DNA from: Bacteriovoracaceae bacterium
Lineage (GTDB): Bacteria > Bdellovibrionota > Bacteriovoracia > Bacteriovoracales > Bacteriovoracaceae
Reading direction: 5' to 3'
NCBI GenBank assembly: GCA_947446575.1
Contig: CANFHC010000007.1
Span: forward strand, 65,763-129,762
DNA length: 64,000 bases
Made by a program: the position numbers and the translations under genes. A model generated the notes under the pieces. It saw only the letters and a program-made list of their open reading frames with translations, was not told the DNA's origin and ran no database searches. Below are positions 1-64,000 of this stretch, piece after piece. Positions within the stretch are counted from its first letter, which is position 1, and every line of letters starts with the position of its first letter.

Positions 1-1
1 G

Positions 2-172
2 GTCAATAAAGAATATCAGGAATTAAAATCTGCTGATATTGGGATGATTTTCACGATTGCAAAAAATCTTACCCTCCAAGCTAAATACACAAACGGTAAA
101 AATAACTCAAACAATACCACTGCTGCCTATAAAGCTGATGCCCTTAGCATGGGCTTAGGGTTTAAGTTTTAG
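2..172 (+). CDS. 3' end of an outer-membrane porin/β-barrel-like protein (partial; N-terminus lies off the window)
   Basis: An open frame from the window edge ends ...ADALSMGLGFKF* with a terminal Phe, a signature of outer-membrane β-barrel proteins. The frame has no start inside the window. Confidence 0.45.
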   Translation, partial: VNKEYQELKSADIGMIFTIAKNLTLQAKYTNGKNNSNNTTAAYKADALSMGLGFKF

Positions 173-203
173 TCATTTCCTCACTAATGCCGCTTGGCTT
201 CAG

Positions 204-240
204 ACCTCGTTTTTACGAGGCTATTTTCTTTTCTTTTAAG
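204..240 (+). terminator. Rho-independent terminator (hairpin cctcgt-tttt-acgagg followed by a T-rich run)
   Basis: A perfect 6-bp stem is followed by 'ctattttcttttctttt' directly downstream of the partial porin gene. Confidence 0.6.
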
Positions 241-293
241 CCTTCTTGGCCTAACCTAATCCAGTCGTTTTACATTCTTAAATAACCAAGGAA

Positions 294-2630
294 TTGACCG
301 TGAGTAATCAACGAAATGATCGCAATGACCGAACTGAAGCAGACGAAAAAAGACAACAGGCCCTAGACTATCACTCGGAAGGGCGCCCAGGCAAAATCGA
401 GGTCATTTCGACTAAGCCTACACTAACATCAATGGATCTAACTAAGGCTTATTCTCCCGGGGTAGCATGGCCCTGCTTAGAAATCGCAAAAGATCCAGAA
501 CTCGCTTATAAGTACACCGCAAAAGGAAACTTAGTTGCAGTAATCTCTAACGGGACAGCTGTATTAGGTTTAGGAAATATTGGTGCACTTGCTGGTAAAC
601 CAGTAATGGAAGGAAAAGGATTACTCTTTAAACGTTTTGCTGACATCGATGTTTTTGACATCGAACTCAATGCACCTACAGTTGAAGAGATGGTTAATAT
701 AGTAGCTGCAATGGAGCCAACTTTCGGTGGAGTAAACTTAGAAGACATCAAAGCGCCAGAGTGTTTTGAAATTGAAACTCAACTAATAGAAAGAATGAAT
801 ATTCCGGTTTTTCACGACGATCAGCATGGAACTGCTATTATTGCGACTGCGGCTTTTTTAAATGCAATCGAAATAACTAACAGAGATATTAAAAAAATAA
901 AAGTCGTAGTCTCTGGGGCAGGAGCTGCTGCTATTTCAGTTTCAAAATTATTTTTTGAACTTGGATTGCCTCACGCCAATTTAATCATGTGTGACTCTAA
1001 CGGTGCTATCTATAAAGGCCGTACAGTTGGTATGAATAAATATAAAGAAGAATTCGCAGTAGATACAAAAGCTAGAACTTTGGCCGAAGCGATGAATGGT
1101 TGTGACTGCTTTCTTGGTTTATCTGCTCGAGGGCTTGTAAGCCCAGAGATGGTTGCTTCAATGGCAAAAAATCCTATCATTTTTGCAATGGCAAACCCGG
1201 ATCCAGAAATTTATCCTCACGAAGTTCATGCCATAAGAAACGATGCAATCATGGCAACTGGAAGATCAGACTTTCCAAACCAAGTTAACAACGTTTTAGG
1301 ATTTCCATTTATTTTCCGTGGAGCTCTTGATGTAAGAGCTAAAAAAATTAACATGGCAATGAAACTTGCTGCTGTAAAAGCTTTAGCTGAACTTGCTAAA
1401 GAAGAAGTGCCTGAAGAAGTTAAGATGGCCTACAGTGGAGAAGATTTTAAATTTGGTGTAAATTATCTTATTCCAAAACCATTTGACCCGCGCGTTCTTA
1501 CCCGCGTAACTCCAGCTGTAGCAAAAGCTGCAATGGATTCAGGTGTGGCTCGAATTAATATAGACGATCTTCAAGCTTACGCTCGTTCACTTGAAGGAAG
1601 AATGGGCAACACTGCTCAATTTATGAAATCTCTTCGTGACCGACTAGAAACTCATGTCGCTAAACGTGGATCGAAAATTAAAATGATTTTTGCAGAGGGA
1701 ACAAATACTCGTATTCTTCAAGCTGTTAAACAACTTGTTGAAGAAGACAAAATTGAACCAATTCTTCTTGGAAGAAAAAAAGCAATACACAAAAAAATGG
1801 ATTTACTTGGTTTAGAAAAATTAAAAGATGAAGTAAAAACAATTAACCCTAGAAAACATGAACAATTTGAAAACTACGTTCGCATGTACTCTAAAGAGAG
1901 ACAAAGAAGTGGGATTTCAATTTATCATGCTGAAGAATTAATGAGTCACCAAAATTACTTTGGCTCAATGATGGTTAAGCACGGTCTTGCTGATGCCGTA
2001 ATCGCAGGTCCAACACTTAATTACGCTGACTGCTTCCCTCCTCTTATGCACGTTCTTGGAACGCAAGATAAGAAGAGTGCTGCAGGTATCTTCATTATGA
2101 CTTTCAAAAACCGCGTGCTATTCTTTGCAGACTGTGCAGTTCAGATCGAACCTACTGAAGATCAATTGTGTGAGATCGCAGCTGGAACGGCTGATCTTTT
2201 CAGAAAACTTATGAAACGAGAGCCTCGTATCGCTTTCCTTAGTTACTCAAACTTTGGATCAAACGATCACGAAAAAGCATTAAAAGTTAAACGTGCAGTT
2301 CAAATGACTAAAACACGTTATCCAAATTTAATCGTTGATGGTGAAGTTCAAGCTGACGTAGCAGTTAACAAGAATTTAATGGATAAATTATTTAACTTCT
2401 CAACTCTTGATGGGCCAACAGACATTCTCATTTTCCCTGAGCTAAACTCAGCGAACATCAGCTATAAACTTCTTGCTCAACTGGCCAACGCTAATGCTAT
2501 TGGACCAATCCTTGTTCCAATGAATCATTCAGCGAACATTATTCCAAGAACAGCAAGTGTGACTGAAATTGTTAATATGTGTGTTTTATCAGCCATGCTA
2601 TCTGATAAAAAAATTAGTCCTAGAGAGTAG
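294..2630 (+). CDS. maeB: NADP-dependent malic enzyme with a C-terminal phosphotransacetylase-like domain (MaeB-type); the start may be the GTG at 300
   Basis: The 778 aa product has an N-terminal malic-enzyme/NAD(P)-binding region (GAGAAAISVSKL Rossmann motif) and a C-terminal PTA-like half of about 330 aa. An AAGGA ribosome-binding site lies 10 nt before the GTG at 300. Confidence 0.9.
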   Translation: MTVSNQRNDRNDRTEADEKRQQALDYHSEGRPGKIEVISTKPTLTSMDLTKAYSPGVAWPCLEIAKDPELAYKYTAKGNLVAVISNGTAVLGLGNIGALAGKPVMEGKGLLFKRFADIDVFDIELNAPTVEEMVNIVAAMEPTFGGVNLEDIKAPECFEIETQLIERMNIPVFHDDQHGTAIIATAAFLNAIEITNRDIKKIKVVVSGAGAAAISVSKLFFELGLPHANLIMCDSNGAIYKGRTVGMNKYKEEFAVDTKARTLAEAMNGCDCFLGLSARGLVSPEMVASMAKNPIIFAMANPDPEIYPHEVHAIRNDAIMATGRSDFPNQVNNVLGFPFIFRGALDVRAKKINMAMKLAAVKALAELAKEEVPEEVKMAYSGEDFKFGVNYLIPKPFDPRVLTRVTPAVAKAAMDSGVARINIDDLQAYARSLEGRMGNTAQFMKSLRDRLETHVAKRGSKIKMIFAEGTNTRILQAVKQLVEEDKIEPILLGRKKAIHKKMDLLGLEKLKDEVKTINPRKHEQFENYVRMYSKERQRSGISIYHAEELMSHQNYFGSMMVKHGLADAVIAGPTLNYADCFPPLMHVLGTQDKKSAAGIFIMTFKNRVLFFADCAVQIEPTEDQLCEIAAGTADLFRKLMKREPRIAFLSYSNFGSNDHEKALKVKRAVQMTKTRYPNLIVDGEVQADVAVNKNLMDKLFNFSTLDGPTDILIFPELNSANISYKLLAQLANANAIGPILVPMNHSANIIPRTASVTEIVNMCVLSAMLSDKKISPRE

Positions 2631-2636
2631 TAGGCG

Positions 2637-2668
2637 GAAAAAATGCTCCCACAGGAGCATTTTTACAT
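2637..2668 (+). terminator. Rho-independent terminator hairpin (aaaaatgctcc-cacag-gagcatttttt)
   Basis: An inverted repeat with flanking A and T runs between maeB and ridA could terminate in both directions. Confidence 0.55.
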
Positions 2669-2671
2669 CGC

Positions 2672-3109
2672 TTGAAAATAATTAAACGCGGAACTTCTTT
2701 TTTAAGAGTTCCGCCTACCAAGAGGTTTTGGATGACAAAAATTATTGTTAAAACTGATAATGCACCAGCGGCCGTTGGAACTTACTCTCAGGGAGTAGGT
2801 GTTAATGGAACATTTTATTTTTCGGGACAAATTGGAATTGATCCAAAAACAAACAATCTTGTTGATGGTTTTGGACCTCAACTAAAGCAAGTTATGAAAA
2901 ATATCGATGGTCTGTTGGGATCTCAAGGTCTCACTCGTGAAAATATTATAAAGACGTCTATTTTCTTAACTGACTTAAATAATTTTGCCGAAGTGAACCA
3001 AGCTTATGTAGAATTTTTTAAAGAACCATATCCTGCTCGCAGTACGGTAGAAGTTTCTAAGCTACCAAAAGGAAGTTTAGTTGAAATTGAAGTTATTGCC
3101 GCAAAATAA
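2672..3109 (+). CDS. ridA: RidA/YjgF-family reactive-intermediate deaminase; the true start is probably the Met at 2732, giving about 126 aa
   Basis: The YjgF/RidA pattern reads ...DNAPAAVGTYSQGV...GQIGIDP...ARSTVEVSKLPKGSLVEIEVIA. The family length argues for the internal start. Confidence 0.85.
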   Translation: MKIIKRGTSFLRVPPTKRFWMTKIIVKTDNAPAAVGTYSQGVGVNGTFYFSGQIGIDPKTNNLVDGFGPQLKQVMKNIDGLLGSQGLTRENIIKTSIFLTDLNNFAEVNQAYVEFFKEPYPARSTVEVSKLPKGSLVEIEVIAAK

Positions 3110-3126
3110 GGTAACATAAGAACAAA

Positions 3127-3783
3127 ATGATTTTAAAAAGTAAGTACGTATTCGAATCTAAATCAACCAAAATGTATCGGCATCTTCAAGGGGTGCTGAT
3201 TATTCTGGTTTCTATATTTATTACTTATTCATTTGTTTGCTCAATTCTTCTTTTAGATGCTAGAAATGAAACAAAAAACGCCAAGACTACTTTTGTAAAC
3301 TCTCCACCAGATCTTATTGTTGTTTTTACCGGTGGCCCTGGTCGAATTGAATACGCGGTTAAAAAGGCTCAAGAATTTAAGCAACCGAATGTTTTTATCT
3401 CGGGAGTTTATGAAAAAAATTCGGTTAAAACTTTAATTAACCCGATTAATCCAAACTCTACTGAAACTGATCATATTGAAATTGATTATACCGCTAGAAA
3501 TACTGTGGAGAATGTCATCTCTACTTTAAAATACCTTAGAAACAATCGTGGACTTGAAAAAATCCTGATTATCTCAAGTGACTATCACATTATGAGAATT
3601 AAGCAGATTATTAACACTCTTATTCGCGAAGAAGATAAATTTACTTTTTACTTCTCAGCCGTTTCTTCTAATTATTTGCATTTAAAAAATATAAGATTAC
3701 TCTATATCGAAACTTTTAAATTAGTTCGCACTAAAGTCTTCTTAATGTTTTGGGATCAGAAATCACCAATAGATGTTTCGTGA
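3127..3783 (+). CDS. DUF218/YdcF-SanA-family membrane-anchored protein
   Basis: An N-terminal transmembrane helix is followed by a DUF218-like core (LIVVFTGGPGRIEY...ISGV...SSDYHIMR). Confidence 0.6.
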   Translation: MILKSKYVFESKSTKMYRHLQGVLIILVSIFITYSFVCSILLLDARNETKNAKTTFVNSPPDLIVVFTGGPGRIEYAVKKAQEFKQPNVFISGVYEKNSVKTLINPINPNSTETDHIEIDYTARNTVENVISTLKYLRNNRGLEKILIISSDYHIMRIKQIINTLIREEDKFTFYFSAVSSNYLHLKNIRLLYIETFKLVRTKVFLMFWDQKSPIDVS

Positions 3784-3797
3784 CGTTACCCCAGAGC

Positions 3798-5990
3798 CTA
3801 GACTCTGGTTACCGAAATAACTTCTTCAAGAGATTCAATGCTGGAAATTGTCTTCAGTAGTTCACTATAATCTTTAACTTCGATTTCAAAGATGAAACTA
3901 CCTTTTCGATCCGGCATAGATTTAGCCATCGCACTTCGAATATTGATTCCACTATTATTGATCGTCTTAGAAATAAGTGAAAGAATTCCTGGCTTATCTT
4001 GAGTCATAACTCGCACACTCACAGGATGAGTGAAGTTAAATCCTTTATTCCAACTTACTTTAATAGTGCGCACGAGTGTTTCAGCGTCTACGCGATTACA
4101 ATCTGACTTGTGCACAGTAATTCCACGTCCACGCGTGATGAATCCAACGATTGAATCGCCAGGAATCGGGTTGCAGCATTTTGCCATGCGAACCATTACA
4201 TCACTCATCCCATCGACAATAACTGCATTGTCCGAATGAGTTTTCTTGCGGACATTTTTTGTCATCTCACTGCTGTAAGATTCAATATCTTCAATTTCAG
4301 AAATTTCTTGTTTAGCCGCTTGCTCTTTTAGTGAAGGAAGATTTTCGATAACTTGTTTTGCTGAAAATTTCCCAGAACCAACTTGTACACAAAGTTCGTC
4401 TTCATCAATGATATGATTTTCATCAAAAAAATCTTTGAAATCATTTTTCTTTAAAAGTGCCTTTAGGCTTGTATTAAATGATTTGAAAGCTTTCTCTAAA
4501 ATATCGCGACCTAGGTCTCTATTTTCATCACGTTCAACTTTTAATAGCCATTGCTTAATTTTACTGCGGGCTTTAGAACTTTTAGCAATATTCAACCAAT
4601 CTTTTGAGGGAGATTGCGTTTTGCTTGTTAAAATTTCAATTGAATCACCTGATTTTAAAACGTGGCGAAGAGGAACGATCTTACCGTTAATCTTAGCTCC
4701 AACGCAGTGATGCCCAACTTCTGTATGGATTTCATAAGCAAAGTCTAGCGGTGTTGCCCCGTATTTTAGCTCGCGAACGTCTCCCTTCGGAGTAAAAACA
4801 AAAACACCATCGAGATCTAAATCGTTTTTAATAACATCTAAAAATTCACGATTGTTATCTGTATTTTTATTGTACTCAAGAAGCTCTTGAACCCAATCAA
4901 GTTTAGGTGCAGATTTTCCTGCCAACCCTTCTTTATATTTCCAGTGAGCTGCAACCCCAGCTTCAGCAACTTCATCCATCTCGTTAGTTCTAATTTGGAT
5001 TTCAATGCGCTCTGCTCTCGGTCCCATGACGGCCGTGTGAAGTGATTGATAATTATTTACTTTAGGAATAGCAATATAGTCCTTAAAGCGTCCAGGAATA
5101 GGAGTAAATGACGAGTGGATAATTCCGAGTGCTTTATAACATTCAGTAATATTGGAGACAATTAAACGGAAGGCAAGTAAGTCCTGCACTTGTTCAAAAT
5201 CAACTCCACGAGCTGTCATTTTTTTGTAGATAGAATAAAAATGTTTCGGACGTCCCTTCACTTCTGCGTGCAGAGAGTATTCCAAAAGTTTTTCTTTAAT
5301 GGTTGTGATTACTTCTCTAATGTAATTATCTCGTTCCGATTTTTTCATCGAAACTTTTTCAGCTAAACGATAATAAATTTCTGGCTTCAAAAAACGCAGG
5401 CACAAATCTTCCAGTTCAGACTTAACAGAGTTAATCCCCAAACGACTTGCAAGTGGTACATAAATATCGAGCGTTTCTTGTGCGATTTTTTTTTGTTTTT
5501 CATCAGAAACGTATTGTAACGTCCTCATGTTATGCATACGATCGGCAAGCTTTACGATGATGACTCTTAAGTCTTTTGCCATCGCCACAACCATCTTACG
5601 AAAGTTTTCAATTTGCGATTCTTCTTTTGTCTTAAATTTAATCTTTGAAATTTTAGTAAGACCAACAACTAAGTCAGATACCCCTATATTAAATTCTTTT
5701 TCAATTTCTTGAGGAGTAACACCGCAGTCTTCGACAACATCGTGGAGAAGGCCCGCCATGATTGTATCTAGATCCATATGTAAACGAATCAAAGTCGCTG
5801 CAACGTTAACTGGATGAATAATGTAATCTTCCCCTGAACTTCTTTTTTGCCCCTTATGTGCATTTTCAGCAAATAAATAGGCTTTACGAAGCATAGTGAA
5901 ATTGGCATCGGGATAATACGCTTCGACTCTTCTAACGAGGTCGTCAATGGTAAGATCTCTTTCATGAGAAAAATCTAAGTTTTGGTACAT
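3798..5990 (-). CDS. spoT: Bifunctional (p)ppGpp synthetase/hydrolase (RelA/SpoT family, with the HD hydrolase motif intact)
   Basis: The 730 aa product has an HD domain (HDVVED), a RelA/SpoT synthetase core and TGS and ACT-like C-terminal regions. Confidence 0.9.
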   Translation of the reverse strand: MYQNLDFSHERDLTIDDLVRRVEAYYPDANFTMLRKAYLFAENAHKGQKRSSGEDYIIHPVNVAATLIRLHMDLDTIMAGLLHDVVEDCGVTPQEIEKEFNIGVSDLVVGLTKISKIKFKTKEESQIENFRKMVVAMAKDLRVIIVKLADRMHNMRTLQYVSDEKQKKIAQETLDIYVPLASRLGINSVKSELEDLCLRFLKPEIYYRLAEKVSMKKSERDNYIREVITTIKEKLLEYSLHAEVKGRPKHFYSIYKKMTARGVDFEQVQDLLAFRLIVSNITECYKALGIIHSSFTPIPGRFKDYIAIPKVNNYQSLHTAVMGPRAERIEIQIRTNEMDEVAEAGVAAHWKYKEGLAGKSAPKLDWVQELLEYNKNTDNNREFLDVIKNDLDLDGVFVFTPKGDVRELKYGATPLDFAYEIHTEVGHHCVGAKINGKIVPLRHVLKSGDSIEILTSKTQSPSKDWLNIAKSSKARSKIKQWLLKVERDENRDLGRDILEKAFKSFNTSLKALLKKNDFKDFFDENHIIDEDELCVQVGSGKFSAKQVIENLPSLKEQAAKQEISEIEDIESYSSEMTKNVRKKTHSDNAVIVDGMSDVMVRMAKCCNPIPGDSIVGFITRGRGITVHKSDCNRVDAETLVRTIKVSWNKGFNFTHPVSVRVMTQDKPGILSLISKTINNSGINIRSAMAKSMPDRKGSFIFEIEVKDYSELLKTISSIESLEEVISVTRV

Positions 5991-6005
5991 TCCCTGCTCT
6001 ATGCC

Positions 6006-6602
6006 TTAGTCTGCTAAAATCTTGGCGGTGATTTCAGTCAATCTCTTGTAGGCGTGTTCGATATCATCGTTATAAATTAAAAAATCAAAATCATTTTTTC
6101 TTAAAAGTTCTTTGTGGGCATTCATCAATCGCAAGTTAATCACCTTTGTATTTTCCGTGCCTCTATTGCGTAAACGTTTTTCTAGTTCCTCAACCGATGG
6201 TGGCGAAATGAATATGACGTTTGCTTTCTCTCCGAAATATTGTTTTATAGAATCTGTTCCTTGAACGTCTAGATCAAAAAGCAAATGTTTTCCTTCATGC
6301 AAGCTTTGTTCAACAAACAATTTAGAAGTTCCATAAAAATTGCCGTGAACTTCTGCCCATTCTAAAAATTCGTCTGCTTCTTTTTTTTCCAAGAACTCTT
6401 CACGCCCAATGAAAAAATAACTTTCCCCATGAACTTCACCAGATCGCATGGGTCTCGTGGTAAAAGAAACCGATTCAACTAAAGATGGAAAATCCAACTT
6501 CAGTCTCTTAATCATAGTCGATTTTCCAGTTCCTGACGGGGCAACAATGACAATTAATTTTCCATATTCAATTTTCTTACTCAATATTGAGTCCTTGCTC
6601 AC
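6006..6602 (-). CDS. gmk: Guanylate kinase
   Basis: P-loop SGTGKST is followed by ...FTTRPMRSGEVHGESYFF, and the length is 198 aa. The gene lies immediately upstream of spoT. Confidence 0.88.
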   Translation of the reverse strand: MSKDSILSKKIEYGKLIVIVAPSGTGKSTMIKRLKLDFPSLVESVSFTTRPMRSGEVHGESYFFIGREEFLEKKEADEFLEWAEVHGNFYGTSKLFVEQSLHEGKHLLFDLDVQGTDSIKQYFGEKANVIFISPPSVEELEKRLRNRGTENTKVINLRLMNAHKELLRKNDFDFLIYNDDIEHAYKRLTEITAKILAD

Positions 6603-7452
6603 GCATCTTTTCTAACTGCACTTTCATCTGCACAACTGCATCTGAAATTTCTTTCATAGTTGACTTAGATCCCATGGTATTAGTCTCGCGACCTAATTCT
6701 TGGATTAAAAAATCAATCTGTCTTCCAACTTCATTAGTTGATTTTATAAGATTTTGAAATTTTTCCAAGTGGGCATGAACGCGATTTATCTCTTCATGGA
6801 TATCAATCTTTTCTAAATAAAAGACGACTTCCTGTAAAAGCCTACTTTGGTCCACATCCACCAGCTTTTTATAATCATCAACACGTTTTTTTAGTTTTTC
6901 TTCTACGTTGGATTTAAAATGCTCGGCATTTTTCTCTATCACTACAAAGTATGTTCTATAGTTTTCTAAGTGCTTTTCTAAAACTTTAATGAGCTTAGCT
7001 CCTTCGCTGGCCCGAGATCTTTTAAGTTCCGCCAGAGCACCTCGAAAAGCTTTCATTGCTAAATCTTTTAGCTCCACTTGGTTGATTTCATCTCCATCAC
7101 GCATAAACTCTGAACGAAGAAAATCAGTCATGTTTACTTTTGCTTCTAATCCGCTCTTTTGTAAAATAGGAGCAAGCTTCGTTACAAATTGAGAAATTTT
7201 ATTTTCATCCAAATCATCAAATCGACTTTTATTTGCAGCAGTCTTTACGTTGATATAAACATCAAAAGTTCCGCGTGAAAATGAATCACCGAGTTCTTTT
7301 CTTAATTCGATTTCCAAAGCACTTAAACTGCCAGGCATTTTAAAGCGGATATCTTTGAATCGATTATTTACACTCTTTACTTCAACTGAAACAACGTAAT
7401 TTTCCGATTCAACACTTGCTTCACCGAAACCTGTCATAGACTCTGCTGTCAT
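6577..7452 (-). CDS. yicC: YicC-family stress-induced protein (DUF1732 C-terminus)
   Basis: The 291 aa product has YicC_N-like and C-terminal ...GRETNTMGSKS... regions. It overlaps gmk by 26 bp, consistent with one operon. Confidence 0.75.
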   Translation of the reverse strand: MTAESMTGFGEASVESENYVVSVEVKSVNNRFKDIRFKMPGSLSALEIELRKELGDSFSRGTFDVYINVKTAANKSRFDDLDENKISQFVTKLAPILQKSGLEAKVNMTDFLRSEFMRDGDEINQVELKDLAMKAFRGALAELKRSRASEGAKLIKVLEKHLENYRTYFVVIEKNAEHFKSNVEEKLKKRVDDYKKLVDVDQSRLLQEVVFYLEKIDIHEEINRVHAHLEKFQNLIKSTNEVGRQIDFLIQELGRETNTMGSKSTMKEISDAVVQMKVQLEKMREQGLNIE

Positions 7453-7499
7453 TGGTATTATCCCCTTAAAATCTTTGCCCGAGGATATTACTTTTTAAT

Positions 7500-8162
7500 T
7501 TAGAGATCAAGGGCCCATCCTTCAACCTTGCCATTCTCAAAATATATTTGCTTCACGTTCCCGTCTTCATTGAAAAGCCATCTTTCGTTTTGGTTTTTGG
7601 GATTTCCGGCAATTTCAACGCGGGCGGGTTTTCCCCAAGCTTGCATGACTTGTCCTTTATCCATTCCAAGATACAAATCTTTACTATGGATTGAGTGCTT
7701 TTGAATAAAATCCTGCCCTTTCCCCTGATCCTCTTGCATATCTTGCTTTTTGAGGTTGATATAATTAGGTCTCTCACTCAAAGCGAGACTCAAGTAATAG
7801 AGTTTATCAGAATCTCCCGGAAGGTATTTTTTGTCCTTGGTGTACTGGTCCAGATATTCTTCAGGAATATCTGCCTCTTTCTGGAGCAATTCTTGCTGTA
7901 ATGAATCTTCTTCTTTTTGCTTCATTCGACTGCGTTCGCTAGCCGGCGTGCGCTTTTTGACTTCTTCGCGACTGCGATAAGCTTGACCGGTATCTCCACT
8001 TACAACAGGAAAGTCCTTTCCTGCTACAAAATAAGAGTCACTTTCGCGATTCATTTCTTCTATAAAACTTCTATCGGGCAAAAATCCTGAACAACTTACA
8101 AAAAGTAAAGCTGTCGCGGTCATCATCGCCCCATTTAATAAATTATTTTTTGTAAATTTCAT
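7500..8162 (-). CDS. Lipoprotein, hypothetical; start set at MKFTKNN... (the ORF-track start at 8240 is probably too far upstream)
   Basis: A signal peptide with lipobox LLFVSC|SG is followed by a low-complexity, charged mature part. Confidence 0.5.
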   Translation of the reverse strand: MKFTKNNLLNGAMMTATALLFVSCSGFLPDRSFIEEMNRESDSYFVAGKDFPVVSGDTGQAYRSREEVKKRTPASERSRMKQKEEDSLQQELLQKEADIPEEYLDQYTKDKKYLPGDSDKLYYLSLALSERPNYINLKKQDMQEDQGKGQDFIQKHSIHSKDLYLGMDKGQVMQAWGKPARVEIAGNPKNQNERWLFNEDGNVKQIYFENGKVEGWALDL

Positions 8163-8330
8163 ACACACTCTCCTGCCAGTCCTTTCGGGTGAGTGCTCTT
8201 TAAAAGTAAAATTCTGCAAAGAAAGATTGAGTTGAGGCAAGTTTTACCGATTACCTGAGTTGTTAACTCGGACTCAAAAATGTTTTTAATCTTTATTAAA
8301 TATTCTCCGATAAAAGTATGAGGAGATCGG

Positions 8331-9482
8331 GTGAATTTTTTAATAAAACTAGAAGATGCCATTAATAGTCTATTAGAAAAACTTTTAGAAAAACTAAAAG
8401 GCTTTACTCCTGCGTTCGTTTTTGAGTTTCTAATACTACTTAAACATCTTCCTTCATTTATAAAAAAGAAAATACAAAGCTACATGCCAAGATTGCGAAT
8501 CATGGGATTAAAATTTGTTGGCTACATTGAGCACTACACGACAATGATTCGTGGAGCCTTGATGAGTGTTATAATGTATCTTCGATCAGAAGAATTTAAA
8601 AAAGCGAATAAAAAAGATTTGCTTCTAGCTCCTCTTCGATTTGCTAAATTTCATCCACTTAAAGCACTCTCTGCTCTTTTTACGTTTTGTATCTTCGCAG
8701 GAGCAGCAGCTATCATCTTTCAAAATACAGAAAAAATTGTTACCGGAACAAGAGCGCTTAGAAAACCTGCTTCAAGTGAGCTGGCTGAAGAAGATAAATT
8801 TATTGAATTAAAAAATCACAAGTTTGAAGTAAAGCTCGGAGGTGGTGGTCATGGCGGTGGACATGGAGCAGCTCCAGCAGAAGAGCATGAGTACGAACTT
8901 TATCTCGACGTAAAAATTGAAGCCCTAAATGAAAGAGAAAAAGAATTTTTAGAACATATGGAAGAAATGTTAGATGATAACCTAGAAGCGTTAGAGCTTC
9001 CAGTTGTTCAGTTGCCGCTTGTTCCTGAAAACCAAAAACTAATTGAAGAGTTCATGGTTAAGTCTTTAAACACAGACTTCAAAGAAATTGGTCATGAAAA
9101 TCCGATTAAAAGTATTCACTTAAAACAAGTTCTCTCTAGCCGTCCAGTTTACTACCGACAAGCAGAAAGAATGATGAAAGTTGAAGATATCAGCTTGCAA
9201 CTTTTCTTAGAAGATACACACAGAAATAGACAGGTATGGATAGATTTTTCTGTCCTTGCTTCAAACCGCAATGTGATCCTCTATTTAAAAGAGCATGAAG
9301 TAGAATTAAAAGATCACCTCTCAACAAATGTAGAACCAGTCATCCCTCAACTTCCAGTGGAAGAAGAAGGACGAATGATTATTAAAGACAAAATGAGATT
9401 AGAAATAGATCAATTCTTAGAAAAAAATAAAATTGAAGGTAAGGTTTTAGAAATTTATCTTGATTACCTCATGGCCTCTTAA
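8331..9482 (+). CDS. Hypothetical membrane-associated protein with a Gly/His-rich stretch (GGGGHGGGHG); GTG start
   Basis: The 383 aa ORF has a hydrophobic helix near residue 100 and an acidic, coiled-coil-like C-terminal half. I recognise no family. Confidence 0.5.
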   Translation: MNFLIKLEDAINSLLEKLLEKLKGFTPAFVFEFLILLKHLPSFIKKKIQSYMPRLRIMGLKFVGYIEHYTTMIRGALMSVIMYLRSEEFKKANKKDLLLAPLRFAKFHPLKALSALFTFCIFAGAAAIIFQNTEKIVTGTRALRKPASSELAEEDKFIELKNHKFEVKLGGGGHGGGHGAAPAEEHEYELYLDVKIEALNEREKEFLEHMEEMLDDNLEALELPVVQLPLVPENQKLIEEFMVKSLNTDFKEIGHENPIKSIHLKQVLSSRPVYYRQAERMMKVEDISLQLFLEDTHRNRQVWIDFSVLASNRNVILYLKEHEVELKDHLSTNVEPVIPQLPVEEEGRMIIKDKMRLEIDQFLEKNKIEGKVLEIYLDYLMAS

Positions 9483-10794
9483 GCACACTGAGTGTTTCTC
9501 GATTTCCCAGCATCGCTTTTAAAGTATTAGGACTGATTTCTAAAAGTTTGGAAGCTCTCGTAATATTTTTATCCGATTTATTAAAAATACTTAGGCAATA
9601 ATCCATTTTAACTTGTTCCAGAGATTTCAATTGGTGATTTTCTAAATTTGTAGCATGCCCCATATCCTCTAATAAAGAATAGTCCGATTTGTCCAAAATT
9701 ATTTTTTTACCACCCGATAAAATTTTTTTCTTCTTTAAATGTGATAGCAGCTGCCTGATATTTCCAGGCCATGAACACTCAGTATAGAACTGTAAAAGCT
9801 CCTCTGAAATCACACAAAAATTATTTTTTTCAAACTCCAAACAAAAATCTCTAATTTTATCAGGTTTATCTCTCAAACTATCTAGACTCACAACAATACC
9901 AGAAGTAAGTCGGTAATAAAAATCTCTGCGCATTTTTTCTTCTGCTATTAGTTTTTTCATTTTTGTACCAGAAGCAAATAGGATACGAACATCTGCCTTC
10001 TGCGCATTACTTCCACCAACTGCGCGCACTTCATGATTATCTAAAAACAAAAGGAGTTTTGTTTGCAGTTCAATGCTTAATGAATCGATCTCATCTAAAA
10101 ACAGAGTTCCTTTATTTGCTTCGAGAATAGCTCCTTTTTTTTCAACAATTGCTCCAGTAAAAGCTCCTTTGACGTGTCCAAATAGTTCCGATTCGATAAG
10201 CCCTGGAGAAAAAGAAGAAAGGTTCAAATGAATAAATTTTCCGATGCGGTTACTTTCTTCATGAATTGCTTTTGCCAACGTGGTTTTCCCAGTACCCGTT
10301 TCTCCTTCGATCATAATATTAAGTGGACTACGGATCATATCAGTGGAGATGAGGTTTTCTTCTGTGCTTAATTTCAAATGAGTATGTGGGCGTAAAAAAT
10401 GAATGCTATTAAATCCAATATCTACAACGTCTCCTCTTTCAATAAAAGCTTCAAAGCTATGCACTCCGTTTAACCTGAAAGGAAATTTCCCTAAACTTCG
10501 AAGTAAAAACCGCGATTTTTCGTCGAAGTCATGAGACGTCGTGTTTTTGATGAGCTGTAATTCATATTCGTGAAACTCTTTATCAAAAACAGGTAAATGA
10601 ATTTCGCCTGTAGTACCATCAAAAGAAAAGCTCAAGGCTGTCCGGATGTGATACTTAAATCGCTTTAGTCGCAAAGTCCGTTTTCTTTCTTGAAAGATAT
10701 CTAGTGTAAATTCATCATCTTCCCGCACTCCTCTTAAACCAATACTGCTCTCCAATGAGTGTGTAATTAAACGATCTAAATTTCTTTCTCCCAT
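9469..10794 (-). CDS. σ54-dependent transcriptional activator (enhancer-binding protein) with an N-terminal FHA-like region and a C-terminal HTH
   Basis: The AAA+ σ54-interaction domain is marked by GETGTGKTTLAKAIH with a Walker A motif and ...ESELFGH..GAFTGA (the GAFTGA motif). The C-terminus carries a Fis-type helix-turn-helix. Confidence 0.85.
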   Translation of the reverse strand: MGERNLDRLITHSLESSIGLRGVREDDEFTLDIFQERKRTLRLKRFKYHIRTALSFSFDGTTGEIHLPVFDKEFHEYELQLIKNTTSHDFDEKSRFLLRSLGKFPFRLNGVHSFEAFIERGDVVDIGFNSIHFLRPHTHLKLSTEENLISTDMIRSPLNIMIEGETGTGKTTLAKAIHEESNRIGKFIHLNLSSFSPGLIESELFGHVKGAFTGAIVEKKGAILEANKGTLFLDEIDSLSIELQTKLLLFLDNHEVRAVGGSNAQKADVRILFASGTKMKKLIAEEKMRRDFYYRLTSGIVVSLDSLRDKPDKIRDFCLEFEKNNFCVISEELLQFYTECSWPGNIRQLLSHLKKKKILSGGKKIILDKSDYSLLEDMGHATNLENHQLKSLEQVKMDYCLSIFNKSDKNITRASKLLEISPNTLKAMLGNRETLSVLKRP

Positions 10795-10835
10795 GATTCT
10801 CCCCTCTTAAAAATTAAGCTGCGCATAGATTTCTA

Positions 10836-10853
10836 TTGCTCAACTTGTGCCAA
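10836..10853 (-). promoter_or_regulatory. Candidate σ54 (-24/-12) promoter TGGCAC-N5-gaGCa upstream of the σ54-activator gene
   Basis: The minus-strand sequence ttggcacaagttgagcaa has the GG and GC elements 12 nt apart, about 45 bp upstream of the start at 10794. The -12 element is imperfect (GAGCA instead of TTGCA). Confidence 0.3.
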
Positions 10854-10922
10854 AGAGTTTGAGTGCAAAATCAAGTAGAATAGATTAAGATGGGTCCTAT
10901 AAATTAACTTGGGTCTACAATC

Positions 10923-11621
10923 ATGAGCTATCTAATCAAACCACATACTGCTGAATTCAAAATGGGAATTTCAGATCCCGCACAATTTGAGGAATGGCTT
11001 TCCAATCATCCAGACATTATTGGAGTGAGTTTTGTTGGAAGATCAAATGTTGGTAAATCAAGTATTATAAATGCACTTTTTGGATCTAAAACGGCTCGCG
11101 TTTCTAAAACTCCAGGACGCACAAGAGAAATAAATATTTTCGAATTTGAACTTGGACTCAATGGAAAAAAATGTGATCTTCCAAAATTTTTTCTAATCGA
11201 TCTTCCAGGTTATGGTCACGCGGAAGTTTCAAAAGAAATGTCAAAAAATTGGGATCAATTGATGGGATCGTTTTTCTCTCATCTTTCAGCAGGAATGCTT
11301 TTAGTCAATTTGCAAGATGCTCGTCACCCCAATCAAGAATCAGACAAAGGTTTTCACAAATTTTTAAAAACGTTTACTCGCAATGCGATTTTAGTTTTTA
11401 ATAAAATGGATAAATTAAAAACTCAAAAAGAGCGCGCGGAATTAGAAAAATTAAAGCCAGCACTTTCAAAAGAATATAAATGGATTCGCCAAATGTATTT
11501 TGCTTCGGCAGAAACTAAAAAAGGTCTTCCACAAGTTGAAGAAGCAATCGTGGCACATTTATTAGAAGAATTAGAAATCAGAAAAACAGATCGAGTTGAA
11601 CTAGATGATGATGAGGCTTAA
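10923..11621 (+). CDS. engB: Ribosome-biogenesis GTPase EngB/YihA
   Basis: The G1 motif GRSNVGKSSIIN, a DLPGYG G3 motif and NKMDK G4 motif are present. Confidence 0.85.
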   Translation: MSYLIKPHTAEFKMGISDPAQFEEWLSNHPDIIGVSFVGRSNVGKSSIINALFGSKTARVSKTPGRTREINIFEFELGLNGKKCDLPKFFLIDLPGYGHAEVSKEMSKNWDQLMGSFFSHLSAGMLLVNLQDARHPNQESDKGFHKFLKTFTRNAILVFNKMDKLKTQKERAELEKLKPALSKEYKWIRQMYFASAETKKGLPQVEEAIVAHLLEELEIRKTDRVELDDDEA

Positions 11622-11977
11622 TCCTTTTTCTTTTCACTATCATCTGGCGGAGCTTGAAGCGCAATATCTTGAGGTCCTTTAGGACCAGCTGAGAATTTTA
11701 TTTTATAAACTTGGCGTTCAATTTCTTCAAGATCTTTTCGACAAGCCTTTACTGTATGAAGCAGAGTTCGCACTTTGGCAGAATCCCACTCCACCTCACC
11801 AGACTCAATGCCCTTTTCCAATAGGCGGCCCAATTCTTCGTAGGTATCTTTCAAATGTGCGTTGGTTCGAGATGCAGTGAGCATCTTTTTTCCAATAACA
11901 CTTGTTTTCATAACTTCTTGGTGAAAGCTAAAAAAGAATCGATTTAATTTCGCTTTCCAATTTGAATTATTTTTCAT
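11618..11977 (-). CDS. Hypothetical protein (basic and coiled-coil-rich)
   Basis: The 119 aa ORF is convergent with engB. I recognise no family. Confidence 0.4.
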   Translation of the reverse strand: MKNNSNWKAKLNRFFFSFHQEVMKTSVIGKKMLTASRTNAHLKDTYEELGRLLEKGIESGEVEWDSAKVRTLLHTVKACRKDLEEIERQVYKIKFSAGPKGPQDIALQAPPDDSEKKKD

Positions 11978-12089
11978 CGATCCTTAGTATACACAAATGC
12001 ATCTAATCTTGTGAAGATTGAATATTTTGGTAACATTGTATGAGTAAAGTCAGTTAATGGAATTTAGCGACCAAGAGAAATAGTACGGT

Positions 12090-12893
12090 ATGTTTAAAAA
12101 ATTTGAAGAGATAGAAAAGAAATTACAAAATCGCTACAGTGAACAAAGAGATCCTTGGGGACTTGAGCCCAAAAGAGCACTCGCAGATATAAAAGTGCTC
12201 TGGCCATTTTATAAGTACTATTTCGACGTTCAATTGCACGGCAAGGAATATGTGAAGGACCATCCTTACATGGTTGTCTCCAATCATACTGGTCAAATTC
12301 CCATTGACGGGATGCTAATATGCACAGCATTTGCTACAGAGCTAGAATCCCCACGCATTCTGCGCCCGCTAGTTGAAAGATTTTTAACCTCACTTCCCTT
12401 TTTAGGTCGCTGGTCAAGCGAAGGCGGAGCCGTTTTAGGTGACAGACACAATTGCCTCAACCTACTTAAGCGTGGCGAGTCAGTTTTAATTTTTCCTGAA
12501 GGTGTAAAAGGAATCGCGAAAAACACTAAAGATTATTATAAACTACAAAAGTTTACCCGTGGCTTTTTGAGAATGGCGATTGCTAGCGACGCTGAAATTC
12601 TTCCGATTGCAGTGGTGGGAGCTGAAGAATTTTTTCCTTACGTATTACAGATGAAGAAGCTGGCTAAATTTTTAAAAATTCCAGCTCTTCCACTAACAGC
12701 CAATTTATTTCCTCTACCTTCTCCGATTGATATTTATATTGGTGAACCATACTCTTTGCCAAAAGATTTAAGTCCGGAAGCTTTGGATGATGAATTGGAA
12801 TTGCATCTGATTATCATTGAGAAAAAAATTCAAGAGCTCACAGAATTTGGTTTAAAAAATCGCCGGACTATAATGCAGAGATTGAAATCATGA
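12090..12893 (+). CDS. Lysophospholipid/glycerolipid acyltransferase (PlsC/LPLAT family)
   Basis: The HX4D motif (VVSNHTGQIPIDG) and an FPEG motif (IFPEGVKG) are present. Confidence 0.75.
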   Translation: MFKKFEEIEKKLQNRYSEQRDPWGLEPKRALADIKVLWPFYKYYFDVQLHGKEYVKDHPYMVVSNHTGQIPIDGMLICTAFATELESPRILRPLVERFLTSLPFLGRWSSEGGAVLGDRHNCLNLLKRGESVLIFPEGVKGIAKNTKDYYKLQKFTRGFLRMAIASDAEILPIAVVGAEEFFPYVLQMKKLAKFLKIPALPLTANLFPLPSPIDIYIGEPYSLPKDLSPEALDDELELHLIIIEKKIQELTEFGLKNRRTIMQRLKS

Positions 12894-13849
12894 ATGAACG
12901 TACAAAATTAAAATCTGTTTTGATCATTGGTATCCAGGGTGCATTAGCTAAAATCACTGCTGAAATTTTGATAAAAAAACATCCTGAAATAAAAATTCAC
13001 GGAGTTGATTCACGAGAAATTGATCAAGTTCCCAATCGCACTCAACTCACGACTCAACAATTAAAGTACACGCGAACTAATTTTGAAAAAATGTTTCGTG
13101 AACATCACTTCGATACAATTTTGCACTTAGGTCGTTTAGGCCACTCACCTGCATTGGGAAATATTCATAAACGCATCGATATTAATTTAGTAGGAACCAA
13201 TACAATTTTAGAGCTCGCTCATAAATTTAATTGCAAAAAAGTTGTAATCCTCTCTACACATCACGTTTATGGCGCTCACTCTGATAATTCGATGTTTCTA
13301 AAAGAAGATGCTCCCTTGCGCGGAAGTTTTAAATACGCCGAACTTCGTGACGTGGTTGAAATGGATCAAATGTGTACGAACTGGATGTGGAAAAACCAAA
13401 ATCAAATCGATACTGTGGTTCTTCGCCCTTGCAATATCATCGGCCCACAAATAAAAAATTCGATCACCCAGTATTTAAAAACTCCATATGCTCCACTCCC
13501 GATTGACTACAATCCAATGTTTCAATTTGTGCACGAATTTGACATGGCCTCTATCATTGTCGGATCTGCTGAAGCTCTAAAAACCGGCATCTATAACGTG
13601 GCCGGTGACGATGTAATCAGTTTGCATGAAGCGGCCGGCATCATTGGAGTCAGAAAACTCAAAGTTCCCATAATTGTTGTAGAACAACTGGCAAAGATTA
13701 TGACGCCCATTTGGAAATTCCCCCATTACCTCATCGATTACTTAAAATTTCCGTCAACACTCGACAATAGCGAACTAAAGAAAAATCTTGGAGGCGATAT
13801 CTTCAGATTTAGCGCAAAAGAGGCCCTAGAACTCCTTAAATTGCATTGA
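12890..13849 (+). CDS. NAD(P)-dependent epimerase/dehydratase-family (extended SDR) protein
   Basis: The N-terminal Rossmann-like region (VLIIGIQGALAKI...) and the roughly 320 aa length fit the family. It overlaps the acyltransferase gene by 4 bp, consistent with one operon. Confidence 0.55.
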   Translation: MNERTKLKSVLIIGIQGALAKITAEILIKKHPEIKIHGVDSREIDQVPNRTQLTTQQLKYTRTNFEKMFREHHFDTILHLGRLGHSPALGNIHKRIDINLVGTNTILELAHKFNCKKVVILSTHHVYGAHSDNSMFLKEDAPLRGSFKYAELRDVVEMDQMCTNWMWKNQNQIDTVVLRPCNIIGPQIKNSITQYLKTPYAPLPIDYNPMFQFVHEFDMASIIVGSAEALKTGIYNVAGDDVISLHEAAGIIGVRKLKVPIIVVEQLAKIMTPIWKFPHYLIDYLKFPSTLDNSELKKNLGGDIFRFSAKEALELLKLH

Positions 13850-13889
13850 CAAAAAAGGAGCCTCTCTCTTAGTATAAATATCTCACAAT

Positions 13890-13975
13890 GCCTTGGTGGT
13901 GGAATGGTAGACGCAGCGGATTCAAAATCCGCCGTTCGAAAGGATGTGCGAGTTCGAGTCTCGCCCGAGGCACCA
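13890..13975 (+). tRNA. tRNA-Leu (anticodon CAA), type II with a long variable arm, CCA encoded
   Basis: I folded it by hand. The acceptor stem gccttgg pairs with ccgaggc. The anticodon stem gcgga and tccgc flanks the loop tt-CAA-aa. The variable arm is 18 nt, the T arm is gcgag-ttcgagt-ctcgc, and the 3' end is a-CCA. Confidence 0.85.
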
Positions 13976-13995
13976 TCTATACGTATAGTGTAACC
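13966..13995 (+). repeat. att-type direct repeat, copy 1 (3' end of tRNA-Leu plus flank: cgaggcaccatctatacgtatagtgtaacc)
   Basis: About 26 of 30 nt recur at 14137-14167 and 20605-20634. Confidence 0.7.
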
Positions 13996-14112
13996 TAAGC
14001 TAAAATCAATTATAATATTTTGAATCAGGACATATAGATGACAAAGTTTAACGGGCAATGGAATGGGCCTGACGTTTTTACTAGCTGTAATCAAGTTCCA
14101 TGAAAATTGATA

Positions 14113-14167
14113 TCTCAGTTCGATATTCGTCAACTACGGTGCACCATCTATGCGTATAGTGTAAACT
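14113..14167 (+). repeat. Composite att-like repeat: a degenerate tRNA T-arm/acceptor 3'-half copy (tctcagttcgatattcgtcaactacggtgcacca) fused to copy 2 of the tRNA 3'-end repeat
   Basis: The first 34 nt recur nearly identically at 16230-16263 and 21990-22022. The following 31 nt match the tRNA-Leu 3' end and flank. Confidence 0.7.
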
Positions 14168-14300
14168 CCGCTATTACTTCAAATCATGCTTGATCTAAAA
14201 ATATTTAAAGAAATCTCTATTGTGAGTTAACGAAAGATCAATTCTCAACGATTAGTTGAGGCAGGTATTCAATTTAATAATTAAAACTATGCGAACATAA

Positions 14301-14789
14301 TTAAAATTCAACAAACAATCCCTCAACTTGCCCAAGATTGTTTATTCTTACTTTTCTTCCAAGACCACAATCAAGATAATTTTTTTTCAACACAAAGGGC
14401 CGAGATGAATCTATCTCTACTTTCTTAATACAGTTATTTCCCCAATACTTGGAAATTTGATCGATTGAAAAATTCTCTTCATTAGAAAAATTTGGAAAAA
14501 AACTTATCGCTTTTAACTGTTCATCTTTAATACCAATAGACCAACTTTGATGATTAGTATTTTTGTCTTTGTAAATTAAGTATATATGCTTTGATTTGAC
14601 ATCGTTATAAACTTCAGTTGGATTTCCTAGAATTTGAACAATTTTCTCTCTACTCCATTTTTCATTTTGCATACTTAGCAAATATTTCCATTCTCGATCA
14701 ACATTATCAGTTAAATTTTCATTTTTGGTCACAAGAGAACAAGAAAGAGTTGTGAGCAAGAAACCGATTAAATAGAACTTTTTTTTCAT
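14301..14789 (-). CDS. Lipoprotein, copy 1 (intact), partner of the upstream HExxH protein; candidate cognate inhibitor or immunity protein
   Basis: The lipobox is TLSC|S. It has conserved W...SIGI...FFPN.SN...YWGNNC...LDCG.GRKV..NNL motifs shared with 18510..19031 and the 16329..16808 pseudogene. Its ATGA start overlaps the upstream gene by 4 bp. Confidence 0.6.
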   Translation of the reverse strand: MKKKFYLIGFLLTTLSCSLVTKNENLTDNVDREWKYLLSMQNEKWSREKIVQILGNPTEVYNDVKSKHIYLIYKDKNTNHQSWSIGIKDEQLKAISFFPNFSNEENFSIDQISKYWGNNCIKKVEIDSSRPFVLKKNYLDCGLGRKVRINNLGQVEGLFVEF

Positions 14790-15496
14790 CTTATAATTCC
14801 TAAAAGCGAACGGAGATAATTCATAATTTCTTTATCAATGACTTTGGAATGATTTTTATCACTAATTAAATGTTCTACATTGTTTGCAAAATCTTCTTCG
14901 GGACTTAATTTACCATCAGGTTCAGAAAATTGCGTTCGAGGTGTGTGGAAAACATCTTTTTCAATTTCATTCCACTTTGAAATAGATCGGTAATCTTCTT
15001 TTTCATTTTTATCCAGATGTGAATAAAGAACATGGGCCATCTCATGAGCAAGAGCTCTCTTCAGTCCAAATTTAAATACACTGTCGTATAACACAATTAT
15101 TGAATCATCTGGACCTGACGAAGAATGGTTGTCTGGGAAAGCTGACTTCACTGCCCTAAAAATTCTTATTTCACCAAGATCTTTTAATGTTTTTGGAAGT
15201 GAATTAATTGCGCTCTCAATTTCTTTTTTTTCGTTTTCAGATGAGGACTTAAAAATTTCTAATTGAAAAGGCCATCCCCTTGGCATTGTATCTTTAAAAA
15301 CTAATTTGAGTGGATTAAAAAAATGATTAGTTCGGCAATGAGCTGAGACAGTTGTTTCTTTTACGAATGTGCCATCAGTTCTGTAGTAAGCATTGCGCTT
15401 ATAAGTATTTACAAAATACTGCCCGCTTGGACACTTTGAAGTTTCAGCACTCGAAATCTGAGCAAACAATATAAAAAATAAAAAAATGAACTTCAT
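14786..15496 (-). CDS. Secreted HExxH-motif putative zinc metallopeptidase, copy 1 (intact)
   Basis: It has a signal peptide and a conserved CP.GQ...C pair. The HExxH motif is ALAHEMAHVLY, and a conserved SPEEDFANNVEH lies about 45 aa downstream, a gluzincin-like spacing. It has two paralogues in the island. Confidence 0.6.
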   Translation of the reverse strand: MKFIFLFFILFAQISSAETSKCPSGQYFVNTYKRNAYYRTDGTFVKETTVSAHCRTNHFFNPLKLVFKDTMPRGWPFQLEIFKSSSENEKKEIESAINSLPKTLKDLGEIRIFRAVKSAFPDNHSSSGPDDSIIVLYDSVFKFGLKRALAHEMAHVLYSHLDKNEKEDYRSISKWNEIEKDVFHTPRTQFSEPDGKLSPEEDFANNVEHLISDKNHSKVIDKEIMNYLRSLLGIIR

Positions 15497-15626
15497 AATA
15501 TGATCATATAATTTTATACAGTTACGTCAACTGCTAATTCAAATTTGAAATAATCTATCATTTTCTTATCAAATTTATTTTTTTAATCTTCATCTCTCCT
15601 TATAAGTAAAATTTAAGGAGATTCAA

Positions 15627-16154
15627 ATGACAAAAATAGAAAATGAAATTTTCAAAATTAAAAATATGATTTACTTAATAAGAGATCATAAGGTAATGCT
15701 TGATAGCGACCTAGCTCTGCTTTATGGAGTCGAAACGAAAGTTCTTAATCAGCAGGTCAAAAGGAATTTAAAAAGATTTCCTCCCGATTTTATGTTTCAA
15801 CTCACAAGTGAAGAATTCAATATTTTAAAATCTCAAATTGCGTCTTCAAAATTTGGCAGCGGAGGAAAACAAAAACTCCCATTAGTCTTTACTGAAAATG
15901 GAGTAGCGATGTTATCTGGTATTCTTAACTCTGATCGAGCCATCAATGTAAATATCAGTATTATGAGAATTTTTACAAAGCTCCGAAGCTTTCATGCACT
16001 AGAAACTAACTTGTCTGGAGAAGTAAAAGAGTTAAAAGAAAATTCAAACAAACTATTCAAAGCCATTTTTGAAAGACTAGATTCTATAGAAGATGATCTA
16101 ATTCCCAAACTTCCTAACCAACGAAAAAAAATTGGTATTAACGCTAATGAATAA
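15627..16154 (+). CDS. ORF6N-domain protein (KilA-N/antirepressor-like DNA-binding domain family)
   Basis: The N-terminus (KVMLDSDLALLYGVETKVLNQQVKRNLKRFPPDFMFQLT) matches the ORF6N domain pattern. Its C-terminal half is duplicated at 21714..21959. Confidence 0.65.
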   Translation: MTKIENEIFKIKNMIYLIRDHKVMLDSDLALLYGVETKVLNQQVKRNLKRFPPDFMFQLTSEEFNILKSQIASSKFGSGGKQKLPLVFTENGVAMLSGILNSDRAINVNISIMRIFTKLRSFHALETNLSGEVKELKENSNKLFKAIFERLDSIEDDLIPKLPNQRKKIGINANE

Positions 16155-16202
16155 GTTTGAAGTCACAACTCATGTCCCTAAGTGTCTAAAACAATGAGCT
16201 TT

Positions 16203-16227
16203 TTGAAGTCACAAATTGTGACTTCAA
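16203..16227 (+). terminator. Perfect palindrome ttgaagtcaca-aat-tgtgacttcaa immediately downstream of the ORF6N gene, followed by att-like repeat A2
   Basis: It is an 11-bp inverted repeat. An analogous, sequence-unrelated palindrome (aaggttccaa-at-ttggaacctt) at 21965-21987 precedes repeat A3. Confidence 0.4.
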
Positions 16228-16229
16228 AA

Positions 16230-16263
16230 TCTCAGTTCGATATTCGTCAACTCCGGTGCACCA
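16230..16263 (+). repeat. att-like repeat A2 (tctcagttcgatattcgtcaactccggtgcacca)
   Basis: 33 of 34 nt are identical to 14113-14146. Confidence 0.7.
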
Positions 16264-16328
16264 AATATTTTAACTAACTAATTTCTTAAGTTTTCTAAAA
16301 AATACCACCGAAGGTATGCGAACCAGAA

Positions 16329-16808
16329 CTAATTCTTAAGAAGTAGATATTGAATTTCTTTTTTATTAAAATAGTAAACTTTTATCTTATTAGTACATTC
16401 AAACCAAAATTTATTTTCAATAAAATCTGGATGGACAACTTGTCCTTTAGAATCAGTACAGTTAAAATTTTTCCAGTGACTTTTTATCCCATCATAAGAA
16501 AATTCATTTAAGTCTTTCTCTTGTGGGATGAAGGAAAAGCTATTTACCTGATGATTTCCCTTATACATGATTGCAAAAGTTTGAAGTTGTGAATCTTGAT
16601 TCACTTAAATATTGGCACCATCACTTAATTGCTTTTTTGGTTTCCCCAAATTAAGTTCAATTTGTTCTCTTGTTAATTGATTAGAAATAATGCCATTAAT
16701 AATATCCCAAGAAGTGAGAGCTTTCATTGGTTTTTGCAAAGGCTTGGTGCCAGTAGTGCAAGAAAATATAAATAGAATTAATAAGAAAAGGCTATTTTTA
16801 TTTGTCAT
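16329..16808 (-). pseudogene. Lipoprotein, copy 2, interrupted by an in-frame TAA (16605-16607) directly followed by GTG
   Basis: The 67 aa piece (lipobox IFSC|T) and the 91 aa piece are contiguous in one frame. Their combined length and conserved Cys and Trp pattern match the intact copies. Confidence 0.55.
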
Positions 16809-16872
16809 TTTTTATCCCCAAAATATTTTTCAAACAATTTTCTATTGCTGGAGAGATCTTTTGTTTGTAATT

Positions 16873-17500
16873 TTAATTTGTTATTAAATGCTCTACATTG
16901 TTCGCAAAATCTTCTTCTGGACTTAAACGTCCATCTTCTTCAGATATAACTGCTCTTTGATTAATTACTTCACCTTTTGTATTTAACGCCCAATCGGCAT
17001 CGGAGAAATATTTTTCTTTATTACTTCGATCCAAATTTTTCCATAAAATATGTGACAGTTCATGCACGAGTACTTTTTTAAGGCCGTAAGACTCAGCCTT
17101 ATCATAGACTGTAATAATATTTTCTTCAGCAGCGGTAGTTGCTCCATTCTCTGGCCATTTTGACTGACTAGCTCTAAAGATTTTTAACTCTCCAATTTGC
17201 GTCAGAACGTTAGGGAGCGATTTTAAAATTAACTTTAATTCCTTTTTGTCTTTTGCAGTCCAGCGTTTAAATTTTTCTGTTTTGTTGGGCCAATTTAATG
17301 GCATTTCATTTTTAGGTGTCACCTTTGAAAGTATAGGGTCTCCAGGATTCTTTAACATTAGCAGCACTTACATATTTACCATCTTGTCGTGTGTAATCAC
17401 TTCTGTAGTGAGAAATGACACTGAATGCTCCATCAGGACATTCCTCAGCTAAAACTTTCCCACAAAGCACAAAAAATATTAAAAATATGATCAATCTCAT
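16873..17500 (-). pseudogene. HExxH putative metallopeptidase, copy 2, with a single-base frameshift near 17340-17365
   Basis: The N-terminal 62 aa fragment (signal peptide plus ECPDGAF...) and the 164 aa fragment (…VHELSHILW…SPEEDFANNVEHLI) align to copy 1 in two different frames. Confidence 0.55.
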
Positions 17501-17513
17501 CGTTTTTCTATTC

Positions 17514-17762
17514 TTAATTTACAAGTTTCCAAATTCTTTTTAAATCTTCGACCAAAAGCTCACTTAAAAAAGTAGTCATTGGTTTACTTGATCTCTTCGC
17601 TAATTCTTTAGCTATTTTTAAAATATCAGGAGTTAGTCTCATATTAACTTGCTCTGATTTTATCATCGGAACTTTCCTTTTCTTGGAAGCTTTTTCCATA
17701 ATTTCTTCAAAGTCATTTTTTGTTAAGTCATTTACAGATATTACTTTTTTATTTTTCTTCAT
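17514..17762 (-). CDS. Ribbon-helix-helix/BrnA-like antitoxin
   Basis: The 82 aa product reads ...VNMRLTPDILKIAKELAKRSSKPMTTFLSELLVEDLKR, an RHH-like pattern resembling the BrnA family. The upstream partner is degenerate. Confidence 0.4.
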   Translation of the reverse strand: MKKNKKVISVNDLTKNDFEEIMEKASKKRKVPMIKSEQVNMRLTPDILKIAKELAKRSSKPMTTFLSELLVEDLKRIWKLVN

Positions 17763-17866
17763 TTTTATTTCCTATTTTTTTGCCTTTTTAATTCTAAATG
17801 CATTAATAACACCAATTATCTCCAGATGATTTCCTTCAAAAAGCCATATTAAGCGATAGTATTTAT
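17759..17866 (-). pseudogene. Short ORF (MKKKNKYYRLIWLFEGNHLEIIGVINAFRIKKAKK*) resembling only the C-terminal end of BrnT/DUF497 toxins; truncated toxin remnant
   Basis: It is immediately upstream of, and overlapping, the BrnA-like gene. Its ...IIGVINAFRIKK ending resembles the ...IRIISARKATKKE ending of BrnT. The N-terminal two thirds are missing. Confidence 0.3.
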
Positions 17867-18178
17867 TTTTTTTTCTTCATTTTGTAATTGAATGTCTGAT
17901 ACATAGTATTCAGTGCCTTTTGAGGTCGAGTCTGCTGAGAAGGTTTTTTCATCAAGAGCTAAAATGAGTTGTAAAATGATCACATCGTTAATAGATTCAG
18001 CATGATTTTCTTTGTAATGTTGGCCTATAATCACTCCAGTGATTATATGATCATTTACAGTAATTGGCGCTTTTAAGATAATTAATGCAGATTTTTTCAT
18101 GCTATACATATCATAGCATAAGTACTTATAAATGTATATGTTTGCAGATAAATTGCTATACGCTAAAGTGTTAAACAA
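17849..18178 (-). CDS. Hypothetical ORF (109 aa), possibly non-coding or the frame-shifted N-terminal part of the BrnT-like remnant
   Basis: It is ORF-only evidence in an AT-rich region with no recognisable motif. Confidence 0.2.
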   Translation of the reverse strand: MFNTLAYSNLSANIYIYKYLCYDMYSMKKSALIILKAPITVNDHIITGVIIGQHYKENHAESINDVIILQLILALDEKTFSADSTSKGTEYYVSDIQLQNEEKKINTIA

Positions 18179-18258
18179 TTACTGAATAAATTCAACTTGT
18201 TGGTAATAGTCTGCAGAAACATTTGGAGTTCTTGAAATCTCTTTGAATTTCAAAAATT

Positions 18259-18444
18259 CTAAAGCAGAGTAATACCTTTTTTCTTAATCTTCTGAAAATA
18301 ATTCTGGATGGCGTTTTCAGTCCTTCCGTAATGTTCAGATAATTGTTTCCGAGACCATCCATCTATAAAGCGTAACTTTGCCAACTCACGCAAATCGACT
18401 CTTGGTTCTTGCCACTCAATCAGGTGTGATAAATCAACCGACAA
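18259..18444 (-). CDS. Small helix-turn-helix protein (61 aa), with a truncated second copy at 20406..20597
   Basis: ...LRELAKLRFIDGWSRKQLSEHYGRTENAIQNYFQKIKKKG is HTH-like, possibly a remnant of a transposase or σ-region-4-type DNA-binding domain. Confidence 0.4.
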   Translation of the reverse strand: MSVDLSHLIEWQEPRVDLRELAKLRFIDGWSRKQLSEHYGRTENAIQNYFQKIKKKGITLL

Positions 18445-18509
18445 TAGTGGTTCGTCGATCTTTGCATGGCAGGCACCAATTGGAAGACTAGACGAACCAT
18501 TTAATTTAC

Positions 18510-19031
18510 TTAAAAAACCAATAACAATGAAGAAATTTCCTTTAGATTGTTGAGATAAACTTTTCTTCCCTCACCGCAATCCAAAAAATAAATATTATCA
18601 ATAAAATCTTTATTGTTAATCTGTTCCTTCTTTTCAAGACAAGAATTTCCCCAGTAATTTATTGTATTTTCTTTTTTAAATAAATCTCGATTTGAAATAT
18701 TTGGAAAAAATGTAACAGCGAAAATTTTACCATCAGAAGAAACACCTATGGACCATTTTTGAATATCCAAATTCTTATCTAGATAAATCCAATACTCTTT
18801 ATTCTTTTTTCCTTCACGTAAAATAGAATTAGGAGGACCAAAAACGGCAGTTATTTTTTCACTATTCCAATTTTCATGCTTAATCTTGTTCAGCAACTCC
18901 CATTCATTTTCTTGCTTATTTATTTTATCTGAAACGTGTGGGTGTGTTGTGCAGCCTAAAATGACAAGTAAGAAAATAATGTTTTTAAAAAGTGATATCA
19001 TTTTTTTATACCTAAAATATTTTTTATGCAT
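18510..19031 (-). CDS. Lipoprotein, copy 3 (intact), paralogue of 14301..14789
   Basis: The lipobox is ILGC|T. The conserved motifs W.IYLDKN...WSIGVS...FFPNISN...YWGNSC...LDCGEGRKVYLNNL are present. Confidence 0.6.
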   Translation of the reverse strand: MHKKYFRYKKMISLFKNIIFLLVILGCTTHPHVSDKINKQENEWELLNKIKHENWNSEKITAVFGPPNSILREGKKNKEYWIYLDKNLDIQKWSIGVSSDGKIFAVTFFPNISNRDLFKKENTINYWGNSCLEKKEQINNKDFIDNIYFLDCGEGRKVYLNNLKEISSLLLVF

Positions 19032-19712
19032 TTTTCAATACTGCTACTGATTGCACTGTTATGTTTTTTATCAATCAAAATATGCTCAACATTATTCGCA
19101 AAATCTTCTTCGGGACCTAGTATTCCATCAGTTTCAGAAAATTTTTTTCGAGTTGTTTTAAAATTACTAGACTCTTGTCCCAACCAATCTGCTGCTTTGT
19201 AATAGCTTTTTCGCTCATCATCCGACAGTTTCTTTAAATAACAAATGGGCCATTTCATGAGCTAGGATTCTTTTATAACCAAATGTCTGTGCGTTATCAT
19301 AAAAAACAATGATTGATTCATCGGGCGCTGCCGTTGATGGATTATCTGGAAAAGCTGATCTAATAGCTCTGAGTAGAGTTATTTCTCCCTGATCTCTTAA
19401 CATTTTTGGAAGTTTTGCAATTTCTTTTTCTAATGATTTTTTCTCTCTTGGACTCCACGCTTTAAAAAGTTCTAGTTGATTAGGCCAACCTTCTGGCATG
19501 CTCGAAAGATATTTCAAAATAAGAGGTTTAGAGAAAGTAGATACTTTGCAATACGCTTCAACGTTAGATGAATTTACAAAAGTACCGTTCGTGCGATAAT
19601 AAGAAGTTCGAGGATGCGCATTTACAAGAAATTGCCCCTCCGGGCATTCAAGGGCAAAGACCGAATGAGATAAAAGACTGATAATAGTAATAAAAAAGTA
19701 TCTATTCATCAA
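18998..19712 (-). pseudogene. HExxH putative metallopeptidase, copy 3, with a single-base frameshift inside 'ttgttatttaaagaaactg' at about 19225-19245
   Basis: The 164 aa N-terminal ORF (signal peptide, ECPEGQ, ...AHEMAHLLF) and the 86 aa C-terminal ORF (...GPEEDFANNVEHILI...) are adjacent collinear frames of the copy-1 protein. Confidence 0.55.
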
Positions 19713-19818
19713 AAAATTTTAATTTACCTCTAGATGCAAGTCAACGAAACTGAGGCTTTCAACCAAGTACAATACTCTATAGCTTTGACAAAATGTTCGG
19801 AATAGCGTACATTGACGT

Positions 19819-20109
19819 ATGGTTGTTTTTTAAAAATTTAAAGAATATTCAGATTGGTATGAAGAACAAACGGCCAAAATAAGGGCACAAATTGATGGCC
19901 GACTTGAGAAAATTCGCGACTTCGGCCATTACGGACATGTGAAGAAACTAAGTTCCGTTTTATATGAAATTAAATTTAACAATGGAAATCGAATTTATTA
20001 CACAGAGAGGATGATCAACGGAGAAGTATTGATTTTAATCCAAGGAGGAAATAAAAATGGACAAGACAAAGATATCAAAAAAGCCCAAAAAGCAGCCGAA
20101 AAAATCCAT
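19819..20109 (+). pseudogene. HigB-like 'addiction-module killer' (RelE/ParE-superfamily) gene with TAA at codon 5 (19831-19833)
   Basis: ATG GTT GTT TTT TAA is followed in frame by KFKEYSDWYEEQTAKIRAQIDGRLEKIRDFGHYGHVKKLSSVLYEIKFNNGNRIYYTERMINGEVLILIQGGNKNGQDKDIKKAQKAAEKI. This matches the conserved GDVK.VG.G..ELRI..G.GYRVYF....II.LL.GGDK..QDKDI.KAK pattern of HigB-type killer proteins. Confidence 0.6.
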
Positions 20110-20386
20110 GATGATTAATGGAATAGAACTTTTCAATCACGATCCATCCCTAATCTTTAAGAATCATAAAGAAATTAAGCTAGCACTCTTTGAGGCGTTG
20201 TTTGATGGAGACAAGGAAGCTTTTGTTGATATTTTATCAGGCTATGTGCGCGCACATAATATTTTAGAGGTTTGCCAGCGAACGGGTTTAAGCCGTACCG
20301 TAGTTTATGAGGCCATCAGTGATAATGGCAACCCATCGCTGGATACATTGTGTAAGATAATGACTTCGTTTAAAAAAGTGGCGTAA
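20057..20386 (+). CDS. HigA-like addiction-module antidote (HTH DNA-binding) protein
   Basis: The 109 aa gene overlaps the killer gene 3' end in the +1 frame. The C-terminal HTH reads ...VCQRTGLSRTVVYEAISDNGNPSLDTLCKIM. Confidence 0.6.
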   Translation: MDKTKISKKPKKQPKKSMMINGIELFNHDPSLIFKNHKEIKLALFEALFDGDKEAFVDILSGYVRAHNILEVCQRTGLSRTVVYEAISDNGNPSLDTLCKIMTSFKKVA

Positions 20387-20405
20387 ACACATTCACAATT
20401 AAAGC

Positions 20406-20597
20406 TCAAAAACCTTTCTTTTTAATATTTTGAAAATAATTTTGAATGGCCATCTCTGTCCACCCATAATGTTCTGCTAATCGTTGCCTCGACCATCCAT
20501 CAATAAAGCGTAGTTTTGCCATCTCCGCTAGATTCACTCTCAACTCGCGCCACTGGATCGTGTAAAGTGTCCCTGTCGTCAGTGGTTCTTCTACCTT
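20406..20597 (-). pseudogene. Degenerate second copy of the small HTH ORF (no proper start; MAKLRFIDGWSRQRLAEHYGWTEMAIQNYFQNIKKKGF*)
   Basis: It is about 70% nucleotide similarity to 18290-18430. An upstream in-frame TAG and the absence of ATG leave a 38 aa Met-initiated remnant. Confidence 0.4.
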
Positions 20598-20604
20598 ATT
20601 GCGA

Positions 20605-20634
20605 CGGGCACCATCTATACGACTAGTGCAAACT
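20605..20634 (+). repeat. att-type direct repeat, copy 3 (cgggcaccatctatacgactagtgcaaact)
   Basis: It matches the tRNA-Leu 3' end and flank (gcaccatctatacg.a.tagtg.aa) at 13966-13995 and 14137-14167. Confidence 0.65.
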
Positions 20635-20680
20635 AAATTGATTAATCTTCTTCTAACCTAAACATTTTTATCAATTTTTT

Positions 20681-21604
20681 TTAATGTCGTTTTAAAGCAG
20701 CATCTAGATAACTCTTAGCCACAAAAGGATTGGACAAAAAATTATTCATTTTTAAAATTTGTTCAGAGGAATAAAAGCTAGATTTATAGAACTTAGCATA
20801 TGACTCAATTAACCAGTAAGTGGCATCTGACGTACTAATTCTTAACTCCGCTGCAGGGTAAGACATAATTACATCATATACAGAATTGGCTATATTTTTT
20901 GTCTTAAAGTTAGCTACAAGATAAGAGGCATATCTCTTAATTCTTTCATCTTTTGATTTTAGTGCCTCAATTACTAAAGGTTCTAAAGACGATAACTGTT
21001 TTTTAGACATTACGACTGAGCCATTAGAATATGTAATTTTATCTTGCTTAAAGTTTGAACCTAATGCTTCATAAAATCTTTTATCTTTTCCAAATCCTAG
21101 GTCGTTTGCCATGATTGTAAAAGGACGATCTGGTTCATCGGTATTTGAAGAGAACAGTTCAACATTTCCAGAAAGTGGTGAAAAGTCATAATAAAAAAAC
21201 ATTGAAGATTTTAATTGTAATTTTTCGGAATCAAATTCACGAATCCCTCTATTCGTAGAAACGAAAATATTTCCTGAATTAGAATTTTTAACAAAATCAT
21301 TTACGAGAAGAGATTCAACTCCCTGTCCACCATATGAAAGTAGTAACTTGTGAGAGTTTTTATCATAGACTTGAAAACCATCTCCTCTCCAATCATATTC
21401 GCCACCAGAGCCAAATGCGATCCAGATCTGATTATCAAATTCTTTTACAGTAACAATTAAGCAGCCATACTCAGGACAGAGGTTAATTATCTGAAGTTTA
21501 AACTTATCGTTCTTTATTTTTATAAAAATTTCTTTGCAAAATGATCCTCCCTCTTGACTCTGATCTAAGTTTTGACATTTTAAATACTCAACATTGATAT
21601 GCAT
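20681..21604 (-). CDS. Hypothetical protein; the ORF track extends it to 21769 (362 aa), but the upstream part overlaps the ORF6N fragment, and the internal Met at 21604 (307 aa) is more likely
   Basis: It is a long open frame with no signal peptide and no family recognised by eye. Confidence 0.4.
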   Translation of the reverse strand: MHINVEYLKCQNLDQSQEGGSFCKEIFIKIKNDKFKLQIINLCPEYGCLIVTVKEFDNQIWIAFGSGGEYDWRGDGFQVYDKNSHKLLLSYGGQGVESLLVNDFVKNSNSGNIFVSTNRGIREFDSEKLQLKSSMFFYYDFSPLSGNVELFSSNTDEPDRPFTIMANDLGFGKDKRFYEALGSNFKQDKITYSNGSVVMSKKQLSSLEPLVIEALKSKDERIKRYASYLVANFKTKNIANSVYDVIMSYPAAELRISTSDATYWLIESYAKFYKSSFYSSEQILKMNNFLSNPFVAKSYLDAALKRH

Positions 21605-21713
21605 TTTATCATTTATCAGAAACTCATTAACTACCCCGTTTGCAGGTAGACCTCTTCTAGATTCAAGTCTAGGGTTAATGATTGATCCTGCTTTTAGCGA
21701 GAAAGATGTTGAA

Positions 21714-21959
21714 ATGCTATCAAGTGTTTTATCAAGTGACCGTGCTGTTGAAATTAATATCTCAATCATGAGAATTTTTACAAAACTTAGAAGTTTTCAT
21801 GCACTTGAAAGTAATTTAGCCACAGAACTCCAAAATTTTAAGGATAATGTAAATGGTCTATTTAAAGTTGTTTTTACTAGATTGGATGGCATTGAAGATG
21901 ATCTAACACCAAAACTTTCAGAGCAGCGAAAAAAAATTGGAATCAAGGTTGAATCTTAA
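21714..21959 (+). pseudogene. Truncated duplicate of the ORF6N-protein C-terminal half (N-terminal DNA-binding domain missing)
   Basis: MLSSVLSSDRAVEINISIMRIFTKLRSFHALESNLATELQNFKDNVNGLFKVVFTRLDGIEDDLTPKLSEQRKKIGIKVES is about 70% identical to residues 95-175 of 15627..16154. Confidence 0.5.
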
Positions 21960-21989
21960 AGATTAAGGTTCCAAATTGGAACCTTAATA

Positions 21990-22022
21990 GCTCAGTTCGA
22001 AGATCGTCAACTCCGGTGCACT
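21990..22022 (+). repeat. att-like repeat A3 (gctcagttcgaagatcgtcaactccggtgcac), the probable distal boundary of the island
   Basis: About 29 of 33 nt are identical to A1 and A2, and a palindrome precedes it at 21965-21987. Confidence 0.6.
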
Positions 22023-22059
22023 ATCTTATATTATTTGTATCTAGATTCCTAAAAAATAT

Positions 22060-23784
22060 TCAAACGTCGATAAATCGATGATCCTCACTTGCTGGTAAAT
22101 TAATCTTATTCGTTTTATCTTGCTTCAAGCTAATTGGTAAAGTCGGTTTTGTTTTTGTTATAACACTTTTAACTATTTTTTCATTGTTAATATATGCTGC
22201 TTTCTTTGTATTATCTTTGTTGCCGCCCTCTATAGTTTTAGTCAAATCGAAGATTAGTTCTTTTAGTAAATGCGCTTCTTGAGATAATGCTCCTGCCGCA
22301 TTAGAAGATTCAGTTGCATTGGCAGTATTTTGTTGAGTTACCTGATCGAGTTGAGCAATGGCTTTGGTAATTTCTTGCATTCCCTGAGATTGCTCCTGGC
22401 TTGCACTTGAAATTTCAGTAATTGAATTAGATACACTTGCCACCGATTTAACGATTTCACTCAAGACCTCACCAGATTCATTGGCAACTCTAATACCTGC
22501 TTCAACGTTTAGTTTTCCATCTGCGATTAATTTCCCAACTTTATCTTGAGAATTTTTAGCTATTTCTTCTACTCTTTGAACGCTACTTTCTAGCATTGTT
22601 GTTATTTCGACAGCAGCGTTACCACTCATTGATGCCAAATTCCCAATCTCTTCAGCTACAACTGCAAATCCTTTTCCATGTTCTCCAGCTCTGGCTGCTT
22701 CTACAGATGCATTGAAAGAAAGCAGCTTGGTTTGAAATACAATGTCATTGATAACTTTAGTCTTAATACCAATTTCACCAATGACCTTAATAATATTCTC
22801 CATCTCTTGGTTGTTATGATTAACCTGGCCCATAATGCTATCGTTACTTGCATTAATAGCACCAATGGATTTAATCATATTGTTTACGATAACTTTTCCT
22901 TTTTCTGCAATATCTAAACTTTTTTGAGAGTTAACAGTTGATTGCTTGGCATTTGCAGAGTTTGAACTAATCATTGAACTTATTTCTTCAACAGATGAAG
23001 ATGTTTCTTGTAATGAGGACGCTTGTTCAATACTAGCTTGAGATAGTTCTTCAGAAGCAGAGGCGATTTGGGTAGCGGTACTGCTGACTTGGGAACTTGA
23101 TCTTTCAAGTTCTGTTGATATATGTGTAATAGAATTTACAGCTGACGAAATAGTTTTCCAAAGGAGAATGAAACCTATAAATATAGATGCCCCCAGGCCC
23201 AAACTTACCCAAAGATATGTCGTCTTGGCGGCAGCTTCACTTTTTGCCATTCGTTCAATATTTAATTTGTCTTCCATTTGAGTGGCATCATAAATAATCT
23301 TTCGAAAGCCATCCATCGAAACTTTCCCTAGACCTTTTTTTAAAATAGTTTGAAACTCATCAATAGATATTTTTTTAGCATCTAAATCCATTCTTGCTTT
23401 CATCTCAGTGGATTCAGCAATTTCGAGCCATTGATTTTTTATATTACCAGCTTCTGTCAATCGCTTCGTTTGAGTAGGATTATCACTAACAGTTACTTTT
23501 AGTTTTTCAAGTGCGGGATCAAACTTCTCCTTTGCTCCAATAAATGGCTCTAGAAACTTTTTATCTCCACTCATTAAATAACCACGTTCTCCAGTTTCCA
23601 TATCGATCAACATGCTCTGAAGCTCTTTAAAAGATGCAATTGCATCGTCTGTATGTTTCACCCAACCAAATGTAGACACCATATTTGAAACATTGAAATA
23701 TATGACAAGAGCAACTGTCACCGAAAGTAGCGCGGACAGCAGAGCAGATAAGATAATTTTTGCTTTTAAAGATAATGTATTCAT
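22060..23784 (-). CDS. Methyl-accepting chemotaxis protein
   Basis: An N-terminal transmembrane helix precedes a periplasmic ligand-binding region, a second transmembrane helix, a HAMP domain and the conserved MCP signalling domain (...[19 protein letters not shown]...). Confidence 0.85.
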
Positions 23785-24086
23785 TTGAGATATTCCTACT
23801 ATTTTAATTAAGGCCGCTTAATTGATTTACTAAGCTATCGGACGATAAGATAAAATATGAACGAAAAGTTCACTTTTATAATGAATCTTGAGGAAGAATT
23901 ATAGTTAGTAATCAATAATTCTTTCACTTGATTCTTAATTAGCGTTGCCAAAAGTTTAAGCAAAAAACAAGCTTAATAGCAACTTCTCTCCTGTATATAT
24001 GCCGGGAAGCAATGTTCCCCAAAAGGTATGTTGGAACCTAATTAATAGTTACACTTTGTTTTTGGTTGAAATAAGATTCTAGAATA

Positions 24087-24494
24087 TTATTTTTCTTTTT
24101 TATTATCCGTTTTAATGCCGATTCTCTCAAGGTCTTCTATGACCGATCTACCACTATCTCCATATCCATAGCCAATTGATCGCGGAGGAGGTTGAAACTC
24201 ATCAGGAGTACCTGCAGGGACTTTAGAGAAGTCATTGTGATATTCACCATCATCTTGGTCTTTTTCGTGCACTTTACTTTCTTCTATCTCTTGTTTTTCA
24301 CGCCCCCTGTTTGAAACATTATTGTACCAAGCAAGAACTGCTAATAAAGGCATAATTATTGTAACTGCAATACCGAAGTACTGAGCGAATCCACCAAATA
24401 AAACCACTCCAGCAATCACCAGTAATGCAAGCATTGAGCTAGTAAATTTATTCAACATCGAAGCTCCAAGAAAAAATTGTTTTGAAAGTAGCAC
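24087..24494 (-). CDS. Small membrane protein with an acidic C-terminus; start perhaps at the internal MLNKF...
   Basis: Two hydrophobic helices are followed by a charged tail. Confidence 0.4.
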   Translation of the reverse strand: MLLSKQFFLGASMLNKFTSSMLALLVIAGVVLFGGFAQYFGIAVTIIMPLLAVLAWYNNVSNRGREKQEIEESKVHEKDQDDGEYHNDFSKVPAGTPDEFQPPPRSIGYGYGDSGRSVIEDLERIGIKTDNKKEK

Positions 24495-24570
24495 TTCTAA
24501 ATGTTATTTTGAATTATTGCCGATGTATTGACAATCTAGCAGCGCAATGAAGACTGGAATCAACTAAAAG

Positions 24571-25362
24571 ATGCATTACTACAAAACAACAATTCAATAC
24601 GAAGGCACAAACTACGCTGGTTTCCAGTGGCAAAACGGACTTAAAACTATTCAAAGCGAATTTAATAGCGCTGTTTCCAAACTGCTTGATGGAAAATTCA
24701 CAACAATGGCCGCCTCTAGAACAGACACTGGAGTTCATGCTATAGAACAAGTTGTGAAAATTAGCGCAGAGAATCCAATTGATCTTTTATCCTTTGTAAA
24801 AACATTTAATCATTTTCTTCCACGAAATATTAGCTGCCTTGATATTAATGAATGCGCGGGTCTCTTCAGACCAGCATCTGCAGAATCAAAAGAGTATCGG
24901 TATTTTTTTACTAATAAGACTCGGGTTTCAAAAGCAGAACAACAGTTTATTGGAAATATTTCTAATCCACTTAATATTGAAGAGATGATGACTTGTGTTC
25001 GGGCACTTGTGGGAACTCATGATTTTTGTAATTTTTATTCAATAGGAAGTAATGTAAAAAGCTCAATTCGTTGTATATCGGTCTGTGAGTTATCAGAGAT
25101 TAATCCTCATGTTATATTTTCTAATTTCGAGTTGTTTAAAATCCCAAGCGAGCTTGACAGCTGTTATCAATTACAAATTCAAGCCAATGGATTTTTAAAA
25201 CAAATGATAAGGCATATTGTAAGCGCTTTGTGGATGGTTGGAACTGGAAAACTCTCTGGCGATGACTTTCTAGCTTTATTAAATGGCCCAAAAATTGACA
25301 AGCAGTTGTGGAAAGTCGCAAGTCCTAATGGACTTTTCCTTTATCAAATATTTTACTCTTAG
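24571..25362 (+). CDS. truA: tRNA pseudouridine(38-40) synthase
   Basis: The TruA pattern reads ...YEGTNYAGFQWQ...AASRTDTGVHA (the catalytic Asp motif), and the length is 263 aa. Confidence 0.85.
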   Translation: MHYYKTTIQYEGTNYAGFQWQNGLKTIQSEFNSAVSKLLDGKFTTMAASRTDTGVHAIEQVVKISAENPIDLLSFVKTFNHFLPRNISCLDINECAGLFRPASAESKEYRYFFTNKTRVSKAEQQFIGNISNPLNIEEMMTCVRALVGTHDFCNFYSIGSNVKSSIRCISVCELSEINPHVIFSNFELFKIPSELDSCYQLQIQANGFLKQMIRHIVSALWMVGTGKLSGDDFLALLNGPKIDKQLWKVASPNGLFLYQIFYS

Positions 25363-25363
25363 T

Positions 25364-25576
25364 TTAGTAATGAGGTGGAACATCGTCCTCTAAAGTTCTC
25401 TGGCCAGAGGCCCCTTCTGATTGAGAAAGCTTAAGATCTCTAATATCAAGTTGTAGCTTTTCAATTGCTAACTGTTGATTGGCCACAATTTTATTTAATT
25501 GATCTAATAAATAATCTTGATGCGAAAATTTTATTTCAAGCTCAGCAATACTTTTTCCCAGCATTAATACTCCCAA
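25364..25576 (-). CDS. slyX: SlyX-family coiled-coil protein
   Basis: The 70 aa product has a heptad coiled coil and the characteristic C-terminal ...PPHY. Confidence 0.6.
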   Translation of the reverse strand: MGVLMLGKSIAELEIKFSHQDYLLDQLNKIVANQQLAIEKLQLDIRDLKLSQSEGASGQRTLEDDVPPHY

Positions 25577-25610
25577 TTTATTATCTATAAAGTTGCGCTA
25601 ATTTTGAAAA

Positions 25611-26120
25611 TCATTTTTTCACCAAGTCGTCAGAGCACGTTGTTTTTAAAAGCAGAAAATGAGTCGTGGCTCCAGCACCAACTTCATCGAATTGATTAAA
25701 GACAGTGAGCTCCAATAGGTCTTGTCCGACTTTTTTAAAATCAATTTTTATGTGTAAGTTAAAAACTTTATCGGGATTTGTCGTAAACCGAATTTTGTCA
25801 TCAAATGAATAGTGATCACCAAATTCATCTGAAATCGTTAATCCACGATCAGGAGGTAAATAACTTAACTGCATATGGTGTCCATCACTAAATTTTCCTA
25901 GATAGATAAAAAATTTAATGGCCGGAATTTGTGTTCTAGTTTCTGCATCTAAAAAAGGGGAAGTGTCTGGAGCAATTTCTGTTTCAAGTGGATTGTCTGA
26001 TTCGACAACTCTTTGATTTACGCTCTTTGTTTGATAGCAACCAAAGTATTGATCAAAGTGTCCTTCGGCATTAGCAACAAAAGGCAGTAGTACAAAAATG
26101 GTTATAATAATGGCTTTCAT
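25611..26120 (-). CDS. Secreted hypothetical protein
   Basis: It has a signal peptide (MKAIIITIFVLLPFVANA) and no recognised family. Confidence 0.45.
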   Translation of the reverse strand: MKAIIITIFVLLPFVANAEGHFDQYFGCYQTKSVNQRVVESDNPLETEIAPDTSPFLDAETRTQIPAIKFFIYLGKFSDGHHMQLSYLPPDRGLTISDEFGDHYSFDDKIRFTTNPDKVFNLHIKIDFKKVGQDLLELTVFNQFDEVGAGATTHFLLLKTTCSDDLVKK

Positions 26121-26240
26121 TGCTATGCTCCCAGAATGTCTTTTGGAAGAATTTATAGCAAGAAACAGGGCCTATCAAAACAAAATTATTTTCAATAACC
26201 CCTTCTAAATATTAACTGCGATTAAGAAATGAGTCGCAAA

Positions 26241-27098
26241 TTAGGGTCGTTTTGATAATTTTTTCGCCTCTAGTTCCAACCAGTCGCGAACAGTCGCAAG
26301 CTCTTCAACACTAAGTGCTTCTAGCTTATTGGGAGGCATTTTTCCGCTAGCAATTATCGTATACATTTTTGATTGATCAGGCTGATCAAGATTTATATAT
26401 TTTCCTTTAAGCAATTCGTCAGTATTTTGTAAATTTTCAAAACTTCCTTTGTGGTTTCCATTAGCATGACAACGATAACATTTTTGCTCTAAAACTTTAT
26501 GAGCAACAGTCGGTACACTAGTGTCCTCACTGTTATATTTCAATTCATATTCGGTTAGCTTTTCTATCACTGGATCTATCCAATCAAGGATTCTCTTTTC
26601 ATCATCGCCGTTAATTTTTTTATGGGGGTATACTAACGTATAAGCACGAATCGGCATTGTCCTTTCTGTCACAGCATTTCGAATAGATTTTAAAAGAGAA
26701 ATTTGTGGAGGGTTGCCTGTTGCTTTAAAAGGAAATCCTTCTGAAAAATCCAAGGCCTTCAATCCATCTTCTTGGTGCTTATGAACGGGATTGATTCCGG
26801 GTAAAATTCGCCCATAGATTGGTAGTTTTGTATTAGCATCATGACAACTAAAACATTTATTTCGAATAATTTCACTTATGCCTTGAAAAGATTCTTTGGC
26901 ATCAGCATTGATTTCACTCCAGACTCTTTTTTTATCCTCTAGAAATTTTTTTCGCTCTTGAGCAATGGTTTCCAGTTTAATAACTTCATTTAGCTTTTCT
27001 TGATTAGAATCGCTGAATTTTAAAGTGCTCGCATCTTTTGATGCAATCGGATTCCCGCAGGAAACAAGGATAAATAGAGGAATAAATACGTATTTCAT
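26241..27098 (-). CDS. Diheme c-type cytochrome (lipoprotein)
   Basis: Two CxxCH haem-binding motifs (CFSCHD, CYRCHA) are present. The signal peptide carries an LVSC|GN lipobox. Confidence 0.7.
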   Translation of the reverse strand: MKYVFIPLFILVSCGNPIASKDASTLKFSDSNQEKLNEVIKLETIAQERKKFLEDKKRVWSEINADAKESFQGISEIIRNKCFSCHDANTKLPIYGRILPGINPVHKHQEDGLKALDFSEGFPFKATGNPPQISLLKSIRNAVTERTMPIRAYTLVYPHKKINGDDEKRILDWIDPVIEKLTEYELKYNSEDTSVPTVAHKVLEQKCYRCHANGNHKGSFENLQNTDELLKGKYINLDQPDQSKMYTIIASGKMPPNKLEALSVEELATVRDWLELEAKKLSKRP

Positions 27099-27157
27099 TA
27101 CGTGAGTCTAACAGAGCTATAAAAAAGAATTCGAGAAATTAATAAGGTCTGTAAAAT

Positions 27158-27682
27158 TTACTTATGTTCTTTTTCAAAACGATTTTTTATGAGCTTTGTA
27201 TATGACTTATTCAACTGATATTCGCTCACTTCTTTGCTCTTATCCACTGCGAGGTCGCATTCCATACTTAATTCTTCAGTGCTGTTTTGAGTTTGAAAAT
27301 TGAAAATTGTATAATACCAATTCTGAACATTATTCCACTTAGGCGTAGATGTATAAATTGGTTTTTGTAGATTTAAACCATGCTCTTTACTTAAAAGACG
27401 AGCACATTCTATAATGAGATAATTGCGGTATTCAGGAATATTTTGCAAGCTCGTAAAGTAGTCATTGCGGTCAATTTCTTTCGGTATGAAATTATCCACT
27501 CCACTTGCTTTAAAGGAAGCTTTGGAATCTGCTGTTAAATCTTTTGTTGAAAGATCTACAAAGCTCCCTGCGGGATGAACTTCAATACCACTACAACTTG
27601 TTAGAAAAATAAGTACAACAATTAGATTTTTCATGCTTTCGAGATTATCAAAAACGTGACGACTATAAAAGAACTTTTCCAA
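27158..27682 (-). CDS. Lipoprotein, hypothetical
   Basis: The lipobox is LTSC|SG. The gene overlaps lepB by 20 bp. Confidence 0.45.
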   Translation of the reverse strand: MEKFFYSRHVFDNLESMKNLIVVLIFLTSCSGIEVHPAGSFVDLSTKDLTADSKASFKASGVDNFIPKEIDRNDYFTSLQNIPEYRNYLIIECARLLSKEHGLNLQKPIYTSTPKWNNVQNWYYTIFNFQTQNSTEELSMECDLAVDKSKEVSEYQLNKSYTKLIKNRFEKEHK

Positions 27683-28367
27683 TTCGCGACGGCGTCACTG
27701 TCATTCCTTCATCTGAAAAAGGAGTCGTAAGCGACATCCAAACAAACAAGGCCCTTCCTTTGATATTTTCTTTAGGTACAAATCCCCAATAACGTGAATC
27801 AGCAGAGAAATCACGATTGTCACCCATAACAAAAAATTTACCTTCAGGGACTTTAAATTTTGCAACAGTATCCACTCTGGTTTCTTTGTTAGTCATTTGG
27901 ATGTCATAATCTCCTCTAGGGCCTTTAACTTTGAAAAAATCGACTTTGATTCCATCAAAACTAGTGGCAAATTCTAAAGTCTTAGAAGAATTGTCATTCA
28001 TTGCAGTAACTATTTTCCCATTCACGTAAACCGACTTATTAACTAATTCAATTTCGTCCCCAGGAGTACCAATGACTCTTTTGATATAACTAATACTTGG
28101 ATCCATCGGATATTTAAAAACAATAATATCTTCCTTTTTAGGTTCATCAAATTGAATCAAATATATTGGAGCAGAAAACATATCAGAAAAGGGTAATTTA
28201 ATTCCATAAGAAAATTTATTCACAACAATAAAATCTCCAATTTTAATAGTTGGAATCATCGAACCAGTTGGGATGCGAAATGGCTCAAAACAAGCAGAGC
28301 GAAAAGCAAAAACCAAAAATACGGTTAACGCCAGTGATCTTACTTCTTTAAAATTAATTTTTTTCAT
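27663..28367 (-). CDS. lepB: Signal peptidase I
   Basis: An N-terminal transmembrane helix precedes the catalytic Ser box (PTGSMIPTIKIGD) and the S26-family Lys box (YIKRVIG) and C-terminal GDNRDFSADSRYWGFV. Confidence 0.85.
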   Translation of the reverse strand: MKKINFKEVRSLALTVFLVFAFRSACFEPFRIPTGSMIPTIKIGDFIVVNKFSYGIKLPFSDMFSAPIYLIQFDEPKKEDIIVFKYPMDPSISYIKRVIGTPGDEIELVNKSVYVNGKIVTAMNDNSSKTLEFATSFDGIKVDFFKVKGPRGDYDIQMTNKETRVDTVAKFKVPEGKFFVMGDNRDFSADSRYWGFVPKENIKGRALFVWMSLTTPFSDEGMTVTPSRIGKVLL

Positions 28368-28483
28368 CGAAATTCCTCATTAAAATTAGATCTGATTATA
28401 CTAATAAAATTTTCCAAGTTTGACTAAGCTTTAGTCAGTACTCTACTGTTTGTTGATATCGAACATCTTAAGGAAGCATCAAA

Positions 28484-29158
28484 ATGATAACCGTTCATCA
28501 CTTAAATAACTCTCGCTCTCAAAGAATTTTATGGCTGCTTGAAGAGTTAAATATTCCTTACGAAATAAAATTCTACCACCGCGATCCACAAACGATGCTT
28601 GCTCCTCCCGAGTTAAAAAAAATCCATCCTCTTGGGAAATCACCAGTCATCAGCGACTCTCAAGGCTTTGTAATAGCAGAATCTGGAGCGATTATTGAAT
28701 ATATCTTAGACAATTTTGAAGTGGGTGCTCTTAATCCGCCCAAGAGGACAAAAGCAGCCTATGCTTTCAGCTACTGGCTTCATTATGCGGAAGGTTCAGC
28801 AATGCCCCCATTGCTCTTATACTTAGTCTTTAATCGTCTTCCAAAGGGGCCTATTCCTTTTTTCCTTAAACCCATTGTTAAGTTGATTTCTGATAAAGTT
28901 TTAAAAGCTTACGTAAACCCACAAATCAAATTGCATATTGATTATATTGAAGGCCATTTAGAAAAAAACTTATGGTTTGCTGGTGAGAATTTTACTGCAG
29001 CCGATATTCAAATGAGTTTTCCACTTGAAGCAGCTTCAACGGGGATAGATTTTAAAAACCAATATCCTAAAATTGAGAATTTTCTTAATCGAATACATGC
29101 TCGAACTTCTTATCAAGCTGCATTGAAAAAAGGTGGTTCATACGATTTATTGAGCTAG
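28484..29158 (+). CDS. Glutathione S-transferase-family protein
   Basis: It has an N-terminal thioredoxin-like GST domain (...HPLGKSPVI...ESGAIIEYI) and a C-terminal helical domain. Confidence 0.7.
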   Translation: MITVHHLNNSRSQRILWLLEELNIPYEIKFYHRDPQTMLAPPELKKIHPLGKSPVISDSQGFVIAESGAIIEYILDNFEVGALNPPKRTKAAYAFSYWLHYAEGSAMPPLLLYLVFNRLPKGPIPFFLKPIVKLISDKVLKAYVNPQIKLHIDYIEGHLEKNLWFAGENFTAADIQMSFPLEAASTGIDFKNQYPKIENFLNRIHARTSYQAALKKGGSYDLLS

Positions 29159-29535
29159 TGCAGTGAGGCAATTTCTCTAACTGTTTCTAGGAGATGGTTT
29201 AGCTCAAGAGGTTTCCTGATAAAATTCTCCAATCCGTATTCAGCTAATTTATTATTGCTTTGCTCTTGTGCTGACATGACGAGCACTGGAATTGAATTCC
29301 ATAGGGGATGCTTTAGTTGTTCTTCGCGAAATTCGTATCCATTCATAACAGGCATCATCACGTCCATCAATATGACGTCAGGCAAATTATTTTCTAGAGA
29401 TTTGATTCCATCTAGACCATTTGTAGATGAGTCAACGTAATAACCTTCACTTTCAAAGATTTCTACTAGTAACTCCCGAATAGATGCATCGTCTTCGACG
29501 ATTAATATCTTTTTCATAGGATGAGTATTCAACAC
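29155..29535 (-). CDS. Single-domain CheY-like response regulator
   Basis: The receiver domain reads KILIVEDDASIRELL...DVILMDVMMPVMNG...LVMSA..., with the phospho-acceptor Asp and the conserved Lys present. Confidence 0.8.
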   Translation of the reverse strand: MLNTHPMKKILIVEDDASIRELLVEIFESEGYYVDSSTNGLDGIKSLENNLPDVILMDVMMPVMNGYEFREEQLKHPLWNSIPVLVMSAQEQSNNKLAEYGLENFIRKPLELNHLLETVREIASLH

Positions 29536-29807
29536 GTATTCAAAATATAAAAGAAATTCCCTCTTACAAAAACTATCAATTTCATAATTAAAAAATTCGT
29601 CATTGTAACTTATAATTTTTACCTATGAGAGATCTTTATTCGGTTGCACTTTGATACCAATACATATGCATTGTTGAAAAAATGTTACAATTTGTACTAA
29701 TTCAAAGTAAGAATTTTTTTTTCGCATTAATTTTTTACAGGACATTTGATCCTCTTGGTTTGAGGTGGTACCGCTTAAATAACAAATAATTTTATGGTGG
29801 AGACCGT

Positions 29808-30281
29808 ATGAAGAAAAATATCTACTCTCTTGTCGTTGTTACCTTTATTTTGATGGTATCCTGTGGAAAAACAAATACCATAAATACCAATGCAACTGTG
29901 AATGGCGTAAATGGCATTAATACCAACACGACACTAACAGCATTAAGTAGCTTCGAGGGAAACTACGATCTCATAAGAATGGGATCTAATGATTGTGGGG
30001 CAAGCATTCAATTAATAAGGGACTGCAACGGTCTTATGCTTTTGAGTAATAATCATATGGGCGCAGAAGAATTTTGCAATATCAACAGAGGACAAAATCG
30101 CAATTCCGCAATCGTGACACTTGAAGGAAATGTTATTAAGTCTGTTGTTTCGATGGGCGAGAGACCAGGGCAATTTCAAGTAAGTTATACGAATACACTT
30201 ACACTTAATAGCGATGGTACTCTCGTCAAGATTTCTAATTTAAAAAGCAGAGAGAGTCGCTGTCTATACCAAAAAAGATAA
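29808..30281 (+). CDS. Lipoprotein, hypothetical
   Basis: The lipobox is MVSC|GK. Confidence 0.45.
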   Translation: MKKNIYSLVVVTFILMVSCGKTNTINTNATVNGVNGINTNTTLTALSSFEGNYDLIRMGSNDCGASIQLIRDCNGLMLLSNNHMGAEEFCNINRGQNRNSAIVTLEGNVIKSVVSMGERPGQFQVSYTNTLTLNSDGTLVKISNLKSRESRCLYQKR

Positions 30282-30284
30282 TAA

Positions 30285-30833
30285 CTATTCTTCTAGTGTA
30301 CAAACGATGCGCTTATGAACATCTTTACCTAAGTAAGCGCCATCGATATTGCTTTTTAAAATTTTTCCCTCGCGAAAAATACTAGAAGTGAAGCTTCCAA
30401 CTTTAGCACCTAAAAAATAAACATCTGCATCTGAATTAACTGCAAGGCCCTCGCAACGAGCTTTACCTTCGATGCGAACCCGTACGTTAATTCTTGGTAG
30501 TACTTCTTTTCTTGAAATGACTTGGTCATTTGTTTTAAATTGTTCTGTACGGCTTTCACCAGTTTCATCATCGTTATATTCAATATCGTAAACTTCATAA
30601 TTAGATTCTTGGTGTTGATCAACTATGTATTCACCTTTGATTGTTCTGACTTCTGAATAACATTTATTGTAGCGGCCTTGGAGTGCTGGACATTCAGCGT
30701 ATGAAAGAGCAGAAAACGTGAGGGTAGAGATTATGAATAATAATTTCATTAGATACATCCTTGTTCTAAATTTTTTAAATGTCCTATTAGAATAAAAAGA
30801 AATGGAAGCTGCTGTCATTGTGCAAACGATCAC
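30285..30833 (-). CDS. Secreted hypothetical protein (start probably the internal MKLLFIIS...)
   Basis: A signal peptide follows the internal Met. Confidence 0.4.
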   Translation of the reverse strand: MIVCTMTAASISFYSNRTFKKFRTRMYLMKLLFIISTLTFSALSYAECPALQGRYNKCYSEVRTIKGEYIVDQHQESNYEVYDIEYNDDETGESRTEQFKTNDQVISRKEVLPRINVRVRIEGKARCEGLAVNSDADVYFLGAKVGSFTSSIFREGKILKSNIDGAYLGKDVHKRIVCTLEE

Positions 30834-31072
30834 ACTTACTCTTTCAGATCAGTTCCCCCATTAATAATATCTGAAACAAGGCCTTCATTTTTGCCCATTT
30901 CTGCTCTAATCGCACCAGTGATACCCATTATTGTAAGAACAATATAGAAAAGACTGTATGATTTTTTTATTACTTTGAAGTAGGTCGATTTGTTTTTTTC
31001 TAAACATAATTCTCTCTTTAAAATCTGATCTTAAAATTATCGCTTTCAAAGAGAGAATCTTTAAATTAAAAA

Positions 31073-32929
31073 TTAAACAATATCATTTTGCGGTTTAATC
31101 TCATTTTTGTCCTGTAAATTAGACAAGATCGAGGCCATTATCAGTCCTTGCATTCCTCCACCTTCACTACCACCACCAGCATAAATATCTGGAGTGATCT
31201 TAATATTTTTCTCAGCAAGCTTATTGATGATTTCAACGGCTGCAAGATTTTTAGGACCAAGAGCTTTTGCACTAGCAAGATATGCTTTTGCGCGCGCTTC
31301 CCCAACTCTTTCAATTGATTCAGCTTCAGCGATTGCTTTTACACGAACTGATTCAGCCTGAGCAATTGAGCTCACTCGAAGAGATTCGGCTTCTGCTAAA
31401 GCCTGAACTTTTACTTTTTCAGATTGCCCTTTTGCTTCTTCAATAGATTGTTGAGCGCGAGAATTAGCAATTTTAATTCCTTGCTCCTGTTTAACAACTT
31501 CGGCTTGAGATTCAGCTAAGGCAATTGATTCAAGAAGTTTTTTTCTTTCATCTTGAGCTAATTTTTGAGAAGCATAAGTTGTTCTTTCTTCATCAGCAAT
31601 TTTACGATTCGTGAGAGTTAACATCAATTGTTCTGGTGGAACCAAGTCACCAATCAACGTATCTACTGCTTCAACATCGTATTCAAGAAGTGCATCTTTG
31701 ATGAACCTTGCAGCTTCTTTTTGTCTTTCAGATCTCGTTTTAATATAATCCAGAGCTTCTGAAGCCTGACAAGAGTTTCTAAAATAGTTTCCAATGATTG
31801 GTTGTAAAATATTATCAACTAAGTTTTGCATAGAACCAACTCTTGCAATTACTTTTGAGGCCATACCTGCGCCAACGTGAATGATTTGAGAAACATCAAT
31901 ACTCATTGAGAAACCATCTTTAGTTCTTGCAGTAATTGAATTTAAGTTTTCATCATACTTATGACTTGAACTCTCTCTTCCCCAATTTAAAACAATATTA
32001 GTTGTAGGAATTTTTTCAACTTTTAAAATTTTTGTATTGAGGGCATGCTTCCCTGGGAAAAGTGGTTCAGCCCAAATACCACGATTACCTTTTTTCACTA
32101 AATTGCTATGAGTAAATTCCGCACCTGAGACGTCTTCATCCGAATCCCCTGATGAAGAAACGACCACTCCTACATAACCAATGTCAATTTCGGTCATTGG
32201 GATTTGTTCAATTTTAGCAAACCATGGATTGATTGTGTACGAACCAGGTCTTAACACATCTTCTTGCAAACCTTTAAAACCACCATTTTTAATAAATAAT
32301 TTTCCATCTTGGAAAGAAGAGTGACCTGGAATACTAGTTCCAGCAATGCGCCCTTCAACTAATGGCTGACCATCTAAAACAGTGACGAGGCCCACAAAGT
32401 CACTTTTAATTTGAGTCATTTTTAAAAATTCTTTTGTGACTCCAGTCAGATTTTTTTGTTCAATATTATCAGTCGTGATGACTTCAAATAAAGAAGTGTT
32501 GATACGATAAACACCTGCAGTAAGAAGACCTAACTGACGACCTTTTTCCCCACCATTATTTAAAAACTTTCCAGCGTCTTGAAAGTTATTACAGTCAACA
32601 ACTTCTGCCAGAATTCGATTCGCTGGAATTTGACCACCATCGCGAGCTACAACTAATCCAATTTCACCTTCTTTAATAATAGTGATTGGCTGTTTAATAA
32701 CATCGTACATGAAACTCCACAGCCATAAATGCCAACCTGGAGCAAGTGTGTTGGCTTGATAACCAGCTTCGCCATCAGTTGCCACGAAACGATTATTCGG
32801 AAGTGGCTTACCAATTTTTTTAACAAGGATTCCAACTTGCGCTTCACCAATAACTACTAGGCCAAAAGCAAACTTAACTAGAACAAAAGCTAAAACGATC
32901 GAGAGAAAAATCCAAAAGGGAATGGGCAT
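31073..32929 (-). CDS. SPFH/band-7 (flotillin/YqiK-like) membrane-scaffold protein
   Basis: An N-terminal transmembrane helix and SPFH domain are followed by a long Ala/Glu-rich coiled-coil C-terminus (…AEAESLRVSSIAQAESVRVKAIAEAES…). Confidence 0.7.
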   Translation of the reverse strand: MPIPFWIFLSIVLAFVLVKFAFGLVVIGEAQVGILVKKIGKPLPNNRFVATDGEAGYQANTLAPGWHLWLWSFMYDVIKQPITIIKEGEIGLVVARDGGQIPANRILAEVVDCNNFQDAGKFLNNGGEKGRQLGLLTAGVYRINTSLFEVITTDNIEQKNLTGVTKEFLKMTQIKSDFVGLVTVLDGQPLVEGRIAGTSIPGHSSFQDGKLFIKNGGFKGLQEDVLRPGSYTINPWFAKIEQIPMTEIDIGYVGVVVSSSGDSDEDVSGAEFTHSNLVKKGNRGIWAEPLFPGKHALNTKILKVEKIPTTNIVLNWGRESSSHKYDENLNSITARTKDGFSMSIDVSQIIHVGAGMASKVIARVGSMQNLVDNILQPIIGNYFRNSCQASEALDYIKTRSERQKEAARFIKDALLEYDVEAVDTLIGDLVPPEQLMLTLTNRKIADEERTTYASQKLAQDERKKLLESIALAESQAEVVKQEQGIKIANSRAQQSIEEAKGQSEKVKVQALAEAESLRVSSIAQAESVRVKAIAEAESIERVGEARAKAYLASAKALGPKNLAAVEIINKLAEKNIKITPDIYAGGGSEGGGMQGLIMASILSNLQDKNEIKPQNDIV

Positions 32930-33195
32930 ATAATACTTCCTTCAAACGAAACTCATAATGAGTTCTTATATTTTTTCCGTATGACGGATTTTATACCTCC
33001 CAACCTTGCTACACAAGGCTCTAACTAAGAATAAAATTATATAAGCTCTCAACCAATAGTTTTATTCAATCAAACTTTGACTCATGATTGAAATTAAGCT
33101 TTCAAATATATCTTATCATTTGCACTCTCCCTATTGACGAGCCCCCTTGAGGTGCGATTTGCTAAGCCAGCACAATTTTCAATCCCAAGGAGCCC

Positions 33196-34458
33196 TTGAT
33201 CATGAAAATTAAATGTCTGCTGCTTTTTTTGACAATTCTAATTTGTTGTTCGTGCAAAAATGCCGAAAATTCTAATGTAGAATCCGATGCCATTCATCGA
33301 GGTGAATACAGAATAGGTCTATACAAAGATACAATATTAGATAAAACAAAAATCACTCATATTATTGTCGTTGGCTCCGCTCTAAAAGAAGACTCCGATC
33401 AATTTTTTCAATCGGGTCTAGGTCGCGCTCAAAGATATAAAGAGCTATGGCCCGATCATCAAGTAGTGATCATGAGTAGCCCTGATGTTCTCAATATGAC
33501 CGATGAAGCTGTTTTTACAAAATATAAAATACCTGTTGTAAAAGCTGTCTGGCAAAAATTCACGGCCCCACTTTTATTAAATGAAATCGAAGTTTTTGAT
33601 CGCATAGCAAGTTTTGATTTTTATGGTCATGCTTCTCCATGGTCACTCATCATAGGCAAAACGGCTGCTGCTTTTGACCCGAGCACTCACTATGAAAGAT
33701 TAAAACAAATGCGCTCGCATTTTGTCGATAATGCCTCTGCCACACTCAACGCTTGCAACACAGGTTTTTACTTAGCTCCCGACTTAAGTCAAGGATTAGG
33801 CATTCCTGTTTCTGGGTCACTCACTAGCTCAGTATTTGAAACAGTAGAAGCAGATGGACTTTGGTATAAAGAAGAAGATCGAACACTGAAAGATTATGTT
33901 CAAAATAATAAAGTTAGTTACAAAAATAGTTTCTCTTGTAGTTTAGGACTTTGCTCCCGTATGAAATCTTCAAGAGTTAATTATTCATCTTATTGGGGAA
34001 GTTTTACCGAAGGTGGATTAAGTTTTGATAAATTTTTCTGTAATTACGAAAATAGTCGAGATGGTCGTTGTGAGCGTGGAATGGCAATGTCGCTTTTAAG
34101 TTTTCCTTCTGTTCGCCCAATAAGCATAAACTCTAGCCTCGAAGACTTCAAAGCAGTTGTCTTTGATTGGCTTTGTTCAACAGGCAATACTAAAAACTAT
34201 TTTTCAAAATGTGTTATTGGTTTAAAGAATGCTACAGATCGAGGCGATTTGGTATATCAGGCTCATCCTGGAAATGAACTCGATTGCGATTTTATTTCCT
34301 GTCATACTAAAATTGTCTGCAAGTTTAAAACAACAGAAGAAGGACCAATTCCTGGTTCATGTAATCTAGAGACAGTACCCAATTCAAATCCTACAAACGT
34401 GGCACGTGAATATTTAAGTTTGATTCACGGGTTCCAAGATCTTAAAAATTCAAACTAG
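33196..34458 (+). CDS. Cys-rich lipoprotein, hypothetical
   Basis: The signal peptide carries a Cys cluster (LICCSC). The protein is 420 aa with about 18 Cys. Confidence 0.45.
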   Translation: MIMKIKCLLLFLTILICCSCKNAENSNVESDAIHRGEYRIGLYKDTILDKTKITHIIVVGSALKEDSDQFFQSGLGRAQRYKELWPDHQVVIMSSPDVLNMTDEAVFTKYKIPVVKAVWQKFTAPLLLNEIEVFDRIASFDFYGHASPWSLIIGKTAAAFDPSTHYERLKQMRSHFVDNASATLNACNTGFYLAPDLSQGLGIPVSGSLTSSVFETVEADGLWYKEEDRTLKDYVQNNKVSYKNSFSCSLGLCSRMKSSRVNYSSYWGSFTEGGLSFDKFFCNYENSRDGRCERGMAMSLLSFPSVRPISINSSLEDFKAVVFDWLCSTGNTKNYFSKCVIGLKNATDRGDLVYQAHPGNELDCDFISCHTKIVCKFKTTEEGPIPGSCNLETVPNSNPTNVAREYLSLIHGFQDLKNSN

Positions 34459-34910
34459 AACCATACTTCCATTTGCATTCATAGAGAGTTGGCTCCCTTT
34501 CTTCCTTGCAAGTTGACTTATATGAACAGAAGAGAAATTATACTCAAGTGATTACGTAATTTAATCAATTGTTTAAAACAAAAATCCAAATCGCAAAAAC
34601 TCAAAATTAGATCGGAGTTATTGGCGCTGGTTCTCTTCCTATATTTATGATGATGAAAGAAATAATTCCACACTACATAAGCAGTTTTGATCTCGAGGAA
34701 GCTCGACTTGGTCAGGCGATTCAAAAAACAAAAATAGAACTTTCTGCTGAGGTTTTAAAGAAAATTCTTAGGATCGTTAAAAAAGATAGTGTAAATGCTG
34801 AATTCGCAGCACTTACAATCGCAAATCAACTTGATGCTAGTAATTCTCTTGAAGTTATTGAGATCCAAAAAATATTTAACCTTATTCAAACACTAATAGA
34901 TAAAAAATAA

Positions 34911-34936
34911 AAAAAGCCCTCTTTTGAGGGCCTTAA
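34911..34936. terminator. Bidirectional Rho-independent terminator (gccctc-tttt-gagggc) flanked by A and T runs
   Basis: It lies between the convergent ORFs 34647..34910 and 34942..35748. Confidence 0.6.
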
Positions 34937-34941
34937 TTTTT

Positions 34942-35748
34942 TTATTTGCTTACGTTTGTTGCCGGAGCATCGTCTTTCATCCAATCAGGTTGAGTGTAGG
35001 CGTTAGGAGTAGATTTTTTTCCTTCTTTGCCAGAACGAGCACTGTTGTCTACTGAAGTATTCTCTTCTTTTTTAGGAGCTTTTAAATCAGGAGGTAAAAC
35101 TAAAAGATCTTCAGTTAATTTTTTATAAACAGCATCTGAATTTTCGATGCTCTTATCTTTTCTTCTCACACAAGTAATTTCGACATATTTTCTAATTGTG
35201 AATTTTCCTGCTTCATCAACATAAAGCTCAGGATCTTTTGGATTGCCCAAAAAATTTGTGTCGATCACTAATCCTTGCTTATCAAGTTTATCAACTGACT
35301 TATCTGGATTAACTTTATTTTCCCAAACTTCTGCCGAGATCACGCTCTTTACAGATTTTTCATAACCTAAGTAACTACAAAGAGCATCGCCACTAGTTAT
35401 TCTTTTTTCCTTTGGTGGATTAAAACGATAATCAATTCTCATTGCAAAAAATGGTTTCCCAAATCCTGCATCAAAGAGTTCATCCTTAGTGAATTTTTTA
35501 AATTCAATATTCTCTTTTTTCTGAGCATCTGCTGCACTTTGATTTTTAGATGCATCTTCTTTAGCTTTGCTCTTTGCCACTTGTTCTTTAGAGTAATCAG
35601 AAACGCCAAACTTATCCTGGCATTTTTTTATTTGCTCTGCAGATGATCCACCACTTTCAATCAAATCATCACAAAGATTTTTTGAAGCAGCATTAGCTAC
35701 AGAAAGAGTCGATAGAGTTAAAAGAATAGTAAAATATTTTAATTTCAT
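34942..35748 (-). CDS. Secreted hypothetical protein
   Basis: It has a signal peptide (…LSVANA|AS) and a Lys-rich mature region. Confidence 0.45.
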   Translation of the reverse strand: MKLKYFTILLTLSTLSVANAASKNLCDDLIESGGSSAEQIKKCQDKFGVSDYSKEQVAKSKAKEDASKNQSAADAQKKENIEFKKFTKDELFDAGFGKPFFAMRIDYRFNPPKEKRITSGDALCSYLGYEKSVKSVISAEVWENKVNPDKSVDKLDKQGLVIDTNFLGNPKDPELYVDEAGKFTIRKYVEITCVRRKDKSIENSDAVYKKLTEDLLVLPPDLKAPKKEENTSVDNSARSGKEGKKSTPNAYTQPDWMKDDAPATNVSK

Positions 35749-35834
35749 TATGAAACCTCACTATCAATAGTTTAATCTATTTTGTTCTTCTCTATCAACT
35801 TTAGATGCCATACCGGCAAAATTTGGCCGAGTAA

Positions 35835-36443
35835 TTAGATCGGATTTGGATCTACCTTAAAACGGTTCTCATTATGAATGTATTCACATTTATAGACCAC
35901 ACAATTAGGAATAGTGAGCAGGCTATGATTTTCAGGTAAAAAACTATGTAAAATGTTGCGGAGGGCACCGCCATGAGTGCTGATTCCGATGAATTTGTGA
36001 TTAGTTGTTTCAATGATCTCCATCAGTGCTTTATGGAATCTGTCTCTGGCCTCAAATCTTGTTTCTCCACCGGGAAAAGAAATTTGGTCATTAGCGCGAT
36101 TGAAAGTCTGAAAGCGGAGCCACAAATCTTCACCATAAAGATTGATTGCTTCATTGTACAAGAGCCCTTCGGCTTCCCCGTAACTCATTTCTCGCAAACG
36201 CGGATCAATTACAATTGGAATTCCTTTTTTCTCTGCTACTAATTTTCCCGTGTTATGCGCTCGAGCCAAATCACTAGAAATAATGATGTCCATTGGAAAA
36301 TCCGACATCTTCATAGCTAAGTTCGCTGCTTGCTCTATCCCTGTGGCGTTTAGTTGCACATTAGTATGTCCTTGGCAGCGTCTTTCTCGATTCCAATCTG
36401 TCTCCCCATGCCGAAAAATATAAAACACTCTATTCATAGTCAT
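35835..36443 (-). CDS. Histidine-phosphatase-superfamily (phosphoglycerate-mutase-like) protein
   Basis: The N-terminal RHGETDWN catalytic motif is present, with a later ...ISTHGG... motif. Confidence 0.75.
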   Translation of the reverse strand: MTMNRVFYIFRHGETDWNRERRCQGHTNVQLNATGIEQAANLAMKMSDFPMDIIISSDLARAHNTGKLVAEKKGIPIVIDPRLREMSYGEAEGLLYNEAINLYGEDLWLRFQTFNRANDQISFPGGETRFEARDRFHKALMEIIETTNHKFIGISTHGGALRNILHSFLPENHSLLTIPNCVVYKCEYIHNENRFKVDPNPI

Positions 36444-36468
36444 TAATTTATCCTAAAATCCAAAAATT

Positions 36469-37008
36469 ATGAACCTCTTGATTATAAAATCTCTCCATAT
36501 CATTTCAGTTGTAACCTGGTTTGCAGGTCTCTTTTATATGCCTAGGCTCTTCGTTTATTTTGCTGAAGCCGAGGCTAAAAATCCAACCGAAAAAAAAATA
36601 TTACAAGACCAGTTTAAAATTATGCAGCGTCGACTTTGGTATGGAATCACATGGCCTTCGGCCATTGCAGTTCTCATTCTTGGTTCTGCGCTTGCTAGTC
36701 AGTTCTGGCCGCTTTCTCAATATCCATGGCTTATCGTCAAACTAGTTTTTGTGTCCGGGCTTTATGGATATCATTTTTTTCTAGGTAATATTTTTAAAAA
36801 ACAACAAACTAATATTATATCTTTTTCACCAATGGCATTAAGAGTTATTAATGAAATTTCTACGCTTTTTTTAGTGTCTATCGTATTTCTCGTTGTCTTA
36901 AAAAATGTATTGAGTATGGTGTATGGATTAGTCGGGCTTTTACTTTTCATTGCTCTGCTAATGATAGGTATTAAAACCTATAAAAACATACGCGAGAAAA
37001 ACATATGA
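36469..37008 (+). CDS. hemJ: Protoporphyrinogen IX oxidase HemJ-family (UPF0093) membrane protein
   Basis: It has four or five transmembrane segments and the conserved HemJ motif ...WFAGLFYMPRLFVY... Confidence 0.6.
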   Translation: MNLLIIKSLHIISVVTWFAGLFYMPRLFVYFAEAEAKNPTEKKILQDQFKIMQRRLWYGITWPSAIAVLILGSALASQFWPLSQYPWLIVKLVFVSGLYGYHFFLGNIFKKQQTNIISFSPMALRVINEISTLFLVSIVFLVVLKNVLSMVYGLVGLLLFIALLMIGIKTYKNIREKNI

Positions 37009-37379
37009 GTGACGATTGGAAAAATAAATTAAGTGAAGATGAATATCGCGTATTGCGAATGTGCGGAACCGAAGCACCCTTTACAGGTGTTTATGATTCT
37101 TTTTATGAGCCTGGCACCTACGTTTGCGCAGCTTGCGGACAAGAACTCTTTAGCTCAACTACCAAATTTAACTCTCATAGTGGATGGCCATCATTCTACG
37201 ATGTATTAACTAAAGGAAATGTTCGTCTTATAGAAGATCATGCGCATGGAATGACTAGAACAGAAGTAAGATGTGATGCTTGCGACTCTCATCTTGGCCA
37301 CGTTTTTAGCGATGGACCTCCTCCGACCGGATTAAGATATTGTATTAACTCTATCGCCCTAAAGCATCATAAGCCTTAA
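37005..37379 (+). CDS. msrB: Peptide-methionine (R)-S-oxide reductase
   Basis: Two CxxC zinc motifs are present, and the active-site region reads ...RCDACDSHLGHVFSDGP... It overlaps hemJ by 4 bp. Confidence 0.85.
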   Translation: MSDDWKNKLSEDEYRVLRMCGTEAPFTGVYDSFYEPGTYVCAACGQELFSSTTKFNSHSGWPSFYDVLTKGNVRLIEDHAHGMTRTEVRCDACDSHLGHVFSDGPPPTGLRYCINSIALKHHKP

Positions 37380-37464
37380 ATTTTATTAAGCCTGTAAGCT
37401 TTATTTAAAACAATCGTTTTAAATATTTAAACACACGTGTTATTATATCAAACGATTGCGTTAA

Positions 37465-38157
37465 TTGAATTTTCGGCCCCAGAGGTACTTTATGGTTAAT
37501 AAAGAATCATTAAATAAATGTATTTTCGGTAAAAAGGATCTAAGTCCTGAGACAACCAAAGATTTAATCCTAGATGCTGCCCGAAAGTATTTTTGTGATA
37601 AAGGTTATGAAGGTGCTTCCATAAGAGATATCTGTGAGGAAGCTCACGCAAACGTTAGTGCGATTAAATATCACTTCGGTGGAAAAGAAGGACTTTATCG
37701 TGAGTGTTTTAAAATTTATGGTGAAAGTAGACTTCAATCAGCTTCAAAAATTTTAACTAAGGCCAATTCAGCCGAAGAACTAAAACTCAGACTTAAACTT
37801 TTTTGCGAAGATTTCATAAATGAAGGTCTCGCAAACATGCACACAACAAAGATGATCTGTCGTGAAATTGAAACAGAAAATCCATTAATAGATGATATTT
37901 TCCAAGAAACTTTTTTAAAAGTTTACTCTACTCTTTTGATCTTATTTGAAGATGCACAAAAAAATAATCTTATTCGAAAGGATGTAGATCCTTCAGTCTC
38001 TACATCAATTCTTTTTAACAGTCTTACTACGGCTCTTCGCTTTGACCATGTTGGGTCAAAATATTTTAACAAAACTTTACGCGATCCAATTTATGCAAAA
38101 ACTTTTATCAATAATATGTTGGCCATCCTATTTGATGGTTTAAAAATTCAGGAGTAA
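37465..38157 (+). CDS. TetR-family transcriptional regulator
   Basis: The N-terminal HTH reads ...ILDAARKYFCDKGYEGASIRDICEEAHANVSAIKYHF. Confidence 0.8.
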   Translation: MNFRPQRYFMVNKESLNKCIFGKKDLSPETTKDLILDAARKYFCDKGYEGASIRDICEEAHANVSAIKYHFGGKEGLYRECFKIYGESRLQSASKILTKANSAEELKLRLKLFCEDFINEGLANMHTTKMICREIETENPLIDDIFQETFLKVYSTLLILFEDAQKNNLIRKDVDPSVSTSILFNSLTTALRFDHVGSKYFNKTLRDPIYAKTFINNMLAILFDGLKIQE

Positions 38158-38161
38158 TCTT

Positions 38162-39589
38162 ATGAAACTTGCACCCTCCAGTGCACTTACGTTCCTATTG
38201 GTAGCAATACCATCTTTAAGTTTTGGGGCAACACTTAGCCTCGAAGATTTTTTGAAACAAGTCGAACAAAAAAATCAATCTATGACCGCCAGTAAATTAA
38301 TTATTGAAGGTGCTGATTTAAAAGCAAGCGAAAGCAAACTGCTTTTTAGGCCAAACGTTTTTGCTCAAGCCCAAACTGCTTCAGACAAAAAACCTACGAC
38401 TAACGTGAATGCTCAGGGCGATCGAACCGATTACACTTTTTTTACTGCGGGTTTAACTCAGCAATTTAACTTCGGTTTACAAGGAAAACTTGGTTATAAT
38501 TTTTCTCATACAAAAATTTATAATGCTCAACCTAACTTTCTTCCGGTAAGTGATTTTCATGATGGCGTAGCGACTTTGGAGCTTTCACAATCTTTGTGGA
38601 GAAATTTCTGGGGCAACGAATCTAGATCTCAACAATCAATTATTTCTGCTCAATCTCTTGCTTCTAAGCACACTGAAAATTATAAAATAAAAGCAACTTT
38701 AGCACAGGCTGAATCTTTATATTGGTCACTTTCTCAAATTAGAAAAGTAGTAATAGTACAAAAAGAAAGTTTAGAACGTGCTCAAAAAATTAGAAGCTGG
38801 AACCAAAACCGTTTGAAGAGCGGTCTGGCGGAAAGCTCTGATTTTTTACAATCAGATGCAAATTTTAAAGCTCGTGACTACGAATTAAAAAATTCACTTC
38901 AAGATTTAAAGAACCTTGAGCGTGCAGTAAATGCTCTTCGTGGTGTAGATAATGAAGTTTTTTCTGAAGATGTAGAATCGGTAAATTCAAATAAGATTAA
39001 AACACTCACCCTACCTTCTAAAGCTGAACTCAGAGATGATACAAAAGCAGCACTAGAACTTCAGAAAATTGCCAAAGCCACGGCTGCACTATCAATCGAA
39101 AAAAATAAGCCAACATTTGAGTTGTATGGAACTTATGCTCTCAACGGTCGAAATCCAGAAAGTAGTCAAGCTGTTACTAATTCATTTAAAACGGATCACG
39201 ACACAAAAGCGATCGGACTTCGGTTCGTAGCTCCTCTTGATTTTGATACTACTCACGACAACATCAATGGGTATAAAAATGATCAAATAGCAGCGGAACA
39301 AAACTACCAACGTAAACTTTTTGAGCAAGACCAGCAATGGAATGATTTAGTTTCTAAATTTGATGATGCTAAAATTAAACTATCACTTGTTGAAAAAATC
39401 GAAGAAGCTCAAAAAATAAAAGCAAGTAATGAAAGAGATCGTCTAAGCAAAGGTAGAACTGTAACTTTCCAAGTTCTAAATTTTGAACAAGATTATGCTC
39501 AGTCAGAATTAGCAAGAATTCAAAATGAAACAAATATTTTAAATATATATGCTCAACTTAAAATTTACAGTGCTGGAGGTAGCAAATGA
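38162..39589 (+). CDS. TolC-family outer-membrane efflux channel
   Basis: It has a signal peptide and the characteristic repeated TolC helical/β pattern (LSLEDFLKQVEQKNQ...). Confidence 0.75.
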   Translation: MKLAPSSALTFLLVAIPSLSFGATLSLEDFLKQVEQKNQSMTASKLIIEGADLKASESKLLFRPNVFAQAQTASDKKPTTNVNAQGDRTDYTFFTAGLTQQFNFGLQGKLGYNFSHTKIYNAQPNFLPVSDFHDGVATLELSQSLWRNFWGNESRSQQSIISAQSLASKHTENYKIKATLAQAESLYWSLSQIRKVVIVQKESLERAQKIRSWNQNRLKSGLAESSDFLQSDANFKARDYELKNSLQDLKNLERAVNALRGVDNEVFSEDVESVNSNKIKTLTLPSKAELRDDTKAALELQKIAKATAALSIEKNKPTFELYGTYALNGRNPESSQAVTNSFKTDHDTKAIGLRFVAPLDFDTTHDNINGYKNDQIAAEQNYQRKLFEQDQQWNDLVSKFDDAKIKLSLVEKIEEAQKIKASNERDRLSKGRTVTFQVLNFEQDYAQSELARIQNETNILNIYAQLKIYSAGGSK

Positions 39590-42500
39590 ATTTGGCCAGT
39601 CTATCAATAAAACGGCCAGTCTTCATCACCTGTGTAGTTACAGTCATTCTGGTGGTTGGATGGTTATCTCTTAAAAAATTACCAGTAGATTTATTCCCTA
39701 ACGTAACATTTCCGATCGTAACTGTTAGTACTGTTTATCCGGGAGCTGGTCCGGAAGAAGTTGAAACACTGGTTTCTAAAGTTTATGAAGAAGAACTCTC
39801 AAACGTACCAGGTCTTAAAAAACTCTCTTCAAACAACCTTGAGAATGTTTCAGTAATCATTGCTGAATTTAATCTTTCAACTGACATTAAGTACGCCGAA
39901 CAACAAGTTCGCGATAAAGTTTCAGCAGCTAGAAAAAAACTTCCTTCCGACATAGATGAGCCCGTCATTCGTAAAATCGACCCGGCAGATCAACCAATCG
40001 TAACAATTGCAGTACAATCAGACCTTCCAGACGGAGAGCTTTATCAAATCGTAGATAAAAAAATCAAACCACAATTTGAGCAAGTTAACCAAGTAGGTCT
40101 AGTTAACATTATCGGTGGTCGTAAACGTGAAATTAAAGTTGAGCTCGATAGAAATAAATTAAAGTCGCGCGAAATTTCTGCTTCTCAAGTAGCAAGCCGT
40201 TTAAAAATTTCTGGCCAAAATATTCCTGCCGGAAAAGTTTCAAGTTCAACAAAAGATTCTGTTTTCAGAACTCTTGGTGAATACAAGACTATTGATGAAA
40301 TTGAATCAACTATTGTAAACTTCATTGGAAATGATATTCCAGTAACTGTTAAAGATGTTGGTACAGTTAAAGATTCATTAGAAGAGCGCGTTGGTTACGG
40401 TTATTACAACGGTAAAAAAGCAATTCTTCTTTCAATCTATAAACAGTCTGGATCAAATACAATCGGTGTTGCAGAAGCTATCAAGGCTAAATCAATAAAG
40501 ATTAATAATTCACTAAAAGATGAAGGAAAAATTCAATTAGAAGTAGTTCGCGATGGTGCAAAACAAATTAAGGCCAACGTAGATGACGTTTATGAAACAA
40601 TTCTCTTCGGCGTTCTTCTGACAGTCATCGTTGTTTATTTCTTTTTGGGATCAGGACGCTCAACAGTTATTACAGCACTTGCTCTTCCCAATTCTCTTTT
40701 AGGTTCATTCATTCTTTTAGCTGCAGCTGGATTTACTGTTAACATAATGACCCTACTTGCACTCTCACTCGCAGTAGGTCTCTTGATTGACGATGCGATC
40801 GTTGTTCGTGAAAATATTTTTAGACATATAGAAATGGGCGCTGATCCCGTGAAGGCTGCGATCGAAGGAACAAACGAAGTAACTCTAGCAGTTGTTGCGA
40901 CAACTCTTACGGTTATTGCAGTTTTTGGGCCCATCGCATTTCTTGATGGTGTCGTAGGCCAGTTCTTTAAAGAATTTGGTCTCACTGTGTGTTTCGCACT
41001 CGCTATTTCCCTTTTTGATGCCCTTACTATGGCACCAATGCTTTCAGCTTATTTTGCTGGAAAAATTGAACACCATGAACCAGGTTACGTAAAAGTTAAA
41101 AAAGGTTTCTACGATCATACTCTGGGAGCTTTATTGGAAAAATTCAACCAATTCCAAAATTGGTTAGAAGATGTTTATGTTAGCGTTTTAAAATTTACAC
41201 TTAAACGTCCATTCATCGTTCTCATAAGTGCTGTTGTTATCTTCTTTGCAAGTTTTGCGGCTCTTAAAGTTGTACCAAAAACGTTCATTCCTCCTCAAGA
41301 TTCCGGCGAGTTCATGATCTCAGTTGACCTAAAACCGGGAACAAGTTTGGAAGGGATGAATACAGTCGCTACTGAAGTCGATCAAACAATTAGAAAGAAT
41401 AAAGAAGTATTAAATACAGTTCTTACTGTAGGAGATGCTAACGGTCAGCCTGAAAAGGCCAGCATCTTTGTTAATCTTGTTCCTGCAAAACAAAGGAAAG
41501 GAATAAACACTTCTGCATTTAAAGAAATCGTAAGAACTCAATTAAAGCCTTTTGCTTATGCTAACCCAGCCGTTAAAGATATCGATAACGTCGGTGGTGG
41601 CCAGCGTCCTTTCAACGTCAACATCGTTGGTGAAGACATGAAAGAAATCCAAAAATACGCAGGACTTTTATTTGAAAAAATTAAACACAATCCTGCTCTA
41701 AAAGATGTTGATACATCTGACCGTCCAGGTAAGCCTGAATTTCAAGTTGTACCAAATAGATCTAAAGCGGAAAAACTTGGAGTTTCTACTACTCTAATGG
41801 GAAGTGAACTTCGTACAATGATCGAAGGATCAAAGGCTGCAGTATTTAGAGAACAAGGTGAAGAGTATGATATTCGTGTTCGTTTACAAGAAGATCAACG
41901 TGATCTGAAAAAAGCATACGACTTTACTTATGTACCTAACATCAACAACTCGCTTATTAAACTTTCGAGTATGACAACTCCGTTTGAAACAGCAGGACCA
42001 GCAAACATCAATCGCCAGGATCGTGGTCGCTATATACAGATCTCTGCTGATATTGCTCCGAATGGACCAGGCATGGGTGGAGTCATTACAGATATCAATC
42101 GCATCATGAAAGAAGAGTTAAAACTTCCAAGCACAATGCGCTATCAATTCGTAGGTCAAGCAGAAAACTTTCAAGAGCTCATCGCCAACATGATCGTTGC
42201 AGCGGGCCTCGGTATTATGTTTATCTACTTTGTTCTCGCTTCATTATATGAATCTTTTGTAACTCCATTTACTATCATGCTCGTTCTTCCACTCGCGATG
42301 TGTGGAGCATTCTACGCACTTGCTATAACGGGAGCATCGCTGGATTTATTCTCAATGATTGGCTGTATTATGCTTTTAGGGGTTGCAACGAAAAACTCTA
42401 TCCTCCTTGTTGACTACGCTAACCAACAAGTACAATTAGGATTAAGTTTATCTGAAGCTATTATTGCTTCAGGTAAATCAAGACTTCGTCCAATTCTTAT

Positions 42501-42717
42501 GACGTCATTTGCTCTTATTGCTGGAATGATTCCACTAGCAATCGGGCTCAATGAAGCTTCTAAGCAAAGAACTTCAATGGGTATCGCTGTTATTGGTGGA
42601 TTAATATCTTCTACTCTTTTAACTCTTGTGGTTATTCCAGCTGCCTATACTTATATTGAAAGATTTAGAGTATGGGCCGGAAGTAATATGAAAAAACTTT
42701 TTATGACTCAAGAATAA
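39586..42717 (+). CDS. RND-family inner-membrane efflux transporter (AcrB/HAE1-like)
   Basis: The 1043 aa product has 12 transmembrane helices and two large periplasmic loops. It overlaps the TolC-like gene by 4 bp. Confidence 0.9.
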   Translation: MNLASLSIKRPVFITCVVTVILVVGWLSLKKLPVDLFPNVTFPIVTVSTVYPGAGPEEVETLVSKVYEEELSNVPGLKKLSSNNLENVSVIIAEFNLSTDIKYAEQQVRDKVSAARKKLPSDIDEPVIRKIDPADQPIVTIAVQSDLPDGELYQIVDKKIKPQFEQVNQVGLVNIIGGRKREIKVELDRNKLKSREISASQVASRLKISGQNIPAGKVSSSTKDSVFRTLGEYKTIDEIESTIVNFIGNDIPVTVKDVGTVKDSLEERVGYGYYNGKKAILLSIYKQSGSNTIGVAEAIKAKSIKINNSLKDEGKIQLEVVRDGAKQIKANVDDVYETILFGVLLTVIVVYFFLGSGRSTVITALALPNSLLGSFILLAAAGFTVNIMTLLALSLAVGLLIDDAIVVRENIFRHIEMGADPVKAAIEGTNEVTLAVVATTLTVIAVFGPIAFLDGVVGQFFKEFGLTVCFALAISLFDALTMAPMLSAYFAGKIEHHEPGYVKVKKGFYDHTLGALLEKFNQFQNWLEDVYVSVLKFTLKRPFIVLISAVVIFFASFAALKVVPKTFIPPQDSGEFMISVDLKPGTSLEGMNTVATEVDQTIRKNKEVLNTVLTVGDANGQPEKASIFVNLVPAKQRKGINTSAFKEIVRTQLKPFAYANPAVKDIDNVGGGQRPFNVNIVGEDMKEIQKYAGLLFEKIKHNPALKDVDTSDRPGKPEFQVVPNRSKAEKLGVSTTLMGSELRTMIEGSKAAVFREQGEEYDIRVRLQEDQRDLKKAYDFTYVPNINNSLIKLSSMTTPFETAGPANINRQDRGRYIQISADIAPNGPGMGGVITDINRIMKEELKLPSTMRYQFVGQAENFQELIANMIVAAGLGIMFIYFVLASLYESFVTPFTIMLVLPLAMCGAFYALAITGASLDLFSMIGCIMLLGVATKNSILLVDYANQQVQLGLSLSEAIIASGKSRLRPILMTSFALIAGMIPLAIGLNEASKQRTSMGIAVIGGLISSTLLTLVVIPAAYTYIERFRVWAGSNMKKLFMTQE

Positions 42718-42741
42718 AATATTTTTCAAAGGAGCCTTCTT

Positions 42742-43896
42742 TCATTGAGAAGGCTCCTTACTTTTCAAGTTTGTTAAAGCAGCGTTGAGCGTTTCATCTT
42801 TTTTAGCAAAACAAAAGCGAACCATTCGTGTCCCCTCATCAGATTTTATATAAAAAGCAGAAGTTGGGATCACCGCTACTTTTTTTTCACGAATAAGTTT
42901 TTGGCAAAATTCTATATCTGATTCACCATCTTTTAAAATGGCCATCGTAAAATATGTTCCCGCTGGTTTAATTACATTAAAGCCTACTTCTTTCAAACCA
43001 TTGACTAGAAGATCTCTTTTAGCACGGTATTGCCTCTTAAAATCTACTAAATATTCATCCATATTGGCTAAAGCTTCCGCCATGGCAACTTGTAGTGGGT
43101 GAGCTACGCAAAAAGTGGTGAACTGATGAACGTTGTGAATCGCTTTTATTATTTCACTCGGTCCACATGCCCATCCTACTTTCCATCCAGTTAATCCAAA
43201 AGTTTTTCCAGTAGAAGAAATCGTTATTGTACGTTTCCGTAAATTTTCAAAACAAGCAGTGGGGTTATGAGCTTGATCAAAAGTTAAAAACTCATAAACC
43301 TCGTCAGAAAGAATGTAGAAATCAAATTTTTCAGCAAGCTCTGAAATTTCTTTTATTTCTGCTGGAGAAAATATTTTCCCTGTTGGATTGTGAGGATTAT
43401 TCACAATGACCATTTTTGTCTTTACCGTTATGGCTGCTTTCAAATCAGACATTTTATAAGTGAACTCTGGAGCAAACAAAGTCACCGGTATGACTTTTGC
43501 TCCTGCCATTTTTAAGGATGCATAATATGAATCGTAAAAAGGTTCAAATACAACAACTTCGTCTCCTGGATTGATTAGGGCCATGGCCGCACAAAAGATA
43601 GCTTCTGTAGCACCATTAGTTACTACAATCTCACTAATAGGATCATAATCGAGGTTGTAAAAACGTTTATAGTTATTAGCAATAGCTGTTCTAAGAGGAA
43701 GAATACCAAGAGAGGGGGCGTATTGATTTTTCCCATCCGCCATTGCTTTTGCAGCCAAATCTCCCACCCACTTAGGGCCGTCGAAATCAGGAAACCCTTG
43801 AGAAAGGTTAATAGCTGAATTTTCAAGGGCCATTTTTGTCATGGTAGTAAAGATCGATTCTTTAAACTCACTGACGGTATGATTTAACGGCTTCAT
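42742..43896 (-). CDS. PLP-dependent aminotransferase, class I (methionine/kynurenine aminotransferase, YbdL-like); candidate final enzyme of methionine salvage
   Basis: ...INLSQGFPDFDGP... and an ...SSTGKTFGLTGWKVGW... PLP-Lys region are present. It lies divergently adjacent to mtnBDC. Confidence 0.75.
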   Translation of the reverse strand: MKPLNHTVSEFKESIFTTMTKMALENSAINLSQGFPDFDGPKWVGDLAAKAMADGKNQYAPSLGILPLRTAIANNYKRFYNLDYDPISEIVVTNGATEAIFCAAMALINPGDEVVVFEPFYDSYYASLKMAGAKVIPVTLFAPEFTYKMSDLKAAITVKTKMVIVNNPHNPTGKIFSPAEIKEISELAEKFDFYILSDEVYEFLTFDQAHNPTACFENLRKRTITISSTGKTFGLTGWKVGWACGPSEIIKAIHNVHQFTTFCVAHPLQVAMAEALANMDEYLVDFKRQYRAKRDLLVNGLKEVGFNVIKPAGTYFTMAILKDGESDIEFCQKLIREKKVAVIPTSAFYIKSDEGTRMVRFCFAKKDETLNAALTNLKSKEPSQ

Positions 43897-44009
43897 AAGG
43901 CAAATCCCTTAGGTTTAGTAGTCATTTTTTAGCATAATCTTAGTATTACTCATGGCCAAAAAAAGCAAGTTTTACTATAAAGAACTAGCCTTTAACCATA
44001 GGATAAAAA

Positions 44010-44657
44010 GTGTCATTCATCAATAGTGCTCAAGATTATGAAGAGATGAAAAAACTAGCGAGTCTAGTTCGCGTGATGAATAGTTTTGGGCATAATCCGG
44101 CCACTAGTGGTAACTATTCACTGCGCTCTAAAACGTCTCCAGAAATAGCTCTCGTCTCAGAATCCGGAATCGATAAAAGTAAATTTACTGAAGATAATTT
44201 CCTTCCGCTTTACTATAAAACAAGACAAATGCTTGATGATTATAAAAACTCAGGTCGTAAATCCTCTGATGAAACCGATATTCATTTAACTATTTATCAA
44301 ATTACAAATGCCAATTGTGTTCTCCACAGTCATATTCTCGATTCACTGTTATTTGCTGATCTTTTTTATGGAAAGCCTTATGCAACCATAGAAGGTTTAG
44401 AACTTTTAAAAGGTTTCAAAGGAATTAAAACTCACGAGTTAAAAATTAACATTCCTTGTTTTGAAAATACTCAAGACATAGCTCTTTTAGCAGAGCAAAT
44501 TAAACCGGCCATTTTAGCTCAAGAAAATAATTATGGACTGCTCTTAAGAGGCCATGGTGTTTATGTCTGGGGCGATAGTGTTGAAGAAGCTAAAAGACAC
44601 TTAGAAGTTTTTGAATACATATTTAAATATTACCTTAACTCTCGCAGAGGCTACTAA
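44010..44657 (+). CDS. mtnB: Methylthioribulose-1-phosphate dehydratase (class II aldolase fold)
   Basis: ...GHNPATSGNYSLRS... and the HSH metal ligands are present. It is the first gene of the mtnB-D-C cluster. Confidence 0.75.
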   Translation: MSFINSAQDYEEMKKLASLVRVMNSFGHNPATSGNYSLRSKTSPEIALVSESGIDKSKFTEDNFLPLYYKTRQMLDDYKNSGRKSSDETDIHLTIYQITNANCVLHSHILDSLLFADLFYGKPYATIEGLELLKGFKGIKTHELKINIPCFENTQDIALLAEQIKPAILAQENNYGLLLRGHGVYVWGDSVEEAKRHLEVFEYIFKYYLNSRRGY

Positions 44658-45178
44658 TGGCGACACTGTTTATTGCTCGTGAAAATGTAACTGTCACGGA
44701 TTTTAAATCCATTCAAAACTTACTAAAAGATCACGGAGTGATGATTGCAAAATGGGAAGCATCAAAGCCGCTAGCTAACGACGCCTCTCAAGACGAAATA
44801 CTTTCAGCCTATGCTCATGAGTTAAAACCATTTATGGAAAAAAATGGTTACGCCACGGCCGATGTTATCAATGTTCATCCCGAGACTCCAAATCTTTTGG
44901 CGATTAGAGAAAAATTTATGAAAGAGCACACTCACAGTGAAGATGAAATACGCTTCTTTGTGGATGGCCAGGGTAAATTTTGGTTTCACTTAGATAATGA
45001 AGAAATTCTTTGTGTCACTTGTGAGCGTGGGGACTTTATGTCGGTGCCTAAAAATGCTCGGCATTGGTTTGACCTTGCTCCTGGCTATTTTGTTAAGGCC
45101 ATTCGCATTTTTTCAAATATGGAAGGATGGGTTCCTAACTATACTGGTTCAGGTGTTGATGCGAGTTATAACCCATGA
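44657..45178 (+). CDS. mtnD: Acireductone dioxygenase (cupin)
   Basis: The ARD pattern HxH...E...H reads ...NVHPETPN...EHTHSEDEIRFFVDGQGKFWFH... Confidence 0.8.
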   Translation: MATLFIARENVTVTDFKSIQNLLKDHGVMIAKWEASKPLANDASQDEILSAYAHELKPFMEKNGYATADVINVHPETPNLLAIREKFMKEHTHSEDEIRFFVDGQGKFWFHLDNEEILCVTCERGDFMSVPKNARHWFDLAPGYFVKAIRIFSNMEGWVPNYTGSGVDASYNP

Positions 45179-45855
45179 AATATATTTTAATGGATGTAGA
45201 AGGAACAACTACTTCAATCAGTTTTGTCCACGAAGTTTTATTTCCCTATTCGATTGAAAAACTTCGCGACTATATCAATTCGCATTTTGACGACACTCCT
45301 GTGCAAGAAGCTTTACTAGAAACTTTCAACACTGCTTTCGAAGAAGAAAAACTTATCCTCAATCACAATGGCCTCATTGAAAAACTTCTTTCATGGGTTA
45401 GTATTGATAGAAAACATAGTGCTCTAAAAAAACTTCAAGGATTAATTTGGAGCGAAGGATATAAAGCAGGTGCTCTGAAAGGTCATGTTTATGAAGATGT
45501 GCCAGTTGCTTTAAAAAAATGGAAAGAAAGCGGACTGACTCTGGGAATTTATTCTTCTGGTTCTATTGAAGCTCAAAGAGTTTTATTTGGTTATTCAATT
45601 AGCGGCGATCTTAATAACTATTTTTCAAATAATTTTGATACAAGCGTTGGCCAAAAGAGAGTTGTGACTTCCTATCAAAATATTTTATCTGAATTAAAAA
45701 TTGAAGCAAACGACGTTCTTTTTCTTTCAGATATAGCTGAAGAACTAGATGCTGCTCAAGAAGTTGGGATGCAAACGTTACAACTAGTTCGATTAGGAGA
45801 TGTCCCATTTGCAGGGCACACGCAGGTAAAAAGTTTTAACGAAATTAATCCTTAA
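45175..45855 (+). CDS. mtnC: Enolase-phosphatase E1 (HAD superfamily)
   Basis: The N-terminal HAD motif ILMDVEGTTTSISFV is present, and the length is 226 aa. Confidence 0.8.
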   Translation: MKYILMDVEGTTTSISFVHEVLFPYSIEKLRDYINSHFDDTPVQEALLETFNTAFEEEKLILNHNGLIEKLLSWVSIDRKHSALKKLQGLIWSEGYKAGALKGHVYEDVPVALKKWKESGLTLGIYSSGSIEAQRVLFGYSISGDLNNYFSNNFDTSVGQKRVVTSYQNILSELKIEANDVLFLSDIAEELDAAQEVGMQTLQLVRLGDVPFAGHTQVKSFNEINP

Positions 45856-46847
45856 AATCTCCACCAGAAATCTAAATTGATTAAATAACCTTGTTTTCCT
45901 AATCGGAATTCCGAAAAATCATTGGATGAAACACCAAACATAGTATTGAAATTTTTCTCAATTAAATAGTATGCAACATTACCCCCGACTCGTTTTTTGT
46001 TAACGTCGAGTTTAGGACCGAAAATAAGTTGATTCCAATTCGAAAAAATATATCCATAAGAAAATTGAACTTCTAAGTTTAGATCGCGTTGATACTCTTC
46101 ACTGTTACTTAAAGATTGATCCTCAGGTTTTTTCGTAAATAATTTAAATTTTGCATAAGACTTAAAATTAGAATTAGAAGCCATGTCAAGATAACCCGTA
46201 AATTGATATGAGCCCTTTTTGGTTAACGGGTAATACTGAAACCCATTTTCAATAGAAAGCTCAAGGGTCTCGTTATCAACTAATTTATTTTTAGCAGACA
46301 AGTTAAGAACATTAAAAATTGAAGAGGCAAGATTCACATTCAATTGGGTATTAGAAGTCACACCGTAAGAAAGTATTGAAGGGCCAATGAGAAATTCATT
46401 CTTAAAAAGATTAGAAGCAGTCATTCCCTGAACAAGGCCAGCATAAACCAAGGGGCGGTATTTAGCTGCCGCTTTACTTTCATCTTTATAGGTAAGATCA
46501 TATCGAGCAGGTATGTCATTGTCAGGTTTAGTAAGGTCTAATTTTTTTAAGTAATTTTCTACCCTGATGATTCCATTTTTATTATGAGTTTCAACAGTGG
46601 CCATAAATAGGTCTGAGTTATCAGTGACAGATGAAACGCGAGCATAACCCAATACGTCCTTAGTTTCATGAGAATAAATTGCTAAAATATCACCGGGCAA
46701 TAGGATAATTAGTTTGTTTAGCCTTTGAATTTGTATTGAATTATCACTTACTAAGTCCGTAATTATGAATTCATGGTCATAAGCGAAACTATTGCCCATA
46801 AAAATAATAAAAAATGTTAATATAAAAAGTGCGCGTGCGAATTTCAT
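45852..46847 (-). CDS. Outer-membrane β-barrel protein, hypothetical
   Basis: It has a signal peptide, alternating amphipathic β-strand patterns and a C-terminal ...WWRF. Confidence 0.5.
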   Translation of the reverse strand: MKFARALFILTFFIIFMGNSFAYDHEFIITDLVSDNSIQIQRLNKLIILLPGDILAIYSHETKDVLGYARVSSVTDNSDLFMATVETHNKNGIIRVENYLKKLDLTKPDNDIPARYDLTYKDESKAAAKYRPLVYAGLVQGMTASNLFKNEFLIGPSILSYGVTSNTQLNVNLASSIFNVLNLSAKNKLVDNETLELSIENGFQYYPLTKKGSYQFTGYLDMASNSNFKSYAKFKLFTKKPEDQSLSNSEEYQRDLNLEVQFSYGYIFSNWNQLIFGPKLDVNKKRVGGNVAYYLIEKNFNTMFGVSSNDFSEFRLGKQGYLINLDFWWRF

Positions 46848-46893
46848 CGATTAAAATATCTCATATCAAAATCAATATTCAAAGGATATCCTA

Positions 46894-47286
46894 ATGAAAG
46901 TTGGCGACATTCACCAAGAAGAAATTCAAATTACTCCAGAACATATTAAAAAATTTGCAGAATTTTCCGGTGATTTCAATCCAGTTCATTTTGATGATTC
47001 AGCAGCAATTGCTCAAGGATTTAACAGTCGCATTGCTCATGGAATGATTTCAGCTTCATTTTTTTCAAAAATATTTGCTAATACTTTTCCTGGAGCGGGA
47101 ACAATTTATTTAAACCAGACCTTTAAATTTCATGCGCCCGTGTATGTTAATGAAGTTCTTAGTTATCGATTAGAAGTTATTGCAGAAAAAGAAGGCAAGC
47201 CGATTTTTACTGTAAAGACGGAAGCGTTTGGAAGCGACAAACAGCTTCGCATCAGTGGCGAAGCTGTTATCAGAGCAAAAAATTAG
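46894..47286 (+). CDS. MaoC-like (R)-specific enoyl-CoA hydratase/dehydratase
   Basis: It has a hot-dog fold and the motif ...FAEFSGDFNPVHFDD..A...G...RIAHGM... Confidence 0.8.
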   Translation: MKVGDIHQEEIQITPEHIKKFAEFSGDFNPVHFDDSAAIAQGFNSRIAHGMISASFFSKIFANTFPGAGTIYLNQTFKFHAPVYVNEVLSYRLEVIAEKEGKPIFTVKTEAFGSDKQLRISGEAVIRAKN

Positions 47287-47717
47287 TTTTTTATTTCAAT
47301 TGGAATAATAATATTTTGTGCGACACCTGCATCGGTAAAGCTTATGATGACTTGCCAATTCCCGTTCATTACAAACCAAGCATTTCCAATGAGAAAATGA
47401 TTTAATTCATCTAGGTTTTCAATAGAAACTGGTGCTGATCCATGTCCATGGCCATGCCCCATATCCATCCAAAGTTTTACTTTTACATTTTCAACGGCCG
47501 TATCATTGACAGAAAAAACATGCAGTACAAACTCGTTAGCGACTTGGGATGTAGGAAGAGTGTCAAATCTTAAGTGAGCACAAACTTTTTCGTTAGATGC
47601 TGAACAAAAATTTGGAGTATGAGTTCCACCTTCATCTGCAAAGGCAAAATTAATTAAAAATAGGGTAAAAAACATTACGATCAGCTTCATTAAGGACTCC
47701 TTGTATGATCTTTTCAC
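47283..47717 (-). CDS. Secreted putative periplasmic metal (copper)-binding protein, paralogue of 48363..48791
   Basis: It has a signal peptide and a ...WMDMGHGHGHGSAP... His/Met-rich motif. Its C-terminal β-rich region is shared with 48363..48791. Confidence 0.45.
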   Translation of the reverse strand: MKRSYKESLMKLIVMFFTLFLINFAFADEGGTHTPNFCSASNEKVCAHLRFDTLPTSQVANEFVLHVFSVNDTAVENVKVKLWMDMGHGHGHGSAPVSIENLDELNHFLIGNAWFVMNGNWQVIISFTDAGVAQNIIIPIEIKN

Positions 47718-47811
47718 GACCTTAATTTACGTTGGATTAAATCAATTGAGAAACAAAAAACATGGCACAAATCACATTTCTTTTCTGAGGAAAAACTGGT
47801 AAAAAAAACAG

Positions 47812-48357
47812 ATGAAAACAGTCATTCTTATAAGCTCAATCTTATGTTCATTGAGTGCCTTTGCTCATTTTTCGCTGGAAAAAATAAATGCGTTTTCTTT
47901 GAAGACAAATTCAAATGAATTAATTTCATTCAAAAATACACCAAGACCCACTGTCGTCATATTTCTTTCTAAAGACTGTCCGTGTTCAAAAGGAAACCTT
48001 GATTATATTAACCAGCTAAGTATTGAATTTAAGGATATTCGTTTTATTGGAATCCACTCAAAAAGAAATTCAACTTCAGAGGATATTACAGGCTACCTGC
48101 AGGATAAAAAATTAAATTTTGAAATTTATAATGACAGCGATTTAAAAATTGCCGACAACTTTAAAGCGCTTAAAACACCGCATGCCTTCATCGTTAATAC
48201 TGAGGGAGCTGTCGTCTATAACGGTGGTATAACCAACACAACGTTTCCAAAAAATGCTAAAGAATTTTTCTTGAAAAATGCATTACTGGACATAGAAAAT
48301 CACAAACAGCCAGCAATCGCCGAGACGAGGACCTTAGGCTGTTTCATAATGAGATAA
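47812..48357 (+). CDS. Thioredoxin-fold (redoxin/TlpA-like) periplasmic protein
   Basis: It has a signal peptide. The thioredoxin-like redox motif region (...VVIFLSKDCPCSKGN...) is atypical, C-P-C rather than CxxC. Confidence 0.5.
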   Translation: MKTVILISSILCSLSAFAHFSLEKINAFSLKTNSNELISFKNTPRPTVVIFLSKDCPCSKGNLDYINQLSIEFKDIRFIGIHSKRNSTSEDITGYLQDKKLNFEIYNDSDLKIADNFKALKTPHAFIVNTEGAVVYNGGITNTTFPKNAKEFFLKNALLDIENHKQPAIAETRTLGCFIMR

Positions 48358-48362
48358 TTACG

Positions 48363-48791
48363 ATGAAAACGATGATTTCTGTCATTTTTTTATGCCTCCT
48401 TTTTTCTTGTGGAAAATCCCCACTCCAATTAAAAAAATCAAATGAGACTTCAGGTATAGCTGGATTAGAAAGTAAAAAAGTTTTTAGCAGCACTAACCAA
48501 AGCCTTTTTTTAAATTGGCTATCTCCAATTAATAGCGCAGAAGAAGGCCATGCTCTTTTAATCGTTAAAAAAAATCAGTTTGCTTCAGATCTGCCTTCGG
48601 ATTTTAAAATATTTCTTTGGATGCCAGATATGGGACATGGATCAAGCCCTATCTCAGTTAAAAAAATAGGAACTGGTTTATATGAGTTTTCTCAAATTTA
48701 TTTTATTATGGATGGATTCTGGCAACTAAAAATTCAATTAAAGAATGGTTCGACACTTCTAGATGAACAAATTTTTGAGTACAACTTGTAA
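48363..48791 (+). CDS. Lipoprotein paralogue of 47283..47717, a putative metal-binding protein
   Basis: The lipobox is LFSC|GK. ...WMPDMGHGSSP... and the C-terminal ...MDGFWQLKIQL... are shared with the paralogue. Confidence 0.45.
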   Translation: MKTMISVIFLCLLFSCGKSPLQLKKSNETSGIAGLESKKVFSSTNQSLFLNWLSPINSAEEGHALLIVKKNQFASDLPSDFKIFLWMPDMGHGSSPISVKKIGTGLYEFSQIYFIMDGFWQLKIQLKNGSTLLDEQIFEYNL

Positions 48792-49693
48792 TGAAATTCA
48801 TTTTCCTTCTTACTTTTATTTTATCCTCTCAAGTTCTTCATGCATCTTCTTGTTGTGGGGGAGGCTCTAGCTCATCACTGATAATAACAGGCGATAATAT
48901 TGAAGAATGGAACTTAGGAATGAGTTACCGCAATGACCTCGGACAAACTGACAATCTGGGCTGGGCCAGTTTTCATAATGACGGAATCACTGATCACCAA
49001 AGTGCTCTTAATTTTCAATACCAACGCCAAATTATTGAGCAGTTTCAGTTAGCAGCAAAGTCTTCACTTATCCAAAAAACGATAGAAAAACAAAATCGTA
49101 AAGAAGTAAAAAATGGTTTAGGAGATCTAGAACTGCAAGCTAGTTTTGAATTTTTGCCTGAGTTCACTTATTCTGCTTATAAGCCACGCGGTTTTGTCTA
49201 TTCCAAATTATCTATTCCTAATTCTCGCAGTCTTTATGATTCTAAGTCTGCCATCTATAGTGATGTAAGAGGCTCTGGCCTCTATTCAATTTCAATAGGA
49301 TCATTTTTTCTCAAAAGATTTGCCAGCACTACTTTAAAAGCAGGTCTTGAAGCTCAACATCTTTTTGGACGTAGTTTTGATCAAAGTCACCTCAATGACT
49401 ATAATAAAATCATTCTTCCACTGGGGATAACTTATTCATTTGACCCAATGCCAATTTCACTGGGATTTAACTCTACTTGGAATTATCAAACAAAAAAACA
49501 ACTGACAGGTGAAATCAACACAACTTCTTCTAAAGAATATTTTTGGGAGTTAGGCACATTTATTAATTGGACTGTTAACAGAGAAGAAACTTGGGGAATA
49601 ACTTATTCAGACTCAACACTTGTGGGGAAAAATATTAACTCACCTCTTTATCGAAGTTTCTCCTTGAATTATACACACGCAACAGAGCTCTAA
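48791..49693 (+). CDS. Secreted hypothetical protein with an N-terminal CCGGGSSSS motif (possible outer-membrane protein)
   Basis: It has a signal peptide and a β-rich composition. It is translationally coupled to the upstream gene by an ATGA overlap. Confidence 0.4.
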   Translation: MKFIFLLTFILSSQVLHASSCCGGGSSSSLIITGDNIEEWNLGMSYRNDLGQTDNLGWASFHNDGITDHQSALNFQYQRQIIEQFQLAAKSSLIQKTIEKQNRKEVKNGLGDLELQASFEFLPEFTYSAYKPRGFVYSKLSIPNSRSLYDSKSAIYSDVRGSGLYSISIGSFFLKRFASTTLKAGLEAQHLFGRSFDQSHLNDYNKIILPLGITYSFDPMPISLGFNSTWNYQTKKQLTGEINTTSSKEYFWELGTFINWTVNREETWGITYSDSTLVGKNINSPLYRSFSLNYTHATEL

Positions 49694-50262
49694 TTTTTTT
49701 CCTGATAACTGTCCCAAAGCAATACTTTTTCTAAAATCGCGATCAAAGCATGATTTATAGGTATTTCTTTTTCTAAAAAATGAGGATCAAGTGTTTCAAG
49801 GTTTTTATTCCAAATTTCGATAAAGGGAATTTCACTTTCCGCGAAATTAAGATCCTCAGTAATTTGATTTGTATCTTTAAAAACTTTACAAATATTATAT
49901 TCGATTTGATTATTTTTCCCATGGCGAGCACTTATTCCAAATGCTCTACAAAGAAATGGACGATGCTCATACTCTCGACAACTGCCTAATCCTTTTTCTT
50001 CATCTGTAACTTTCAAGAAAAGACATCTTCCGTCTTTTTTTATTTTTGCCTCTTCTAAATAAACTTCAGCTTTTTTTGTAGCAAGTAAATGCAGGGCCAT
50101 GGGAATTAGTTCATAAGGCGTGCAAGATATTTCAGGATTAAAACAACACTTCCCACAGCCTGTTGGGCAGTGAAGATTGTTTTTCTTTTGAAAGTCTCCA
50201 AAGACTTTGGAGACTTCTTCATACTTGTTCAAAATAGAAAGCGAGAGCTTTTCATCAATCAT
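49690..50262 (-). CDS. YkgJ-family (UPF0153) Cys-cluster zinc/iron-chelating protein
   Basis: The CxxCxxCC motif reads CPTGCGKCCFNPE, and further Cys are conserved. It is the last gene of the phosphonate operon and overlaps the upstream gene by 4 bp. Confidence 0.6.
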   Translation of the reverse strand: MIDEKLSLSILNKYEEVSKVFGDFQKKNNLHCPTGCGKCCFNPEISCTPYELIPMALHLLATKKAEVYLEEAKIKKDGRCLFLKVTDEEKGLGSCREYEHRPFLCRAFGISARHGKNNQIEYNICKVFKDTNQITEDLNFAESEIPFIEIWNKNLETLDPHFLEKEIPINHALIAILEKVLLWDSYQEKN

Positions 50263-50265
50263 AAC

Positions 50266-51378
50266 TTAAATGATTTTTTTAACTCTTAAATACTCTTCAA
50301 ACACTTTTAGAAAATCTTCAATGTCTTGAGGATATATGGCGCCAATATTTGAAAGTCTAAAAGTATTAACATCACCCACTTTACCTGGGTAAATAGTGAA
50401 ACCACGCTCGAATAAAAAATCGTGCATTTCGTTAAAAGAATAATTAGGACTTTTTGGATCCATAATAGCTGTTAAAAGTTTGGCATGGTCTTTTTCTTCT
50501 ACTAAAAAAGTAAATCCAAGCTCTAGGACTCTTTTCTTCATAATTTCATACATTGAAGAGTAACGTGCAAATCGCTGCTCCGGACCTTCTTCAAAATACT
50601 CTGTAATGGCCTGTCTTAAAGCATAGAGAGTTTGAACTGGAGGAGTAAAAAGAAACTGCTTGTTTTTTTCTAAGTACAAATGATTTTCAAGTAGATTGAA
50701 ATAAAAATTACGAGCTTTAATTTCTTTAGTTTTAAGAAGTGACTTTAGATTTGCAATGACAAAACTGATTCCTGCCATTCCTTGAATACATTTATTTGAA
50801 GAAGAAACGAGGTAATGAATATTGTCTTTTTCAACATCAATCATCATTCCTGCAAATGACGACATTGCGTCCACAATTGTTTCAACTCTATACTTTTGAG
50901 CTAAAGTAGAAATAGCACTCATTGGATTTAAAATACCAACTGTCGTTTCATGATGAATAAAAGCAACATGAGATATTTCTCCCTGATGAGCTTTAAAAAA
51001 CTTTTCAACTTCCTTGAGATCTAGGGCCAATCCCCATTTTTGATTATAATCAATATGACCTACATTATAAGCATCACAAATTTTTTGCATCCGCTCCCCA
51101 TAAGCTCCATTATTTAAAATAAGAACTTTTTTATTATGAGGAACAACTGATGTTAGGCATGCCTCTACTCCGCCAGTACCAGAGGATGTGAGCATTACAC
51201 ATGTATGGTTTTTTTCACCATAAGCAGCTTTGATTAAATCATTGCGAACTGAAAGAGTTAATTCTCCAAACTCCAATTCACGAGGACATATATCTGGAAC
51301 GACCATCGCATTTTTAACTGTATCAGTTGTTGTCGCTGGACCTGGATTAAGGAGAATATTTCGTTTTGTCTGAATCAT
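50266..51378 (-). CDS. 2-aminoethylphosphonate:pyruvate aminotransferase (PhnW/AepZ-like, class V aminotransferase)
   Basis: The N-terminus ...ILLNPGPATTTDTVKNAMV... is typical of PhnW-type enzymes. It lies in an operon with ppm and ppd. Confidence 0.75.
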   Translation of the reverse strand: MIQTKRNILLNPGPATTTDTVKNAMVVPDICPRELEFGELTLSVRNDLIKAAYGEKNHTCVMLTSSGTGGVEACLTSVVPHNKKVLILNNGAYGERMQKICDAYNVGHIDYNQKWGLALDLKEVEKFFKAHQGEISHVAFIHHETTVGILNPMSAISTLAQKYRVETIVDAMSSFAGMMIDVEKDNIHYLVSSSNKCIQGMAGISFVIANLKSLLKTKEIKARNFYFNLLENHLYLEKNKQFLFTPPVQTLYALRQAITEYFEEGPEQRFARYSSMYEIMKKRVLELGFTFLVEEKDHAKLLTAIMDPKSPNYSFNEMHDFLFERGFTIYPGKVGDVNTFRLSNIGAIYPQDIEDFLKVFEEYLRVKKII

Positions 51379-51401
51379 TTTAAAACCTCTAAATTAATAA
51401 A

Positions 51402-53375
51402 TTACCAAATATGCACTCTTTTATCAGCGGGTAAAACCATAGGATCAGTGTCAAGGCATCCAAATGCTTCTTTGAACCCTGAAAAGTGTTTTACCACTTC
51501 ATTGACTCTTGCTACGCCTAACGAATGTGGATCAGATTTTAAACGTAACTCACGCACACCTGGAAGCTGAACTTCACACCATGAGCGGGCATAACTTAAG
51601 AAGAAACTCTTTTGTTCTTTCTTTAATTCTGCTGGATTGAATTTGTTATTAGCAAAAGCGGCATCATATGCTGCTGTTAATCCAACCAAGTCTCCAATAT
51701 TTTCGCCTAAAGTAAATTCGCCATTCATTCCCGCTTTAGAATATTGATCGATTAAAGATTTTGTGAGTTCCTTAAATTTCTTTAAATCAGAGGCACTCAT
51801 CCAATCGTAGAGCTTTCCGTCAGCATCGTATTTTGAGCCTTGATCATCAATCCCATGCCCTAATTCATGGCCCACCACCATTCCGACTCCAGCCAGATTT
51901 TCAGTTAAGCTGCTCTCTTGTGAGTAGAAAGGATATTGTAAAATCCCTTGAAGCATTGTGAATTGGTTATAAGAAGGTTGATAAAATGCATTAACCACAA
52001 GTGGTTCAACGCCCTCCCACGAACGAATATCTTTTAATTCACTAAAATATTTAAATTCGCGCACATCAACAATATCATTTCTTCTTTCAGTATTCGCAAT
52101 ATAAGCATTTTCCGAATAATCCGCTGTCGGATAAAATTTCCAGTCTTCTAATTTAGCAGGGGCCACTAAACGCATAAAGGCTGATGAAATTTTTCGTTGA
52201 GCTTCTTTTTTTGCCTTTGGTGTAAGCCATGTGTTTTTAGCCAGTGAAGCTAAAATACTTCCTTTTATTTTCTCCACCATTTCAGCTACTTTTACAGAAG
52301 AGAAATTAGGAAACATCTTAGGCAATACAAGATAATCAAATTCAACACCAAAGTGATTCATAGTGATATCAGTACATTCTTCTTCTAATTCTGAACGTTT
52401 ATTTTTGCCACCTAAGAATTTATTTTTAAAAGCAAAAGCTTTATCGTAGAAAGTTGGATATCCCTTATCTAGTTTAGAATATAATTCATAAAAAATTTGA
52501 ATGGTTTTTAACTCTTCTAAAGAATAATTTTTTACCACATTAGCTAAAAATGGCATTGTCTTTGAATTAAGAACTCTTATCTTTGTTTCTTTGGGAACTG
52601 CTTTTAAAAATTCGTTGAGCTCTAGCTCTGGAAAATTCTTTAGCAACTCTTTTTTAGTTGTAAAATTTCTTCGAGAATAGGCAATACGAGATTCTGCGGG
52701 AAATAATCGATTTTCTTGATTCTCCACTTCATATTTTACAATCGTCTTAGCGCGCTCCTCAGGATTACTCACTTCAATAGTTTTAAAAAAATCTATCAAT
52801 AAGACTTCTAAGGCCTTTATTAACTCTGGATTTTTTGCATAACTTTTTTCTGGAAGTAACGAATACCCCACGCCCATCATTAAATCTGATTTTTTTGGGT
52901 CATCAAAATTATCGACTGAATAATAACCAATAAAACCAGCATTCCCGCTGTGAATTCGTTTAGTTTGAGAGGCAATCCAATCTTTTTTTGTTTCTACTTT
53001 TTCAAGATCTAATAATTTTTTAGCCACATATGTAACTTCTTCTTTTGCTCGTGCCTCTTTATTTACACAAGAAAGATAATAATTTCGAATTTCGCCGCCA
53101 ATTGCATTTTCAGCAGGAGCTTTCGTAAGCTCCTTAATATAATTTTTTTTGAATTCTAAAATGCGTTCTGCTGAGTCGCTAAAAGCAAAAGTATGCTTTC
53201 TTCTATCTGCTCGAAGCTGAAAGCTTTCAATAACTTTAGAACAAGCATGTTCATAAAGATTTTCGCATGGATTAATCTTTTCATTAATGGGGAATTCTCT
53301 TCTAAGTGGAATATCACTGCTGGCAGCAAGAACAACTCCTGAGAATAATAATGAAAGCAAAAAATATTTTAACAT
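51402..53375 (-). CDS. M13-family (neprilysin/PepO-like) zinc metallopeptidase, secreted
   Basis: It has a signal peptide. The HExxH motif is VGHELGHGIDD, and the downstream ...GENIGDL... contains the third-ligand Glu. The length is 657 aa. Confidence 0.85.
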   Translation of the reverse strand: MLKYFLLSLLFSGVVLAASSDIPLRREFPINEKINPCENLYEHACSKVIESFQLRADRRKHTFAFSDSAERILEFKKNYIKELTKAPAENAIGGEIRNYYLSCVNKEARAKEEVTYVAKKLLDLEKVETKKDWIASQTKRIHSGNAGFIGYYSVDNFDDPKKSDLMMGVGYSLLPEKSYAKNPELIKALEVLLIDFFKTIEVSNPEERAKTIVKYEVENQENRLFPAESRIAYSRRNFTTKKELLKNFPELELNEFLKAVPKETKIRVLNSKTMPFLANVVKNYSLEELKTIQIFYELYSKLDKGYPTFYDKAFAFKNKFLGGKNKRSELEEECTDITMNHFGVEFDYLVLPKMFPNFSSVKVAEMVEKIKGSILASLAKNTWLTPKAKKEAQRKISSAFMRLVAPAKLEDWKFYPTADYSENAYIANTERRNDIVDVREFKYFSELKDIRSWEGVEPLVVNAFYQPSYNQFTMLQGILQYPFYSQESSLTENLAGVGMVVGHELGHGIDDQGSKYDADGKLYDWMSASDLKKFKELTKSLIDQYSKAGMNGEFTLGENIGDLVGLTAAYDAAFANNKFNPAELKKEQKSFFLSYARSWCEVQLPGVRELRLKSDPHSLGVARVNEVVKHFSGFKEAFGCLDTDPMVLPADKRVHIW

Positions 53376-53429
53376 CGTGTCGTCTCCAATAGAAAAGGGC
53401 CATCCGGCCCTTAGTCATAATTTATTTTT

Positions 53430-54587
53430 TTACTTTGACTGAACAAAATCAGCAAAACGCACACTCACTTCCGCGGGAGTGACTTTTGGTCTACCTAATT
53501 TTTCCGGTGAGCCTTTTTGAGTTTTTAAGTGAATAAAAGTAGCTCCATTATTGGCCTTAACTTCATTCAATATATTTTCAAATTTAGAAAGTAAGTCTGT
53601 AGAATAAACTTGTTCATATCCAAAGCCTTTAGCAATTGCACCGAAAGAAATTCCTCCCGTAACAGTACCTTGTCCGCCAGTTGAATCGTGAGCTTCGTTG
53701 TCGATTAATAAATGGACTAGATTTTTGGGTTTAAAAGCTCCAACTGTGGCCATAGATCCAGTTCTCATTAAAAGGGCCCCATCTCCATCTACAACAATTA
53801 CTTTTAAATTTGGTTTGCAAAGAGCGATACCAAATCCAAAAGCCAGAGCACATCCCATCGATCCCACCATATAGAATTGGTTTTTAAGATCTCCTACTTC
53901 ATAAAGTTCACGTCCAGTTTTACCTGTTGTTGCAACGACTGCTACTTCTTGTCCCAATACTTTTTGCATAACTTCTAAAACAGGAGTTCTAGTTGTGCGC
54001 TCTTTGTATTCCAATTCAAAATGGTCTGTGTGACTGATAGAAAAATCTTTTTTAGAAGGAGCTGGTTTTTTCTGAAGTTTATAATCAGCTATGTCATCTT
54101 TTCTCATGACAAAAACAAATGGTTGATGATTTTTTTTCATATATTCATCAGCTAATTTTAGAGCTGGTATAACTTCCGCGTCAGTCTGTGGAAAATAAGC
54201 CCACTTCAGTCTCATTGTCTCCAGCATTTCAGTAGTAATTTGTCCCATCAATTCATGTTGAGGCTCATCATGAGCTCCACCAGGTTCACCACGAAGAGTT
54301 GTGATAATCATCACTGGTAAATTAAAAGTGTAAGTTAAAGAGGTAATGGGGTTAACAGCATTTCCCAGTCCTGAGTTTTGAAACATAACAACCGCACGCT
54401 TGCCGGCCACTGTTGCTCCAGCAGCGATTGCAATAGCATCACCTTCGTTAACGCTATCGATGAAATCAAATCCATCGGTATCTATAACGTAATTAATGAA
54501 TGGTTTTAAATATGAACAGGGAGTTCCTGTAAAAAAATTAAACCCCAATTCGCGAGCTGGTGTTAAAAACTTATCTGCTGTTATCAT
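53430..54587 (-). CDS. ppd: Phosphonopyruvate decarboxylase (TPP-dependent)
   Basis: The N-terminus ...FFTGTPCSYLKPF... matches Ppd. The TPP-binding GDG...N motif (…VVDGDGALLM…) is present, and the gene lies adjacent to the PEP mutase. Confidence 0.85.
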   Translation of the reverse strand: MITADKFLTPARELGFNFFTGTPCSYLKPFINYVIDTDGFDFIDSVNEGDAIAIAAGATVAGKRAVVMFQNSGLGNAVNPITSLTYTFNLPVMIITTLRGEPGGAHDEPQHELMGQITTEMLETMRLKWAYFPQTDAEVIPALKLADEYMKKNHQPFVFVMRKDDIADYKLQKKPAPSKKDFSISHTDHFELEYKERTTRTPVLEVMQKVLGQEVAVVATTGKTGRELYEVGDLKNQFYMVGSMGCALAFGFGIALCKPNLKVIVVDGDGALLMRTGSMATVGAFKPKNLVHLLIDNEAHDSTGGQGTVTGGISFGAIAKGFGYEQVYSTDLLSKFENILNEVKANNGATFIHLKTQKGSPEKLGRPKVTPAEVSVRFADFVQSK

Positions 54588-54602
54588 ACGATCCTCTTAA
54601 TA

Positions 54603-56243
54603 TTAAAATTTTTGTCCACGTGAAACGTCAGCGTAGTTATCTACATCTAACCAGTGTCCATCTATATACATGACATTGATTTTTACTTTTTTCTCTAGAA
54701 GCTTGTTCATCAAGTCTGGCAATTTCATTTTGCTGAAACCTGAATCATTTGATAATTCTGTTAAAGTTTTCGATAGGACGTCTGAACCAACTTTATTAGT
54801 TTTAATCAATCCAATCCACTCACCTTGAGCTTCTTTATTATCAGATGCTTTTCCAAATTTAATTCCTTTTAGCTCAGCATTTTCAGCACTAAAAAGAGTG
54901 TGGTTATGGGCACGAGAGCAATTTACGAAGTCACCTTCGTATCCAGGTGCTCTGTCTTTTAAAGCTGCATCAACTACAATGGTGATATCGCCTTTTTCTT
55001 CTAACAAGCGAGATAAGATATATTTTCTATAAAGAATATCACCGTATGAAATTACAGTATGATCAACAATTTCTTTTTTAGCTAAAAACAGTGATGATAG
55101 CTCACTTGTCGTTTCAAAGTTATCATTATCAAAATATTTAATATTTTGAAGCTTGAAAGCTTCTTTTTTGTATCCGCGAACAATTGAGATATCTTTGATG
55201 TCATGTTCATAGAAATGATTGATTGATTGCTCAATTAACGGTTTCCCATTGATATCAATTAAAACTTTTGGTTTATCTTCAGTTAGTTCTTTTAACTCAG
55301 CTCCGCGAGATGCCGCTAAGAAGATTGCTCTTGGTTTGTCAGCATCAGCAACTGATAAATATAATTTTTCAGCTGCTTCAAGTTCTTTGTCATTTTGAAG
55401 ACGGAAAAGCTCAGCCACTGAAACGATTTTATCTTCAACATTCATTAATGATTGTTCTTCAAAAATAGTCTTTGTTACATTTTGCATCGCTGTTACGGCC
55501 ATTCTCATTTGGTGGTTGGCCCAAATACAAACAGAAATATTCGCTTCTCTAAATGCGTTTGTCGGAGTTGCATAATATTTAGTTGGAACGATTACGATTG
55601 GACAAGACTTGCTTCTTTCTCCCCATTCTTTCATGAAAGCGAGAATTTCATCTGGCTTAGAAATTTTTGAGTGCATAAGAATTCCGTTAGCACCAGCTAA
55701 GCGATAAGCTTCAGCTCTCTTCAACGCTTCTCCCATTCCCCAACCAGCGATTAAAGCTTCAACTCTCGCGATGATATTAAAATCATCATCAAGTTTTGTG
55801 TCTTGACCAGCTTTGATTTTCCCACAAAATTCTTCTATGTCGGCAAGAGGCTGTGCCTCTGTTCTTAAGAATGAGTTTGTTTTAGGGAAAATTTTATCTT
55901 CAATACAAACTCCAGCAACTCCACGTTGTTCTAGTTTTGTAACAAGTCTTCTCATGTTGTTGAAGTTTCCGTATCCAGTGTCTCCGTCGAGAAGAATTGG
56001 AATCTTTGTTGCATCACTCATGAATTCTACTACTTCTAAAACCTGAGTCCATGAAGCTTCGTTATTATCACGAACACCAAGTGCCGCTGAAATAGAAAGT
56101 CCTGATCCCCAAATCCCTTTAAAGCCAGCTTCTTCTGCGATTTTCGCAGACATCCCATTATGTGCTTCCATTAAAAATTCTAATTCATTACTCATCAACA
56201 TATTTCTTAGTTGTGTAGTTTTTTTAACTGTAGGTGTTTTCAT
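54603..56243 (-). CDS. pepM: Phosphoenolpyruvate mutase fused to a C-terminal nucleotidyltransferase domain (a fusion type described for phosphonate-cytidylyltransferase)
   Basis: The N-terminal 290 aa carry the PEP mutase hallmark ...[13 protein letters not shown]... (the EDKxxxxxNS motif). The C-terminal 240 aa form an NTP-transferase fold (...[19 protein letters not shown]...). Confidence 0.85.
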
Positions 56244-56875
56244 ACAAAGGTTTCCTTATAAACATTAAATGCCATGTAGAGACTAAAAAGCACAATAAGA
56301 GCTCCGCAAGCACGAGAGAAATTAATAAAAAATCGTTCCGGTATTTTATTTTGATAACGAGAAACTATTCTTAAAAGTAAGTAGAACCATGAAGCCGATC
56401 CCATTCCTAAACCTAATGAAAGGCAAAAATAATTAAAGACCGTAGAATGAAAAAGTCCCCATGATTTAATAACGGCCGCAATTCCCGACATCGTTGCAAT
56501 CAAAGTTGGATTAGAAGAGTAAATGAGAACTCCCAAAAAAAAGAAGCTCGCCGTCTTTGGCTCTTTTTGCCCTTCATTGTGTTTCATATCGAAATTCTTT
56601 TTCCCCAATAATTCTTTAAGACCAAAACCTAAAAGAAAAAGGACTCCAACTATTTTTAAAATTAAAACCGTCTTGGCATTAAAATGAAAAAGAGAGAGAC
56701 CTGTCAGAATCACCATGAAGTAAACAAAGTCCATCAGCGATCCGCCAAGTGCGATAGAAAAGGCTGAACGGAAGTTATGTTTGATTAAAGTATTTACGAC
56801 CCATACGTTGATTGGACCAACGGGGATACAAATAAGAAAACCAACAATAAAACCTACGAGTAAAGCAATGATCAT
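56240..56875 (-). CDS. LysE/RhtB-type small membrane translocator
   Basis: It has six predicted transmembrane helices and an N-terminal ...[11 protein letters not shown]... motif. It overlaps both neighbours by 4 bp. Confidence 0.5.
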
Positions 56876-57627
56876 CTAGGCATACCTTCGAACAATCCTT
56901 TCGCTTTCTCTAAATCTTCTTTATTATCAATTTCAACCCAACGGTTATTAATCGTCCGATGAATATTCATATCGTGATTTAGAAGGAACTCGTTCATAAC
57001 GTGTTCCCAGTTTTTAGAAATATTTTTTTCTTCAGCTAAAAAAGATTTACAAGCAGCCAGCATGTCATCTCTATAATTTTTTGAAAATTTAAGAATCCCT
57101 ACCGCTTCACCAGCAAAAGTAAAACGCGTACGCTCTTCTTCGGTAACAGCTCGCTTATCGATCGTCATGCGGACAAATCCATCTTTGTCCAGCATAGCTT
57201 TGGCACATTCAATATCGTCGATTGAACTCTCGCCCACTAAAATTTGATTTGGTGATTTATCTTCTAAGAATCTTTTCAGTATCGCGGTATCGTAAATGAG
57301 ATCGGCATCAAACAGTAAAAAATCACCATGCGTTTTTTCTAGTCCGTAGTAAAAAGAATAAGTATTCCCTTTTACACGAAAATCTTCGTTGACTGCAAAA
57401 TGAATATCGAAGTCTGACTTAAATTTTTCTAAGTATGATTCAAGCACATCGCGTTTGTAACCAGTCACGACAACGACATTTCTAATCCCGACTGATTTCC
57501 AAGCTTCAAAATGCCAATCCATAAGAGGTTTGCCATTTACCATTAGTAAACTTTTCGGATTTTCTGTAATGTCCGCTATGCGAGAGCCATATCCAGCAGC
57601 GAGAATAAGTGCAGTATATTGTGCCAT
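56872..57627 (-). CDS. Stand-alone nucleotidyltransferase (LicC/MobA-like NTP-transferase family)
   Basis: ...ALILAAGYGSRIADITENPKSLLMVNGKPLMDW... is the G-x-G-x-R NTP-transferase signature. Confidence 0.75.
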   Translation of the reverse strand: MAQYTALILAAGYGSRIADITENPKSLLMVNGKPLMDWHFEAWKSVGIRNVVVVTGYKRDVLESYLEKFKSDFDIHFAVNEDFRVKGNTYSFYYGLEKTHGDFLLFDADLIYDTAILKRFLEDKSPNQILVGESSIDDIECAKAMLDKDGFVRMTIDKRAVTEEERTRFTFAGEAVGILKFSKNYRDDMLAACKSFLAEEKNISKNWEHVMNEFLLNHDMNIHRTINNRWVEIDNKEDLEKAKGLFEGMPR

Positions 57628-57634
57628 AAAATTA

Positions 57635-58564
57635 CTATCTCTTTTTTGCCCAAAGGCGATCCATTGTTCTTTTCATTGGATGGTGATGATCTTTTTTATA
57701 TTCATGAATTGTTACAGCATTATAATAATCAGAAAAACAAGTGCGCCCATGAAGAACTTGAGCATCGTGAGTTAATAAAATTTCACCTGCTGAAAAACTA
57801 TGGCGGTATTGATTATCTGAATGCTCTAAAATGGCATCGAGTGTATCAAGTGCATACATTTGTTCGTCTGTTAAAGGACGATCAAGTTTTAAATGTGCTG
57901 ATTCCATATAGGGACGAAGATGACGAAATTCTGGTTCACCTTTTTTATTATAAATAATTATCGGTGCTTCATAAGTCGCGTCAGCGACTCCACGTTGTTC
58001 CCAGAAAAAATTCTTTTCTAGTATTGCGAGAACATCAGGGTGTTTTTCTTTTAAAATTTTATGAACAATTAAAGCGTTCACTAAAATATTTTCACCACCG
58101 GCCATAGCGGGAGCGATACAAGCCAGAACAAGATATTCCCATTTATAGGGAACGTTAACGTTATCAGTGTGAATTGTTCCACCCTCTCTTGTCTGGTGAT
58201 AACGAGCACCTTTTAACATTGAATTATTTCTATCGCGATCATAAACGAGAATTGCTCTCTCGCCTGCTTCGTTTTGAATTAAAGTTTCACCTAAAACATT
58301 TCCAAGTAGCCAACTAATCGTTCTTTGTTCTTGAATTGTGTATTTATTGTGAAGATCGATAAATGGTTTTACGATGACTAATCTTTTTCCATTTTCTAAT
58401 TCATTTCTAACTTCCTCTACTTCACGTTTAAAAGTAGGACAGTCATCGTCTTCTAAAATTTTTGCATCTTCAACTTTGTTGTAAACATGCAAAGCTTTTA
58501 TATAGTCGTAAATTTCATTCTGAGCTTCACCCGAAAACGAGTAATAAAAATTATCATTTAGCAT
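57635..58564 (-). CDS. TauD/TfdA-family Fe(II)/2-oxoglutarate-dependent dioxygenase
   Basis: The HxD facial-triad motif (GGTIHTDNVNVP) is followed by ...GGENILVNA... (TauD-like spacing) and a distal ...LHGRT... His/Arg. It is the first gene of the operon. Confidence 0.7.
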   Translation of the reverse strand: MLNDNFYYSFSGEAQNEIYDYIKALHVYNKVEDAKILEDDDCPTFKREVEEVRNELENGKRLVIVKPFIDLHNKYTIQEQRTISWLLGNVLGETLIQNEAGERAILVYDRDRNNSMLKGARYHQTREGGTIHTDNVNVPYKWEYLVLACIAPAMAGGENILVNALIVHKILKEKHPDVLAILEKNFFWEQRGVADATYEAPIIIYNKKGEPEFRHLRPYMESAHLKLDRPLTDEQMYALDTLDAILEHSDNQYRHSFSAGEILLTHDAQVLHGRTCFSDYYNAVTIHEYKKDHHHPMKRTMDRLWAKKR

Positions 58565-58627
58565 GGCATCATCCTGTCTATGTTAGGGGAACAAAATAGC
58601 ACTCCCCTAGGGAGAATTCAACAGTAA

Positions 58628-59068
58628 TTAGAGCTCAATTTTGATAGTGGAATGGTCGTGATTGAAGAGGAATTTTGCTTTTTCAAAACTCGGTGGAAGC
58701 ATGCAATTCTTACAGTTGGAAAAACCGTATTTCTCCTTCGGTATATTGAGAGCATTCTTATCTAAATCCTGGTTCATATTGGCATCGTGATAAAGTTTTA
58801 TTGCATATTCCCCGCAAGGAACATTTTTAAACACGTACTCCACTTTTTTATCATTAATGGGAGATCGCCCTTTCATAAACGACGGCGGGCCATTTTCTTG
58901 AGGCTTAAACGTTAGGGCCTTATCATCTAAGTCGAATTTTATTTGACCATCACTGTTATCAAGCCCCGTGACAATCATTAACAAATCGCCCGAACACGTT
59001 GAAATGGGTAAATCAGCGCTCTGAGCATCGCCCCAAAATAATGCAACTAGAACAAATTTTAAAATCAT
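58628..59068 (-). CDS. DUF2141-family secreted protein
   Basis: It has a signal peptide and ...CGEYAIKLYHDANMNQDLDKNALNIPKEKYGFSN..., the DUF2141 pattern. Confidence 0.55.
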   Translation of the reverse strand: MILKFVLVALFWGDAQSADLPISTCSGDLLMIVTGLDNSDGQIKFDLDDKALTFKPQENGPPSFMKGRSPINDKKVEYVFKNVPCGEYAIKLYHDANMNQDLDKNALNIPKEKYGFSNCKNCMLPPSFEKAKFLFNHDHSTIKIEL

Positions 59069-60894
59069 AATTGTTCGAGTTCTTTATCGTATTTTTTATT
59101 GATAAAATCTAGATTTTCAATTGAGTTAGTCAGTTTTTCGAGCAGATTTTCGATTATCTGATTTAGTTTTCCAACTGCATGAGTGTAGTCATTTAATTTT
59201 GCCGCATCTTGGGCCGCTGCTGCTTTTTCTAACTCAACGGTAATTCTTTGCAGTAAATCTTCGTTTTTAGTAATTTCAGTTTCACAAACTTCAATTTCTT
59301 CCTTTATCGGTTTTGTGAGTTTTCCACGCAAAACGGCAATCTCAGCTCTTCTTTGTTTTATTTCTTTTTCCGTTAATTTCTTTTTTTGATTTCGCGGTTT
59401 AGACTCTTCACTTTCCCAACCAATTTTTTCTAAGAAATCGTCGTAATTTCCATTAAAAAATTCGGCATTTCCGTTGTGAAAAATAACCAGTTTTGTCGCT
59501 AAATTTCGCAGCATAATTTCACTGTGAGTTACAATGACGACGGCACCTGGAAAATTTCCAATTTCTTCAGTTAAAGATTCAATTGATTCCATATCCAAGT
59601 GGTTGGTTGGCTCATCGAGAAGTAAAAGGTTAGCAGGTTTTGCTAAAATTTTCCCAAGTAAAACGCGAGCGCGCTCTCCCCCAGATAAAACTTTTATTTT
59701 CTTTTTAGCCAAATCCCCTTCAAACATCATGGTTCCACAAATATTGCGGACGCCTGAAATAGTGAGTTCATTATTTTCTGCCTGAATTTCTTCAGCAATC
59801 GTATTTTCCATGTTCAAACGATTAATATTCGTTTGACCAAAATGCCCTGTTCTGGCCGCAGGATGATAACTAACTTTTCCCTCAACCGGATCAAGTAATC
59901 CGCCAATGACGTTTAATAAAGTCGATTTACCTTTTCCGTTTTTCCCGATGATTCCGATGCGGTCTTCGCGATTGATGGGAAAACTTAAATTATGAAAAAG
60001 CAGATCATTTTTTGTGCCATCATAAGAAAAACTTAGGTGCTTAACTTCTGCAATTTGTTTGCCCGGACATTCAATAAAACGAAAACGAAATCCCAATGAA
60101 TCCACGTTGTCGAGCTTGTCCATGGTGCTCATTTTTTCCAGCGCTTTCATACGCGATTGTGCTTGAGCAGCCTTTGAAGCTTTCGCTTTAAAGCGCTCAA
60201 CGAACGCTTCCATTTCTTTTCTTTTTTTATCGAGATTTCCGCGCGTTTTTTCGTACATTTCTTCATCTTGAATAATCTGTTCGTAAAATTTCGCAGTATC
60301 GCCTTTAATTTTTTTTAACTGCTTTCTATGTAAGCCCATCGTGTGAGTGACTACATCATCCATAAACTCGCGATCATGGGTAATGATCATAATTTCGCCG
60401 GGAAAACTTTTAAGAAATGTTTTTAGCCAGCGCATACTTACGATATCTAAATAGTTGGTTGGCTCATCTAATAATAATAAATTAGGGGCTTGAAGAAGTA
60501 CTTTGGTTAGATTAATACGAATCTGATACCCACCAGAGAAGCTCTTGGGATCTTTTTGCATGTCTTCTTCAGAAAAACCTAAACCAAATAGTATTTTTTC
60601 TGCTTCGTGCTCATTGAAATCTTCGGGATTTAATACTTGAATACATTCTTCTAAAACACTGGGTTTAGTAAAGTGAATATGTTGCTCAAGAGCACCGAGT
60701 CTATACCCCTTTGGTATAGTCAGTTCTCCAGAATCGGGAGATAACTCTCCGAGAATTAGTTTAAAAAGAGTCGATTTACCCGATCCATTTCTTCCAACTA
60801 GACCCACGCGTTCACGCGGCCCCAGTTGAAAACTGACATTGTCAAAGAGGTCTTGTGCACCGAAATGTTTCGATAAATTTTTTGCTTGGATCAT
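59065..60894 (-). CDS. ABC-F family ATPase (Uup/EttA-like, tandem ABC domains, no transmembrane domain, coiled-coil C-terminus)
   Basis: It has two Walker A motifs (GRNGSGKST, GKNGKGKST), two LSGGE signatures and a C-terminal coiled coil. The length is 609 aa. Confidence 0.85.
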   Translation of the reverse strand: MIQAKNLSKHFGAQDLFDNVSFQLGPRERVGLVGRNGSGKSTLFKLILGELSPDSGELTIPKGYRLGALEQHIHFTKPSVLEECIQVLNPEDFNEHEAEKILFGLGFSEEDMQKDPKSFSGGYQIRINLTKVLLQAPNLLLLDEPTNYLDIVSMRWLKTFLKSFPGEIMIITHDREFMDDVVTHTMGLHRKQLKKIKGDTAKFYEQIIQDEEMYEKTRGNLDKKRKEMEAFVERFKAKASKAAQAQSRMKALEKMSTMDKLDNVDSLGFRFRFIECPGKQIAEVKHLSFSYDGTKNDLLFHNLSFPINREDRIGIIGKNGKGKSTLLNVIGGLLDPVEGKVSYHPAARTGHFGQTNINRLNMENTIAEEIQAENNELTISGVRNICGTMMFEGDLAKKKIKVLSGGERARVLLGKILAKPANLLLLDEPTNHLDMESIESLTEEIGNFPGAVVIVTHSEIMLRNLATKLVIFHNGNAEFFNGNYDDFLEKIGWESEESKPRNQKKKLTEKEIKQRRAEIAVLRGKLTKPIKEEIEVCETEITKNEDLLQRITVELEKAAAAQDAAKLNDYTHAVGKLNQIIENLLEKLTNSIENLDFINKKYDKELEQL

Positions 60895-60976
60895 TGTTAT
60901 CTCGCTTAAGGGGCCATCTTATGCTAAAGTCTCCCGAAATTCATTATATATTTTGATCACCTAGAACAAAGGAAAT

Positions 60977-62818
60977 TTGCCCATGTCTAAGTCTTATAGT
61001 CACCTTAAAAACATCGCGGTCGTAGCTCACGTTGACCATGGTAAAACTACACTTGTAGACTGTCTTTTAAGACAATCTGGAACTTTCGAAGCTCGCGCTG
61101 AGATGACAGACAGAGTAATGGACTCTGGGGAAATCGAAAAAGAACGCGGGATCACAATCACTGCTAAAAACTGTGCATTTGTTTGGAAAGATACAAAAAT
61201 TAATCTTCTAGATACTCCAGGCCATGCTGACTTCGGTGGTGAAGTTGAAAGATCTCTAATGATGGTTGATGGTATTTTACTTCTAGTAGATGCATCTGAA
61301 GGACCCCTTCCTCAAACTCGTTTCGTTCTTACTAAAGCAATGGAACAAAGATTAAAAATCGCGGTTGTTATCAACAAAATCGATAGACCCGATGAACGTA
61401 TTGAAGAAGTTAAGCACGATATCGAAGAACTTTTCTTAGAACTAGCTTCAATGTTAAACATTGAAGACTTCGATTTAGATATTCCTATTATTTACTCATC
61501 AGCTCGCGCTGGTTGGGCAACTCATGACTATAAAGTTGTAAGAACAGATATTAATCCAATCCTAGATTTAATGGTTTCTGATTTCTTCCCTTCTCCACGT
61601 ATTTCAGAAGGACCAGATCTTCAACTTCTTGTTACCAATCTTTCATACTCTCCATACCTGGGACCACTAGCTATCGGACGTATTCAGCGAGGATCAATTA
61701 AAAAGGGTGGTAACTACGCTCTTTGTGACGTTGATAAGAAAAACAAAACTTCAAAAATCACAGCGATCCAAGAATTCTCTGCTTTAGCAATCACTGAAGT
61801 TGAATCTGCTGACGCTGGAGAAATCGTAATCGTTGCAGGTATCGATAACGCTAAAATTGGAGATACAATCGTATCGACAAACAATATCGATCCACTTCCA
61901 CGTATTACTGTTGAACCTCCAACTGTTGGGGTTCAGGTTTCTGTATCTACAAGTCCTATGTCTGGACAAGAAGGTGAATACTTGACGAGTAGAAAGCTGG
62001 AAGAATTTTTACAAGACTCAATTAAAACAAACGTTGCTCTTCAATATGAAGGGACAGATGATCCAAAAGTTTTCATCCTTAAAGGACGTGGAGAACTTCA
62101 ATTAGCAATCGTTTTCGAACAACTTCGTCGTAAGGGATTTGAGTTAATGGTTGGTCGTCCTCAAGTTCTTTTCCAATACGCAGAAGATGGATCAAAACTA
62201 GAACCATTTGAAAAAGTAGTTCTTGATATTCCAAATGAATCAACTGGAGCTATCACTGAGCGTCTTTCTACAAGAAAAGGGATCATGGAAAACATGATGC
62301 CACTTGGAGAATCTAGAACTCGTATGGTTTTCATTATTCCTTCACGTGGATTAATTGGTTACCGTGGGATTTTCTTAACTGATACTCGTGGAGCAGGACT
62401 TATGTCTTCAGAGTTTATGGGATACAAACCATTCACTGGAGAAATGTTAGGAAGACAAAACGGTGCACTAGTTTCAGATAGGGCCGGAAAGATGACTCCA
62501 TACGCTCTTTACAATCTTCTTTCATCTGGAAAACAATTCGTTAAACCAGGAGAGATGACTTATGAAGGTATGGTTATCGGTGAAGCCACTCGCCCGAACG
62601 ATCTAGTATTAAACTGCGTTCGTGAAAAACATTTAACTTCTGTTCGTACTGCTGGAAAAGATGAACAACCAATTCTTCCTCCAATTGTTAACCGCACACT
62701 TGAGTGGGCACTAGATTGGATTGATAATGATGAATGGGTAGAAATTACTCCACAATCAATCCGTATCAGAAAGAAAGAACTTCAAGGAAATAAACGTTCA
62801 GTCGTAAGAAAGGGATAA
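60977..62818 (+). CDS. typA: Translational GTPase TypA/BipA
   Basis: The G1 motif AHVDHGKTTL is followed by DTPGHADF and NKIDR, with EF-G-like domains. The length is 613 aa. Confidence 0.9.
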   Translation: MPMSKSYSHLKNIAVVAHVDHGKTTLVDCLLRQSGTFEARAEMTDRVMDSGEIEKERGITITAKNCAFVWKDTKINLLDTPGHADFGGEVERSLMMVDGILLLVDASEGPLPQTRFVLTKAMEQRLKIAVVINKIDRPDERIEEVKHDIEELFLELASMLNIEDFDLDIPIIYSSARAGWATHDYKVVRTDINPILDLMVSDFFPSPRISEGPDLQLLVTNLSYSPYLGPLAIGRIQRGSIKKGGNYALCDVDKKNKTSKITAIQEFSALAITEVESADAGEIVIVAGIDNAKIGDTIVSTNNIDPLPRITVEPPTVGVQVSVSTSPMSGQEGEYLTSRKLEEFLQDSIKTNVALQYEGTDDPKVFILKGRGELQLAIVFEQLRRKGFELMVGRPQVLFQYAEDGSKLEPFEKVVLDIPNESTGAITERLSTRKGIMENMMPLGESRTRMVFIIPSRGLIGYRGIFLTDTRGAGLMSSEFMGYKPFTGEMLGRQNGALVSDRAGKMTPYALYNLLSSGKQFVKPGEMTYEGMVIGEATRPNDLVLNCVREKHLTSVRTAGKDEQPILPPIVNRTLEWALDWIDNDEWVEITPQSIRIRKKELQGNKRSVVRKG

Positions 62819-62819
62819 T

Positions 62820-63365
62820 ATGAAAAAGCTTATTTGTTTTCTAACACTCGCCATTACACTTAATCTTTCTGCCGCTACCCTGGACGGAATCACTTTTGCA
62901 GACAAAGCTAATGTTGAAGGGAAAGAACTTGTACTTAATGGAATTGGAATCAGAAAAGCAACTTTTCTAAAAATCAAAGTTTATTACGGTGCTCTTTATT
63001 TAGAAGCAAAATCAAAAGATGCGGCTAGCTTTATTGCAGCATCAACTCCAAAACAAATTGTTATGCATTTTGTTCGTGAAGTTGATGCTAAAAAATTGCG
63101 AGATGCTTTTGTTGAAGGAATGGAAGGTTCTAATAAAAACCATGAAGCGTTAAAATCTTCTTTAGAAAAATTTAATTCTTTTATTCCCGACGTTGTAAAA
63201 GATGATTTAATTACCATCACTTTTTTAAATGATGGTGTAACGGTCGCGACTAAAGGAAAAACTTCAGAAAAAATTTCTGGGACTGATTTTTCTAAAGCTC
63301 TTCTCAATATTTGGTTCACTAACCCTCGTGATGAAAACTTAAGAACTGGTCTTTTAGGACTTTAA
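62820..63365 (+). CDS. Chalcone-isomerase-like secreted protein
   Basis: It has a signal peptide and the CHI-like fold pattern (...LVLNGIGIRKATFLKIKVYYGALYLE...). Confidence 0.5.
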   Translation: MKKLICFLTLAITLNLSAATLDGITFADKANVEGKELVLNGIGIRKATFLKIKVYYGALYLEAKSKDAASFIAASTPKQIVMHFVREVDAKKLRDAFVEGMEGSNKNHEALKSSLEKFNSFIPDVVKDDLITITFLNDGVTVATKGKTSEKISGTDFSKALLNIWFTNPRDENLRTGLLGL

Positions 63366-63570
63366 AAACTCAGAAAAATCGCACTCTTAACAATAAGAGT
63401 GCGCTTTCTACCTTATTTCTTGCCACATCGTCCCTTTCCACTCCTTTAATTATCATGTAAAATCAAACCATTAAGGGTCCAAGCTCAAGGTCAAGGCAAT
63501 TTAAACATAATAAATTGATAACTGTTGGTTCTAGTTTATAATTAGTAATAAACAATTTAAGGACAAATTA

Positions 63571-64000
63571 TGGAGCGGAAAATGCACATTACTATAGTCG
63601 ACGACGTTAGAGATAACTTAAGAAGTTATAACGAATTGCTTTCGCCAACCTTTAATCTTGAGCTTATCCAAAACCCAATGGATCTTTTAGGATTTCTTGG
63701 AAAAACACAAACGGATTTAATATTACTGGATCTACATATGCCGACGATTAATGGATTTGAGCTTTATCAAAAATTTAAAGTGACTCATCCTGAGCTTCCA
63801 GTGATTTTCTTAAGTGGAGATCCATCTGAAGAATCCGTTATTAGAGGATTAAACTTAGGCGCAGATGATTTTATAGTAAAACCAGTTTCACTCCGTGAAT
63901 TAGTCGCCCGTATAAAGAATAAAATAAATGTAAACCCCGGCCCTAATTCAGCTGATAACGTTTTATCTTTTGATGGATTTAAACTTTATTGTGATATGCA
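63571..64000 (+). CDS. Response regulator, partial at the window end (receiver domain; likely OmpR or another DNA-binding class)
   Basis: The receiver domain has the DD pair (…TIVDDV…), the phospho-acceptor Asp (ILLDLHMP) and the conserved Lys (…FIVKP). The ORF runs off the window end. Confidence 0.7.

What the first reader, a model, noticed from the sequence alone, without database searches (positions are those of the whole stretch)
57635..58564. TauD/TfdA-type Fe/2OG dioxygenase leading the phosphonate operon, a candidate AEP C1-hydroxylase
The protein has the TauD-like facial-triad layout HTD…(about 25 aa)…GGENIL…(about 110 aa)…LHGRT. It is the first gene of the phosphonate operon and overlaps nothing unrelated. 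Hydroxylation of AEP to 1-hydroxy-2-aminoethylphosphonate is known in catabolism, where PhnY-type Fe/2OG enzymes do it. The 1-hydroxy-AEP head group is known chemically from Bacteriovorax sphingophosphonolipids, but to my knowledge no biosynthetic hydroxylase has been assigned. A TauD-family enzyme co-transcribed with PepM, Ppd and the transaminase is an obvious candidate, acting on free AEP, on CMP-AEP or on the lipid-bound head group.
Basis: inference. Interest (0 to 1): 0.7.

Follow-up and report, generated by a model that had tools for sequence, protein, structure and literature searches.

The report
Predicted phosphonate hydroxylase leading AEP operon
This is a real, well-conserved iron/2-oxoglutarate oxygenase gene at the head of an operon that makes 2-aminoethylphosphonate (AEP); it most likely adds a hydroxyl group to AEP, a role already predicted in print for similar gene clusters but never tested for this enzyme group.

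Summary
Window 57635-58564 (-) encodes a 309-aa TauD/TfdA-family Fe(II)/2-oxoglutarate oxygenase with the stated motifs. It is under strong purifying selection and gives a confident fold model.

Its closest solved relatives are FrbJ (a phosphonate hydroxylase), TtnM, gamma-butyrobetaine hydroxylase and TmpA. It is not taurine dioxygenase.

In 34 of 41 assessable related genomes, a PntC-like cytidylyltransferase gene lies 6-52 bp downstream. In 30 of these it is followed by a CDP-alcohol phosphatidyltransferase, and usually by LysE, PepM-cytidylyltransferase, Ppd and AEP transaminase. A natural cytidylyltransferase-oxygenase fusion also exists.

The candidate-hydroxylase reading is therefore well supported by context, but it remains untested.

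Published genome surveys already predict 1-hydroxy-AEP lipids from an analogous seven-gene cluster in Burkholderiales, where I find the oxygenase belongs to an unrelated family.

Two caveats apply. This species has cleanly lost the CDP-alcohol phosphatidyltransferase gene. I also found no close ortholog attributable to Bacteriovorax stolpii, the one bacterium with chemically proven hydroxy-AEP lipids.

Verdict: a new member of a known kind, of moderate interest.

The parts
57635..58564 (-). TauD/TfdA-family Fe(II)/2-oxoglutarate oxygenase, 309 aa; predicted AEP or CMP-AEP C1-hydroxylase
   Evidence: ORF. Pfam PF02668 E 6.4e-21. Best solved relatives by sequence are FrbJ, TtnM (7n7v), BBOX, TmpA and DfmD. 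AF2 pLDDT 94. Foldseek hits to the same enzymes. dN/dS 0.03-0.10.
58163..58171 (-). H132-T-D134, the first two iron ligands of the facial triad
   Evidence: Translation check. Invariant in 70 homologs. Aligns with BBOX SFHTD.
58082..58099 (-). G156-G-E-N-I-L161 loop; G156, G157 and E158 are invariant; probable 2-oxoglutarate-contacting loop
   Evidence: Aligns colinearly with GGDTLW of E. coli TauD, whose sequence I recalled from memory. The role is an inference.
57740..57754 (-). L-H272-G-R274-T, the distal iron ligand
   Evidence: H272 is at least 90% conserved; one homolog, P0050, has Tyr.
57656..57670 (-). R299-T-M-D-R303 on the last beta strand; both Arg invariant; candidate binders of the 2OG C5 carboxylate and of the substrate anion
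   Evidence: Invariance. Strand 300-307 in the model. Same Arg-x3-Arg spacing as TauD R266/R270 (established knowledge). The role is an inference.
56872..57627 (-). Stand-alone PntC/LicC-type cytidylyltransferase, 251 aa; the conserved immediate partner of the oxygenase
   Evidence: Pfam NTP_transf_3. Best PDB hit is the Treponema denticola AEP cytidylyltransferase 6pd1, E 1.4e-14. It lies 6-52 bp downstream of the oxygenase in 34 of 41 assessable loci.
56240..56875 (-). LysE-type membrane protein, 211 aa
   Evidence: Pfam PF01810 E 1.7e-19. Found at this position in 27 of the 43 related loci.
54603..56243 (-). PEP mutase fused to a LicC/PntC-type cytidylyltransferase, 546 aa
   Evidence: NCBIfam TIGR02320 at 396 bits against a cut-off of 320; Pfam NTP_transf_3 at residues 306-423.
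53430..54587 (-). Phosphonopyruvate decarboxylase
   Evidence: NCBIfam TIGR03297 at 405.7 bits against a cut-off of 312.5.
51402..53375 (-). M13 metallopeptidase sitting between Ppd and the transaminase; probably not part of the phosphonate chemistry
   Evidence: Pfam Peptidase_M13 and M13_N. Absent from this position in some relatives, for example L003. A terminator-like hairpin lies just upstream at 53412-53395.
50266..51378 (-). 2-aminoethylphosphonate aminotransferase
   Evidence: NCBIfam TIGR03301 at 410 bits against a cut-off of 361.
49690..50262 (-). CxxCxxCC (YkgJ-type) metal-binding protein that ends the gene string
   Evidence: Pfam PF03692. Conserved after the transaminase in close relatives.

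Best explanation
The gene encodes a soluble Fe(II)/2-oxoglutarate oxygenase that tailors the phosphonate made by its own operon.

**Proposed pathway**
1. PepM, Ppd and the transaminase make 2-aminoethylphosphonate (AEP).
2. The oxygenase binds iron through H132, D134 and H272, and binds 2-oxoglutarate probably through the GGEN loop and R299.
3. It decarboxylates 2-oxoglutarate to form a ferryl species.
4. The ferryl species abstracts a hydrogen from C1 of the AEP skeleton and returns a hydroxyl, giving 1-hydroxy-2-aminoethylphosphonate.

**Order of steps**
- I favour hydroxylation of free AEP, followed by cytidylylation of the product by the dedicated adjacent PntC-like enzyme.
- Hydroxylation of CMP-AEP is the close alternative.
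- In relatives the CMP-activated head group is then handed to a CDP-alcohol phosphatidyltransferase. This species has lost that gene, so the acceptor step must be encoded elsewhere or must differ.

**Shown versus inferred**
- Shown: the fold, the iron ligands, conservation and gene linkage.
- Inferred: the substrate, the regiochemistry, the order of steps and the stereochemistry.
For: **An active oxygenase**
- Membership of the TauD family and an intact, conserved facial triad are established.
- The fold model is confident and matches FrbJ ('phosphonate hydroxylase'), TmpA, BBOX and TtnM.
- By sequence, four of the five named solved relatives act on phosphonates or on the phosphonate-like gamma-butyrobetaine: FrbJ (E 1e-12, or 4e-19 with a profile), BBOX, TmpA and DfmD. 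The best NCBIfam hit is the TmpA model, although far below its cut-off.

**Gene linkage**
- In 34 of 41 assessable loci a PntC-like cytidylyltransferase starts 6-52 bp after the oxygenase.
- In 30 of these a CDP-alcohol phosphatidyltransferase follows. Most then carry LysE, PepM-cytidylyltransferase, Ppd and the AEP transaminase.
- The pair persists in Pelagibacteraceae, Methylococcaceae and a Sulfitobacter MAG. In the Pelagibacteraceae locus L031 PepM is fused to a different cytidylyltransferase type.
- A natural fusion of cytidylyltransferase and this oxygenase exists: P0291, 558 aa.

**Independent recruitment**
- The analogous Burkholderiales seven-gene core is predicted in the literature to give 1-hydroxy-AEP lipid (PMC8942020).
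- It has the same parts but an unrelated 235-aa oxygenase of the Pfam HalD family (BLASTP E 0.43 against this protein).
- An oxygenase has therefore been recruited twice to this cluster type.

**Chemistry (established knowledge)**
- TmpA, BBOX and FrbJ all hydroxylate the carbon beta to the nitrogen, which in AEP is C1.
- Hydroxylation at C2 would give a carbinolamine that collapses back to phosphonoacetaldehyde. That would be futile in an AEP-making operon.
Against: - No member of this clade has been assayed.
- The nearest solved homologs are only about 17-18% identical over the structural alignment, so substrate cannot be transferred by homology.
- The protein fails the TmpA, BBOX and TMLH equivalog cut-offs by a wide margin.
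- Bacteriovorax stolpii is the only bacterium with chemically proven hydroxy-AEP lipids. It did not appear among the 43 loci of the species-representative genome scan. No hit from a megabase-scale contig appeared in either top-120 protein list.
- The window operon lacks the CDP-alcohol phosphatidyltransferase, so a lipid product is not assured in this organism.
- Seven family members at 41-58% identity sit outside recognisable phosphonate clusters, for example next to a methyltransferase (L036) or beside very large ORFs of unknown type (L037). They keep all the conserved arginines, so the family may accept other substrates.
Confidence: 0.55

Rival explanations
1. Same reaction, different substrate: the enzyme hydroxylates CMP-AEP, the nucleotide-activated phosphonate, rather than free AEP. 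The PepM-fused cytidylyltransferase would make CMP-AEP first and the oxygenase would tailor it.
For: - The oxygenase is tightly linked to cytidylyltransferases and is sometimes fused to one.
- Tailoring of CMP-phosphonates has precedent: Fom3 acts on cytidylyl-HEP, and the FR-900098 pathway, which contains FrbJ, runs on CMP conjugates (established knowledge; Fom1 is cited in PMC6697681).
- Nine invariant arginines would suit a polyanionic ligand.
Against: - It leaves the second, dedicated cytidylyltransferase next to the oxygenase without a job. Both oxygenase-containing cluster types carry two such enzymes.
- Members without an adjacent cytidylyltransferase keep the same arginines.
- Fused enzymes need not act consecutively; Fom1 does not.
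Confidence: 0.27
2. The enzyme performs a different oxidation on a pathway phosphonate. Examples are oxidation of phosphonoacetaldehyde to phosphonoacetate as FzmG does, hydroxylation of 2-hydroxyethylphosphonate or of an N-methylated AEP, or a desaturation.
For: - Fe/2OG enzymes of phosphonate pathways are chemically versatile; FzmG is described in PMC8942020.
- Some family members are fused to, or adjacent to, methyltransferases: P0259, L036 and L031.
- The weak best NCBIfam hits are trimethylammonium-binding enzymes.
Against: - The operon encodes a bona fide AEP transaminase and no methyltransferase, aldehyde dehydrogenase or alcohol dehydrogenase.
- AEP or CMP-AEP is therefore the only abundant phosphonate expected.
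- The two cytidylyltransferases are PntC/LicC-like.
Confidence: 0.1
3. The enzyme acts on the assembled conjugate, meaning a lipid- or glycan-bound AEP head group, or on a non-phosphonate part of it such as an acyl chain.
For:
- The operon contains a membrane protein (LysE), and relatives contain a membrane phosphotransferase.
- One fusion homolog lies near a ceramidase gene.
Against: - The protein has no predicted membrane segment; the model is a compact soluble domain.
- The tightest linkage is to the soluble cytidylyltransferase, not to the membrane transferase.
- The gene is fully conserved in this species although the CDP-alcohol phosphatidyltransferase has been lost.
Confidence: 0.05
4. 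The enzyme is an ordinary catabolic taurine/sulfonate dioxygenase (TauD proper) that happens to lie next to the phosphonate genes.
For: The automatic JGI name for many homologs is 'alpha-ketoglutarate-dependent taurine dioxygenase', and the Pfam family is named TauD.
Against: - No NCBIfam TauD, TfdA or AtsK model is hit at E<=0.01.
- A profile of the clade scores about 1 bit against E. coli TauD, whose sequence I recalled from memory.
- No TauD structure appears among the sequence hits in the PDB.
- Linkage to phosphonate genes is conserved across phyla.
- No sulfonate transporter genes are present in the operon.
Confidence: 0.03

Closest known systems
FrbJ (PDB 5EQN), the Fe/2OG phosphonate hydroxylase of FR-900098/FR-33289 biosynthesis in Streptomyces rubellomurinus
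   Same: It is the best solved sequence relative (E 1e-12, or 4e-19 with a profile) and shares the fold (Foldseek E 2e-15). It is a biosynthetic enzyme. It acts on an aminoalkylphosphonate in a pathway that uses CMP-activated intermediates. It hydroxylates the carbon beta to the nitrogen (established knowledge).
   Different: Identity is only about 18% over the structural alignment. The substrate is an N-acetyl-N-hydroxy-aminopropylphosphonate. The cluster is an actinomycete antibiotic cluster, not a cell-envelope cluster.
TmpA (PDB 6NPB) and PhnY*, the catabolic C1-hydroxylases of trimethyl-AEP and AEP
   Same: They carry out the same proposed reaction type, Fe/2OG hydroxylation at C1 of an AEP skeleton (PMC10574752; PMC8177086). 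TmpA is a detectable homolog (profile E 3e-6; NCBIfam best hit; Foldseek E 5e-14).
   Different: They are catabolic and paired with an HD-domain C-P-cleaving oxygenase (PhnZ or TmpB); no such gene is in this operon. The protein scores 43.5 bits against a TmpA cut-off of 400. It lacks the extra N-terminal domain of TmpA and BBOX (309 aa against about 380). From memory, PhnY* belongs to the PhyH-type family rather than the TauD family; I could not check this here.
The 2OG-Fe(II) oxygenase of the Burkholderiales 'CDP-OH' (Group 1 phosphonolipid) seven-gene core
   Same: It sits in the same kind of cluster: PepM-PntC fusion, Ppd, AEP transaminase, a second PntC, a CDP-alcohol phosphatidyltransferase and one further membrane protein. 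It has the same predicted product, a 1-hydroxy-AEP lipid (PMC8942020).
   Different: It is not homologous to this protein. It is 235 aa, belongs to the Pfam HalD family (PF23169), and gives BLASTP E 0.43. Its accompanying membrane protein is LPG_synthase_TM rather than LysE. It is also untested biochemically.
Human gamma-butyrobetaine hydroxylase (BBOX1, PDB 3O2G and 4BG1)
   Same: The catalytic domain aligns with the iron ligands in register and Foldseek gives E 2e-15. It hydroxylates the carbon beta to an ammonium group.
   Different: Its substrate is a carboxylate, not a phosphonate. It has an N-terminal zinc domain that is absent here. Its equivalog score is not met: 36.9 bits against a cut-off of 415.
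The AEP hydroxylation step of hydroxyphosphonocystoximate biosynthesis in Streptomyces regensis
   Same: It is a biosynthetic, not catabolic, route through 1-hydroxy-AEP; the S enantiomer is the intermediate (PMC12366243). From memory, the enzyme is the Fe/2OG dioxygenase HpxV (Goettge et al. 2018).
   Different: The product is a small-molecule natural product rather than an envelope head group. I could not obtain the sequence to compare, and the paper is not in the held library.
E. coli taurine dioxygenase TauD
   Same: It shares the Pfam family and fold, the HxD...H triad, the GG-acidic loop after the triad, and the Arg-x3-Arg motif on the last strand.
   Different: There is no significant direct sequence similarity (using a recalled sequence). 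There is no sulfonate context, and no NCBIfam TauD hit.

Membership tests
TauD/TfdA family (Pfam PF02668), clavaminate-synthase-like Fe/2OG oxygenases | Profile score above the curated cut-off | tested here: met
   75.9 bits against a cut-off of 27, E 6.4e-21, covering residues 42-278.
TauD/TfdA family (Pfam PF02668), clavaminate-synthase-like Fe/2OG oxygenases | HxD/E...H iron-binding facial triad | tested here: met
   H132, D134 and H272 align with BBOX H202, D204 and H347. H132 and D134 are invariant and H272 is at least 90% conserved in 70 homologs.
TauD/TfdA family (Pfam PF02668), clavaminate-synthase-like Fe/2OG oxygenases | Double-stranded beta-helix fold of the TauD/CAS type | tested here: met
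   AF2 model with pLDDT 94. Foldseek probability 1.00 to TtnM, BBOX, FrbJ, GlaH, TmpA, AsnO, VioC and CAS.
TauD/TfdA family (Pfam PF02668), clavaminate-synthase-like Fe/2OG oxygenases | Arginine that binds the C5 carboxylate of 2-oxoglutarate on the strand after the distal His | tested here: inconclusive
   Invariant R299 and R303 lie on strand 300-307, with the TauD R266/R270 spacing.
Taurine dioxygenase TauD proper | Equivalog-level similarity to TauD | tested here: not met
   No NCBIfam TauD model at E<=0.01. No TauD chain among PDB sequence hits. The clade profile scores about 1 bit against a recalled E. coli TauD sequence.
TmpA (2-trimethylaminoethylphosphonate dioxygenase, NF049936) | Equivalog score | tested here: not met
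   43.5 bits against a cut-off of 400; only residues 126-278 align.
PhnY*/PhnZ or TmpA/TmpB oxidative C-P cleavage pathway | Adjacent HD-domain diiron oxygenase that cleaves the hydroxylated phosphonate | tested here: not met
   None of the genes from 49690 to 59068 has an HD domain. The neighbours are biosynthetic: PepM, Ppd and the AEP transaminase.
PhnY* (AEP dioxygenase) | Sequence orthology to PhnY* | not testable with these tools
   No PhnY* sequence or model surfaced in the NCBIfam, Pfam or PDB searches. Its family assignment (PhyH type) is from memory only.
Phosphonyl-tailoring (Pnt) phosphonolipid cluster of the seven-gene-core type (Li & Horsman 2022; Yu et al. 2013 Group 1) | PepM fused to PntC, plus Ppd and the AEP transaminase | tested here: met
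   All three pass NCBIfam equivalog cut-offs; the fusion is shown by Pfam.
Phosphonyl-tailoring (Pnt) phosphonolipid cluster of the seven-gene-core type (Li & Horsman 2022; Yu et al. 2013 Group 1) | A second, stand-alone PntC cytidylyltransferase | tested here: met
   Gene at 56872-57627; the best PDB hit is Tde-PntC 6pd1 at E 1.4e-14.
Phosphonyl-tailoring (Pnt) phosphonolipid cluster of the seven-gene-core type (Li & Horsman 2022; Yu et al. 2013 Group 1) | An alpha-ketoglutarate-dependent iron oxygenase in the core | tested here: met
   Present, but from a different family than in Burkholderiales: TauD type against HalD type, BLASTP E 0.43.
Phosphonyl-tailoring (Pnt) phosphonolipid cluster of the seven-gene-core type (Li & Horsman 2022; Yu et al. 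2013 Group 1) | CDP-alcohol phosphatidyltransferase in the core | tested here: not met
   Absent from the whole 64-kb window (tblastn best E 4.6). Also absent from independent assemblies of the same species. Present in 30 related loci.

The most novel reading that the evidence does not exclude
This TauD-type clade is the long-missing biosynthetic source of 1-hydroxy-AEP head groups in envelope phosphonolipids and phosphonoglycans. It is found in Bacteriovoracaceae, other Bdellovibrionales, SAR11, a methanotroph MAG and a Sulfitobacter MAG, and it works as a two-enzyme module with a dedicated hydroxy-AEP cytidylyltransferase. On this reading the same role has been filled independently by an unrelated oxygenase in Burkholderiales. 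The species in this window, having lost the CDP-alcohol phosphatidyltransferase, would send CMP-hydroxy-AEP to a different, unknown acceptor.
Probability: 0.4. Interest if true: 0.6.

Novelty: new member of a known kind. Interest (0 to 1): 0.45.

Why it matters
Hydroxy-AEP is a natural phosphonate with its own bacterial degradation enzymes: PbfA, PbfF and PhnZ. Where it comes from in the environment is poorly known; papers up to 2025 say its production is only 'postulated on genomic grounds'.

A defined, widespread hydroxylase-cytidylyltransferase gene pair would give a testable source and a marker gene for surveys, including in SAR11. It would also give a second, independent example for comparing how Fe/2OG enzymes recognise phosphonates.

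The reaction type and the cluster logic are already anticipated in the literature, so the gain is confirmation and extension rather than a new principle.

Tried and rejected
- **Fetching the Bacteriovorax stolpii cluster.** The single genome scan did not return it. It was also absent from the top 120 PepM-fusion hits. No supplementary tables of Li & Horsman are held. The question stays open.
- **Primary papers.** Yu et al. 2013 and Goettge et al. 2018 are not in the library. Their content is cited second-hand or from memory.
- **Cupriavidus plasmid hit (H6, 26% identity).** I checked it as a possible Burkholderiales cluster member. It has no phosphonate genes nearby.
- **Cytidylyltransferase pocket residues.** I compared both cytidylyltransferases with Tde-PntC to tell an AEP pocket from a hydroxy-AEP pocket. 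The E196 equivalent is kept in the stand-alone enzyme (E208). The E104 equivalent is Asp in the stand-alone enzyme and Tyr in the fused domain. No conclusion could be drawn.
- **Conserved residues with and without an adjacent cytidylyltransferase.** All catalytic and arginine positions are shared, so this gives no handle on free AEP versus CMP-AEP.
- **Sphingolipid genes in the window.** The class-I/II aminotransferase at 42742-43896 is a methionine aminotransferase within a methionine-salvage group, not serine palmitoyltransferase.
- **AlphaFold-database fold search.** The library was not available.
- **Promoter scan.** It gave fewer hits than shuffled sequence and is uninformative.
Full report
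**1.

- The minus-strand ORF at 57635-58564 is 309 aa. It starts at the first ATG after a stop, with an AGGA 7 nt upstream.
The spacings are 21 and 109 residues.
- Pfam places the protein in TauD/TfdA at E 6.4e-21.
- 338 homologs have E<=1e-5. An exhaustive profile search finds 2835 cluster representatives at E<=1e-3 and 120 at E<=1e-30.
- Against seven related genes dN/dS is 0.03-0.10, with synonymous sites near saturation; the eighth comparison could not be computed.
- An AlphaFold model built on 70 homologs has mean pLDDT 94 and pTM 0.91.
- This is a real gene under strong constraint.

**2. What kind of enzyme it is**

- H132, D134 and H272 align in register with the iron ligands of human gamma-butyrobetaine hydroxylase.
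- H132 and D134 are invariant and H272 is at least 90% conserved among 70 homologs. One homolog has Tyr at position 272.
- Foldseek against the PDB ranks, in order: TtnM (7N7V), BBOX, FrbJ (5EQN, deposited as 'phosphonate hydroxylase'), glutarate hydroxylase and TmpA. All have probability 1.00, TM-scores of 0.6-0.7 and 14-18% identity.
- By sequence the solved relatives are FrbJ (E 1e-12, or 4e-19 with a family profile), TtnM, BBOX, TmpA and DfmD. FrbJ, TmpA and DfmD are phosphonate enzymes. BBOX works on the carboxylate analogue of TmpA's substrate.
- The best NCBIfam hit is the TmpA model, but at 43.5 bits against a cut-off of 400. BBOX and TMLH are likewise far below cut-off. The protein is not an ortholog of any named enzyme.
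- It is not taurine dioxygenase. No TauD model or structure is hit. A profile of the clade scores about 1 bit against E. coli TauD, whose sequence I recalled from memory.
- The GGEN loop lines up with TauD's GGDT loop. The invariant R299-x3-R303 on the last strand has the spacing of TauD R266/R270, which bind 2-oxoglutarate and the substrate anion. I treat those roles as inference only.

**3. The neighbourhood**

- On the same strand, downstream of the oxygenase, the genes run in this order:
  1. a 251-aa cytidylyltransferase;
  2. a LysE-type membrane protein;
  3. PEP mutase fused to a second cytidylyltransferase;
  4. phosphonopyruvate decarboxylase;
  5. an M13 peptidase;
  6. the AEP aminotransferase;
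  7. a CxxCxxCC protein.
- PepM, Ppd and the transaminase all pass NCBIfam equivalog cut-offs.
- The stand-alone cytidylyltransferase is most similar to the Treponema denticola AEP cytidylyltransferase PntC (6PD1, E 1.4e-14). The fused domain is most similar to LicC.
- Upstream, a DUF2141 gene ends 63 bp before the oxygenase, with a weak terminator-like hairpin between them.
- In six relatives an opposite-strand gene intervenes. The oxygenase is therefore the leader of the phosphonate unit.

**4. Comparative evidence**

- A scan of one genome per species returned 43 loci. They come from Bacteriovoracaceae, other Bdellovibrionales, Pelagibacteraceae, a Methylococcaceae MAG, a Sulfitobacter MAG, Planctomycetota and Myxococcota.
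- Of the 41 loci with enough downstream sequence:
  - 34 have the cytidylyltransferase starting 6-52 bp after the oxygenase;
  - 30 of those continue with a 290-aa CDP-alcohol phosphatidyltransferase (Pfam PF01066);
  - most then carry LysE, PepM-cytidylyltransferase, Ppd and the transaminase.
- The oxygenase-cytidylyltransferase pair persists in SAR11. In the SAR11 locus L031, PepM is fused to a different cytidylyltransferase family, and the cluster also carries a B12-radical-SAM enzyme and a TylF-type methyltransferase.
- A 558-aa protein fuses a PntC-type cytidylyltransferase to this oxygenase.
- Other fusions join the oxygenase to a methyltransferase, or to NeuB plus a CMP-sugar-type cytidylyltransferase.
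- Seven family members at 41-58% identity have no recognisable phosphonate neighbours.
- Those seven keep all conserved catalytic and arginine residues. Residue comparison therefore does not separate substrates.

**5. What is already known**

- Li & Horsman 2022 describe a 'Burkholderiales_CDP-OH' seven-gene core, following Yu et al. 2013. It comprises Ppm fused to PntC, Ppd, the AEP transaminase, a putative alpha-ketoglutarate iron oxygenase, a second PntC and two phospholipid genes.
- They state that it is predicted to make a 1-hydroxy-substituted phosphonate, and that no such lipid has been characterised from those bacteria.
- They place the B. stolpii cluster in a more distant family (PMC8942020).
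- Two papers from the Peracchi group say that hydroxy-AEP production outside B. stolpii is postulated on genomic grounds. They also say that (S)-hydroxy-AEP is a biosynthetic intermediate in Streptomyces regensis (PMC8154272; PMC12366243).
- I retrieved an example of the Burkholderiales core from Mycetohabitans rhizoxinica pBRH01.
  - Its oxygenase is a 235-aa protein of the Pfam HalD family with no similarity to the window protein (E 0.43).
  - Its extra membrane protein is LPG_synthase_TM rather than LysE.
- The same cluster design therefore exists twice with non-homologous oxygenases. I read this as support for the oxygenase being an integral tailoring step. As far as the searched literature shows, this point has not been made for the TauD-type clade.
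- Seven literature searches aimed at this question found no biochemical work on the clade.

**6. Most likely mechanism**

- *Shown:* an intact Fe/2OG catalytic core in a soluble single-domain protein, co-inherited with AEP synthesis and cytidylyl activation.
- *Inferred:* the substrate is AEP or CMP-AEP and the site is C1.
- The regiochemical argument rests on established chemistry.
  - TmpA, BBOX and FrbJ all hydroxylate the carbon beta to the nitrogen, which in AEP is C1.
  - Hydroxylation at C2 would give a carbinolamine that reverts to phosphonoacetaldehyde, undoing the transaminase step.
- I slightly favour free AEP as the substrate, with the adjacent cytidylyltransferase dedicated to the hydroxylated product. 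That explains why oxygenase-containing clusters of both types carry two cytidylyltransferases.
- CMP-AEP remains a serious alternative, given the precedents of Fom3 and the FR-900098 pathway.

**7. Caveats specific to this window**

- *Loss of the CDP-alcohol phosphatidyltransferase.*
  - The gene is missing. The cytidylyltransferase stop codon now overlaps the LysE start codon (56872-56877). About 11 nt differ from the relatives' junctions.
  - No homolog exists anywhere in the 64 kb.
  - The same arrangement is seen in three independent assemblies, so this is a real, clean gene loss and not an assembly error.
  - The rest of the operon is intact and constrained. The pathway probably still runs, but the acceptor step is unknown here.
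- *Bacteriovorax stolpii.*
  - It did not appear among the 43 loci. The two search motifs are invariant or near-invariant across the family down to 45% identity.
  - No hit from a megabase-scale contig, as a complete B. stolpii genome would give, appeared in either top-120 protein list.
  - I could not confirm that its genome is in the collection, so this is a negative of moderate weight.
- If it is true, the proven hydroxy-AEP lipid of B. stolpii is made by a different enzyme.

**8. Verdict**

- I classify the protein as a new, uncharacterised member of a known kind: Fe/2OG phosphonate hydroxylases in phosphonyl-tailoring clusters.
- Confidence that it is an active Fe/2OG oxygenase acting on a phosphonate intermediate of this operon is about 0.85.
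- Confidence that it makes 1-hydroxy-AEP starting from free AEP, as in the best explanation, is about 0.55. The CMP-AEP variant, which gives the same head group, is scored separately at about 0.27.
- Interest is 0.45.

Noticed in passing
window 56860-56900 (junction of the cytidylyltransferase and LysE genes): The 290-aa CDP-alcohol phosphatidyltransferase gene that sits between these two genes in 30 related loci is cleanly deleted here. The two reading frames now overlap (stop and start codons at 56872-56877). No copy exists elsewhere in the window. Three independent assemblies show the same arrangement.
   Followed up: yes
L049 (Mycetohabitans rhizoxinica pBRH01) 5594-12897: The Burkholderiales seven-gene phosphonolipid core has the same design as the Bacteriovoracaceae cluster. 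However, it uses an unrelated 235-aa HalD-family 2OG oxygenase, and an LPG_synthase_TM protein in place of LysE. This is non-orthologous replacement of two parts.
   Followed up: partly
P0291 / L048 8001-9677: A natural fusion of a PntC-type cytidylyltransferase (N-terminal) with this oxygenase (C-terminal), 558 aa. On its metagenome contig it lies downstream of a neutral/alkaline ceramidase gene and a PMT_2 glycosyltransferase gene.
   Followed up: partly
P0259, P0348, P0373 (proteins): Three further fusions of the oxygenase domain: with a SAM methyltransferase; with NeuB plus a CMP-sugar-type cytidylyltransferase; and with a biotin-carboxylase/ATP-grasp module.
   Followed up: no
window 51402-53375 and 53395-53412: An M13 metallopeptidase gene sits between Ppd and the AEP transaminase, preceded by the strongest terminator-like hairpin of the region. 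It is present in some relatives and absent in others (for example L003), so it looks like an inserted passenger.
   Followed up: partly
L031 7724-13783 and 17057-20233 (Pelagibacteraceae single-cell genome): A SAR11 cluster carries two PepM genes fused to CTP_transf_like cytidylyltransferases. It also carries a CDP-alcohol phosphatidyltransferase, the oxygenase-cytidylyltransferase pair, a TylF-type methyltransferase, a B12-binding radical-SAM enzyme and Ppd; one further ORF beside the second PepM gene was not identified. This suggests more elaborate tailoring of the phosphonate there.
   Followed up: partly
L018 3610-4518 (Bacteriovorax sp. LF-bin-6): The same MAG that carries an in-cluster copy (L016) has a second, 58%-identical copy outside any phosphonate cluster. 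This copy has changes next to the distal His (G273D, T275S).
   Followed up: no
L035 404-2701 and L033 234-1253 (Planctomycetota): Here the oxygenase homolog follows an AEP-transaminase-like gene with no PepM or Ppd in the available sequence. A VTC-domain gene lies nearby. It is unclear whether this is a truncated view of a biosynthetic cluster or a different use of the enzyme.
   Followed up: no
window 42742-45855: A methionine-salvage group (methionine aminotransferase, class II aldolase/MtnB-like, ARD dioxygenase and a HAD hydrolase) lies a few kb beyond the phosphonate operon. It appears unrelated to it.
   Followed up: partly
window 58565-58627 compared with L001 8649-9848: Several close relatives have a 399-aa opposite-strand outer-membrane-type gene between DUF2141 and the oxygenase. 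The window has only a 63-bp spacer there.
   Followed up: partly
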